In this document: one piece after another, positions 1-64,000 of the stretch
Layout: each line of letters opens with the position of its first letter
Numbering within the stretch: position 1 is the first letter of the stretch
Position numbers and translations under genes: made by a program
The notes under the pieces: generated by a model
Database searches by the model: none
Seen by the model: only the letters and a program-made list of their open reading frames with translations
Told to the model about the DNA's origin: nothing
NCBI RefSeq assembly: GCF_963921235.1
Contig: NC_086097.1
Coordinates: 2,232,001 to 2,296,000 of the forward strand
Source of the DNA: Mobula hypostoma
Taxonomy: Eukaryota
Direction of reading: 5' to 3'
Length of the DNA: 64,000 nucleotides

Positions 1-255
1 AAAACAAATTCATTGTTACTCTGGATCCAATACAGCACAAAAAACACAATAAATATCAATACACAAGATAGCTTATACAGATAGATTCATTGTATGTCCA
101 TAAAGTGACAATAGGCCCAGGACTGTCTGTACGCCAGGTGACCGACAGGAAATAATAAAGTAGTGGTGGTGGGGCTGTGTTAAGATGGGTTCGTGGGTGG
201 AGGTGTTGATCAGCCTTACTCCTAGGGGAAAGTAACTGTGTTTGAGTTGGGTGAA
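1..255 (-). mobile_element. 3' end of a Rex1/Babar-like LINE
   Basis: Minus ORF 73..285 contains QLKHSYFPLGVRLIN, matching the C-terminal R(L/F)xNSFFPxAIRLLN motif seen in other copies here. The 3' UTR resembles 62455-62915. Confidence 0.6.
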
Positions 256-259
256 CCCC

Positions 260-3200
260 AGACCGCACTTTGGCAAGTTGTACAATTCCTACTGCCTGCA
301 TACGGATAGAGCCTAAAGAACTAAAGCAGAGATAAAGACAACCAGAGGTAGTCACAGGAGGCAGAGGAACGGTTACAGGATCGCCTCGAGTCAGTGGGTT
401 GGGGCATGTTCAAGAACTCCTCTGAGGATCTGATTGACTACACCAGCATCATAATGGACTTCATTAAAAAAGCAGTGGACGAGTGTGTCTCCACGAAATC
501 GTTCAGGGTTTACCTCAGTCAGAAGCCCTGGATAAACAATGAAATCCAGAATTTGCTGAGATCCTATCAGAGGCATTTGAGTCCCGAGATCAAGAATGCT
601 ACAAGAGGTTCAGGTATGATCTCCAGAAAGCCATCTCTCCAGTGAAGTGGATATTCCAGACTAGACTGGAATCAATGAGGGATGCTATAACCTCCTACAA
701 AGTTAAATCTTGCAACATAGAGCAGTGCAGAGCTTTGCTTCCACATGAGCTCAATGCCTTCTTTGCTCGCTTTGACAACGAGAATAGGGAAAAACCATCG
801 CACACCCCAATGATCCTTTGGTCTTAATATATTGAAGTTGACGTTTGTACTGCCTTCCAGAGAGTGAATCCAAGGACAGCATCCGATCGGAACGGAGTAC
901 TGGACGAGTAAAGACCTGTGCTGACCAACTGGCTGGTGTGTTCACTGATATCTTCAACCTCTCGTTCCAGCAGTCAGTGGTACCCACCTGCTTCAATCAC
1001 TCTGGTGCCCAAGAAGGGCGAGGAAACCTGCCTCAATGACTGTTGCCCATTGGCACTTACATCCACCGTGATGCAGTGTTCTGAGAGGCTGGTAGTGATG
1101 GAGTGTTCTGAGAGGCTGGTAGTGACGCGGCGTTCTGAGAGGCTGGTAGTGATGGAAGTGACGCGGCATTCTGAGAGGCTGGTAGTGACGCGGCGTTCTG
1201 AGAGGCTGGTAGTGATGCAGTGTTCTGAGAGGCTGGTAGTGATGCGGCGTTCTGAGAGGCTGGTAGTGATGCAGTGTTCTGAGAGGCTGGTAGTGACGCG
1301 GCGTTCTGAGAGGCTGGTAGTGATGGAAGTGACGCGGCGTTCTGAGAGGCTGGTAGTGACGCGGCGTTCTGAGAGGCTGGTAGTGATGCAGTGTTCTGAG
1401 AGGCTGGTAGTGATGCGGCGTTCTGAGAGGCTGGTAGTGATGCAGTGTTCTGAGAGGCTGGTAGTGACGCGGCGTTCTGAGAGGCTGGTAGTGATGGAAG
1501 TGACGTGGCGTTCTGAGAGGCTGGTAGTGACGCGGCGTTCTGAGAGGCTGGTAGTGATGCAGTGTTCTGAGAGGCTGGTAGTGACGTGGCGTTCTGAGAG
1601 GCTGGTAGTGACGCGGCGTTCTGAGAGGCTGGTAGTGACGCGGTGTTCTGAGAGGCTGGTAGTGATGCGGTGTTCTGAGAGGCTGGTGGCGACGCGGCGT
1701 TCTGAGAGGCTGGTAGTGATGCAGTGTTCTGAGAGGCTGGTAGTGACGCGGCGTTCTGAGAGGCTGGTAGTGATGCAGTGTTCTGAGAGGCTGGTAGTGA
1801 CGCGGTGTTCTGAGAGGCTGGTAGTGATGCGGTGTTCTGAGAGGCTGGTGGCGACGCGGCGTTCTGAGAGGCTGGTAGTGACGCGGCGTTCTGAGAGGCT
1901 GGTAGTGATGCAGTGTTCTGAGAGGCTGGTAGTGACGCGGCGTTCTGAGAGGCTGGTAGTGATGGAAGTGACGCGGCGTTCTGAGAGGCTGGTAGTGACG
2001 CGGCGTTCTGAGAGGCTGGTAGTGATGCAGTGATCTGAGAGGCTGGTAGTGATGCGGCGTTCTGAGAGGCTGGTAGTGATGCAGTGTTCTGAGAGGCTGG
2101 TAGTGACGCGGCGTTCTGAGAGGCTGGTAGTGATGGAAGTGACGCGGCGTTCTGAGAGGCTGGTAGTGACGCGGCGTTCTGAGAGGCTGGTAGTGATGCA
2201 GTGTTCTGAGAGGCTGGTAGTGACGCGGCGTTCTGAGAGGCTGGTAGTGACGCGGCGTTCTGAGAGGCTGGTAGTGACGCGGTGTTCTGAGAGGCTGGTA
2301 GTGATGCGGTGTTCTGAGAGGCTGGTGGCGACGCGGCGTTCTGAGAGGCTGGTAGTGATGCAGTGTTCTGAGAGGCTGGTAGTGACGCGGCGTTCTGAGA
2401 GGCTGGTAGTGATGCAGTGTTCTGAGAGGCTGGTAGTGACGCGGTGTTCTGAGAGGCTGGTAGTGATGCGGTGTTCTGAGAGGCTGGTGGCGACGCGGCG
2501 TTCTGAGAGGCTGGTAGTGACGCGGCGTTCTGAGAGGCTGGTGGCGACGCGGCGTTCTGAGAGGCTGGTGGCGACGCGGCGTTCTGAGAGGCTGGTAGTG
2601 ACGCGGTGTTCTGAGAGGCTGGTAGTGACGCGGTGTTCTGAGAGGCTGGTAGTGACGGAGTGTTCTGAGAGGCTGGTAGTGACGTGGTGTTCTGAGAGGC
2701 TGGTAGCGACGCGGCGTTCTGAGAGGCTGGTGGCGACGCGGCGTTCTGAGAGGCTGGTGGCGACGCGGCGTTCTGAGAGGCTGGTGGCGACGCGGCGTTC
2801 TGAGAGGCTGGTAGTGACGCGGCGTTCTGAGAGGCTGGTAGTGATGCGGTGTTCTGAGAGGCTGGTGGTGACGCGGCGTTCTGAGAGGCTGGTGGTGATG
2901 GAGTGTTCTGAGAGGTTGGTATTGAAGCATGCCAGCGTCTTACTGAGCGGTGACTTGGATCTGCTCCAATTTGCCTATAGAAGCAACAGGTCCACAACAG
3001 ATGCCATCTCATTGACTCTTCACACAACCCTGGAGCATCTGGACAGCAAAGATGCATACATCAGGATGCTCTTTATTGTTTACAGTTCAGCATTTAATAC
3101 CATCATCCCGCAAAACTAATCAGTAAACTCCAAGACCTGGGCCTCAATACCCCCTTTGCAACTGGATCCTGGATTTCCTCACTTGTAGACCCAGTCAATT

Positions 3201-3381
3201 CAGAACGGCAAAAATATCTCATCCACAATCTCTATCAGAACAGAAGCACCACAGGGATGTGTACTTAACCCCTGACCCTGCTCTACTCACTTTACACCTG
3301 TGACCATGGCTAAGCACAGCGCTAGCACCATTTACTAGTTCCTGACTGCTATGGGCTGTATCAAAGGGGGTGATGAAACAG
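260..3381 (+). mobile_element. Decayed Rex1/Babar-like LINE (RT region) containing an internal 27-bp minisatellite
   Basis: Fragments [79 protein letters not shown] and [16 protein letters not shown], broken by frameshifts and stops. Confidence 0.9.
1068..2921 (+). repeat. 27-bp minisatellite (GTGAYGCRGYGTTCTGAGAGGCTGGTA), about 67 units, five with a 9-bp insert
   Basis: Tandem units are directly visible. 1854 bp = 67x27 + 5x9. Confidence 0.97.
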
Positions 3382-4686
3382 TCTTGAAAGAGGGTGAACC
3401 TTCACAAGGCAGAAGGTCCCGACGGAGTACCTGGCAAGGCTCTGAAAAATTGTGCAACCAACTGGTGGAGATATTCAAGGACATTTTCAACCTCTCACTG
3501 CTACAGGCAGAAGTTCCCACTTGCTTCAAAAAGGCCACAATTATACAAGTGCCTAAGAAGAATAATCTGAGCTGCCTTAATGACTATTGCCCAGCACCAC
3601 TCACATCTACAGTGATGAAATGCTTCGAGAGGTTGATCATGACTAGACTGAACTCCTGCCTCAGCAAGGACCTGGACCCACTGCAATTTGCCTATTGTCA
3701 CAATAGGTCAACGCCAGATGCAATCTCCATGGCTCTCCACATGCCTTTAGACCACCTGGACAACACAAACGCCTACGTCAGGATGCTGTTCATCGACTAT
3801 AGCTCAGCAATTAACATCATCATTGCCACAATCCTGATTGAGAAGTTACAGAACCTGGGCCTCTGTACCTCCTTCTGCAAGTGGATACTCAACTTCCCAA
3901 CCAGAAGACCACAGTCTGTGCAGATTGGTGATAATATCTCCACCACACTGAAGGTCAACATTGGTACATCTCAGGGGTGTGTGCTTAGCCCACTGCTCTA
4001 CTCTCTCTATATCCATGACTGTATGGCTAAGCATAACTCAAATACCATCTATAAATTTGCTGATGATACAACCATTGTTGGTAGAATCTCAGGTAGTGAC
4101 GAGAGGGCGTACAGGAGTGAGATATGCCAACTAGTGGAGTGGTGCCGCAGTAACAACCTGGCACTCAAAATCAGTAAGATGGAAGAGCTGATTGTGGACT
4201 TCAGGAAGGGTAAGATGAAGGAACACATTCTAATCCTCATTGAGGGATCAGAAGTGGAGCGAGTGAGCAGTTTCAAGTTCCTGGGTGTCAAGAGCTCTGG
4301 GGACCTAACCTGGTCCCAATAGTTAGGAGTTTGAGGAGATTTGGTAAGTCAACAAAAACAGTCAAAAACTTCTATAGATGTACCATGATGAGCAGACATT
4401 CTGACAGGCTGCATCACTGTCTAGTACGGCGGCGGGGTGGGGGGTGGTGTGCTACTGCACAGGACTGAAAGAAGCTGCAGAGGGTCATAAATCTAGTCAG
4501 CTCCATCTTGGGTACTAGCCTGCAAAGTATCCTGGACATCTTCAAGGAGCAGTGTCTCAGAAAGGCAACGTCCATTATTAAGGACCTCCAGCACCAGGAC
4601 ATGCCCTTTTCTCACTGTTACCATCAGGTAGGAGGTACAGAAGCTTGAAGGCACACACTCAGTGATTCTTCCCCTCTGCCATCCGA
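3382..4686 (+). mobile_element. 5'-truncated Rex1/Babar-like LINE, RT domain; its 3' UTR resumes at 7470-7685 after a CR1 insertion
   Basis: ORF 3351..4322 has [16 protein letters not shown], GxSQGCVLSPLLYSLY, YKFADDTTIVG and FKFLGV. CCCTCTGCCATCCGA (4672-4686) joins TTCCTAA at 7471, as in the uninterrupted copy at about 32002-32025. Confidence 0.9.
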
Positions 4687-7470
4687 CTCTGCTGCAAACG
4701 AGACTCCGGGAGGGTATGTTGCCTCCCTGGTGCAAGGGTCAAGGATGTCTGTGAGCGGCTGCAGGACATTCTGGAGTGGGAGGGTGAACAGCCAGTGGTC
4801 GTGGTGCACATAGGTACCAACGATTTCGGTAAAAAAACGGGATGTGGTCCTACAAGGTGAATTTAGGGAGTTAGGAGATAAACTAAAAAGTAGGACCACA
4901 AAGGTAATAATCTCTGGATTACTACCAGTGCCATGTGCTAGTCAGAGTAGAAATAGGAGGACATGTCAGATGAATACGTGGCTTGAAAATGGTGCAAGGG
5001 GGAGGGATTCAAATTTCTGGGGCATTGGAACCAGTCCTGGAGGAGGTGGGACTGGTACAAACAGGATGGTCTGCACCTGGGCTGGACTGGAACCATTGTC
5101 CTAGGGGGAGCGTTTGCTACTGTTGTTCAGGAGGATTTAAACTAATGTGGCAGGGGGATGGGAACAAGTGCAGAGAGACAGAGGGGTGTAAGATAAGAGT
5201 AGAAGCAAAAAGGTAGTAAGGTGAAAAGTAGAAGTGGCAGGCCGGCAAATCCAGGGCAAAAATCAAAAAGGGCCACTTTTCAATATAATTGTACAAGGGC
5301 TAAGAGTGTTGTAAAAGGTTTTCTCAACCAACATGTCGAGGAATCAACTAGACAGCAGTCATTCTAGACTGGGTATTGAGCAATGAGGAAGGGTTAATTA
5401 GCAATCTTGTTGTGAGAGGCCCCTTGGGTAAGAGTGACCATAATATGGTGGAATTCTTCATTAAGATGGAGGGTGACATTGTTAATTCAGAAAAAAAGGT
5501 TCTGAACTTAAAGAAGGGTAACTTGGAAGGTATGAGACGTGAATTAGCTAAGATAGACGGGTAAATGATACTTAAAGGGTTGACGGTGGATATGCAATGG
5601 CAAGCATTTAAAGATCGCATGGATGAACTACAACAATTGTTCATCCCAGTTTGGCAAAAGAATAAACCAGGGAAGGTAGTGCACCCGTGGCTGACAAGGG
5701 TGATTAGGGATAGTATCAATTCCAAAGAAGAAACATACAAATTAGCCAGAGAAAGTGGCTCACCTGAGGACTGGGAGAAATTCAGAGTCCAGCAGAGGAG
5801 GACAAAGGGCTTAATTAGGAAAGGGAAAAAAGATTATGAAAGAAAACTGGCAGGGAACATAAAAACTGACTGTAAAAGCTTTTATAGATATGTGAAAAGA
5901 AAAAGATTGGTTAAGACAAATGTAGGTCTCTTACAGTAAGAAACAGGTGAATTGATTATGGGGAACAAGGACATGGCAGACCAATTGAATAATTACTTTC
6001 GTTCTGTCTTCACTAAGGAGGACATAAATAATCTTCCGGAAATAGTAGGGGACAGAGGGTCTAGTGAGATAGAGGAACTGAGGGAAATACATGTTAGTAG
6101 GGAAGTGGTGTTAGGTAAATTGAAGGGATTAAAGGCAGATAAATCCCCAGGGCCAGATGGTCTGCATCCCAGAGTGCTTAAGGAAGCAGCCCAAGAAATA
6201 GTGGATGCATTAGTGATAATTTTTCAAAACTCTTTAGATTCTGGACTAGTTCCTGAGGATTGGAGGGTGGCTAATGTAACCCCGCTTTTTAAAAAAGGAG
6301 GGAGAGAGAAACCGGGGAATTATAGACCAGTTAGCCTAACATCGGTGGTGGGGAAAATGCTAGAGTATTGATGGTATTGGTGTGGATAGAGAATTGGTTG
6401 GCAGACAGGAAGCAAAGAGTGGGAATAAACGGGACCTTTTCAGAATGGCGGGCAGTGACTACTGGGGTACCGCAAGGCTCAGTGCTGGGACCCCAGTTGT
6501 TTACAATATATATTAATGACTTAGACGAGGGAATTAAATGCAGCATCTCCAAGTTTGCGGATGACATGAAGCTGGGCGGCAGTGTTAGCTGTGAGGAGGA
6601 TGCTAAGAGGATGCAGGGTGACTTGGATAGGTTAGGTGAGTAGGCAAATTCATAGCAGATGCAATTTAATGTCAATAAATGTGAGGTTATCCACTCTGGT
6701 GGCAAAAACAGGAAAACAGATTATTATCTGAATGGTGGCTGATTAGGAAAAGGGGAGGTGCAACGAGACCTGGGTGTCATTATACACCAGTCATTGAAAG
6801 TGGGCATGCAGGTACAGCAGGCGGTGAAAAAGGCGAATGGTATGCTGGCATTTATAGCGAGAGGATTCGAGTACAGGAGCAGGGAGGTACTACTGCAGTT
6901 GTACAAGGCCTTGGTGAGACTACACCTGGAGTACTGTGTGCAGTTTTGGTCCCCTAATCTGAGGAAAGACATTCTTGCCATAGAGGGAGTACAAAGTAGG
7001 TTCACCAGATTGATTCCTGGGATGACTGGATTTTCATATGATCGACTAGGCTTATACTCTCTGGAATTTAGAAGATTGAGGGGGGATCTTACTGAAACGT
7101 ATAAAATTCTCAAGGGATTGGACAGGCTAGATGCAGGAAGATTGTTCCCGATGTTGGGGAAGTCCAGAACGAGGGGTCACAGTTTGAGGATAAAGGGGAA
7201 GCCTTTTAGGACCAAGCTTAGGAAAATCTTGTTCACACAGAGAGTGGTGAATCTGTGGAATTCTCTGCCACAGGAAACAGTTGAGGCCAGTTCATTGGCT
7301 ATATTTAAGAGGGAGTTAGATATAGCCCTTGTGGCTAAAGGGATCAGGGGTTATGGAGAGAAGGCACGTGCAGGGTTCTGAGTTGGATGATCAGCCATGA
7401 TCGTACTGAATGGCGGTGCAGGCTCGAAGGGCCGAATGGCCTACTCCTGCACCTATTTTCTATGTTTCTA
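4687..7470 (+). mobile_element. CR1 LINE (ORF1 SGNH-esterase part plus ORF2 EN/RT), with two internal deletions
   Basis: ORF1 motifs CCLPGARVKDV and VVVHIGTND. ORF2 motifs [51 protein letters not shown] and HLEYCVQFWSP. Ends in a TTCTATGTTTCTA tail. Confidence 0.95.
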
Positions 7471-7685
7471 TTCCTAAGTGGACATTGATCTTGTGAACAT
7501 TACCTCACTTTTAAAAAAATATATATTATTTCTGGTTTTGCATGATTTTTAATTTATTCATTATGTGTATACTATAATTTATTTATTTATTTTTTCTTTT
7601 ATATTATGTATTGCATTGAACAGCTGCTGCTAAGTTAACAAATTTCACGTCACATGCCGGATATAATAATCATGATTCTGATCCA

Positions 7686-9200
7686 CTGCTCTACCTTCTT
7701 CAATGTGTTTTGTTACATCCTGAAAGAATTCAATCAGGCTCGTAAGGCACAACCCACCCTTGACAAAGCCATGCTGACTATCCACAAACTTATTATACCT
7801 CTCAAATGCTCATAAATCCTGCCTCTCAGGATCTTCTGCAACAACTTGCCCACTACTGAAGTAAGATTCAAAGGTCTATAATTTCCTGGGTTATCTCTAC
7901 TCCCTTTCTTGAATAAGGAAACAACGTTTTCAACCCTCCCATCCTCCAGTAGATCTCCCTTCCCTGTTGATACTGCTAAGATCATCGCCAGAGGCTCCCT
8001 TGCTCCCCACAGTAGCCTGCAGTATATCTTGTCCAGACCCAGGGACTTACCTAACTTAATACCTTCCAAAAGCTCTAGCACATCCTCTTTCTTAATGTCT
8101 ATATGCTCAAGCATTTCAGTCCAATATAAGTTATCCCCACAATTGCTAGAGTCCTTTTCCCTGGTGAATACTGAAGCAAAGAATTTTTCTTAAGTACCTC
8201 TGCTACTTCCTCCGACTCCATGCACACGTTTCCACTATCACACCTGATTGGTCCTATTCTCACACGGCTCATCCTCTTGCTCTTCACATACTTCAAGATT
8301 CAAAAAGTTCATAAAACTTTATTGTCATTCTAACCATACATTAGCTCTTCAGAGTAGAATGAGACAGCGTTTCCCAGGAGCAGTGCAATCATAACATAAC
8401 AAACACAACACTAAATAATAAACATAACAATAAGTAGTAAATCACAACAGCCACATGTCAGTTAAAATCAAGTTATAAGTGTCCAGTGCAAGTTAAAAGT
8501 GTCCAAAGCAGAGTCAGGTGGAGCAGCTATTTAGCAGTCTGACTGCCTGTGGGAGGAAGCTGTTTAGTAGCCTTGTGGTTTAGTTTTGATGCTCCTGTAA
8601 CGTTTGCCTGATGGCAGAAGAACAAACAGTTCATGGAGAGGGTGTGAGGGGTCTTTAATGAGGTACCGTGTCTTCTGGAGGCATCGACTCTGAAAGAGGT
8701 CTTGGACAGAAGGTAGGGAGACCCCAATAACCTTCTCTGCTCCCCTAACCACCCTCTGCAAGGCTTTTTTGTCGACAGCACTGCAGCTGGAGTACCAGGT
8801 TGTGATGCAAAAGGTCAGCACACTCTCAACCACGCCTCTGTAGAATGTAGTTACGATGTTAGTGGGGAGTGATGCTTGTTTAAGCTTCCTCAGAAAGTGC
8901 AATCCCTGCTGGGCCCGTTTCACAATCCTTGTAGATTGCCTTGGGGTTTTCCTTAATCCTGCTCCCCAAGGACTTCTCATGGCCCCTTCTGGATCTGCTA
9001 ATTTCATTCTTAAGCTCTTTTCTGGCAACCTTGTAATTTTCTAGAGCGCTAACGGTACCTAGTTTCTTGAACCTTTCATAAGCTTTACTTTTCTTCTTAA
9101 TGAGATTTCCTATACATTTTGTACACCTTGGTTCTTTTACCCTACCATCCTTTCCCTGCCTCAATGGAACATACCTATGCAGAACTCTATGCAAATATAA
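7686..9200 (-). mobile_element. CR1 ORF2 fragment interrupted by a Rex1-like insertion
   Basis: Minus ORFs give SRIKENPKA / KYVKSKR...IGP and DNPGNYRPLNLTSVVGKLL. The two halves join across 8294-8927. Confidence 0.85.
8294..8927 (-). mobile_element. 5'-truncated Rex1/Babar-like LINE 3' end
   Basis: IVKRAQQGLHFLRKLK, FYRGVVESVLTFCITTWY and DPSHPLHELFVLLPSGKRYRSI; short-repeat tail near 8294. Confidence 0.88.
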
Positions 9201-9529
9201 ATCATGAAATGTTTTATAAGAACAATAATAATTGTTGAGGTTGAACTTCACACTATTGATGATGTGCACATTCACATTAAATGTTAAAAATAAAAACAGA
9301 TAAAGCTGGAAACATTCTGCTGGGCAGGCAGAGTGTGTGAGCGTGTGTGTGGGGAGAGGGCAGGAGAACGTTGTGTTAATATTTCTGGCCAAACGCCCTT
9401 GACCTCAATACCCAAGCAAGTGTGAAAACATGCTAGTTTTATGTCGCAGGGAGTTTGCAGAAGGTCAAATAAAACAAAGGAAATACCTGTGATGGAGTGA
9501 GACCAGGTTAAAGAAAAATTGAGTGAACA

Positions 9530-11250
9530 GATCATCAAGCATAGGAGCAGAATTAAGCTATTCAGCCCATCGAGTCTGCTCCACCAATTCGCCATGGCTG
9601 ATTTATTATCCTGCTCAACCTCAATCTCCTGCCTTCTTCCTGTAACCTTTGATGCCCTTAGTAATCAACCACCTCTCATCCTCCAATTGAAATATACCCA
9701 GTGACTTGTCCTCCACAGCTGTCTGAAGCAATGTATTCTACAGATTTACTACTCTCTGGCTAAAGAAGTTTCTCATCTCTGTTCTAAATGGACATTAGAA
9801 ACATAGAAAAACTACAGCATAATACAGGCCCTTCGGCCCACAATGCTGTACTGAACATGTACTTACTTTAGAAGTTACCAAGGGTTACCCATAGCCTTTT
9901 TCTAACCTCTATGTACCTATCCAGGAATCACTTAAAAGACCCTATCGTATCCATCTCCACCATCCTCGCCGGCAGCCCATTCCACACAGTCACCTATCTC
10001 TGCGTAAAAAACTTACCCCTGATATCTCCTCTGTACCTACTTCCAAGCACCTTAAAACTGTGCCCTCTCGTGTTAGCTATTCCAGCCCAGGGAAAAGGCC
10101 TCTGACTATCCACACAATCAATGCCTCTCATCATCTTATACACCCCTATCAGGTCACCTCTCATTCTCCATCGCTCCAAGGAGAAAAGGCCAAGTTCACT
10201 CAACCTATTCTCATAAGGCATTCTCTCCAATCCAGACAACAACCTTGTAAATCTCCTTCTATTCTTTTATTCTGAGATTGTACCCTCTGATCCTAGACTC
10301 GCCCACTATTGGATACATCCTCTCCACACCCACTCTATCGAGGCATTTCAATATTCAAGATGTTTCAATGAGATTTCCCTGTCTTTTGTCTAAATTCCAG
10401 TGAGCACAGGCCCAGAGCCATCAAATGCTCCTCATATGTTAACCCTTTCATTCACAGAATCATTCTCATGAATCTCCTCTGGACCCTCTCCAAAGCCAGA
10501 ACATCTTTTCTCAGATAAACTGCTCATTATCTGGTCACTGAATTATAGGAAAGATATCAATAAAATTGAGAGAGTACAGAGAAGATTTACTAGAATGTTA
10601 CCCGGGTTTCATCTCCTAAGTTACAGAGAAAGGTTGAACAAGTTGGGTCTTTATTCTTTGGAGCGTAGAAGGTTGAGAGGGGACTTGATAGAGGTATTTA
10701 AAATTATGAGGGGGATTGATAGAGTTAACGTGGATAGGCTTTTTCCATTGAGAGTGGGGGAGATTCAAACAAGAGGACATGAGTTGAGAGTTAAAGGGCA
10801 AAAGTTTAGGGGTAACATGAGGGGGAACTTCTTTACTCAGAGAGTGGTAGCTGTGTGGAACGAGCTTCCAGCAGAAGTGGTTGAGGCAGGTTTGATGTTG
10901 TCATTTAAAGTTAAATTGGATAGATATATGGACAGGAAAGGAATGGAGGGTTATGGGCCGAGTGCAGGTTGGTGGGACTAGGTGAGAGTAAGAGTTCGGC
11001 ACGGACTAGAAGGGCCGAGATGGCCTGTTTCCGTGCTGTAATTGTTATATGGTTATATGGTTTATATTATCCTCGAAGTACGATCTAACCAGTGCTTTAT
11101 AAAGCTGCAGCATTACATCCTTGCTTTGATATTCTCATCTTCTCGAAATGAATGCTAACATTGCATTTGCCTTCCTCACCACCAACTCAACTTGCAAGTT
11201 AACATTTAGGAAACCCTGCACAAGGACTCCCAGGTCCCTTTGCTCCTCTG
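9530..11250 (-). mobile_element. Old CR1 3' fragment hosting two younger CR1 insertions (9796-10260 minus; 10529-11065 plus)
   Basis: Three different CR1 3' ends, each with the C-terminal xSLExRRxRGDLI...RGH motif region. Host sequence resumes at about 10261 and 11066. Confidence 0.8.
10529..11065 (+). mobile_element. CR1 3' fragment (GTTATATG-tail family)
   Basis: ORF 10595..10981 LGLYSLERRRLRGDLIEVFK...TRGHEL; near-identical to 13611-14120. Confidence 0.92.
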
Positions 11251-11944
11251 AGGACCCCTGCCACCCATCCCAGAGTCTCTCTGACCCACTACCTTCAGGA
11301 AGGAGGATTGGCCAGGATGCCAGACCGGGTCACAGCTTCATCCTTTAGGCTGTGAGACTAATGAAGACCCTGCTATCATCACCAGGAGAGCCAGCTGTTC
11401 ACCTGTGCTCTGCACTTCACATACATGTTTAATTATATTTGATCAACTTGCAATATTTTTTTTGATGTGATATCCAGAAGGCCATTGTTTTGTTTACATG
11501 TAATTATGCACCATCAGATGACAGTAAACATGAATGTGATTAAAGCTGGCCTGCAGATTCTGAGCAAACAGCTGAACATGCTGCAGCCAGGCTGGAGCCA
11601 CACAGTATAAACAGGAATTGAATGAGCAATTCCCAGTCTGAGACCAGGAACTGCCCAGGGTAAGCAGCAGTTAAACAATAAAAAGGCCCAATTACAATCT
11701 GCATGGACAAGGTCCATGGATTGTAAACTTGCTGACAGTTCTGCAATTAACTCCTGGTCCAAGGAACAACGTGGACTAATCTTGAAACATGTTTAACAGC
11801 TGAAACTGCAATCAGCTGTCATGGCTTCAGTGGAAATAAACTTCAGAATTACAAGGAGCTATAGTAAGACTCCGACGTGGCAGGTACAGTACAGCTGACT
11901 ATTTGCAAGTGCCACTGACACTGGACGGCCATATTATTTACTCA

Positions 11945-12212
11945 TTACGAGATACAGCATGCAACAGGCCCTTCTTGCCAAATGACCCAGTGATTGAACC
12001 CTAGCCTAAGCACAGGACAATTTACAATGACCAATTAACCTACTAACCGGTAGCTCTTTGGGCTGCGGCGGGGAACCAAAGCACCCAGAGGAAACCCACA
12101 CAGTCACGGGGAGAACGTACAAGCTCCTTACAGACAGTGCTGGAATTGAACTCCTCACTATGGCAACACCCAAGCTGTAATAACGCTGTGCCAACAGCTA
12201 CACTACCATAGC
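11945..12212 (-). mobile_element. HE1-like tRNA-derived V-SINE with CR1-like tail
   Basis: Minus strand has an A-box-like head, B box GTTCAATTCC, V-domain GTACGTTCTCCCCGTGACTGTGTGGGTTTCCTC and tail GAAGGGCCTGTT..GCTGTATCTC. Similar copies at about 22413-22675, 28680-28870, 39483-39725 and 46420-47210 (all minus) and 38820-39050 (plus). Confidence 0.8.
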
Positions 12213-12340
12213 AATAGTTTGCTAATTATGCCCACGACCTGTGTTTAGAAGCACTGATAGGTGTCCCTTTAACACACATTGAAATTAGTCTTGAGGTTTC
12301 ATTCTTGCTCTCTGTATTTATTGCCCAGACAGCAATGAGA

Positions 12341-14120
12341 TGGAAGGATAATCCAGGATAGTGAGGGATAAAATTGGTCCCTTAGAGAATCAGAGTGGAC
12401 GGCTATGTGGGGAGCCAAAAGATATGGGGGAGATTTTGAACAATTTCTTTTCTTCGGTATTCACTAAGGAGAAGGATATTGAATTGTGTAAGGTAAGGGA
12501 AACAAGTAGGGAAGTTATGGAAAATATGCTGATTAAAGAAGAGGAAGAACTGGCACTTTTAAGGAATATAAAAGTGGATAAGTCTCCGGGTCCAGACAGG
12601 ATATTCCCTAGGACATTGAGGGAAGTTAGTGTGGAAATGGCAGGGGCTCTGACAGAAATATTTCAAATGTCATTAGAAACGGGGATGGTGCCAGAGGATT
12701 AGCATATTGCTCATGTTGTTCCATTGTTTAGAAAGGGTTCTAAGAGTAAACCTAGCAATTATCGGCCTGCGAGTTTGACGTCAGTGGTGGGTAAATTGAT
12801 GGAAAGTATTCTTAGAGATGGTATATATAATCATCTGGATAGACAGGATCTGATTAGGAACAGTCAACATGGATTTGTGCGTGGAAGGTCATGTTTGACA
12901 AATCTTATTGAATTTTTTGAAGAGGTTACTAGGAAAGTTGACGAGGATAAAGCAGTGGATGTTGTCTATATGGACTTCAGTAAGGCCTTTGACAAGGTTC
13001 CACACAGAAGGTTAGTTAGGAAGGTTCAATCGTTAGGTATTAATATTGAAGTAGTAAAATGGATTCAGCAGTGACTGAATGGGAGATCCCAGAAAGTGGT
13101 GGTGGATAACTGTGTGTCAGATTGGAGGACGGTGTCTAGTGGTGTGCCTCAGGGATCTGTACTGGGTCCAATGTTGTTTGTCATACACATTAATGATCTG
13201 GATGATGGGGTGGTAAATTGGATGAGTAAGTATGCAGATGATACTAAGATAGGTGGCGTTGTGGATAATGAAGTAGGTTTTCAAAGCTTGCATTGAGATT
13301 TAGGCCAGTTAGAAGAGTGGGCTGAAAGATGGCAGATGGAGCTTAATGCTGATAAATGTGAGGTGCTACATTTTGGTAGGACTAATCAAAATAGGACATA
13401 CACGGTAAATGGTAGGGCATTGAAGAATGCAGTAGAACAGAGGGATCTAGGAATAATGGTGCATAGTTCCCTGAAGGTGGAATCTCATGTGGATAGGGTG
13501 GTGAAGAAAGCTGGCCTTTATAAATCAGAGCATTGAGTATAGGAGTTGGGATGTAATGTTGAAATTGTATAAGGCATTGGTAAAGCCAAATTTGGAGTAT
13601 TGTGTACAGTTCTGGTCACCGAATTATAGGAAAGATGTCAATAAAATTGAGAGAGTACAGAGAAGATTTACTAGAATGTTACCTGGGTTTCATCTCCTAA
13701 GTTACAGCGAAAGGTTGAACAAGTTGGGTCTTTATAGAAGGTTGAGGGGGGACTTGATAGAGGTATTTAAAATTATGAGGGGGATAGATAGAGTTGACGT
13801 GGATAGGCTTTTTCCATTGAGAGTGGGGGAGATTCAAACAAGAGGACATGAGTTGAGAGTTAACAGGCAAAAGTTTAGGGGTAACATGAGGGGGAACTTC
13901 TTTACTCAGAGAGTGGTAGCTGCGTGGAACGAGCTTCCAGCAGAAGTGGTTGAGGCAGGTTCGATGTTGTCATTTAAAGTTAAGTTGAATAGATATATGG
14001 ACAGGAAAGGAATGGAGGGTTATGGGCTGAGAGCAGGTCAGTGGGACTAGGTGAGAGTAAGAGTTCGGCACAGACTAGAGGGGCCGAGATGGACTGTTTC
14101 CGTGCTGTAATTGTTATATG
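12341..14120 (+). mobile_element. 5'-truncated CR1 ORF2 (RT), decayed
   Basis: [60 protein letters not shown] and KYADDTK, with multiple stops. Confidence 0.95.
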
Positions 14121-14904
14121 GAAAACTATCAACCCACCAGTGCAAGTTTGAGTTTACACCCTTATGCTAATAACAATAAAATAAACAATGTTAAAAGCCG
14201 ATTTACTTCAGATTTTCGCATCACCTGCATCCTGGACAGCCTGTCGCACAGTGACTGTATTCACAATAAAGGGCTTGAGTGTATAGTTTAATAATTTTTG
14301 TTGGGTCTTTGTTCATCAGCTGGGTTTAGGAAGGTAGTTGAATTGGAGTTCAAAGATAACCAGAGCTATTAAGCAAATGACCACATCCTTTGGTAAATAA
14401 GACAGCCAAGCCCTATCAGATCGAATGTATCAGGTTACAGGAGAACTTATTTTTTATGGCTATTTAAAGATGTTGTCACAGATGACTCTGTCAGAACCAC
14501 AATGAGCCTATTGTTCATGCAGTATTAAGGCAGCCGAAAGTACTGCATTATTGGAACTGAAATGGTTTATTATTGTCACTGGGCTGAGCTACAGTGAAAA
14601 ACTAGTCTTGCACACATAATTCATTACACAGTGCACTCAGACAGTCCGAGCTAAGAGAATAGCTGAACAAAGTGTAACAGCTACAGAGGAAGTGCAGTAA
14701 GGTGCAAAATCGTAACCAGGTAAATTGTGAGGGGAAGAATCAATGTCATTGTGCTAGGGAGCCATCCAATAGTCCTGTAACCGTGAGGTAGAAGCTGACT
14801 TGAATCTGCTGTACATGCTTTCAAACTTCAGTGTTTTCTGTCCAAAGCCAGAAAGGAGAAGTGAGGCTGTGAGAAGTATAGACAGATGACCATGGAGCAG
14901 AGTC

Positions 14905-15098
14905 AAATCACAAACAAGAGAGAATCTGCAGATGCTGGAAATCCAGAGCAACACACAAAATACTGGAGGAACTCGGCAGCATTGATGGAACGCTGAAACC
15001 CTTCGGGCAGGACAAGTTTCAGTGTGAAACGTTGACAGTACTCTTTTCCATAGATGCTGCCTGGCCTGCTGAGTTCCTCCAGCATTTTGTGTGTGTTC
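14905..15098. mobile_element. Degenerate Penelope-like inverted-arm short repeat
   Basis: Arms ACACACAAAATACTGGAGGAACTC and GAGTTCCTCCAGCATTTTGTGTGT; same family as 20444-20811 and 49899-50162. Confidence 0.7.
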
Positions 15099-15200
15099 CA
15101 TGGAGGAGAGGTTAGGTTCTTTGATGTGCTCAGATGTGTCCACAACTCTACAATTTCTCATGGTCACAAGCAGAGCATTTGCCTTACCAAGCCATGATTT

Positions 15201-16445
15201 AGACACATAGAAAATATAGAACCATAGAAAACTTACAGCACAATACAGGCCCTTCTGCCCACAATGCTGTGCCAAACATGTCCTTACCTTAGAAATTACC
15301 TCAGGTTACCCATAGCCCTCTATTTTTCTAAGCTTCATGTACCTATCCAGGAGTCTCTACAAAGACCTTATTGTATCTGCCTTCACCATCTTCGCCGGCA
15401 GCCCATTCCACGAACACACCACCCTCTGTGTGAAAAACTTAGCTCTGACATCTCATCTGTACCTACTTCCAAGCACCTTAAAAGTGTGTCCTCTCGTGTT
15501 AGCCATTTCAGCCCTGGGAAAAAGCATCTGACTATCCACATGATCAATGCCTCTCATCATCTTATACACCTCTATCAGGTCACCTCTCATCCTCCGCCGC
15601 TCCAAGGAGAAAAGGCCGAGTTCACTCAACCTATTCTCATAAGGCATGCTCCCCAATCCAGGCAACATCCTTGTAAATCTCCCCTGCACCCTTTCTATGG
15701 TTTCCACATCTTTCCTGTAGTGAGGCAACCAGAACTGAGCACAGTACTCCAACTGGGGTCTGACCAGAGTCCTATACTGCTGTAACATTACCTCTTGGCT
15801 CTCGACCTCAATCCTATGGTTGATGAAGGCCAATACACCGTATGCCTTCTTAACCACAGAGTCAACCTGCGCAGCTGCTTTGAGTGTCCTATGAACTCGG
15901 ACTCCAAGATCCCTCTGATCCTCCACACTGCCAAGAGTCTTACCATTAATACTATATTCTGCCATTATGAAGTACCTTCAATAACTCCAAAAGACTGAAG
16001 TTGGGTAAAGTACTGAAAGGCTTTTATTCGCTGTACAATACGACCTCCACGTTGAGTGTCTGCCCCCGGACTGGGGGGGGGGGGGGCAAGGTGGAATCAC
16101 CTTTATACAGGAATCTGTGGCAGGAGCCACAGGGGCAGTCAGCAGAGGGGCGTGTCCAGACAGTTAACCCAGTTTTACAACATATATATGGTTTACCACA
16201 CATCATATTTGAGCTACCAAAATAAACCATTTCACATTTATCTGGGTTGAACTCCATTTGCCACTTCTCAGCCCAGTTTTGTATCCTGTCAATGTCCCAT
16301 TGTAACCTCTGACAGCCCTTCACACTATCCACAACACCCCCAACCTTGTGTCAGCAAATTTACTAACCCATCCTTCCACTTCCTCATCTAGGTTATGTAT
16401 AAAAATCACAAAGAGAAGGGGTCCCAGAACAGATCCCTGAAGCAT
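15201..16445 (-). mobile_element. CR1 3' fragment interrupted by a solo LTR
   Basis: Minus ORFs: WAEKWQMEFNPDKCE, EDQRDLGV, LVRPQLEYCAQFW and RMRGDLIEVYK. Confidence 0.9.
15968..16200 (-). mobile_element. Solo LTR (Gypsy-like), 233 bp
   Basis: TG...CA ends and a near-perfect 5-bp TSD (CATTA 15963-15967 / CATCA 16201-16205). It splits a CR1 ORF. Minus strand has TATAAA (about 16102-16107) and AATAAA (about 16023-16028). Confidence 0.8.
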
Positions 16446-16559
16446 TATTTATTGCCATAGATTTATATGTACATTTGAACAGTTTGTTGTCTTCTGCATG
16501 CTGGTCAATCTTTCATTGATCCTATTATAGTTATTATTCTATAGATTTGCTGAGTATGT

Positions 16560-17400
16560 TTGCGAAGACAATAACCTATCCCTCAACATCAGCAAGACGA
16601 AGGAATTGGTTGTTGACTTCAGAAGGAGTAGCAGACTGCACGACCCAATTTACATCGGTGGTGCGCAAGTGGAACAGGTCAAAAGCTTTAAGTTCCTCGG
16701 GGTCAATATCACAAATGACCTGACTTGGTCCAACCAAGCAGAGTCCACTGCCAAGAAGGCCCACCAGCGCCTTTACTTCCTGAGAAAACTAAAGAAATTT
16801 GGCCTGTCCCCTAACACCCTCACTAATATTTATAGATGCACTGTAGAAAGCATTATTCTAGGTTGCATCACAACCTGGTATGGAAGTTGTCCTGTCCAAG
16901 ACCGAAAGAAGCTGCAGAAGATCGTGAACACGGCGCTGCACATCACACAAACCAATCTTCCGTCTGTGGACTCACTTTACACCGCACGCTGTCGGAGCAG
17001 TGCTGCCAGGATAATCAAAGACACGACCCACCCAGCCAACTCACTTTTCGTCCCTCTTCCCTCCGGGAGAAGGCTCAGGAGCTTGAAGACTTGTACAGTC
17101 AGATTTGGGAACAGCTTCTTTCCAACTGTGATAAGACTGCTGAACGGATCCTGACCCGGATCTGGGCCATACCCTTCAAATATCTGGACCTGCCTCTCGG
17201 TTTTTTTGCACTACCTTACTTTCCATTTTCCTATTTTCTATTTATGATTCATAATATAAAATTTTAATATTTACTAATTTTTACTATTTTTAATATTTAA
17301 TATTTGTAATCCAGGGAGCAGAAAGCGCAGAATCAAATATCGCTGTGATGATTGTACATTCTAGTATCAATTGTTTGGCGACAATGAGGTATAAAGTATG
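16560..17400 (+). mobile_element. 5'-truncated Rex1/Babar-like LINE 3' portion
   Basis: ORF 16606..17154 VVDFRR..FKFLGV..KKAHQRLYFLRKLK..LPSGRRLRSL..FGNSFFPTVIRLLN; flanking AGTATGT repeat. Same family at 26975-27223 (minus) and 63236-63890 (plus). Confidence 0.9.
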
Positions 17401-17799
17401 TGCAAAGGAAAGCGAAACTCAGGGTTGTATATGGTGACCCTTATGAATAATATGATAATAGAATTTATTTTGAACTTTGAATATAAAAAAGTTCACTCTC
17501 TCGGATTTATGTGAGAAAACTATGGTTTTTTCAACTTGCATTTCTTGAAGCACATGCAGATGACACAGCTCTGCAATACAGACAGATTTCCAGGAATACA
17601 GCCCTCTATAATGTGGGGGTCACCCGTATCCAATTTTTTTAAAAATGGAGATCATAGGGCCAACTGAGTCTATGCTAGCTTTCGAAGTAGTCCCATCTCC
17701 CAACGTTTCCATGCAACCTACGCTCTCCTATTTTCCAACCGACTTCACCTGATGCTACACCCACACTATCTCTGTGGCCAAATAATCTATCAACGATAT

Positions 17800-19110
17800 C
17801 AATCATCGGACAAAGTCAGCATGGATTTGTGAAAGGAAAATCATGTCTGATGAATGTCATAGAACTTTTTGAGGATGTAACTAGTAGAGTGGATAGGGGA
17901 GAACCAGTGGATGTGGTATATTTGGATTTTCAAAAGCCTTTTGACAAGGTCCCACACAGGAGATTAGTGTGCAAACTTAAAGCACACGGTATTGGGGGTA
18001 TGGTATTGATGTGGATAGAGAATTGGTTAGCAGACAGGAAGCAAAGAGTGGGAATAAATGGGACCTTTTCAGAATGGCAGGCGGTGACTAGTGGGATACC
18101 GCAAGGCTCAGTGCTGGGACCCCAGTTGTTTACAATATATATTAATGACTTAGACGAGGGAATTAAATGCAGCATCTCCAAGTTTGCGGATGACACGAAG
18201 CTGGGTGGCAGTGTTTGCTGTGAGGAGGATGCTAAGAGGATGCAGGGTGACTTGGATAGGTTAGGTGAATGGGCAAATTCATGGCAGATGCAATTTAATG
18301 TGGATAAATGTGAGGTTATCCACTTTGGTGGCAAAAACAGGAAAACAGATTATTATCTGAATGGTGGCCGATTAGGAAAAGGGAAGGTTCAACGAGACCT
18401 GGGTGTCATTGTACACCAGTCATTGAAAGTGGGCATGCAGGTACAGCAGGCGGTGAAAAAGGCAAATGGTATGCTGGCATTTATAGCAAGAGGATTCGAG
18501 TACAGGAGCAGGGAGGTATACTGCAGTTGTACAAGGCCTTGGTGAGACCACACCTGGAGTATTGTGTACAGTTTTGGTCCCCTAATCTGAGGAAAGACAT
18601 TCTTGCCATAGAGGGAGTACAAAGAAGGTTCACCAGATTGATTCCTGGGATGGCAGGACTTTCATATGATGAAAGACTGGATGAACTAGGCTTATACTCA
18701 TTGGAACTTAGAAGATTGAGGGGGGATCTTATTGAAACGTATAAAATCCTAAAGGGATTGGACAGGCTAGATGCAGGAAGATTGTTCCTGATGTTGGGGA
18801 AGTCCAGAATGAGGGGTCACAGTTTGAGGATAAAGGGGAAGCCTTTTAGGACCAAAATGAGGAAAAACTTCTTCACACTGAGTGGTGAATCTGTGAAATT
18901 CTCTGCCACAGGAAACAGTTGAGGCCAGTTCATTGGCTATATTTAAGAGGGAGTTAGATATGGCCCTTGTGGCTAAAGGGATCAGGAAGTATGGAGAGAA
19001 GGCTGGTGCAGGGTTCTGAGTTGGATGATCAGCCATGATCATAATAAATGGCGGTGCAGGCTCGAAGGGCCGAATGGCCAACTCCTGCACCTATTTTCTA
19101 TGTTTCTATG
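17800..19110 (+). mobile_element. CR1 ORF2 3' half (TTCTATGT-tail family)
   Basis: ORFs 17829..18545 and 18527..18922 carry RT motifs; highly similar to 25180-26487. Confidence 0.95.
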
Positions 19111-19354
19111 TAATAAGAATGTCCTGGAAATACGGGAGCAAAGCGGAACTCCTGGAGGAAATCCACATGGGCACAGGAAAATATTCACGCACCACAACAA
19201 AAGTCAGGCTCAAAGCCACGTCGACGGAGATCTGCCAAACCAGGCTGTTGCCCTGTTCTGATCACTGAAACCAGAACCTCCAGGTTGCTATTTTTAGTGA
19301 AGGATAGAGGTGACAGAATTAAAAGGTTAGTGGGAAGTGCTAAATAAATAATAA

Positions 19355-20230
19355 GTATCAGGAACATGAGTTGTCAAGTCCTTCCAAGTGAGTCCATAAG
19401 TTGTGGGAACAGTTCAGTGATTTGGGCAAGTGAAGTTGAGTGAAGTTGTCACCTTTGACTGAAGAGCCTGATAGCTGAGGGGTAATAGCTGTTCCTGAAC
19501 ATGGTGGTGTGGGTCCTGAAACTCCTGTACCTCCTCCCTGATGGCAGCAGTGAGAAGAGAGCATGTGAGGCTCCCTGACAATGAATGCTGCTTTCCTGCG
19601 ACAGTGTTTCATGTAGATATGCTCAGTGGTGGGAAGGGCTTTACACATGATGAAATGGTTGTATCTGCTACTTTATGGAGGATTTTCTGTTCAAGAGCAT
19701 TGTTGTTCCTGTAACAGGCTGTCCCCCGATCCAGTCAGACACGTGCGGCAGCTGACTTACAGGACAAACCTCATCCGCCCAGTGTCACCGGTATTTGCAG
19801 AACTCAAAATACCGAGTCTGCTCCACCATTTCATCGTGGTTGACCCATTTCCCTCTCAGCCCCAATCTCCTGCCTGTTCCCCCTGTCCCACACCACCAGG
19901 TTCAGGGACAGTTATTACATCTCAACCATCAGGCTCTTCAACCAGAGGAGTTAACTTCACTCATCCCAACACTGAACCATTTCCACAACCTGTGGACTCA
20001 CTTTCAAGGGCTTTACAACTTATCTTTATTGTTTGTTTATTTATTTTTCTATTTGCCCAGTGGTGTTTTGCACATTTGTTGTTTGTCCATCCTGTTGTGT
20101 ATGGTATTTCATTGATTCTATTGTGTTTCTTTGTAATTACTGTGAATACCCACAAGAAAACGAATCTCAGGGCTGTATATGGTGATATTTATGTATCTTG
20201 ACTATGAATTTACTTTGAACTTTGACTTGA
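19355..20230. mobile_element. Two Rex1-like 3' fragments in opposite orientation (19355-19720 minus; 19895-20230 plus)
   Basis: CACCAGGTTCAGGGACAGTTATTAC...CAACC...TGGACTCACTT on plus mirrors the minus-strand copy. Confidence 0.6.
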
Positions 20231-20444
20231 AGTAAAAACATTTTGCATACATTCAGCAGGGCAGGCAGTGTCTTGGAGAGACAGGAGCAAGCACTTCAGA
20301 TCTGTGTCCTTTAATGGCCAATTAGACTCAAAACATTAAACATGTTTTGTTTACTCTCTTCACAGATATTTACCTGACCCAGAAGTTAAAATTTTTATTT
20401 CATTAGAAGCCATGAGACTAACTAAATGTAAATACAAAATAGCT

Positions 20445-20480
20445 AGTCCTGACGAAGGGTCTCGGCCTGAAACGTCGACT
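20445..20480 (+). ncRNA. Putative minimal type I hammerhead ribozyme
   Basis: AGUC CUGACGA AGGGUCUCGGCCU GAAA C GUC GACU: conserved CUGANGA and GAAA boxes, stem II, stem I AGUC/GACU and a GUC cleavage triplet ending at 20476. Confidence 0.65.
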
Positions 20481-20719
20481 GCACCTCTTCCTACAGATGC
20501 TGCTTGGCCTGCTGCGTTCACCAGCAACTTTGATGTGTGTTGACAAAATAGCCAGAGATGCTGCCTGGCCTGCTGCGTTCACCAGCAACTTTGATGTGTG
20601 ATACTCTGTAGATGCTGGGGCCATAGCAACACTCACAACACGCTGGAGGAACTCAGCAGGTCAGGCAGCATCCTTGGAAACGATCACCTTCTTTATAGGC
20701 CTCTGCCCCTTCCCTCTAC

Positions 20720-20755
20720 AGTCCTGACGAAGGGTCCTGGCCCGAAACGTCGACT
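20720..20755 (+). ncRNA. Putative minimal type I hammerhead ribozyme
   Basis: AGUC CUGACGA A GGGUCCUGGCCC GAAA C GUC GACU; predicted cleavage after 20751. Confidence 0.7.
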
Positions 20756-21489
20756 CATCGTTTCCACAGATGCTGCCTGACCTGCTGAGTTCCTCCAGCG
20801 TGTTGTGAGTGTAACTAAATGTAAACCAGCTCAACATACATCTATCCCTCACTCCAGGTCTGTGATTGACTTTTAAAGTTTTCCCAGGCAAATGGGCAAG
20901 GGCTCACTTCGTAAAATAAACACAGAGTAGCAAAAAAGCTCAGAGCATCTTGGAATAAACTAAAATAGCATCCACAACTGAAGAATACAAAATTACATCT
21001 TGCAGCTGGAATAAACTGCAAGCCTTCAATGTCCTCAAACAATGTCTCTTTCATGTATTGCAAGACTGAGCCCTTGTCAAGTTGTAACATTCTTTTGGGT
21101 AAAGGGGTGACACCACTGGGAGCTGAGGATGGTAACAAGCTGAGCTACCCTGAGCAGGAGAGTTCTGCGATTGATCAGACGCTCTCCTGCGATCATTGCC
21201 TGCTCCTGGCTGGGGAACCTCTCTGTGCCAGTCTGACGAGCACACATACTATCACACTGAACAAGGAGAGTTCAGTGTCTGGCTTTCTTATTCCTTGGAT
21301 CAAATAATATGCTGATATTTCCCATAATCTTTGGCATATGGGTTGTTTGTCAATTTTTCTTTGCGTGTAGTTTTTCATTGATTCTGCTGTATTTCTCTGT
21401 TCTGTGAATGCCAATAAGAAAATAAATCTGAAGGGAGTATACAGTGACATATATGTAATTTGATAATTTTTTTCCGAACTTTGAACTTT

Positions 21490-21775
21490 TCAAAGGCATC
21501 CGTTGAAAGTCTTCACTCTCCAGGGCGCAGGCCTGGACAAGGTTGTATGGAAGACCAGCAGTTGCCCATGCTGCAAGTCTCCCCTCTCCACGACACCAAC
21601 GTTGTCCAAGGGAAGGGCATTAGGACCCATACAGCTTGGCTCCAGTGTCGTCGCAGAGCAATGTGTGATAAAGTGCCTTGGTCAAGGACACAACACGCTG
21701 CCTCGGCTGGGGCTCGAACTCACGACCTTCAGGTCACTAGTCCAATGCCTTAACCACTTGGCCACGTGCCCACTG
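21490..21775 (-). mobile_element. tRNA-derived CORE-like SINE
   Basis: Minus head GGGCACGTGGCCAAGTGGTTAAGGC (A box) ... GAGTTCGAGCCC (B box), then CORE-like TGTGTCCTTGACCAAGGCACTT. Second copy at 43836-44144. Confidence 0.85.
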
Positions 21776-21840
21776 ACTTTGAACTTAATTCCCACGTAAG
21801 ACACAGAAGATACCACAAGTCATAGTTTTATTTAGAAATA

Positions 21841-22412
21841 CACAGACATCCCACCCTGCAAAAACTCATGTCAGGGAGGTAGTACCATCAATTTGTGGGA
21901 GACTCCCAGAACTTCCGGGGGAGGTGGGATGTTTGCAATAGAGTAGCTCCTCAGCAGCTAGCCAGCTAGTTTAAATAACGTTAGCTATACTAATGAACGA
22001 ATGACACCTGTTAAACTCACCTCAACATGTCTTTTACAGTCTTAACCCACCATGGGCAATAGAAAAGTCACTGTTACAAACCGCAGCGAGCAACACTGTC
22101 ATTATTTTTTACCCCTTGGGCAGGGGTACACTTTAGTGTAGTCCGGGGTGACGTATGTTTTATATTTTCTTTTTCTGGAAGACTCTGCCATGGCACGCTC
22201 TCTCGCACTCTCTCTTTCGCCGCACTCTCTCTCTCTCAGTCACTCTAAAAAAAAAATCGATTTCAGAATCAGAATCCTTTATTATCGCCAAGTATGTGGA
22301 CACGTACAGGGAATTTGATGCCGGGATATTGTATATAATTTGCGGGCATCGGGGAGCCACTATCAATATGCAGGAGACCCCCGGAACCTCCAGGAGAGGT
22401 GGGATGTCTGGG
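21841..22412. mobile_element. Non-autonomous DNA transposon (CACTA/EnSpm-like termini)
   Basis: TIRs CACAGACATCCCACC and GGTGGGATGTCTGGG, flanked by TA on both sides (21839-21840, 22413-22414), inside an HE1-like SINE tail. Confidence 0.75.
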
Positions 22413-22944
22413 TACAGTGTGGAACAGGGCCTTCTGGCCCAACGAGCCGCACCACACAGCAACCCATCTATTTAACCCAAGCCTAATCACAGGAAACTTT
22501 ACAATGACAACCAGTACGTCTTTGGACTGTGGGTGAATACTGGAGCACCTGGAGGAAACCTATGTGGTCATGGGGAGAACGTACAAGTTTTCTTATAAAG
22601 GAGCCTGGAAATGAACGCTGAATTCCGACGCCCGAGCTATAGTGGCATCACGCAAACAGCTACACTACCGTGGTTCCCAGTTCTCTTAAGTAATCAATAC
22701 TGAGTAGGATAGAAGATCGCAGAAATCTTGTTAGAAAGGAAATTAAGTAAAAATTCATTTTGAATGCATGTGTATTTGCTCCTGTGACCTTATACTCATC
22801 AATTTGGGAGCCAGGTGTATATATTTTGCAAAATAAAGCACCAGCTCTGATGTACTAAGACTGGCTCAAGTTGGAGATCTCCTTACTCTCACATATTGTC
22901 CAGCGTTGATCATTAGTTACAATCTAATTAGTTACAATTAGTTA

Positions 22945-25900
22945 CAGAGAGACAGAGGGGTGTAAAGTGAGGGTAGAAGCAAAAAGTACTAAGGAGAAGA
23001 GTAAAAGTGGCAGGCCGACAAATCCAGGGCAAGCATTAAAAAGGGCCACTTTTCAACATAATTGTATAAGGGCTAAGAGAGTTGTAAAAGAGCGCCTGAA
23101 GGCTTTGTGTGTCAATGCAAGGAGCATTCGTAATAAGGTGGATGAATCGAAAGTGCAGATTGTTATTAATGATTATGATATAGTTGGGATCACAGCTCCA
23201 GGGTGACCAAGGATGGGAGCTCAACGTTCAGGGATATTCAATATTCAGGAAGGATAGACATGAAGGAAGGGGAGGTGGGGTGGCGTTGCTGGTTAAAGAA
23301 GAGATTAACGCAATAGAAAGGAAGGACATAAGCCGGGAAGATGTGGCATCGATATGGGTAGAGCTGTGTAACACTAAGGGGCAGAAGACGCTGGTGGGAG
23401 TTGTGTACAGGCCACTAACAGTAGTAGTGAGGTCGGAGATGGTATTAAACAGGAAATTAGAAATGTGTGCAATAAAGGAACAGCAGTTATAATGGGTGAC
23501 TTCAATCTACATGTAGATTGGGTGAACCAAATTGGTAAAGGTGCTGAGGAAGAGGATTTCTTGGAATGTATGCGGGATGGTTTTTTGAACCAACATGTCG
23601 AGGATCCAACTAGAGAGCAGGCTATTCTGGACTGGGTTTTGAGCAATGAGGAAGGGTTAATTAGCAATCTTGTCGTGAGAGGCCCCTTGGGTAAGAGTGA
23701 CCATAATATGGTGGAATTCTTCATTAAGATGGAGAGTGACATAGTTAATTCAGAAACAAAGGTTCTGAACTTAAAGAGGGGTAACTTGGAAGGTATGAGA
23801 CGTGAATTAGCTAAGATAGACTGGCAAATGACACTTAAAGGATTGATGGTGGATATGCAATGGCAAGCATTTAAAGGTTGCATGGATGAACTACAACAAT
23901 TGTTCATCCCAGTTTGTATAGCTCCTCAGAAGGAGCCATAACATATTTCTTATCAATTTCTTTAATCTTGTCCACAATTGCCATCTCCTCCTGCTTCTGT
24001 TTCTTCCTCAAAGCAACGGAATACGAAATAATCTGACCCCGAATATAGGCTTTAAAAGTGTCCCAAAGAGTGTTAACCGAAATATCTTCTGTATGGTTAA
24101 TTGTAAAAAAAAGCTCAATCTGTTCATTCATAAAATTAACAAAGTCCGAGTCCTGAAGCAACAGCGAATTAAAACGCCATTGTCTATTGTTTGGTATATT
24201 GGCCATAATTTTAATAGAAAGCTTAAGTGGAGCATGATCCGAAATGGTTATAGAATCATAATCACATTTAATCACTGAAGGAATGAGACGAGAATCAATG
24301 AAAAAATAATCAATTCTTGAATAGGAATGATGAACATGTGAAAAAAGGAAAAATCTTTTTCCTAGAGGATGCAGAAAACGCCAAATGTCCGTCGACCCAG
24401 AATCAGAAAGGAAAAAATTAATCAAATTTGCAGATTTATTAGGTAAAGTCCGTAAAGGAGCCGAACGGTCCAAAGCTGGAAATAAACAGGTATTAAGATC
24501 TCCGCCCCAAATCAATGAAAACTCGTTCAAATTCAGAACTCTGCTGAAATTCAGAGTTCAGCAGAGGAGGACAAAGGGCTTAATTAGGAAGGGGAAAAAA
24601 GATTATGAGAGAAAACTGGCAGGGAACATAAAAACTGACTGTAAAAGCTTTTATAGATATGTAAAAAGGAAAAGACTGGTAAAGACAAATGTAGGTCCCC
24701 TACAGACAGAAACAGGTGAATTGATTATGGGGAGCAAGGACATGGCAGACCAATTGAATAATTACTTTGGTTCTGTCTTCACTAAGGAGGACATAAATAA
24801 TCTTCCAGAAATAGTAGGGGACAGAGGGTCCAGTGAGATGGAGGAACTGAGCGAAATACTTGTTAGTAGGGAAGTGGTGTTAGGTAAATTGAAGGGATTG
24901 AAGGCAGATAAATCCCCAGGGCCAGATGGTCTGCATCCCAGAGTGCTTAAGGAAGTAGCCCAAGAAATAGCAGATGCATTAGTGATAATTTTTCAAAACT
25001 CGTTAGATTCTGGACTAGTTCCTGAGGATTGGAGGGTGGCTAATGTAACCCCACTTTTTAAAAAAGGAGGGAGAGAGAAACCGGGGAATTATAGACCGGT
25101 TAGCCTAACGTCGGTGGTGGGGAAACTGCTGGAGTCAGTTATCAAGATGTGATAACATCACCTTTGGAAAGCGGTGAAATCATCGGACAAAGTCAGCATG
25201 GATTTGTGAAAGGAAAATCATGTCTGACGAATCTCATAGAATTTTTTGAGGATGTAACCAGTAGAGTGGATAGGGGAGAACCAGTGGATGTGGTATATTT
25301 GGATTTTCAAAAGGCTTTTGACAAGGTCCCACACAGGAGATTAGTGTGCAAACTTAAAGCACACGGTATTGGGGGTAAGGTATTGGTGTGGATGGAGTAT
25401 TGGTTAGCAGACAGGAAACAAAGAGTGGGAATAAACGGGACCTTTTCAGAATGGCAGGCGGTGACTAGTGGGGTACCGCAAGGCTCAGTGCTGGGACCCC
25501 AGTTGTTTACAATATATATTAATGACTTGGATGAGGGAATTAAATGCAGCATCTCCAAGTTTGCGGATGACACGAAGCTGGGTGGCAGTGTTAGCTGTGA
25601 GGAGGATGCTAAGAGGATGCAGAGTGACTTGGATAGGTTGGGTGAGTGGGAAAATTCATGGCAGATGCAATTTAATGTGGATAAATGTGAGGTTATCCAC
25701 TTTGGTGGCAAAAATAGGAAAACAGATTATTATCTGAATGGTGGCCGATTAGGAAAAGGGGAGGTGCAACGAGACCTGGGTGTCATTATACACCAGTCAT
25801 TGAAAGTGGGCATGCAGGTACAGCAGGCGGTGAAAAAGGCGAATGGTATGCTGGCATTTATAGCGAGACGATTCGAGTACAGGAGCAGGGAGGTATACTG

Positions 25901-26487
25901 CAGTTGTACAAGGCCTTGGTGAGACCACACCTGGAGTATTGTGTGCAGTTTTGGTCCCCTAATCTGAGGAAAGACATCCTTGCCATAGAGGGAGTACAAA
26001 GAAGGTTCACCAGATTGATTCCTGGGATGGCAGGACTTTCATATGAAGAAAGACTGGATGAACTGGGCTTGTACTCATTGGAATTTAGAAGATTGATGGG
26101 GGATCTGATTGAAACGTATAAAATCCTAAAGGGATTGGACAGGCTAGATGCAGGAAGATTGTTCCCGATGTTGGGGAAGTCCAGAACAAGGGGTCACAGT
26201 TTGAGGATAAAGGGGAAGCCTTTTAGGACTGAGATTAGGAAAAACTTCTTCACACACAGAGTGGTGAATCTGTGGAATTCTCTGCCACAGGAAACAGTTG
26301 AGGCCAGTTCATTGGCTATATTTAAGAGGGAGTTAGATATGGCCCTTGTGGCTACGGGGATCGGGGGTATGGAGGGAAGGCTGGGGCGGGGTTCTGAGTT
26401 GGATGATCAGCCATGATCATAATAAATGGCGGTGCAGGCTCGAAGGGCCAAATGGCCTACTCCTGCACCTATTTTCTATGTTTTCTA
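22945..26487 (+). mobile_element. CR1 LINE, nearly complete ORF2 (EN+RT) with frameshifts and an internal L1 patch
   Basis: LCVNARSIRNK, GGGVALLVK, MGDFNL, LGKSDH and a full RT motif set; TTCTATGT tail. Confidence 0.95.
23915..24536 (-). mobile_element. Internal fragment of an L1-clade ORF2 (endonuclease C-half and linker)
   Basis: ORF 23904..24530: WGGDLN..LDRS, DIWRFLHP, FSHVHHSYSRIDYFF, ISDHAP, WRFNSLLLQD and LWDTFKAYIRGQIISY. Confidence 0.92.
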
Positions 26488-27444
26488 TCTATCCATACTA
26501 TACCAAAGTTACACTCAAGATTTGAGTTGAAATTTAAATGCCCAATAATTCCCAAATCTTTTGAGCATTTTATTCCATTAGTCTGGGAAAAAGTCCAAGT
26601 CAGCAGGGTGAAAGGGGAATGCTCTAACTGAATGTCTTTCTCCCTCAGGGAAAGTGAGTCAGAATTCCAGATGAATTCACACATCTGTTGCATGAACTAT
26701 CACAAAACACCATTCACAAGCACTCCAGGCAACGCTCCACCGCAGTGCTTGTTCGAATGGTGCATTTCTTGCTTTCCATTCCATGTAGTATTCCAGTTTC
26801 CCACCCCCCCCCCGCAAGTCAGCCTTGGACACAAATAAATCCATTAGATTGCCAATCTGTTCTGTTCTTTCTGAAGGCACCAGTGACTCACACATGCAAA
26901 CTCTGCTCGCACTGAGCCTTTATCATGTTAGTTAAAGTGGATGAGCCCAAATTTAAATCTGAATCAGAATCTTACTTCATACTTTATACTTTATTGTCGC
27001 CAAACAATTGATACTAGAACGTACAATCATCACAGCGATATTTGATTCTGTGCTTCCCGCTCCCTGGATTACAAATATTAAATATTAAAAATAGTAAAAA
27101 TTAGTAAACAGTAAAAATTTAAATTATAAATCATAAATAGAAAATAGAAAAATGGAAAGTAAGGTAGCGCAAAAAAACCGAGAGGCAGGTCCGGATAGTT
27201 GGAGGGTATGGCCCAAATCCGGGTCAGAATCTGGTTCAATATCACTGGCATATATCATGAAATTTGTTGTTTTGTGGCAGCGGTACATTGCAAATGCATA
27301 ATAAAAATTATAAATTACAGGAAGTATATATTAAAAAATAAATAGGTAGTACAAAAAAAGAGAGGAGCAAAGATAGTGAAGTGTCCGTTGTCCATTCAAA
27401 AATCTGATGGCAAAGAGGAAGAACCTGCTTCTGAAACATTGAGT

Positions 27445-28680
27445 GGGGAGGATGGGGCAGCCGTGGCTGACGAGGGAAGTCATAGACAGAATAGAAGCAA
27501 AAGAAAGGCCACATAATATAGCAAAAATCACTGCGGAGGTAGAGGATTGGGAAGCTTATAAACACCAACAGAAGACAACTAAAAAGCCATAAAGAGAGAA
27601 AAGAGCTGTTTCCGTGCTGTAATTGTTATATGGTTATAAAGGAAAGCTGACCAATAACATAAAAGAGGATATAATAAGTTTCTTCAGATATATAATGAGT
27701 AAAAGAGAGACGAGAATGGATATGGGACCATTGGAAAATGCCTTTGGAGAGGTAGCAATGGGGGACATAGAAATGGTGGGCAAACTGATTTGCAGCAATC
27801 TCCATTGTGGAAGACACCAGCAGAAAATCCAGAAATGCGAGAGTTTCAGGGGGCAGAAGTGAGTGGCATTGCTATTACTTAGGAGAAGGTGTTTGGGAAG
27901 TTGCAAGTCTGAAGGTAGATAGGTTACTTGCAAATATCACTCCACTCTTTAAGGAAGGGAGGCAGAAGAAAGGAAATTACAGGATTGATTAAGTAATTCA
28001 AGGTTCAACTTATTATCGAAGAATGTATGCAGAATACAGCTCTGAGTTTTGTCTTCTCCAGATTGTCATAAAGTACAGAAAACCATAGAAGTAGTAGAAA
28101 GAAAGAGATTAATCCCCCCAACACACAAAAGAAAAAGAAACAAAAACTCCCCAACCCCTCCCTCCCTCACACAAAAACTAACAGATCATCCACATGAAGA
28201 AACAGCAAGAACATCAAACCCCAAACCCCAGTCTGCCAAACAGCAATAAGAGAAATTGGGCGAGGACATGAAAAAACATAAAACTGAGAGGTCAATAACA
28301 ACATCTTCAAGAGCATCAGGACCCAGCTGTCCCTCTGTATCGAACCAGCAATACAATCATAGCAATAGTTTCGAAAGCAGCCTAGATAGAGTGGATGTTT
28401 CCTACAGCAAGAGAGCCAAGGACCAGTGGGCACAGCCTCAGAATTTACAGTCGTCCATTTAAAACAGAGATGAGGAACAATTTCTTTGACCACAAGGAAG
28501 CGAAGCCAAACCACTGGGTATACTTAAGCTGGAGGTTGATGGGTTTTTGGTTACTGTATTCAGGATTACAGAGAGAAGGCAGGAGAATGGAGTTGAGAGA
28601 GATAATCAATCAGTCATGATGAAATGGTGGATCAGACTCATGGGCTGAATGGCCTATTCTGCTCCGATATCTTATGATCA
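27445..28680 (+). mobile_element. Heavily decayed CR1 with internal insertions
   Basis: QPWLTREV, ANITPLFKEG and RTSGHSLRI..FKTEMRNNFF; CR1-like 3' end GGGCTGAATGGCCTATTCTGCTCC. Confidence 0.75.
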
Positions 28681-29499
28681 ATTTACAATGACTAATTTAC
28701 CTACTGACCAGTACATTTTTGGACTGTGGGAGGTACTGGAGCACCTACAGGAAACCCACACGGTCATGAGGAGAACATACAAACTCCTTGCACAGAACAC
28801 CAGAATTGAACTCTAAACTCCAGTACGCCAAGCTGTAACAGCATCATCCCAATCGCTACACTACGGTAGCGCCCCTTTCGAATCGTCAGAATGCAACATC
28901 TGCTTCAATAATAAGCAATTTAAAACTTTCATAAGTTGAAGACTATTGGATCCATGGATGAATAAAATTTGTTACCATTTCTTAGTTGACTACCTAATCA
29001 CCTTCACTTGCTGGAAACCGATATAACTGTTCAGAATGATGCAGAGCAAAAACAATCTCTAGTAAAGGGGTCATCTGCTTCAGATGGAGAAGAAGTTTAT
29101 TCCCTGAGAGCCATAAGTCATTGTAATTGCACCAGAGGGAGCAATGAATCCTGATTCATCAAAATATTGAAGATGGGAGACACAATGATTTTTAGACTAC
29201 AGGAGAGTCAAGGTTGCAGGGAACAGAATGGAAAATAAAGTCATGGTTAACAATCGGATCAGTAAGAGCTTAATAAATTTAGCAGTCCTTTATCACGCAG
29301 TTCTACTACCAGAGTGCCAAAAACCAAGGATGATGCTAATGAAAACAATGATTGAAAATTATGGAAAACATCAAATACGTTTTAGCAAAACTATTCTCGT
29401 TTTAGCCTGCTACAACTGAGAACCACAACTGCAGCTACGATGTTTACAGTCAGTAACTAAGTTCTAATGCAATGGAACAATCTATCACTGCACAAAACT

Positions 29500-32240
29500 G
29501 ATGGAAATAGACTGGACTGCGGCTGGCACACAGCTCCTTTTAGAAGCTGCCAGCGAAAAAGGGGTTGAAGTGCCGGTCTGATGGTGCATTAAAAAAAAAA
29601 CAAGGTGTTTACTTCCAATACCAACTTGCTGGCAACCATACAGTCTCTGGTAAATAACATTCACAATCTCAGAGCAAGAGCCCTGTATCAGAAGGACGTT
29701 AGGTATGTGTACGTCCTTTGTTTTATGGAATCTTGGTTAACTCTTTCCATGCCAGACACAGCAATTCAAATAATGGGTTCACAATTCACCGTCAAGATAG
29801 GTCAGTCAAGTCTCTAAAAAGCAGAGGTGGAGGTGTATGCCTCATGATCAACTCCTTGCGGTGTACTATTGTGTTGGTGATGTCCCAATATTGCTTACCA
29901 GACCTGGAATACTTCAGAATTAAGTGCCGGCCATTCTACCAGCAATCTTTTTGGAAGCGGCGTACGTTCCAGGATAATATCAAACTGAGCAATGTAATCA
30001 ACAGGCATGAGACAACACATTCTGACAGCTTCCCCATAGATTTGGGGATTTTAACCAGGCCAGCCTGATAAAGTCACTAAATAATTATTGCCAAGAAATC
30101 ACCTGCAGTACCAGAGGAAATAACACACTGAACCACTGTTACACTAAGTTCAAGAGTGCCTACCGTGTTATCCCACACCTACACTTTGGAAAGTCTGATC
30201 ACCTGTCTGATCTCCTGAGGATAGGCAGAGACTGAAGACTGCAGCACCAGTAGTGAGGACCAAGAAGGTATGGACAAGGGAAGCACAGGAGCGTCTGCAG
30301 GTCTGCTTTGAATCGGTGGACTGGACTGCATGCAGTGATTCATCTTCAAGCCTGGATGACTACGCCACAGTTGTTACCGACTTCATTAAAACCTGTGTGG
30401 ATGAGTGTGTGCCTACCAAAACTTGCTTTACATTCCCAAACCAAAAGCCGTAGATGAACCAGGAGGTTCGTAGTCTGCTGAGAGCTAGATCTCTGGCATT
30501 TAAGTCTAGTGATCCAGGTTTACGCAAGAAAATCAGGTATGATTTGCTGACGGGTATTTCAAGAATGAAGAAACAGTTGCAGAGAAGGTTGGGGGCAACA
30601 TCAGATGCACGTCAACTCTGGCTGGGTTTGCAGGCCAGCACCTCCTACAAAGCAGAACTCAGCATCATGAATGGCAGTGATGCTTCACTACCAGACCAGC
30701 TCAACGTCTTCTATGCTTGCTTTGAAAGGGAGAATGAAGCTACAGCTGTGAGAATCCCTGCAGCATCTGACGACCCTGTGATCTCTGTCTTGGAGGCTGA
30801 CATCAGGCTGTTTTTCAAGAAGGTGAACCCTTGCAAGACAGCAGGCCCGATGGAGTATCTGGTACAGCCCTGAAATACAGTGTTACAGTCAGAAGTTCCC
30901 ACCTACTTCAAAAGGGCCACAATTATACCAGTGCCGAAGAAGAGCAGCCTTAATGACTATCGCCCAGTAGCACTCACATCTACGGTGATGAAATGCTTCG
31001 AGAGGTTGGTTATGACCAGACTGAACTCCTGCCTCAGCAAGGACCTGGACTCACTGCAACTTGCCTACTGCCACAATAGGTCTACAGCATACCAATGTCA
31101 GGATGCTGTTCACTGACTACATCTCAACATTTAACACCATTACTCTAAAGACCCTGACTGAAAAGCTACAGAACCAACACCTCTGTACCTCCCTCTGCAA
31201 CTCTATCCTCAACTTCCTAACAGGAAGACCGCAATCCACGTGGGTTGCAAATAACATCTCCACCTTGCTGACAATTAACACTGGAGCTCCACAGGGGTGT
31301 GTGCTTAGCCCAGTGCTCTACTCTCTCTACAAATCTGACTGTGTGGCTAGGCATAGCTCAAACAGCACCTATAAACTTGCTAATGACACAACCATTGTTG
31401 GCAGATTTCAGATGGTGACAAAAGAGCATACAGGAGCGAGATATACCAGCCAGTTGAGTGGTGTCACAGCAACAACCTGGCACTCAAGGTCAGTAAGATG
31501 GAAGAGCTGATTGTGGACCTCAGGAAGGGTAAGATGAGGGAACACATACCAATCCTCATAGAGGGATCAGAAGTGGAGAGAGTGAGCAGTTTCAAGTTCC
31601 TGGGTGTCATTATCTCAGAGGACTTAACCGGGACGCAACATATTAATGCAGCCACAAAGAAGGCAAGGCAGTGGCATTAGGAGTTCGAAGAGATTTGCCT
31701 TGTCACCTAAAACACTGGAAAACTTCCACAAATGTACCGCAGAGAGCATTCTGATAGGCTGCATCGCTGTCTGGTAGGGGAGGCTAAGGTATAAGATCAA
31801 AATAAGTTGCAGAAACTTGTAAAATTATCCAGCTCCATCATCGGTGCCAGCTTCTGTAATATCCAAGACATTTTCAAGGAGCGGTACCCAAGGAAAGCGA
31901 TGTCTATCATTAAGGATCCCCCACCACCCAGGGCATGCCCCCTTCACACTGCTACCATCGGTAAGGAGGTACACACTCAGCGATTCAGGAACAGCTTCTT
32001 CCCCTCTGCCATCCGATTCCTAAATGTACATTGAACCCCCGAACACTATCTCAATACTTCTTTTATTTCTGTTATTTTGTATTACCTATTTTAACTTAAC
32101 TATTTAATAGACATATATATATATATATATATATATATGCTTATATATCTCTCTACTTATCATGTATTTCATTGTACTGCTGCTGTAACGTTAACAAATT
32201 TCATGACATATACCCGTGATGTTAAGCCTGATTCTGACTT
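29500..32240 (+). mobile_element. Near full-length decayed Rex1/Babar-like LINE (EN+RT)
   Basis: [72 protein letters not shown] and QRFRNSFFPSAIRFLN; GATTCT tail. Confidence 0.92.
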
Positions 32241-32689
32241 TGAGATGTCACACCCTCCAGTTTCAAATACTGAGTGACCAGTCGCTCTGTTAATAATAAT
32301 AACAGCTGAGTTCATAGAGCGTTTTCTATACACTGTAGTTCAAAGTGCTTTACAATGGGATAAAATGCAAACGTGAAAATAAAAGGCAAAAAGATGTTAG
32401 TTAAAAGAAAGGTTAAAGAACCAGGTTTTGAGCTAGTGATCAAAGGTGTCACCCAAGTCTGCATCCCTTATAGTCTTAGATATTGAGCTCCACGGTTAGG
32501 AGTGTAGATCAGAAAAGATGACCTGGCAATTATCTTTTGCGGGAGATTTGATTAAATTTAAGAGACTGGAGAGCTCAGGCAGGATTGTAAAACAATAATG
32601 ATTCTGTGATGTACTCCAGTTCCAGACCATTGAGAGCTTTAAAAACAAGAAAGAAAAATAAATTGGTTGTAGGGGAAATTGGTGAGGTT

Positions 32690-33095
32690 GCACCCAGATT
32701 ATTGTGTACAGTTTTCACTATCGTTACAGGAAAGATGTCCTTAAGCTAGAAAGAATGTAATGCTGATTTTCAAGAATGGTACCAGAAAATCTGATAATAG
32801 GGACAGCCTAGGCAGGCTTGGACTTTATTCCTTGGAGAGTAGAGGACACAGGGGTGACTTCATAGAAGTGTATAAAATCAAGAGGACCAAAATTAGGGTG
32901 AATACATACAGTCTTTTTATCATGGAAAGAAAATCAAAAAATAGAGGGCATAGGTTGAAGTGAGAGGGGAAAGATTTGAAGGGGACCCAAGCAGCAACAT
33001 CTTCACAGACATGATGGAGCAGATATGGACTGTGTAGCCAGTGGAAGTGTTTGAGGCAAGTACAATATCAATATTTAGACAGATATATGGATTAG
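32690..33095 (+). mobile_element. Decayed CR1 3' fragment
   Basis: LGRLGLYSLESRGHRGDFIEVYKI..RGHRLK. Confidence 0.8.
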
Positions 33096-33670
33096 ATGAA
33101 AGATTAGGATTAGGGTTAGGGTTGTCACACGTACATCAAAATATGCAGTGAAATGCATCATTTGTATCAATGCAGTTTACAAGCGTCACCACACTTCCAG
33201 TGCCAACCAAACATGCCTCCAGCCCACCAACCACAACTACATGTACAGCATTTGGAATGTGGGAGGAAACCCAAGCAGTCACTGGGAGAATGGTCACAGG
33301 ATTCCACCCGTCTCTTAGAACCCCCACCATCAGGCAGGAGGTTCTGTAGCACTAGGATAGGGACTGTCAGGAAGGAAACAACTTCTTTCCCTGCCACCAC
33401 CCAGGCCAAATCACACATGAAGCGCCAGTACCGTTACACCGTTTACATTTTAACATGTGTTGTAAATGGACCTTATGCTGAATGTCAATCTTCAGGAATA
33501 TTTTTTATTAATGGTCAGTTTAATTGTAGTGATATTACTTTATGGTTGTGTGTTAGTACGTGTCTGGTGCTGTGCACCTTGGTCTGAGAACACACACACA
33601 CACACACACGCACGGACCTACACACATATATACACACACACAAACCCACACAGACCTACATACACACACA

Positions 33671-35163
33671 CGTATAAAAATTATTCACCCCCTCCAGTCC
33701 ACCCTGGAAGTTTTCATGTCTTATTGTTTTACAACATTGAATCATAGTAGATTTAATTTGGCTTTTTTGACACTGAAAAAGATTCTTTCGTGTCAAAGTA
33801 AAAACAGATCTCTACAAAGTGATCCAAATTAATTACAAATATAAAACACAAAATAATTGATTGGATAGGTATTCACCCCCTTCAAGTCAGTATTTACTAG
33901 ATGCACCTTTGGCCTTGAATCTGTGTGGAAAGGTCTCTATCAGCTTTGCACGTCTGGACACTGCAATTTTCCCCCATTCTTCTTTACAAAATTGCTCAAG
34001 TTCTGTTAGATTGCATGGGGATCGTGAGTGAACAGCTCTTTTCAAGTCCAGCCACAAATTCTCAATTGGATTGAGGTCAGGACTCTGATATGACACTCCA
34101 GAACATTAACTAAGTTGTTTTTAAGCCATTTCTGTGTAGCTTTGGCTTTATGCCTGAGGTCATTGTCTTACTACAAAACAAATCTTCTCCCAAGTCGCAG
34201 TTCTCTTGCAAACTGCATCAGGTTTTCCTCCAGGATTCCCCTGTATTTTGCTGCATTCATTTTATCTTCTACCTTCACAAGCCTTGCAGATCCTGCTGCA
34301 GTAAAGCATCCCCACAGCATAATGCAGCCATCAATATGCTTCACAGTAGGGATGGGGTGCTTTTGATGATGTGTGGTGTTTGCCTTACACCAAACACAGC
34401 ATTTAGTCTGATGGCCAAAAAGCTCAATTTTGGTTTCATCACACTATAGAACCTTCTTCCAGCTGACTTCAGAAGTCTCCCACATGCCTTCTGGCAAACT
34501 CTAGTCAAGATTTCATGTGAGTTTTTTTTTTGAACAGTGGCTTTCTCTTTTCCACTCTCTGATAAAGCTGCGACTGGTGAAGCACCCGGGCAACAGTTGT
34601 TAAATGCACGGTCTCTTCCATTTTAGCCATTGAAGCTTGTAACTCCTGCAGAGTTGTCATAGAGCTCTTGGTGGCCTCCCTCACTAGCTCCCTTCTTGCA
34701 CGGTCACTCAGTTTTTCAGAATGGCCTGCTCTAAGCAGATTTACAGCTGTGCCATATTCTTTCCAGTTCTTGATTGACTTAACAGTACTCCAAGGGAAAT
34801 TCAGTAATGGAAATTTTCTTGTATCCATCTCCTGACTTGTGCTTTTCAATAACCTTTTTGCAAGTTGCTTTTAGCTTCCTGGTGTAATTTTTGTCAGGAT
34901 AATGACTCACCAGCAGTTGGACCTTCCAGATACAGGTGTATTTTTACTACAGTCAATTGAAACACCTTAACTGCACACAGGTCTCCAAAAACAGATCTCC
35001 ATTTAACTAATTATGTGACTTCTAAAACCAATTGGCTGGACCAGTGATGATTTGGTGTGTCATATTAAAGGGGCTGGATACTTATGCAATTATTTTGTGT
35101 TTTATATTTGTAATTAGATCACTTTGCACAGATCTGTTTTCACTTTTACACAAGTCTTTCTGT
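33671..35163 (-). mobile_element. Tc1-like DNA transposon relic (defective transposase)
   Basis: Minus ORFs: QSPDLNPIENLWLDLKRAVH..NLTELEQFCKEEW and PWSTVKSIK..KLSDRARRELVREATK..TLQELQ. Inverted repeats at about 33770-33880 and 35060-35160. Flanked by CA/TA microsatellite on both sides. Confidence 0.92.
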
Positions 35164-35631
35164 ATACACACACATATACATATACAGATACATATAAATG
35201 CACACACATATTATATACACACAAACACATTATTAAATTAAATCAGCAATGCAAAAAGAGAGCAGAAAAAGAAAATAAAGATGAGGAAGTCTATATGGAG
35301 TCCAACCCCAAACTTCCATTTGCTAGCACGGTAAAGTGAATGTGACTGTGCTAACCATTAATTATTTCAGTAAGTTCAAGATGAATAGGAAAGATTGAGA
35401 GGGGTTGGGGTGGGTTCATGTTCTGCGTGTTATTTGTTTATTTGGTCATTGTTCTCATGATTTGTTCTTCCCCCCCCCCCGCCACCCCCCCCCCCACATA
35501 TTGGGTGTTTGATGGTCTTTGTTGTGTAGGTTTTTTAAATGGGCTCCATTATGTTTCTTTGTTTTATGCCTGTCTGCAAGATGACAAATCTCAAAATTGT
35601 ATGCAGTATACAATAAATTTATTATCAAAGG

Positions 35632-35760
35632 ATCCTGCTGAAGGGTCTCGGTCCAAAACATCGACTGTACTCTTTTCACAGAAGCTGCCTGGCCTGCTGA
35701 GATCCTCCAGCATTTTGTGTGTGTTGCTTGGATTTCCAACATCTGCAGATTTTCTTTTGT
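35632..35760 (+). mobile_element. Penelope-like short repeat, mutated hammerhead core
   Basis: CCTGCTGAAGGGTCTCGGTCCAAAACATCGACTG...GCTGCCTGGCCTGCTGAG. Further decayed copies at about 35950-36030, 40866-40950, 41335-41435 and 61885-62075. Confidence 0.7.
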
Positions 35761-36287
35761 TTATAAAGGTCATTTGGGCAATTTGGTACGGTAAGCGTAA
35801 TAAGGTTTTCTACAAGAGGACAAAACAGTACTGATTCAAGACTGACACAGGAAACTAGTTCTTTGCTCAAAAGGATGCAACTTCTCTGCTAGATTCTCAT
35901 TTCTTGCCAGCTCTTGCCTCATCCTTTCCTCTGTCCCCTTTATGCCTTGAATCCTGAGGCAGAGTTTTGACCCGAAAATATTGACTACTCCTTTACCTCT
36001 GTAGATGTACACTGACCTGCTGAATTCCCCAGAGACAGAGTGAATGTAAAATCATTATGAATATTCTAAGTCCAAAGTATATTTTTAATCAGAGTATGTG
36101 TACCACAGAAAAGCTTGATATTCATCTTTTTGCAGGCACCCACAAAACAAAGGAGCATAACAGAAACCACGAAAAACCAAAGCCCAACAAACATCCAATG
36201 TGCAAAAGAGGACAAATCGTGCAAAAATGCGTACAGTATATTGCAAGCACCACCAAGGCAAAGACTGATCGATTGCTGAACTTTGAG

Positions 36288-36463
36288 GGAGTTGAAATTA
36301 TGAGGACCAAGCTGGACAACAGAGTTGAGATTATGGAGACCGGGCTGGACAATAGAGTTGAGATTATGGAGACCGGGCTGGACAATAGAGTTGAGATTAT
36401 GGAGACCGGACTGGACAATAGAGTTGAGATTATGGAGACCGGGCTGGACAATAGAGTTGAGAC
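36288..36463. repeat. 33-bp minisatellite, about 5 copies
   Basis: AGAGTTGAGATTATGGAGACCGGGCTGGACAAT repeated. Confidence 0.95.
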
Positions 36464-36514
36464 CAACAATTAGATACATCCTGATCCTATTGAAGGGTGG
36501 TACAGATTTTTTTA

Positions 36515-37075
36515 AAATTATTTATTCATTTACAGGATGTGAGTGTGGCTAACTAAGCCAGCATTTATTGCCCGTCCCTAGTTGCCCCTGAGAAGGTGGT
36601 GATGAGCTGCCTTGTTGAACCGCTGCAGTCCCTGAGGTGTAGGTACACCCACAGTGCTCTTAGGGAGGGAATTCCATGATTTTGACCCAGTGACAATGAA
36701 GGAACAGCCATACATTTCCAAGTCAGGACGGTGAGTGACTTGGAGGGAATTCCCAAGTGGTGGTGTTCCCAGGTATCTGCTGTTCTCATCCTTCTGGATG
36801 GTTGTGGTCGGGGAGCTGGAAGATGCTGCCTTAAGAACTTTGGTGTGTTGTTGCAGTGCATCTTGTAGATAGTACACACTGCTGCAACTGTTTGTTGATG
36901 GTGGAGGGATTGGATGCTTGTGGAAGGGGTACCAATCAAGTAGGCTGTCTTGTACTGGATGGTGTCAAGCTGCTTGAGTGTTGATGGAGCCACGCTCATC
37001 CAAGCCAGCGGTGAGTATTCCATCACACTCCTGACCTGAGCCTTGTTGATGGTGGACAGGCTATGAGGGGTCATA
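36515..37075 (-). mobile_element. 3' end of a non-LTR retrotransposon (CR1/L2-group, distinct family)
   Basis: TINKAQVRSVMEYSPLAW..LDTIQ..SLHHQ and SFIVTGSKSWNSLP..FNKAAHHHLLRGN; AATAAAT tail. Confidence 0.8.
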
Positions 37076-39295
37076 TGTCCTATTCCTGCTTTTCATAGCT
37101 GTCACATTCACTGCTCCTCAACAAAGACAGTTTACAATAATCAGGAAAGGTTGCACAGCCCCATCTGTCCAAACCCCCTAACCCATCCCTCCTTCACCCA
37201 ATTCCTCTCCCCTCCTGTCCCCCACCTGCAGGGCAGACGTGATGGGTCAAATGGCCTGGTCCTGGTCCTGTATCTTATGGTCTTATTCCATCTGCCTGTC
37301 ACCTTAACCCACACATGCAACCCAGTCACTCCTTCACCCACTCACTCAACCCTCTCACTCCTTCACCGCCTTCCTTCCTGATCAGATTCCAGGCAGGGGT
37401 GAGTCAGTTAAAAAGTAGTGCTCACAGGCTTTGGGCTTTTTCCAGCAGCCTTATCGAATCAACAGAGGAAGCTCGACTCAGACAGTGGCGAGTGATTTAA
37501 AAAGCAGCATTTGCAGGATTTCAGCCTTTTCCAGCAGCCTAATCGAATCGACAGAGGAGGCTGCACACAGATTTAATAATGGAAGTGCGGGGTATGGAGG
37601 TGTGGGTCAAAAGGACCAGGTAGAATAACGGTACAGCACAGGCTAGATGAGTTGAAGGGCATGGTTCGGTGCTGTAGTGTTCTAAAATTCTGTAAATGTG
37701 TCACTACCCAAGATTGTTTATAGATTGCCTTTGGCCTTGATGGAATTATTTATGGCCTCTCCAATACAAGATACCAACAAGGAGTTGTTCTAACTATATC
37801 TTGTTTAACATTCACACAGGATTCCATGGACTGTATTTAGTCTAGGACAGTTTAACAGGTTACATAATTCATCTTTTCACATGTTTAAACACAGGTTTAT
37901 TTTTCAAAAGCATCCAGTTAACTCTCAAACCATACAGGTCCCATCAGTGTGGAAATTTAAACTTGGAAACACATTGGACTATAGATCAAAGTTCAAAGTA
38001 AATTGATTACCAAAGTACAAATATGTCACCACACGCTATCCTGAGGTTTATTTTCTTGCAGGCATTCACAGCAAAAAAATTAAGCTACTGGCGACAAAGC
38101 CAACCTGTTGTTCTATCCAAGGGCATGAGCTTAATGAAGGTGATTTCTCACCCAGAAGCAAATTCTAGATATTCTTTGATGTGTATTTTATGACAAATCA
38201 CTCAAACTGATGCCTCCTGCTTAAAAGCACAAACATAATGGATTTTCTTTGAAAGATGTGACAAAAACATTTTGTCATCCATCAGTTATACTGTCTCTCA
38301 TGCTCCTTCTTGTCACATTTTATTTTAATTAGCACTGCCCTAGTCACTACAGTCAACTTTGGTGATAATGTATTCATTTACAAGAGTCAGACCACAGCAA
38401 ACCTCCTCCACAAAGCACCTGCTTTGGGAGCTATACAAATGAACGAGCAACTGGGTGAGCTTTAAACCTCATTCAAACATCCAAAGTACACTCATCACCA
38501 AAGTACAACCTTGAGAATCATCTTCCCACAAACAGCCACGAAACAAAGAAACCATGAAACCCATTCAAAGGAAAACATCAAATCCCCAAAGCACAAAAAA
38601 AACAAATGACACAATTGCAAAAAAAACACAGAATATAAAACACCAAACCACAAGTCAACAAACAGTTCAGGAGAGTCCAGCCTCAGCTCAGCTCCGTTCA
38701 AACTAGCGCTGTGTTGTTGATTGAACATTGCAAACAAAGAAACAACCAGAAACTGCATGATGAGCAGGTGCTCCCGGAGAAGACGACAGCCTAATACAAG
38801 TAGATTTGTGTAATGTGAGTGAGATTGCAATAATGGTCAGTGCTTGGCACTCCCAACAAGGAAAGGGTTAACAGTGTCAGGTTCCCCTTGGTAAGGGTAA
38901 TGGTGCTGGGCTGTCAATGCCAGGAAGGGGTTAACTGTGCCAGCCGCTGTCTGTGTGGAGTTAACACATTTTTTCCCTGTGACCATCCCAGTTTCCTTTG
39001 GCAGCTCTGGTTTCTCCCCATATCTCGACAAGTAAGTTCATGGGATACTGGAAAGTACCCCATCAGGTAGGCAAAAAGCAAATGAATCAATCTGTAAGAG
39101 ACAGCAGATTGCACAGAGGGATGGATTGATAGAAAGGGAGGGAAATGGACTGATGGGATTGTTATGCTAAAATGGACCCAGTGGGGTGAATGGCCTCCTT
39201 CCAGGCCATAACAGGTACGGATGGCCCTCCAAGACAGCAACCAGTTAACAACACTGGCCTCACTATGTCACAATTTGATTTTATTTCACTTAGAG

Positions 39296-39474
39296 CAGGG
39301 GTCCCCAACCTTTTTTGCACTGTGGACTGGTTTAATATTGACGATATTCTTGCGGACTGGCTGACAGCCTGCGGGGGCGGAGGGGGGGGGTGCTCAACAG
39401 TGCGTGACAGGGAACGAGGAAAGGTGCAGCTGACTCATATCATTTCCTCGCGGCCCAGTGGTTAGGAACCACTG
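39296..39474. mobile_element. hAT (Charlie-like) MITE
   Basis: TIRs CAGGGGTCCCCAACC and GGTTAGGAACCACTG; perfect 8-bp TSD ACTTAGAG (39288-39295 / 39475-39482). Confidence 0.92.
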
Positions 39475-39858
39475 ACTTAGAGAACCAGCACAGAACAGGC
39501 CCTTCCAGCTCAACAAACTGCACCCTCCAGTAATCATCCTAGCCTAATCACAGGGTAATTTACAACCACCATTTAACCTACTAACTGTACACCTTTGGAC
39601 TGTGGGAGGAAACTGGAGCACCTGGAGGAAACCCACATGGCTCAGGAAGAACGTACAAACAGTGTAGGAGTTGCACACTGAACTCTGATGCCCCCCAGCT
39701 GTAATAGCATCACACTGACCCCCTCATTACCACGATGCCCCAATAAGCTGCACTCTAACAGGCCAAACTTTGTCCGTTAGAGTGCAGCTTAGAAACGGAG
39801 AAACCCTACAGCACAATGCAGGCCCTTCTGCCCATCCTGAACTTACTTTAGAAATTAG

Positions 39859-40333
39859 AAACAGAAACATAGAAAATAGGTGCAGGAGTAGGCCATTCAG
39901 CCCTTCAAGCCTGCACCGCCATTCAGTATGATCATGGCTGATCATCCAACTCAGAACCCTGTACCTGCCTTCTCTCCATACCCCCTGATCCCTTTAGCCA
40001 CAAGGGCCATATCTAACTCCCTCTTAAATATAGCCAATGAACTGGCCTCAACTGTTTCCTGTGGCAGAGAATTCCACAGATTTACCACTCTCAGTGTGAA
40101 GAAGTTTTCTCTCATCTCGGTTCTAAAACGCTTCCCCTTTATCCGTAAACTGTGACCCCTCGTTCTGGACTTCCCCAACATCGGGAACAATCTTCCTACA
40201 TCTAGCCTGTCCAATCCCTTTAGAATTTTATACGTTTCAATAAGATCCCCCCTCAATCTTCTAAATTCCAGAGAGTACAAGCCTAGCCGATCCAGTCTTT
40301 CATCATATGAAAGTCCTGCCATCCCAGGAATCA
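39859..40333 (-). mobile_element. CR1 3' fragment inserted in another CR1 tail
   Basis: ORF 39951..40334 IPGMAGLSYDERLDRLGLYSLEFRRLRGDL; host tail resumes at 40334. Confidence 0.92.
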
Positions 40334-41760
40334 CCTTGGGTTACCCTGAGCCCTCTGTTTTTCTAAGCTCCATGTAATAGTCGTGAGAAGTTCATTGGGA
40401 CAACTCATCATCTCAAAGGTGCTGTATAAATGCAGCTTGTTGTTGCTAATTAATTTCAAGCAGAAACTGCTGGAGATACCCAAGCTGTCAGTTTTCCTGG
40501 ATGAGGAAAGCAGAATGGAAGATCTTCAAACTAAAGCATTAACAGGACAGCAAAGTGGAGCAGCAGGGTACAGCTTGTTGTCTCACAACTCAGCTGGTGG
40601 AGTCCTGTATGACCTCAAAACTTCTGCTCCCCATTCTGTGGATTCCCTGTCCGCTCAATTCACTTCATGTCACCCAGAGGATAAACATACAGAACCGGGT
40701 TTTCATAGCAGTTAGGGTTTCAGTAAACCTTTCCACCTCTTGGCAATGAACTTTACAGTAGACATCTCAGCTTTGCTGACTCTGTCACAAATTGCTGGCT
40801 TTACTTTTAACCAATATTTTAGGCAGCTGTTGGCTGAGCTGATCCTCATCACTTATTTCAGGATTAGTCCTGAAGAAGCAGCTCAGCCCAAAATGTCAGC
40901 TGCTTATTCGTTTTCATAGATGCTGCCTGTCCAGCATTCTGTGTGTGTTACATTTTATTTAGGAGACCAATTTTCAGTAGTGTGCAAACCAATTAAAAGA
41001 ATGCACCAACAGTTTCCAAGAACAGCAATATCAGGCTAAGCCTGTCAGAAGCCATCGATTTTCTCCATCACTTTAGTTTGGCGTGCCTGGCTCCTGAGAT
41101 TTACTACATTTTCTACTAATGTTTAAACATGGCCAGAGAAGCTGCTGCTTGTTAGTGCTGCAGCATCAACTGAACTGGCAGGTTGTCCAAGTGCTTGACA
41201 AAATACAGAACCGGAGAGTTGGGCTTCAAATCCAGAGCACTGAGCATTATATCTTAAAGGAACCAGAGCCTCGATAGATGTTCTGAAAGGCTTTGATCTC
41301 TTCCAGGAACTTCTGTGCCATTAGGAATGAAGCAGAGTTTGATGAAGGGTGTCCAGTCGAAACCTCGACTGTTTATTCATTTCCATAGATGCAGCCTGAA
41401 CTGCTGAATTCCTCCAACGTTTTGTGATGGTTGCTAAGCAATGCCAGGGATCATTCATCAGCAAGTGGCAAAGCACATTACAGCAGTAACTCAGACCAGC
41501 TCAGATCTCTCCTGCACTCAGCTGTTAACCGCTTCACCATTGCTCTGCTCCAAAATTTACTGTAGCACAAATCTAAAACTTGCCACCATCACATGGCTCA
41601 GGCCCGAATAAGACCCTTGCCACCATGGCAGCAGAAGGAACTATCACGCACTCCAACCAGCATCAGAAAATAACAACATTAGAGATCAGAACAGAGTGGG
41701 CCATCCAGCTCTTTGAGCCTACTCTGCTACTCATCAAGAATGTGGAGAGGACGTTTCCGG

Positions 41761-42270
41761 TAGAAACATAGAAAATAGCTGCAGGAGTAGGCCATTCGGC
41801 CCTTCGAGCCTGCACTGCCATTCAGTATGATCATGGCTGATCATCCAACTCAGAACCTTGTACCTGCCTTCTCTCCATACCCCCTATCCCTTTAGCCACA
41901 AGGGCCATATCTAACTCCCTCTTAAATATAGCCAATGAACTGGCCTCAACTGTTTCCTGTGGCAGAGAATTCCACAGATTCACCACTCTCTGTGTGAAGA
42001 AGTTTTTCCTCACCTCGGTCCTAAAAAGCTTCCCCTTTATCCTCAAACTGTGACCTGTGACCCCTCGTTCTGCAGTGAGGGAGTCTAGGACCAAAGGACA
42101 CAGCTTCAGAATAGGGGACGTTCATTTAGAACAGAGATAGAAACATAGAAACATAGAAAACTTACAGCACAATACAGGCCCTTCGGCCCACAATGCTGTG
42201 CCGAACATGTACTTACATTAGAAATTACCTAGGGTGACCCATAGCCCTCTATCTTTCTAAGCTCCACAAC
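41761..42270 (-). mobile_element. Short CR1 3' ends (41761-42070 and 42138-42270) nested in an older plus-strand CR1 remnant
   Basis: GHSLRIKGKLFRTEVRKNFFTQRVVNLWNSLP; TAGAAACATAGAA tails. Confidence 0.85.
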
Positions 42271-43039
42271 CTCCTCAGAGAAGCCCAAAGATATTTCTCC
42301 TTGGATAGGGGACAAATGTGAGCAAATGGGACTAGCTTAACTGGGCACCTTGGTTGGCATGGACAAATACTCACCTCCACCAGCACCTCAGGCTGGTGCT
42401 CCACATACGATCACATTCTGGGTAAAGAAAGTTCTTCCTCAAATTCACTCCAGACATCGTACTCCTAAACCCATGCTTGTTAGTCTTAAATGCCTTCCTC
42501 TCCTATATACCCTCCTGTATGTAGGCAGAAGAGATTACTTTAGTTCGCCATTTCATTACTGAATGAATGGGTTCAGTACAAAATTGTAGGCCAAAGGGCC
42601 TGAGCCTGTATGGTACGGTTCTATGTCCTATACCTGATTCATTCCCTTCATACATCTTCCTCGCTGTCCTCCACTCCAAGGAAAACAAACCCAGCAATCC
42701 AGTTTCTCCTCATGATATGCTTTTAAATCTCCTCTTCTCCATTTCCAATGCAATTATGTCCTTGCTCTGGAATGGTGACGAGACACATACTCCTGCTGTC
42801 GAACTAATATTTGACCATATCAGTAGTACCATAACTTCGCTGATCTATATTCTGGGCTCTGACTGATGAAGTCACAAATCTTCATCACCTTTTCCACCTG
42901 TACTGGCATCTTTAAAGAACCTCAGACTTTCACATCAACTTCCCCCCCCCCCCCACCCATTCCTCAGCATTCCCCAGGACCATTCATAGTGTAGTAGTTT
43001 TATTAGTTTGCCTCCCAGGATCCACGCTCCACAATGTTT

Positions 43040-45850
43040 CTGAACACGTTCACAATATCTTGAAAAGGGAGGGTGAACAGCCAGAGGTTGTGGTACACAT
43101 TGGTACAAACGACATGGGTAGAAAAAGGGAGGAGGTCCTGAAAACAGAATACAGGGAGTTAGGAAGGAAGCTGAAGGGCAGTAATCTTGGAACTGCTGCC
43201 TGTGCCACGCCACAGGGTGGACAGGGACAGAATAAGGTGGCAGATAAATGCGTGGCTGAGGAATTGGTGCACAGGGCAGAGATTCAGATTTCTGGATGAT
43301 TGTGACCAGTACAAAAAGGACGGGATGCACTTGACTCTGAGGGGGACCAGTATTCTTGCGGGCCGGTTTACCGGAGCTGTGGGGAGTGGTTCAGTATCGC
43401 AGTGGAATAAAGGGAATTACAAAGGCATGAGACAGGACTCGCCCAGGTGGGTTGGAGGGGGGTACTCTCAGGATGTCGGCAGAGCAGAGGTGGCTGAAGT
43501 TTCTGGGAATAGTTCACAAGGCGCAGGATAGATATGTCCTAAAGAAAAAGCAGTTCTCACTTGGCAGGTGTATGCAACCGTGGCTGACAAGGGAAGTTAA
43601 GGACTACACAAAGCCAAGGAAAGAGCACGGAAGTCAGAAAACGTGAGTGGGAAGTTGGATGATGAAGAAGTTCTTAAAATCGAACAAAAGGCAACTAAAA
43701 AGCTACAAGGGAAAAGATGAAATACGAGGGCAAACTAGCCAATAATAAATGTTCTTTTCAATGATATAAAGAATAAAAGGGAGGTAAGAGTTGATATTGG
43801 ACCACTGGGAAATGATGCTGGTGAGGTAGTAATAGTAAAGTAAAGGCATTGGTTAGTCTTACGAGATCATGGATCTATGCCTGGAAAGTCTTCACTCTCC
43901 AGGGCGCAGGCCTGGGCAAGGTTGTATGGAAGACCAGCAGTTGCCCATGCTGCGAGTCTCCCATCTCCATGACACCGATGTTGTCCAAGGGAAGGGCAAG
44001 GGCCGATACAGCTTGGCACCAGTGTCGTCGCAGAGCAATGTGTGGTTAAGTGCCTTGCTCAAGGACACAACACGATGCCTTGGCTGGGGCTCGAACTCAC
44101 GACCTACAGATCGCTAGTCCAATGCCTTAACCACTTGGCCATGTGTAATAGGGGACAAAGAACTGGCAGATGAACTTAATGGGTACTTTGCATCTGTCTT
44201 CACTATGGAAGACACTAGCAGTGTGCCAGAGGTCCATGAGTGTCAGGGAGCAGGAGTGAGTGCCTTTGCTATGACAACGGAAAAAGTGCGAGGCAAACTC
44301 AAAAGTCACTGGGACCAGATGGACTACATCCCAGAGTTCTGAAAGAGATTACTGAAGAGATAACAGATGCATTGGCTATGATCTTTCAAGAATCACTTGA
44401 TTCTGGCATGTCCTGGAGGACTGAGAAATTGCAAAAGTCACTCCACTCTTTAAGAAGGGAGGAAGAAAATTATAGGCCAGTTAGCCTCACCTCAGTGGTT
44501 GGGAAAGCGGTGAAATCCATTAATAAGGATGAGGCTTCGAGGTACTTGGAGACTAATGATAAAATAAGTCAGCATGGTTTCTGTAAAAGGAAATCTTGCC
44601 TGACAAATCTGCTAGAGTGCCTTGAGGAAGTAACAAGCAGGGTGGACAAAGGAGAGGCAGTGGATGTCATTTACTTGGATTTTCAGAAGGCATTTGATAA
44701 GGTGCCACACATGAGGCTGCTTATCAAGATAAAATCCTATGGCGTGAGAGGAAAGATGCTGGCATGGACAGAGGAATAGCCAATAGGCAAGTGGCACCAA
44801 GGAATAAAGGGGCCTTTTCTGGTTGGCTGCCACTGACTAGTGGTGTTCCTCTGGAGTCAGTATTGGGACGGCTACTTTTCATTGTTTGTCAATGATTTGG
44901 ATAATGGAATTGATGCCTTTGTCACAAAGTCTGTAGATGACACAAAGATAGCTGGAGGGGTAGGTAGTGCTGAGGAAGCAATGCGATTGCATCAGGACTT
45001 AAGACAAATTGGAAGAATGGGCAAAACAGTGGCAGACGGAATACAGTGTTGGGAAATGTATGATAACATACAAACGTTTGTATTTTGGTAAAAGGAATAA
45101 TAGTGCAGACTATTATCTAAATGGGGAGAAAACTGCAAGACTCCCAGAAAGTTAATTTACAGGTTTAATCTGCGGTAAAGAAGGTAAATGCAATGATGGC
45201 ATTTATTTCAAGGGGAATGAATATAAAAGCAAGGAGATAATGCTGAGCCTTTATAAGACACGAGTCAGGCCACACATGGAGTATTGTCAACAGTCTTGGG
45301 CCCCAGATGTCAGAAAGGATATGTTGTCATTGGAGAGTCCGGAGGAGGTTCACGAGGATGATTCCAGGAACGAAGTGGTTAACATACAAGGAGTGTCTTG
45401 CAGCTTTGGGCCTGTATTCACTGGAATTTAGAAGAATGCGGGCGGGGGGGTGGAGGGAGGAGGGGAGGGATCTCATTGAAATCTACTGAATGTGGAAAGG
45501 ACTAGATAAGGTGGATGTGGAGAGGATGTTTCCTATGGTGGGGTGTCCAGAACTAGAGGGCACAGCCTCAAAATTGAGAGGCAACCTTTTAGAACGAGGT
45601 AAGGAGGATTTTTTTTTAGCCAGAGAGTAGTGAATCTGTGGAATGCTCTGCCACAGACAGCTGTGGAAGCCAAGTCTGTGAGTATATTTAAAGCAGAAGT
45701 TAATCATTTCCTGGTCAGTCAGGGCATCAAAGGATATGGTGACAGAGCAGGTGTATGGGGTTGCGTGGGATCCGGGATCAGTCACGATGGAATGGCGGGG
45801 CAGACTCAGTGGGCTGCAAGGTCTAATCCCACTCCTTGGTCTTATAGTCT
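43040..45850 (+). mobile_element. Decayed CR1 (ORF1 esterase fragment plus ORF2)
   Basis: [51 protein letters not shown] and VVNLWNALP. Confidence 0.9.
43836..44144 (-). mobile_element. tRNA-derived CORE-like SINE inserted in CR1
   Basis: 7-bp TSD GTAATAG (43829-43835 / 44145-44151); same family as 21490-21775. Confidence 0.88.
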
Positions 45851-46125
45851 TGCCCTTACTAGACATCCCAAGATAAATTACACTGCTTAAACAGGATTAA
45901 ATTCCGTCTGCCTTTTACAGAGAATACCTAAACACAAGCTGAAATAGTCAGAGAGAGAAATAGAATTAACATTTCATGCCAAAGACTTCTTAAAACACTT
46001 GTATCTTGAGAAAACATGCTTTCTCAGAAGTGTTATTACAATTCAGGTTTCCAGAGTGGCTTGAAGAAATAATCATAAATCCAACCTCTGTTCTAAGTAA
46101 CAGCAATAACATTTTCATTACTTAC

Positions 46126-46243
46126 CTTGCATGCAGCTTTCAAGCCTGCGAATCAGTTCATAGGATCTGCATCTATCCAGAAGGGTTCTGATTGCAGGGA
46201 GGGGATCCAGAATTATGGTCTCTGGATGTGTGTTGATGTAGTC
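46126..46243 (-). CDS. ITPK1: Internal coding exon of inositol-tetrakisphosphate 1-kinase (ITPK1)
   Basis: Minus strand reads tgtttttattctcAG|GAC TAC...ATG CAA G|GTAAGT, 118 bp, encoding DYINTHPETIILDPLPAIRTLLDRCRSYELIRRLESCMQ. This closely matches my recollection of human ITPK1 EYIDAHPETIVLDPLPAIRTLLDRSKSYELIRKIEAYME. Acceptor and donor are canonical. Confidence 0.95.
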
Positions 46244-46600
46244 CTGAGAATAAAAACATAATACTTGAGCATATTTTTGCTTGACAAATACATCAGATAT
46301 TGAATCCATAAAGTTTTTGCTTCCTGACAATTCTTTTGAATCTATCTCCTCCCCCAACAGCCACTCCTAGTTTCGTTAAATTATTTCTTTATTTTTATTT
46401 TTTCAGTTTATTATTTATTTGCAGATATGGCAAGGAACGGGCCCTTCTGGCCTTCCGAGCCATGTCACCTAGCAACCCCCAAAAACCCCAGTTTAACCCT
46501 AACCTAATCACCAGACAATTTACAATGACCAGAGTGAACCTGGACGACAGGAGGAAACCGGAAGAGCCGGACAAACCCACACGTTCCTCAAGGAGGACTA

Positions 46601-47137
46601 AAGGCTGGTACGTACCAGCTTACGCCGTAGCCTACGCAAGTGGGCTACGCCGTTGTGAGCATTTATACTTGTGCGTTGGTGTGTCTGCGTCGCCCTGCAA
46701 TTCAGGCACGTACACCCATGTGCACGTCACATATTCGCACGTCAAGCATGCGCACACACCTGCCCGCGCAAGGCTTCATGGTCATGGTAGTCTTACTCGG
46801 GGTAAACAAGTTTAAAGCGAGCGTCTTTTTTCGTAAAAGCAAAATGTGTCCTCCAGAATTTTGGAGGTCTGTAAAGCTTTATGGAAAGCACTGCAGCCAG
46901 AGTTCCTTCCCTGCCCTTCAGTCGCCCAATGGGAAGCTATTGCAGCGTAGGAGGAAATGCAATGCGACCAAATGGACCAATCACTGTTGTTTCGGTCTGC
47001 GTTGCTGCAACGCGTAGTTACATTTTGGGAGAGGTGCGCGTCAGGCTACAACATAGGGATCCGCGCAGGCACTGTGTAGTGACACGGCTACGCTGTACCT
47101 ACGGCGTCGATTTGATGCACAAGTATAAATTAGCCTT
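46601..47137. mobile_element. CpG-rich MITE (AAGGCT...AGCCTT termini; Harbinger-like or TA-TSD class)
   Basis: Splits an HE1-like SINE (GGAGGAC-TA...TA-CAGACTCC). Subterminal inverted matches include ACGCCGTAG / CTACGGCGT. Confidence 0.75.
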
Positions 47138-47244
47138 TACAGACTCCTTACAAATGACCCCAGAATTGATCTCCAAGCTCCAATGCCCTGAGCTGGAACA
47201 GCAGTACACTAAGCTCGATTCATTTGTAGGTATAAAAGCTTATG

Positions 47245-48055
47245 AAGGTCACAAGATCACAAGGCAAAGGAGCAGAAGTAGGCCATTCGGCCCATCGAGT
47301 CTGCTCCGCCACTCCACCATGAGCTAAACTATTCTCCCATCTAGTTCCAATTTCCAGCTTTTTCCCCATATCCCTTGATACCCTGACTAATTAGATACCT
47401 ATCAATCTCCTTCTTAAACACCCTCAATGATCCGGCCTCCACAGCTGTATGTGGCAACGAATTCCATAAATCCACGACCCACTGGCTAAAAAAATTCTCC
47501 TCATCTCTGTTTTAAATGGGTACTCTCTAATTCTAAGACTGTGTCCTCTTGTCCTGGACTCACCCACCAAGGGAAACAGCCTTTCCACATCTACTCTGTC
47601 CAACCCTTTCAACATTCGAAATGTTTCTATGAGGTCCCCTCTCATTCTTCTATACTCTAATGAATACAATCCAAGAGCCGACAAATGCTCCTCATATGTT
47701 AGCCCCTGCATTTCAGGAATCACCCTCGTAAATCTTCTCGGAACTCTCTCCAACATCAGAACATCCCTTCTAAGATAGGGGGCCCAAACTGCACACAGTA
47801 TTCCAAATGAGGTCTCACTAATGCCCCATAGAGCCTCATCAACACCTCCTTACTCTTATACACTATTCCTCCTGAAATGAATGCCAACATACGCTTTCCT
47901 TACTGCCGATCCAACCTGGTGGTTAACCTTTAGGGTATCCTGCATGAGGACCCCAAGTCCCTTTGCCCTTCCGATTTTTGAATTTTCTCCCCATCTAGAT
48001 AATAATCTGCCCGATTATTTCTTCTTCCAAAATGTACAACCGTACATTTCTCAAC
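47245..48055 (-). mobile_element. CR1 3' fragment
   Basis: LERVPRRFTRVIP..LGLYSLEYRRMRGDLIETF..TRGHSLRI. Confidence 0.9.
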
Positions 48056-48392
48056 ATTGATAGAGATATAGATAGTGTAAATGCAAGCAAGCTTTTGCCA
48101 CTGAGGTTGGGTGACACTGGAGCGAAAGGTCTTAGGTTAAGTGTGAAAGGTGAAATGCCTAAGGGTAATATGAAGAGGAACTTCACTCAGAGGGTGATGA
48201 GAGCATGGAACGAGCTGTCACTCAAAGTGGTGGAGGCAGATTTGACATCAAAATACATGAGAAGTTTGGATAAACACATGGATGAGAGAGGTAAGGAGGC
48301 AAATTGATGGGACAGTACAGATTAATGGTACAGCCTGGACTAGATGGGCTGAAGGGCCTGTTTCAGTGCTGTAGTGCCCTATGACTCTATAA
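48056..48392 (+). mobile_element. CR1 3' fragment
   Basis: DSVNASKLLPL..NFTQRVMRAWNEL; tail GAAGGGCCTGTTTCAGTGCTGTAG. Confidence 0.85.
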
Positions 48393-48537
48393 AACCTGTT
48401 CCAATATCTACCATTGTCACAAACTGGAAAGCTACGTGTGGATTTCAGTGTCGCAAACACGAGGAACGGATGCAGAATGATTATTGATCTGGATGGGGAA
48501 CAGTAGCAAATGAAAGAGAAAACAGCAGCAAAATCAA

Positions 48538-48713
48538 AAAAACATCACCCAACTCCGTAGCACACCATCAATTTAAAATACAATAAAACCCCATTAAAAA
48601 CATCACCCAACTCCCTGACACACTGTCCATTTAAAATACAATAAAACTCCATTAAAAACATCATCCAACTCTGTAGCACACGTCGATTTTAAATACAATA
48701 AAACCCCACTAAA
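48538..48713. repeat. 58-bp minisatellite (3 units; a 4th unit at 52372-52435 beyond a CR1 insertion)
   Basis: AAAAACATCACCCAACTC..CACAC..TC.ATTTAAAATACAATAAAACCCCATT; unit starts spaced 58 bp apart. Confidence 0.9.
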
Positions 48714-51700
48714 ATGCGTGCACAGCATTCTGAAGTGGGAGGGTGATCAGCCAGATGTCGTGGTGCACATCGGTACCAATGACATAGCAAGGAAGAGTGA
48801 GGAGGTCCTGGAGAGTGAGTATAGAGAGCTTGGTAGGAAGTTGAAAAGCAGGACCTCCTGGGTGATAATCTCAGGATTGCTACCTGTGCCACGTGCCAGT
48901 GAGGGTAGGAATAGGATGCTCTGGAGGAGGAACAAGTGGCTGAGGAACTGGTGTAGGGGGCAGGGTTTCAGATTTCAGGATCATTGGGACCTCTTCTGGG
49001 GCAGATGGGACCTGTACAAGAGAGACAGGTTACACCTGAACTACAAGGGGACCAATATCCTTTCAGGGAGGTTTGTTAGTGCTATTGGGGACGGTTTAAA
49101 CAAGATTTGCAGGGGGATGGGAACCAGAGTGCCAGAGCAGAGAGTGAAGCTGGGGTGAAAATAAACTATGTTAAAAGTTCATGCAAAGTCACAAACAGAA
49201 GGGTTGTGTGTAGTGGTAATAATCTTCTGAGGTGAGGCTATTTCAATGCAAGGAGTATTGTGGGGAAGGCAGACGAGCTGAGGGCGTGGATTGACCCATG
49301 GAATTACGACATTATAGCCATTACTGAAACTCTGCTACAGGAGGGACAGGACTGGCAGCTTAATGTTCCAGGGTTCCGATATTTCAGGCATGATAGAGGC
49401 AGGGGAATGAAGGGTGGGGCGGGGGGGAGGTGGCATTGCTTGTCAGGAAAATGTTACAGCAGTGCTCAGGTAGGACAGATTAGAGGGCTTGTCTACCGAG
49501 GCCATATGGGTGGAGCTGAGAAACAGGAAAGGTATGACCACATTAATGGGGTTGTATTATAGACTACCCAACAGTCAGCGAGAATTGGAGGAGCAAATCT
49601 GCAGAGAGATAGCAGGCAACTGCAGGAAACATAAAGTTGTGGTGGTAGGGGATTTTAACTTTCCACATATTGATTGGGACTCCCATACTGTTAAAGGTCT
49701 AGATGGGTTAGAGTTTGTGAAATGTGTTCAGGAAAGTTTTCTAAATCAATATATAGAGGTACCAACTAGAGAGGATGCAATATTAGATCTCCCATTAGGA
49801 ACCGAGTTAGGACAGGTGACGGGAGTGTGTGCAGGGGAGCACTTTGGTTCCAGTGATGAAAACACCATTGGTTTCAACTTGATCATGGATAAAGATAGCA
49901 AGGAATAGCAAGGATAGAGAGGAATTCTGCAGATGCTGGAATTTCAAGCATCACACATCAAAGTTGTTGGTGAACGCAGCAGGTCAGGCAGCATCAATAG
50001 GAAGAGGTATAGTTGATGTTTTGGGCTGAGACCCTTCGTCAGGCTAGTAAGAGATTACTAGCCTTCTTTCAGTTAGTCCTGACAAAGGGTCTCGGCCCGA
50101 AACGTCAATTGTACCTCTTCCTATTGATGCTGCCTGACCTGCTGCGTTCACCAGCAACTTTGATGGATAAAGATAGATCTGGTCCTCGGGTTGAGGTTTT
50201 AAACTGGAAAAAGGCCAAATTTGAAGAAATGAGACAGGATCTGAAAAGCGTGGATTGGGACAGGTTGTTCTCTGGCCAGGAGGTGATTGGGAAGTGGGAT
50301 GCCTTCAAAGGAGAAATTTTGAGAGTGCAGAGCTTGTATGTTCCCATCAGGATTAAAGGCAAAGTGAATAGGAATAAGGAACCTTGGTTCTCAAGGGATA
50401 CTGGAACTCTGATAAAGAAGAAGAGAGAGTTGTATGAGATGTATAGGAAACAGGGAATAAATGAAGTGCTTGAGGAGTATAAAAAGTGCAAGAAAATACT
50501 TAAAGAAATCAGGAGGGCTAAAAGAAGACATGAGGTTGCTTTGGCAGTCAAGGTGAAGGATAATCCAAAGAGCTTCTACAGGTATATTAAGAGCAAAAGG
50601 ATTGTAAGGGATAAAATTGGTCCTCTTGAAGATCAGAGTGGTCGGCTATGTATGGAACCAAAAAAAATGGAGGAGATCTTAAGTGGGTTTTTTGTGTCTG
50701 TATTTACTAAGGAGACTGGCATGAAGTCTATGGAATTAAGGGAAACAAGTAGTGAGATCATGGAAACTGTACAGATTGAAAAGGAGGAGGTCCTTGCTAT
50801 CTTGAGGCAAATCAGAGTAGATAAATCCCTAGGACCTGACAGGATATTCCCTCGGACCTTGAAGGAGACTAGTGTTGAAATTGCAGAGGCCCTGGCAGAT
50901 ATATTTAAAATGTCAGTATCTACGGGTGAGGTGCAGGAGGACTGGAGAATGGCTCATGTTGTTCCGTTGTTTAAAAAAGGCTCTAAAAGTAATCTGGGAA
51001 ATTATAGGCCAGTAAATTTGATGTCAGTACAAGGTAAATTATTGGAAGGAGTACTGAGAGATAGGATCTACAAGTATTTGGATAGACAGGGACTTATTGG
51101 GGAGAGTCAACATGGCTTTGCGCATGGTAAGTCATGTTTAACCAATCTATTAGAGTTTTTTGAGGAGGTTACCAGGAAAGTGGATGAAGGGAAGGCAGTG
51201 GATGTTGTCTACATGGACTTCAGTAAGACCTTTGACAAGGTCCCGCATGGGAGGTGAGTTAGGAAGGTTCAGTCGCTAGGTATACATGGAGAGGTGGTAA
51301 ATTGGATTAGACATTGGCTCGATGGAAGAAACCAGAGAGTGGTGGTAGAGAATTGCTTCTCTGAGTGGAGGCCTGTGACTAGTGGTGTGCCACAGGGATC
51401 AGTGCTGGGTCCGTTATTTGTCATCTATATCAATGATCTGGATGATAATGTGGTAAATTGGATCAGCAAATTTGCTGATGATACAAAGATTGGAGGTGTA
51501 GTAGACAGAGAGGAAGGTTTTCAAAGCTTGCAGAGGGATTTGGACCAGCTGGAAAAATGGCAGATGGAGTTTAATACAGACAAGTGTGAGGTATTGCACG
51601 TTGGAAGGACAAACCAAGGTAGAACATACAGGGTAATTGGTAAGGCACTGAGGAGTGCAGTAGAACAGAGGGATCTGGGAATACAGATACAAACTATCCT

Positions 51701-52368
51701 AAAAGTGGCGTCACAGGTAGATAGGGTCGTAAAGAGAGCTTTTGGTACATTGGCCTTTATAAATCAAAGTATTGAGTATAAGAGCTGGAATGTTATAATG
51801 AGGTTGCATAAGGCATTGGTGAGGCCGAATCTGGAGTATTGTGTTCAGTTTTGGTCACCAAATTACAGGAAGGATATAAATAAGGTTGAAAGAGTGCAGA
51901 GGTTTACAAGGATGTTGCCAGGACTTGAGAAACTCAGTTACAGAGAAAGGCTGAATAGGTTAGGACTTTATTCCCTGGAGCGTAGAAGAATGAGGGGAGA
52001 TTTGATAGAGGTATATAAAATTATGATGGGTATAGATAGAGTGAATGCAAGCAGGCTTTTTCCACTGAGGCAAGGGGAGAAAAAAACCAGAGGACATGGG
52101 TTAAGGGTGAGGGGGGAAAAGTTTAAAGGGAACATTAGGGGGGGCTTCTTCACACAGAGAGTGGTGGGAGTATGGAATGAGCTGCCAGATGAAGTGGTAA
52201 ATCTGGGCTCACTTTTAATATTTAAGAAAAACTTGGACAGGTACATGGATGGGAGGTGTATGGAGGGATATGGTCCGTGTGCAGGTCAATGGGACGAGGC
52301 AGAAAAATGGTTTGGCACAGCTAAGAAGGGACAAAAGGCCCGTTTCTGTGCTGTAATGTTCCATGGTT
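48714..52368 (+). mobile_element. Long CR1 LINE (ORF1 esterase plus ORF2 EN/RT), decayed
   Basis: VVVHIGTND..DRLHLN, YDIIAITET, VVGDFNFPHIDW and RT motifs. Candidate TSD CTAAA (48709-48713 / 52369-52373). Confidence 0.95.
49899..50162. mobile_element. Penelope-like fold-back element with about 88-bp inverted arms
   Basis: 14-bp TSD ATGGATAAAGATAG (49885-49898 / 50163-50176). Arms at about 49957-50043 and 50078-50165 each carry a mutated hammerhead core. Confidence 0.8.
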
Positions 52369-52736
52369 CTAAACAACATCACCCAACTCTGTGGCATACC
52401 ATCGATTTAAAATACAATAAAACCCCCATTAAAAAGTTCAGCAGAGGCAGGTGAAGACTAGCGCCATGTTCACATTGAACATGGTGGTTTCAGTGAACAA
52501 GGCTTGCTAACTGAACAAAGTGTGGTTAATGCCATACTTTATTTATGACAAAACACAAGAGCTAGTGACAGAATGACTCTACAAAGCAACCGAAGAAAAC
52601 AGTCTCTCAAAACATGAGAATGGCCCAAGAACATAGAATGAAATTTGACGACCTTTCCAGAGGAGGGGAGGAGGGAGATGCAGCAGAAAGACGCAAATGA
52701 CCAACAGACAGAAATACATGCCATGATAATGAGGGG

Positions 52737-53598
52737 TGTTACATGCTCAAGGAGACGTGTTTTATTTTGTGAGAATGATGTAATGGTCTTTTGGAGGTCA
52801 CCTGATGTGATTTTCCCACCGATGTGAGGTCATGTGATGACATGTGACCCGTGACTATATAAGGGTCGACCCAGGGGATGCAGTTGGGGGTTTTTGAGAT
52901 TGTAGATTTCCAGGTAGAACGTGCTGTATCTCCGATTCTGTTGCGTGTTTGTTTTTGTGACGCAGTTTCATTTTTAAAATGGAGTGTGCGTTCTGTTGCA
53001 AGGAACCATATTATTTGGACTCGAATGTTTTGCTAAATGTGTTGATTTACTCACTTCCAACATTAGAAGGGAGAGTGAAGAATTCATCGAAGGATCGAGA
53101 GAAGTCGGCATCATTTGGCAGTTTAATAAAGAATCGACCTTATTGAGTCTTCGTTGGAGGAGAACCTGCATCGAGATAACTGTTGCCAGAAAGAGCAAAG
53201 AGTTCATGCAAAAAGGTGCTCTCTGTCTATAAAGGAATTTAAGGTCAGTTGATTTAAACTCTTTATTTTCGGCGTTGTGAATCCTGTGGACAGAATCAGC
53301 AGGAAAGTCGCGTCTCCGAAGAAATCCTTCTCCAGAGAAGTCTCTCCCAATTGAACGTGTAAATCTGCTGGACTTTCGAAGTTATCGCTTTAAAAAATGC
53401 ATCGCTTTAAGAACTGATTTCGCATTTAACGCTTTAAGAACCACAGCCGAGTGGCGAGTTGGTGAACGGCTGTATATCTGTTAACTTCCGGTTTTTGTTT
53501 GTTTTTTTTTCCTTATCGTTTATCCGTGCTAAATAAATGTTTGGTTGTTTTTATATAACCGGTCTCAGTTGATATTCATTGTTGCCGGTTACGTAACA
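52737..53598 (+). mobile_element. Solo LTR (Gypsy-like), 862 bp
   Basis: TGTTAC...GTAACA inverted termini, 4-bp TSD GGGG (52733-52736 / 53599-53602), TATATAAG at 52856 and AATAAA at 53532. Confidence 0.9.
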
Positions 53599-53775
53599 GG
53601 GGCCGACTCCACACACCATTCTCCCTTTACACCCCTGGTTCAACCATAACTAGCCCCCAGGCCATGTCAGTACCCTCAACAAATGGGATGACAGATCACA
53701 CAACTACGTTGCAGAGATAAATTGGAACCATGCATTCACACATGAAAGGAATGAATAATTTTAAAGACAGAAGCT

Positions 53776-56700
53776 AACACGGTGTACTCCACATCACCAT
53801 CACACTGTGAAACACAGTATACTCCATCATAGCAACACACTGTAAAACACAGTATACTCCATCATACCAACACACTGTGAAACACAGTATACTCCATCAT
53901 ACCAACACTGTGAAACACAGTATACACCAGCAAACCAACACACTGTGAAACACAGTATACTCCAGCAAACCAACACACAGTGAAACACAGTGTATTCCAT
54001 CATACCAACACACTGTGAAACACAGTATACTCCATCATTCCAACACACTGTGAAACACAGTATACTCCATCATAGCAACACACTCTGAAACACAGTATAC
54101 TCCATCATACCAAAACTGTGAAACATAGGATACTCCATCATACCAACACACTGTGAAACACGGTATACTCCATCATACCAACACACTGTGAAACATGGTA
54201 TACTCCATCATACCAACACACTGTGAAATACAGTATACTCCATCATACCAACACACTGTGAAACACAGCATACCCCATCATACCAACACACTGTGAAACA
54301 CAGTATACTCCATCATACCAACACACTGTGAAACAAAGTATACTCCATCATACCAACACACTGTGAAACACAGTATACTACATCATACCAACACACTGTG
54401 AAACACAGTATACTCCATCATACCAACACACTGTGAAACAAAGTATACTCCATCATACCAACACACTGTGAAACACAGTATACTACATCATACCAACACA
54501 CTGTGAAACACAGCATACCCCATCATACCAACACACTGTGAAACACAGTATACTCCATCATACCAACACACTGTGAAACAAAGTATACTCCATCATACCA
54601 ACACACTGTGAAACACAGTATACTCCACCATACCAACACACGGTGAAACACAGTGTACTCCATCATACCAACACACTGTGAAATACAGTATACTCAATCA
54701 TACCAGAAATGTGTAACACAGTATACTCCATCATACGATCACACTGTGAAACACAGGACACTCTATCATACAAACACACTCTGAAACACAGTATACTCCA
54801 TCATATCAACACTCTGTGAAACACAGAACACTCCACCATACCAATACACTGTGAAACACAGCATACTAATCGTACCAACACACTGTGAAACACAGTATAC
54901 TCCATCATACCAACAAACTGTGAAACACAGTATACTCCATCATACCAACACACTGTTAAACACAGTATACTCCATCATACCAACACACTGTGAAACACAG
55001 TATACTCCATCATACCAAAAACACTATGAAACACAGTATACTCCATCATATCAACACACTGTGAAACACAGTATACTCCATCATACCAACACACTATGAA
55101 ACACAATATACTCCATCATACCAACACTGTGAAACACAGTATACTCCATCATACCAACACACTGCGAAACATGGTATACTCCATCATATCAACACACTGT
55201 GAAACACAGTGTACTCCATCATACCAACACACTGTGAAAAACAGTACACTCCATCATACCAACACACTGAGAAATACAGTATACTCCGTCACACCAACAC
55301 TGTGAAACACAGTATACTCTATCATACCAACACACTGTGAAATATAGTACACCCCATCATACCAACACTGTGAAACACAGTATACTCCATCATACTAACA
55401 CTGTGAAGCGCAGTATACTCCATCACACCAACACACTATGAGACACTGTATACATCATACCAACACACTGTGAAACACAGTATACTCCATCATAGCAAAA
55501 CACTATGAAACACAGTATACTCCATCATACCAACACACTGTGAAACAGTGTACTCCATCATACAAACACACTGTGAAACACAGTATACTACATCATACCA
55601 ACACACTGTGAAACACAGCATACCCCATCATACCAACACACTGTGAAACACAGTATACTCCATCATACCAACACACTATGAAACAGAGTATACTCCACCA
55701 TACCAACACACGGTGAAACACAGTGTACTCCATCATACAAACACACTGTGAAACACAGTATACTACATCATACCAACACACTGTGAAACACAGCATACCC
55801 CATCATACCAACACACTGTGAAACACAGTATACTCCATCATACCAACACACTGTGAAACACAGGACACTCTATCATACCAACACACTGTGAAATACAGTA
55901 TGCACCATCATACCAACACACTGAAAAACGGTATACTCCATCACACCAACACACTATGAAACACAGTATACTCCATCATACCAAAACACTGTGAAACACT
56001 GTATACTCCATCATACCAACACACTGCGAAACACTGTATACTCCATCATACCAGCACACTGTTAAACACAGTATACTCCATCCAACCAACACACTGTGAA
56101 ACACAGTATACTCCATCATACCAACACACTGTGAAACACAGTATACTCCATCATACCAACACACTGTGAAACACACTATACTCCATCATACCAACACACT
56201 GTGAAACACAGTATACTCCATCCATACCAACACACTGTGAAACACAGTATACTCCATCATACCAACACACTGTGAAACACAGTATACTCCATCATACCAA
56301 CACACTGTGAAACACAGTATACTCCATCATACCAACACACTGTGAAACACAGTATACTCCATCATACCAACACACTGTGAAACACAGTATACTCCATCAT
56401 ACCAACACACTGTGAAACACAGTATACTCCATCATACCAACACACTGTGAAACACAGTATACTCCATCATACCAACACACTGTGAAACACAGAATACTCC
56501 ATCATACCAACACACTGTGAAACACAGCATACTCCATCATACCAACACACTGTGAAACACAGGGTACTCCATCATACAAATACACTGTGAAACACAGAAT
56601 ACTCCATCATACCAACACACTGAGAAACACAGTATACTCCATCATACCAACACACTGTGAAACACAGTATACTCCATCATACCAACACACTGTGAAACAC

Positions 56701-59700
56701 AGTATACTCCATCATACCAACACACTGTGAAACACAGTATACTCCATCATACCAACACACTGTGAAACACAGCATACTCCATCGTACCAACACACTGTGA
56801 AACACAGTATACTCCATCATACCAACACACTGTGAAATAAAGTATACTCCACAATACCAACACACTGTGAAACACAGGACACTCCATCATACCAACACAC
56901 TGTGAAACACAGTATACTCCATCATACCAACACACTGTGAAACACAGTATACTCCATCATACCAACACACTGTGAAACACAGATATACTCCATCATACCA
57001 ACACACTGTGAAACACAGTATACTCCATCATACCAACACACTGTGAAACACAGTATACTCCATCATACCAACACACTGTGAAACACAGTATACTCCATCA
57101 TACCAACACACTGTGAAACACAGTATACTCCATCATACCAACACACTGTGAAACACAGTATACTCCATCATACCAACACACTGTGAAACACAGTATACTC
57201 CATCATACCAACACACTGTGAAACACATGATACTCCATCATACCAACACACTGTGAAACACAGTATACTCCATCATACCAACACACTGTGAAACACAGTA
57301 TACTCCATCATACCAACACACTGTGAAACACAGTATACTCCATCATACCAACACACTGTGAAACACAGTATACTCCATCATACCAACACACTGTGAAACA
57401 AAGTATACTCCATCATACCAACACACTGTGAAACACAGTATACTCCATCATACCAACACACTGTGAAACACAGTATACTCCATCATACCAACACACTGTG
57501 AAACACAGTATACTCCATCATACCAACACACTGTGAAACACAGTATACTCCATCATACCAACACACTGTGAAACACAGTATACTCCATCATACCAACACA
57601 CTGTGAAACACAGTATACTCCATCATACCAACACACTGTGAAACACAGTATACTCCATCATACCAACACACTGTCATACAAACCCATACTCCATCATACC
57701 AACACACTGTGAAACACAGTATACTCCATCATACCAACACACTGTGAAACACAGTATACTCCATCATACCAACACACTGTGAAACACAGTATACTCCATC
57801 ATACCAACACACTGTGAAACACAGTATACTCCATCATACCAACACACTGTGAAACACAGTATACTCCATCATACCAACACACTGTGAAACACAGTATACT
57901 CCATCATACCAACACACTGTGAAACACACTATACTCCATCATACCAACACACTGTGAAACACAGTATACTCCATCATACCAACACACTGTGAAACACAGT
58001 ATACTCCATCATACAAACACACTGTGAAACACAGTATACTCCATCATACCAACACACTGTGAAACACAGTATACTCCATCATACCAACACACTATGAAAC
58101 ACAGTATACTCCATCATACCAACACACTGTGAAACACAGTATACTCCATCATACCAACACACTGTGAAACACAGTATACTCCATCATACCAACACACTGT
58201 GAAACACAGTGTACTCCATCATACCAACACACTGTGAAACACAGTATACTCCATCATACCAACACACTGTGAAACACAGTATACTCCATCATACCAACAC
58301 ACTGTGAAACACAGTATACTCCATCATACCAACACACTGTGAAACACAGTGTACTCCATCATACCAACACACTGTGAAACACATTATACTCCATCATACC
58401 AACACACTGTGAAACACAGTATACTCCATCATACCATCACAGTGTGAAACACACTATACTCCATGATACCAACACACTGTGAAACACAGTATACTCCATC
58501 CAACCAACACACTGTGAAACACAGTATACTCCATCATACCAACACACTGTGAAACACAGTATACTCCATCATACCAACACACTGTGAAACACAGTGTACT
58601 CCATCATACCAACACACTGTGAAACACAGTATACTCCATCATACCAACACACTGTGAAACACAGTATACTCCATCATACCAACACACTGTGAAACACAGT
58701 ATACTCCATCATACCAACACACTGTTAAACACAGTATACTCCATCCAACCAACACACTGTGAAACACAGTATACTCCATCATACCAACACACTGTGAAAC
58801 ACAGTATACTCCATCATACCATCACAGTGTGAAACACACTATACTCCATGATACCAACACACTGTGAAACACAGTATACTCCATCCAACCAACACACTGT
58901 GAAACACAGTATACTCCATCATACCAACACACTGTGAAACACAGTACTCCATCATACCAACACACTGTGAAACACAGTATACTCCATCATACCAACACAC
59001 TGTGAAACACAGTATACTCCATCATACCAACACACTGTGAAACACAGTATACTCTATCATACCAACACACTGTGAAACACACTATACTCCATCATACCAA
59101 CATACTGTGAAACACAGGGTACTCCATCATACAAATACACTGTGAAACACAGAATACTCCATCATATCAACACACTGTGAAACACAGTATACTCCATCAT
59201 ACCAACACACTGTGAAACAGAGTATACTCCATCATACAAACACACTGTGAAACAGAGTATACTCCATCATACCAACACACTGAGAAACACAGTGTACTCC
59301 ATCATACCAACACACTGTGAAACACAGTATACTCCATCATACCAACACACTGTGAAACACAGTGTACTCCATCATACCAACACACTGTGAAACACAGTAT
59401 ACTCCATCATACCAACACACTGTGAAACAAAGCATACTCCATCATACCAACACACTGTGAAACACAGAATACTCCATCATACCAACACACTGTGAAACAC
59501 AGTATACTCCATCATACCAACACACTGTGAAACATACTGTGAAACACAGGGTACTCCATCATACAAATACACTGTGAAACACAGCATACTCCATCATACC
59601 AACACACTGTGAAACACAGCATACTCCATCGTACCAACACACTGTGAAACACAGTATACTCCATCATACCAACACACTGTGAAACACAGTATACTCCATC

Positions 59701-61500
59701 ATACCAACACACTGTGAAACACAGAATACTCCATCATACCATCACAGTGTGAAACACACTATACTCCATGATACCAACACACTATGAAACACAGTATACT
59801 CCATCATACCAACACACTGTGAAACCCAGTGTACTCCATCATACCAACACACTGTGAAACACAGTGTGCACCATCATACCAACACACTGTGAAACCCAGT
59901 GTACTCCATCATACCAACACACTGTGAAATACAGTATGCACCATCATACCAACACACTGTGAAACACAGTATACTGCATACCAACACACTGAAAAACGGT
60001 ATACTCCATCACACCAACACACTATGAAACACAGTATACTCCATCATACCAAAACACTGTGAAACACTGTATACTCCATCATACCAACACACTGCGAAAC
60101 ACTGTATACTCCATCATACCAGCACACTGTTAAACACAGTATACTCCATCCAACCAACACACTGTGAAACACAGTATACTCCATCATACCAACACACTGT
60201 GAAACACAGTATACATCATACCAACACACTGTGAAACACAGTGTACTCCATCATACCAACACACTGTGAAACACAGTATACTCCATCATACCAACACACT
60301 GTGAAACAAAGCATACTCCATCATACCAACACACTGTGAAACACAGTATACTCTATCATACCAACACACTGTGAAACACAGGGTACTCCATCATACAAAT
60401 ACACTGTGAAACACAGCATACTCCATCATACCAACACACTGTGAAACACAGCATACTCCATCGTACCAACACACTGTGAAACACAGTATACTCCATCATA
60501 CCATCACAGTGTGAAACACAGTATACTCCATCATACCAACACACTGTGAAACACAGTATACTCCAGCATACCAACACACTGTGAAACAAAGTATACTCCA
60601 GTAAACCAACATACAGTGAAACACAGTGTACTCCATCATACCAACACACTGTGAAACAGAGTATACTCCATCATACCAACACACTATGAAACAAAGTATA
60701 CTCCATCATACCAACACACTGTGAAACACAGGGTACTCCATCATACAAATACACTGTGAAACACAGCATACTCCATCATACCAACACACTGTGAAACACA
60801 GCATACTCCATCGTACCAACACACAGTGAAACACAGTATACTCCATCATACCAACACACTGTGAAACACAGAATACTCCATCATACCATCACATTGTGAA
60901 ACACAGAATACTCCATCATACCAACACACTGTGAAACACAGTATACTGCATACCAACACACTGAAAAACGGTATACTCCATCACACCAACACACTATGAA
61001 ACACCGTATACTCCATCATACCAAAACACTGTGAAACACTGTATACTCCATCATACTAACACACTGTGAAACACTGTATACTCCATCATACCAAAACACT
61101 GTGAAACACTGTATACTCCATCATACCAACACACTGTGAAACACTGTATACTCCATCATACCAGCACATTGTTAAACATAGTATACTCCATCCAACCAAC
61201 ACACTGTGAAACACAGTATATTCCATCATACCAACAGAATGTGAAACACAGTATACTCCAGCATACCAACACACTGTGAAACAAAGTATACTCCAGTAAA
61301 CCAACATACAGTGAAACACAGTGTACTCCATCATACCAACACACTGTGAAACAGAGTATACTCCATCATACCAACACACTGTGAAACACAGTATATTCTA
61401 TCATACCAACACACTATGAAACACAGTATACTCCATCATACCAACACACTGTGAAACACAGTATACTCCATCATACCAACACTGTGAAACAGTGTATATG
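53776..61500. repeat. 35-bp satellite/minisatellite (ACACTGTGAAACACAGTATACTCCATCATACCAAC), about 220 units
   Basis: Continuous tandem array with a homogeneous centre and more diverged ends. Confidence 0.98.
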
Positions 61501-62454
61501 CCATAATATCAAGACATCCTGTGGGGTATATCAAATTAACTTCCCCTGCTTCACTTCGCAATGTTGATGGTCACTATCTCAAGAATTGAGTGTTTCATCC
61601 GGCATGTTAGAACCAAGGGAGAATCTAACGCTGTCTTTGTTTGCAGCCCTGTTTTCACCCCAGTTTCTTACACCTGACTTGTTTTTATTTTTAGCTCATA
61701 AAATTCCTACTGTACTGTACAATTCTCCTCGGCAGCTCACTGCACCTGTACTGCGTGTGTGGCAGTGACATTTCCATACTACTGTACACAGCCCATTTAG
61801 TGTAAAGGTGGGAAGCCATCAGTCACTCCATTGAGGATTGTTCTTTGACCAGCTCCTGAGCCATGTATTTTCCTGGGTAATATACACAGAATGCTCGGGG
61901 AAAAGGTAGCCCCTATGGAGGTAAATAAAAAGTGGTTATTTCTGGCCAATACCCTTCATTCGGACCTGATGAAGGGTGTTAGCTGGAAATACCAACTGTG
62001 TATTCTCCTCATTAGATGCTGCCTGACCTGCTGACTGCCTCCAACCTTTTGTTTGTGCTGCAGCATCTGCAGAACATCCTGTGTTTTCCTTTCCCGGGAT
62101 GCCACTGTGTGCCGTTTGCCCTCATTCATAAGAGTTGTACAAAACAGTGCAACTGATTCATACCAACCAAGATACTCATCTGTGGTTACAAAACTTCCCC
62201 ACATTTGGACAGTGTGGCGATCCATGCACCTACTGAAATGCCACTTCAACGCTGTGATTGTACCAGCCTCCACCACTTCTTCTTGTAACTTATCCATTAT
62301 CCCAACATCTGCTTTGTGGAGAAACCTGCTTCTCAGATGTCCTTTAATACTTCAGCTCTCACCTTAAACATGTGTTCTCTAGTTTTAGATTCACAACAAA
62401 CTCGAACTGAACAACATGGTTTTCACCTCTCTCAGCTGTGAGATCATAGGATTC

Positions 62455-62915
62455 AAGAGTCACAGATTGTTTAATGTCATTTCCAGCACAGCAAAGGAGA
62501 CCAAATTAGCCATTACTCTAGATCTGATGCAGCAGCACAGAAGAACTCACTAAGATAAAGAACACAATAATAAAAAAAACACCATCAATATAAATATACT
62601 CGATATGTCATGTGCTGTGTGCGATTGCTGATATTGTGGCTTGCACCTTGATTCTGGAGTAACACTGTTTTATTTGGCTGTGTTCATCGGTATTCATGTA
62701 TTGTTAAATGACAATTAAACTTAAACTTGAACTAAATATAAAAGAAAGTTTATATAACGTTGTGGTGGCTGGGGGAGTAGTGGGGTATATTAATGGATGG
62801 TGGTGTTGATCATCTTTCTTGCTTGGGAAAAGTCACTGTTTTTGAGACTGGTCATCCTGACATGGATGCTATGTACCCTCTTCCCAGATAGGAATGGGAC
62901 AAACAGTCATGAGCA
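62455..62915 (-). mobile_element. Rex1-like LINE 3' end remnant
   Basis: Similar to 1-255 (GGTGTTGATCA..CTT.CT.CT.GGG.AAAGT.ACTGT.TTTGAG). Confidence 0.55.
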
Positions 62916-63235
62916 GGGTCCATGAGCCTTAAGAATGAAAATACACGATGGCAAACAATCCATGGATTTCCATTTAAGGTCTTTTTATCTTTCTATGGAA
63001 CAGCAATCTGCCCTTGTGCCTTTGTCGTTATTCATGAAGGTTAGTTCAAAAGAAACCTTCCAAGGTGCAAATCTATGGTCTGATGAGACTAACGGATGCC
63101 TATTAATTCAAGAGATTGCCAATTGATTGCAATTTTGATTATGATTTGTCAAATTGGCTTAGTGCTTCTCTGGGGATTTCAGCTCATGATATCTGGCTTC
63201 AATAGCCCCATCCACCCTGCACTAATTGGTTAATA

Positions 63236-63890
63236 CCTGACCTGACTTGGACCAACCAAGCAGAGTTCATTACCAAGAAGGCCCACCAGCACCTTTACTT
63301 CCTGAGAAAACTAAAGAAATTTGGCCTGTCCCAAAAACCCTCACTAATTTTTATAGATACACCGTAGAAAGCATTCTTCTACGGTGCATCACAACCTGGT
63401 ATGGAAGTTGTCCTGTCCAAGACCGAAAGAAGCTGCAGAAGATCGTGAACACGGAACATCACATCACACAAACCAATCTTCCATCTGTGGACTCACTTTA
63501 CACCGCACGCTGTCGGAGCAGTGCTGCCAGGATAATCAAGGACACAACCCACCCAGCCAACATACTTTTCGTCCCTCTTCCCTCCGGGAGAAGGCTCAGG
63601 AGCTTAAAGACTCATACTGCCAGATTTGGGAACAGCTTCTTTTCAACTGTAATTAAGACTGCTGAACGGATCCTGACCCGGATCTGGGCCGTACCCTCCA
63701 AATATCCGGACCGGCCTCTCGGTTTTTTTGCACTACCTTACTTTCCATTTTCTATTTATGATTTATAATTTAAATTTTTAATATTTACTATCAATTTGTA
63801 CTCCAGGGAGCGGGAAGCGCAGAATCAAATATTGCTGTGATGATTGTACGTTCTAGTATCAATTGTTTGGTGACAATAAAGCTTAAAGTA
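63236..63890 (+). mobile_element. 5'-truncated Rex1/Babar-like LINE
   Basis: Near-identical to 16717-17398; TSD TAATA (63231-63235 / 63891-63895). Confidence 0.92.
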
Positions 63891-64000
63891 TAATAGCCCC
63901 ACCCACCCTGCACTGATTGGCTAATAGCCCCACCCACCCTGCACTGATTGGCTAATAGCCCCATCCACCCTGCACTGATTGGTTAATATCCCCATCCACC
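63891..64000. repeat. 31-bp minisatellite (TAATAGCCCCAYCCACCCTGCACTGATTGGY) running off the window; first unit at about 63200-63230
   Basis: 3.5 units visible here, plus one before the LINE insertion. Confidence 0.9.

Follow-up and report, generated by a model that had tools for sequence, protein, structure and literature searches.

Two hammerhead ribozyme motifs that stand close together on one strand of this Mobula hypostoma DNA belong, very probably, to a stack of about three insertions from an abundant retroelement family that behaves in the manner of Penelope-like elements (PLEs): the family leaves severely 5'-truncated, 3'-terminal fragments carrying genuine motifs, and the pair is then not a selected unit. 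The window, by which we mean the whole 64,000-nt stretch that was analysed, holds two 36-nt minimal type I hammerhead motifs, HHR1 and HHR2, with the following parts:

20445-20480, plus strand: HHR1; helix I 20445-48/20477-80, plus the wobble U20444-G20481
HHR1 core: CUGACGA 20449-55, extra A 20456, helix II 20457-60/20465-68, GAAA 20469-72, ACGU 20472-75
after C20476, plus strand: predicted cut of HHR1
20720-20755, plus strand: HHR2; helix I 20720-23/20752-55
HHR2 core: CUGACGA 20724-30, extra A 20731, helix II 20732-35/20740-43 (G10.1-C11.1), GAAA 20744-47, ACGU 20747-50
after C20751, plus strand: predicted cut of HHR2

The two same-strand cores had been seen in an earlier note on this DNA, and the cut sites predicted here are the ones it gave, 20476 and 20751. 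In HHR1 the boxes follow in the order AGTC, CTGACGA, A, GGGTCTCGGCCT, GAAA, CGTC and GACT; HHR2 has the same boxes with GGGTCCTGGCCC in helix II, so that the two are 92% identical over 36 nt at a start-to-start spacing of 275. All core positions (C3 U4 G5 A6 N7 G8 A9, G12 A13 A14, A15.1-U16.1 and H17) are present in both motifs, as is a type I topology with a helix I of 5 bp including the wobble (HHR1) or 4 bp (HHR2), a helix II of 4 bp with a tetraloop and one unpaired A after A9. The palindrome ACGU takes the place of helix III in each case and allows trans pairing of two motifs. HHR1 exhibits G10.1-U11.1 (CCTGAAA) where HHR2 and other family copies have G-C (CCCGAAA): judged from the sequence, this G-U is a CpG-type C>T change.

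The pattern CTGANGA-N(6-30)-GAAACGTC was found twice on the two strands of the 64 kb, compared to 0.00 matches in 100 dinucleotide shuffles. A minimal-hammerhead descriptor, a kind of check that had been suggested, asked for the core boxes, for helices I and II of 3 bp or more each, for a helix III that is palindromic and 0-6 nt long, and for U-H; it returned exactly HHR1 and HHR2, against a mean of 0.005 and a largest value of 1 in 200 dinucleotide shuffles. The Rfam check that had also been suggested was negative: the whole window gave no match at the gathering score, and with E up to 10 no hammerhead family appeared for a 551-base stretch (20350-20900) and two 66-base stretches (20430-20495, 20705-20770), these permissive scans giving only weak miRNA, snoRNA, CRISPR-repeat and twister-fragment matches that reflect inverted repeats. 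The Rfam hammerhead models include a helix III hairpin, which would explain the miss; Hammerhead_1 and its relatives have the catalytic core and type I topology in common with the motifs, but are without a match here.

Minimal type I hammerheads sit in the pseudo-LTRs (pLTRs) of metazoan PLEs (Cervera and de la Pena 2014, PMC4209133). The features published there for PLE minimal hammerheads are all present, in agreement with the type to which the motifs had been assigned. They comprise the CUGANGA and GAAA boxes, a helix I as short as 4-5 bp, one nucleotide left unpaired between A9 and 10.1, a G10.1-C11.1 pair (G-U in HHR1) and a helix III made of A-U plus a palindromic C-G; shared as well are a massive genome-wide occurrence, mainly of lone motifs in truncated copies, strongly heterogeneous sequences, and dual motifs spaced by 100-700 bp. 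Differences from the motifs in that paper are seen in helix II, which has 4 bp and a tetraloop here compared to 6-8 bp in schistosome and Drosophila PLE motifs, and in the nearby dual motifs, which lie on opposite strands there and on the same strand here; furthermore, the flanking RT/EN ORF of PLE minimal hammerheads was not found within the 64-kb window. By these sequence features, HHR1 and HHR2 are genuine minimal hammerhead motifs of the dimer type, for which cleavage sites are predicted.

The composite in which both motifs lie is bounded by a 14-bp direct repeat and its left unit by a 10-bp direct repeat, each as the earlier note had described, and the focal locus (20419-20825) has the following layout:

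20419-20432: outer target-site duplication, left, TAACTAAATGTAAA, 14 bp, exact match to 20812-20825
20434-20443: inner target-site duplication, left, ACAAAATAGC, 10 bp, adjoining the left end of the 99-bp unit
20444-20542, plus strand: left unit, a 99-bp 5'-truncated A-type copy with HHR1 and a short-class 3' end, nested insertion
20543-20552: inner target-site duplication, right, 10 bp
20556-20602, plus strand: A', an A-type copy cut to its last 47 nt, without hammerhead; 45 nt are 98% identical to 20495-20539
20603-20685, minus strand: inverted 5'-truncated B-type arm, its long-class 3' end pointing left, stopping just short of the hammerhead
20686-20811, plus strand: direct B-type arm with 34 nt upstream of the motif, HHR2 and a short-class 3' end
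20812-20825: outer target-site duplication, right, 14 bp

The loose ends of family contigs from run X1 coincide exactly with 20444 (174 'before' records) and 20542 (406 'behind' records), and since the 10-bp repeat abuts these independently defined family boundaries, the left unit is a nested insertion, as had been proposed. It is 86-90% identical to other A-type copies (BLAST). About 13 nt of filler that does not belong to the family (20433 plus 20543-20555) stand ahead of A'. The two B-type arms include an inverted repeat (20624-20684/20757-20817) of 61 nt with 93% complementarity and have the private variant CGTGTTGTGAGTGT in common (alignment A2); the loose ends show family contigs extending leftward past 20698.

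The motifs belong to a dispersed, CpG-decaying repeat family that is very abundant. Eight full motif copies were found in the 64 kb in addition to partial ones, i.e. about one motif copy per 8 kb, and the tail 20-mer, with as many as 3 mismatches allowed, matched 11 times in the window, compared to 0.02 expected. An 801-base stretch was matched by 111,996 contigs from DNA run X1 and 75,667 from X5 (second organism label); the summed contig depth, at 1-9 million over the repeat versus ~10-60 on the flanks, is not a copy number. Two further runs of contigs, guessed to be RNA, gave no cover over the unique flanks, which speaks neither for nor against transcription. A variant table of the contigs was rejected as a conservation test, since its depth is dominated by consensus-like k-mers and it took in only contigs at least 90% alike. 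The degenerate motif pattern had no loci in metagenome contigs or in viral contigs and the tail pattern had none in metagenome contigs, so that all copy comparisons rest on the window's own 9 copies. A search of the main texts of papers for motif and tail strings gave only two unrelated papers. Family copies are short (about 50-200 bp), end without poly(A) or microsatellite and fall into two discrete 3'-end classes. Beyond the focal locus, they comprise:

14903-15097: B-type inverted pair; long-tailed reverse arm, short-tailed direct arm, partial hammerhead halves only
35633-35755, plus strand: solo family copy; decayed core (CTGCTGA; G12>A), long-class tail
40869-40950, plus strand: family copy; decayed core (G12>A)
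41335-41440, plus strand: family copy; decayed core (C3>T), 466 nt from the copy at 40869-40950 on the same strand
49899-50162: A-type inverted pair; a decayed hammerhead in each arm, reverse arm long-tailed, direct arm short-tailed; 88 nt, 92%
61904-62080: old diverged inverted pair; 56 nt, 73%; direct arm with CTGATGA but U16.1>C

Insertions of this family are extremely truncated on the 5' side; an inverted truncated copy adjoins them, a 3' tail may be present but on one arm only, and the target duplications measure 10-14 bp. There are three clear inverted pairs (14903-15097, 20603-20811 and 49899-50162), with flanking repeats of 13-14 bp, besides the old one at 61904-62080: the first is flanked by a 13-bp repeat (14890-14902/15098-15110, 12/13 identical) and the last of the three by an exact 14-bp duplication (49885-49898/50163-50176), its insertion breaking a LINE ORF. 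The reverse arm has the long 3' end and the direct arm the short one in all three clear pairs (alignment A2). Anchor-to-end lengths are 69 and 98 nt for the long class and 38-48 nt for the short class (38, 44 and 46 among the pair arms); an internal deletion blocks this measurement in the long arm of the 14903 pair, which was classed from alignment A2. The tail lengths differ by 25-60 nt, a range wider than the published 30-40 bp and drawn from only three clear pairs.

For PLE insertions, 5' truncation, an adjacent inverted truncated copy and an optional 30-40-bp tail at one end have been described, and complex tandem and inverted structures from one cycle of transposition have been noted (Craig et al. 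2021, PMC8557442). The asymmetry of long and short arms, which we had considered as a new feature, is already described in that paper and was rejected as such. In vitro, an anole PLE uses two RT start sites and cleaves both strands (Frangieh et al. 2024, PMC11167929), and the inverted pairs with a tail on one arm are consistent with being genomic footprints of these two activities. The two papers have in common with our findings the inverted pairs with 13-14-bp duplications, the long 3' end on one arm only, the two 3'-end classes downstream of the hammerhead and the placement of new copies beside old ones; in contrast to the architecture described there, the extensions here are 25-60 nt, the arms, at 47-126 bp, are far shorter than a pLTR-ORF unit, and the focal locus shows no partial tandem (pLTR), that is, no head-to-tail repeat, as is expected for fragments so short.

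A PLE-type RT/GIY-YIG ORF is absent from the 64-kb window: none of its 150 ORFs of at least 85 aa matched a GIY-YIG family, and no GIY..YIG-like string occurs in its six frames. Eight frames matching RVT_1 were translated, and the catalytic box kept in five of them is FADD throughout, which we take to be LINE-like; the window carries several LINE-type RT and APE fragments. Given that no PLE ORF is found in the window, the assignment to PLEs is drawn entirely from motif type and insertion architecture. These LINE fragments and the shortness of the copies would also suit a family with no relation to PLEs, namely an independent short hammerhead-bearing element of SINE-like nature (the Sm-alpha type of schistosomes) mobilised by the window's abundant LINEs. 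We regard such an origin as very improbable: the lack of a poly(A) or microsatellite 3' end, the two discrete 3'-end classes, the adjacent inverted truncated copies and the hammerhead without helix III together form the published signature of PLEs rather than of LINEs or SINEs (PMC4209133; PMC8557442). Even more doubtful, to the point of being extremely improbable, is the idea that there is no ribozyme at all and that an imperfect repeat hairpin matches the hammerhead boxes by chance. The predicted MFE structure of each motif is in fact a plain extended hairpin, and neither an Rfam match nor covariation among the window copies speaks for a ribozyme; however, every hammerhead that lacks a helix III loop brings with it the alternative GANG/CGUC pairing, the descriptor expectation is 0.005 per window, and the published minimal motif is matched at all 11 core positions, by the extra nucleotide that follows A9 and by the palindrome in place of helix III.

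For the stack itself, we propose source elements that would be either autonomous PLEs or short non-autonomous derivatives, with a hammerhead that presumably processes RNA as a dimer between tandem units, a role taken from the literature. A 47-nt A-type end (A') would first have inserted with the 14-bp target duplication; a B-type inverted pair, consisting of the reverse arm and the HHR2-bearing direct arm, would then have landed at the 3' end of A', and a 99-bp A-type end with HHR1 would finally have come in immediately upstream, making a separate 10-bp duplication, an order of three events that we infer. The same-strand spacing of 275 nt would be a by-product of PLEs inserting into or beside earlier copies, with no selected unit, and the focal copies would be dead-on-arrival fragments. 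Of the two stacked insertions put forward earlier, the stacking and the composite bounded by the 14-bp duplication stand, and the number becomes about three. The outer 14-bp duplication encloses A' too, and the three-event order needs a B pair that inserted with hardly any target duplication, or none.

A single integration with template switches, from the B RNA to its own cDNA or a second priming and on to the A RNA, could instead have made everything between the 14-bp duplications except the nested 99-bp unit. We consider this unlikely. In its favour, the filler, A', reverse B and direct B are together enclosed by one exact duplication of 14 bp, the B pair is without a separate flanking duplication, its arms have private variants in common, and complex tandem and inverted structures per PLE cycle are on record (PMC8557442). 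However, A' lies in direct orientation with a canonical short 3' end against the 3' end of reverse B, which priming at the left nick would not yield, and A' and B derive from different subfamilies. In a further rival reading the pair might act as the double hammerhead of the earlier note, in which a plus-strand transcript would form helix III in trans from ACGU/ACGU, be cut after 20476 and 20751 and release a 275-nt retrozyme-like RNA that may circularise. Both cores are intact, lie on the same strand at a distance of 275 nt and are the only intact ones among the window's 8 full copies; dimeric action is the published model for minimal hammerheads (PMC4209133), and in vertebrates non-LTR retrozymes measuring 51-972 bp have been reported and connected with PLE pLTRs (bioRxiv 10.64898/2026.07.22.740005). 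We nevertheless hold this reading to be very improbable, on grounds of both the interval and the fold. There is no tandem repeat, and the interval shows no relation to the sequence on either side. The predicted MFE of the two motifs as monomers is -13.7 and -12.5 kcal/mol for an inactive hairpin, in which the core GACG is paired with CGUC, compared to -7.7 and -8.5 kcal/mol for the active-compatible fold; pairing of the two ACGU palindromes in trans would contribute only -1.7 to -3.1 kcal/mol, and across three transcript contexts the active-compatible form of both motifs carries a penalty of +9.3 to +15.0 kcal/mol, so that the predicted folds disfavour the proposed double hammerhead by 9-15 kcal/mol, although such energies are a thermodynamic prediction and not decisive. 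Moreover, HHR2 is enclosed by the 61-bp, 93% inverted repeat. Lunse, Weinberg and Breaker are said to have reported in 2017 that PLE hammerheads cleave as dimers. The in vitro activity published for such dimers is low (PMC4209133), and the PAc hammerhead site was without RNA-seq read starts or ends (PMC11167929).

Non-LTR retrozymes of animals (PMC7229834; 2026 preprint) likewise have two same-strand type I hammerheads that lie a few hundred nt apart and could excise the interval, and an evolutionary link between them and PLE pLTRs has been proposed (Li, Clavereau and Pollet 2026 preprint). The same preprint (bioRxiv 10.64898/2026.07.22.740005) defines retrozymes operationally by TRF repeats with at least two consecutive HHR-bearing units. 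Whereas a non-LTR retrozyme repeats a single homologous unit head to tail, the focal interval is a patchwork of three fragments; the hammerheads of the classical examples (Cervera and de la Pena 2020, PMC7229834) are canonical ones that make loop-loop contacts, in contrast to the minimal type seen here. No two consecutive homologous units in tandem, each with a complete hammerhead, were detected, TRF giving 0 rows for 20200-21100 (minimum score 30, period up to 500). The 275-nt interval, which had been likened to a retrozyme monomer, has 174 and 168 identical columns with the next and previous 275 nt, respectively, while shuffles have a mean of 161 and a largest value of 173: a similarity at the shuffled level, the two units having only ~82 nt in common, the motif and the head of the tail. 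That the locus is a birth snapshot of a retrozyme-like unit, put together by chance stacking, so that a 275-nt patchwork RNA could be cut out of a host transcript and closed into a circle, strikes us as highly improbable; if true, it would display the kind of starting material assumed in the proposed origin of non-LTR retrozymes from PLE ends.

A hammerhead pair formed by the stacking of truncated PLE ends is a known and ordinary pattern, and the locus adds one more genome with minimal hammerheads on Penelope-type fragments, at high density, which is of little importance in itself. Since stacked truncated PLE ends yield such pairs as a by-product, annotation pipelines should accept two intact hammerheads lying close together as 'active retrozymes' only where the interval is truly a repeated unit. 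Covariance-model annotation will in turn miss this very abundant ribozyme-like repeat, because the Rfam models do not see the motif class at all.

The CpG observed/expected ratio of the window is 0.32. Cores are broken in 6/8 full copies, leaving HHR1 and HHR2 as the only intact ones; the lesions are G12>A in three copies (one of which also has A6>C), G8>A, C3>T plus G16.2>C, and U16.1>C, and the four G>A core changes fall at CpGs. Preferential conservation and stem covariation, which had been suggested as a check, did not emerge over the 9 window copies: 73.9% of helix cells are paired compared to 74.4% in shuffles, the covariation score is 0.207 in both, and no preferential core conservation is present, with CpG-overlapping core positions hit repeatedly; being composed of few, dead copies, this set says little about the source element. 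The family copies show neutral decay, and both focal cores are intact because these copies lost few CpGs. Both intact cores of the window stand at one locus, which a functional reading would predict too.

Two minimal type I hammerhead motifs of 36 nt, 92% identical and 275 nt apart from start to start, lie on the plus strand at 20445-20480 (HHR1) and 20720-20755 (HHR2). Both are ordered as a 4-nt AGUC helix I strand, CUGACGA, an extra A, helix II, GAAA, CGUC and GACU: helix II is G+C-rich, with 4 bp and a tetraloop (its base in HHR1 being G-U in place of G-C), helix III consists of the palindrome ACGU and nothing more, and the core (C3-A9, G12-A14, A15.1/U16.1, C17) is complete. A strict motif pattern matched 2 times, where 100 shuffles gave 0.00, and a relaxed structural descriptor, custom-written for this analysis and run over both strands of the 64 kb, picked out these two sites and no others (200 dinucleotide shuffles averaged 0.005): the two same-strand cores 275 nt apart described in the earlier note are present as claimed and are the sole descriptor sites in the window. 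The motif shows the features listed for minimal hammerheads of Penelope-like elements (PLEs) in Cervera and de la Pena (2014, PMC4209133).

The motif is borne by a dispersed repeat family with two subfamilies, A and B, distinguished by the stretch following the motif. Family boundaries were read independently, as the points where paralogous contigs stop matching (loose ends), which resolves the focal locus into:

20444-20542: left unit, 99 bp, carrying HHR1 and reaching 66 nt past its predicted cut site
20556-20602: A', the final 47 nt of an A-type copy, to the right of the left unit
20603-20685, reverse orientation: B-type arm
20686-20811, direct orientation: B-type arm with HHR2

The 10-bp repeat ACAAAATAGC abuts the left unit exactly at both ends, and thus the unit is a genuine nested insertion bounded by its own repeat, as had been proposed; an exact 14-bp duplication flanks the entire composite, and repeat comparison of the locus recovered both of these direct repeats. 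About 13 nt of non-family filler precede A', which matches the equivalent stretch of the left unit at 98% identity. The focal B arms are complementary at 93% across 61 nt and have private variants in common that are absent from other B copies, so they derive from one template. That three fragments are stacked within 393 bp, through insertions whose number and order we infer, is explained by the tendency of PLEs to insert into or beside earlier copies, as stated in a review (PMC6765202). A further two same-strand family copies, 40869-40950 and 41335-41440, lie 466 nt apart with both cores decayed, and therefore same-strand pairs arise repeatedly by clustering.

Two further clear inverted pairs of the family (a reverse arm adjoining a direct arm), each with a flanking target duplication, were identified in the window:

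14903-15097: inverted pair, flanking 13-bp repeat, 12/13 identical
49899-50162: inverted pair, flanking exact 14-bp repeat, within a LINE ORF

In alignment of the family copies in the window, the reverse arm carries the long and the direct arm the short 3' end in all three clear pairs, the focal one included. Measured from a fixed anchor where this could be done, long arms extend 69 and 98 nt and short arms 38-46 nt; over all copies, the 3' ends are of two classes, one short and the other roughly 25-60 nt longer. These truncated inverted pairs and one-arm long 3' ends fit the pattern already in print for PLEs, for which Craig et al. (2021, PMC8557442) describe heavy 5' truncation, a 5'-truncated inverted copy immediately adjoining and a tail of 30-40 bp, often at one end alone. 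For an anole PLE, Frangieh et al. (2024, PMC11167929) found that the protein cleaves and extends both strands and that reverse transcription has two internal start sites whose spacing corresponds to the tail. On every structural criterion that can be tested, the locus is a group of minimal hammerhead fragments of PLE type.

In long-tailed copies, such as 35680-35755 and the reverse strand of 49899-49996, the tail starts with a AGATGCTGG-like sequence and its far end is CCAGCATCT; these are reverse complements, so the full tail could form a hairpin that short-ended copies lack, a candidate RNA element for recognition at two RT start sites.

The proposal that the pair acts as a 275-nt retrozyme-like unit found no support, and several results count against it. 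TRF detected no tandem repeat in 20200-21100 at scores down to 30; the 275-nt interval matches the next and previous 275 nt in 174 and 168 identical columns (shuffled mean 161, maximum 173), and only about 82 nt are common to the two units. As the Methods of a 2026 preprint define non-LTR retrozymes operationally by a TRF repeat in which two or more consecutive units bear a hammerhead, the focal locus lies outside the retrozyme class as defined. The predicted folds are also unfavourable: the lowest-energy monomer of each motif is an inactive extended hairpin (-13.7 and -12.5 kcal/mol, versus -7.7 and -8.5 for the catalysis-compatible fold) in which core GACG pairs with CGUC, because G5-A6-C7-G8 is complementary to C15.2-G16.2-U16.1-C17 in both (20451-20454 with 20473-20476; 20726-20729 with 20748-20751). 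The trans ACGU helix is predicted to contribute just -1.7 to -3.1 kcal/mol, and forcing both motifs into active-compatible folds in three transcript contexts to cost 9.3 to 15.0 kcal/mol, although these are equilibrium predictions with which in vivo cleavage remains compatible. They are in line with PMC4209133, which reports that minimal-hammerhead dimers have low activity in vitro, and with PMC11167929, in which no RNA-seq reads end at the hammerhead of the anole PLE. Such a built-in competitor pairing is present in any hammerhead without a helix III loop and may be one reason why the reported activity of the minimal class is low.

Inverted repeats of the stacked fragments join 20624-20684 with 20757-20817 and 20552-20580 with 20649-20677. 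In the transcript MFE, the two B arms pair as a long stem enclosing HHR2; any transcript would fold as a near-perfect 61-bp hairpin around HHR2, a potential dsRNA or small-RNA substrate. The long inverted repeats also account for weak miRNA-like Rfam matches (mir-3173: 26 bits, gathering score 84).

The family is clearly very abundant. With up to 3 mismatches allowed, a 20-mer downstream of the motif has 11 matches in the window (0.02 expected), and BLAST with inspection gave 8 full-length motif copies and further partial ones. One DNA run contributed 111,996 public contig records matching 20200-21000, and another, from a second organism, 75,667; the summed contig depth, which is not a copy number, was in the millions on the repeat versus roughly 10-60 on unique flanks. 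Thousands of minimal hammerhead copies in fishes, coelacanth, frogs and reptiles, and nearby dual motifs, are already reported in PMC4209133; a search of paper main texts did not find the family sequence itself in print.

All six non-focal full-length motif copies have broken cores. Four breaks are G>A at CpGs (G12>A in three copies, G8>A in one) and the remainder are C3>T, G16.2>C, U16.1>C and A6>C; CpG observed/expected in the window is 0.32, a strong depletion. Helix pairing over 9 aligned copies, all from this one window, as for all copy statistics, occurred in 73.9% of cells versus 74.4% in shuffles, with no covariation signal. On these sequence patterns, the dispersed copies decay neutrally; the two focal motifs are intact because each lost just one CpG-type position.

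None of the 150 ORFs of at least 85 aa in the window matched a GIY-YIG family. Eight RVT_1-matching frames were translated: the catalytic box is kept in five, always as FADD, which we take to be a LINE trait, and absent in three, and APE-type endonuclease domains lie just upstream in two of the RT elements. We infer the linkage of the family to an autonomous PLE, a short non-autonomous derivative being an equally possible source.

The window is essentially a retroelement graveyard. The LINE at 48619-52451 has a GDSL-esterase-like ORF, an APE-type endonuclease and an RT (FADD), with one in-frame stop (51255-51257), and is split by the inverted pair at 49899-50162, beyond which its reading frame picks up again, restored by the 14-bp target duplication (..IMDKD..). 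The window also contains at least seven other fragments of LINE-type RT or APE and a Tc1/mariner-type element domain:

3339-4319: LINE-type RT or APE fragment
6335-6640: likewise
12703-14047: likewise
17691-18542: likewise
23378-26413: likewise
31025-31507: likewise
44240-44776: likewise
34508-34870, minus strand: Tc1/mariner-type HTH

A Pfam ALKBH8_N match follows several LINE-type fragments (8567-9040, minus; 16531-17151, plus). A 27-bp minisatellite at 1068-2925 (about 67 copies), open in several frames on both strands, gives rise to long ORFs and a Reb1_MybAD Pfam match that are all spurious, and a 7.7-kb satellite array at 53776-61516 (period 35 bp, about 222 copies, 91% matches) explains why GC and AT skew are strong across 52-62 kb.
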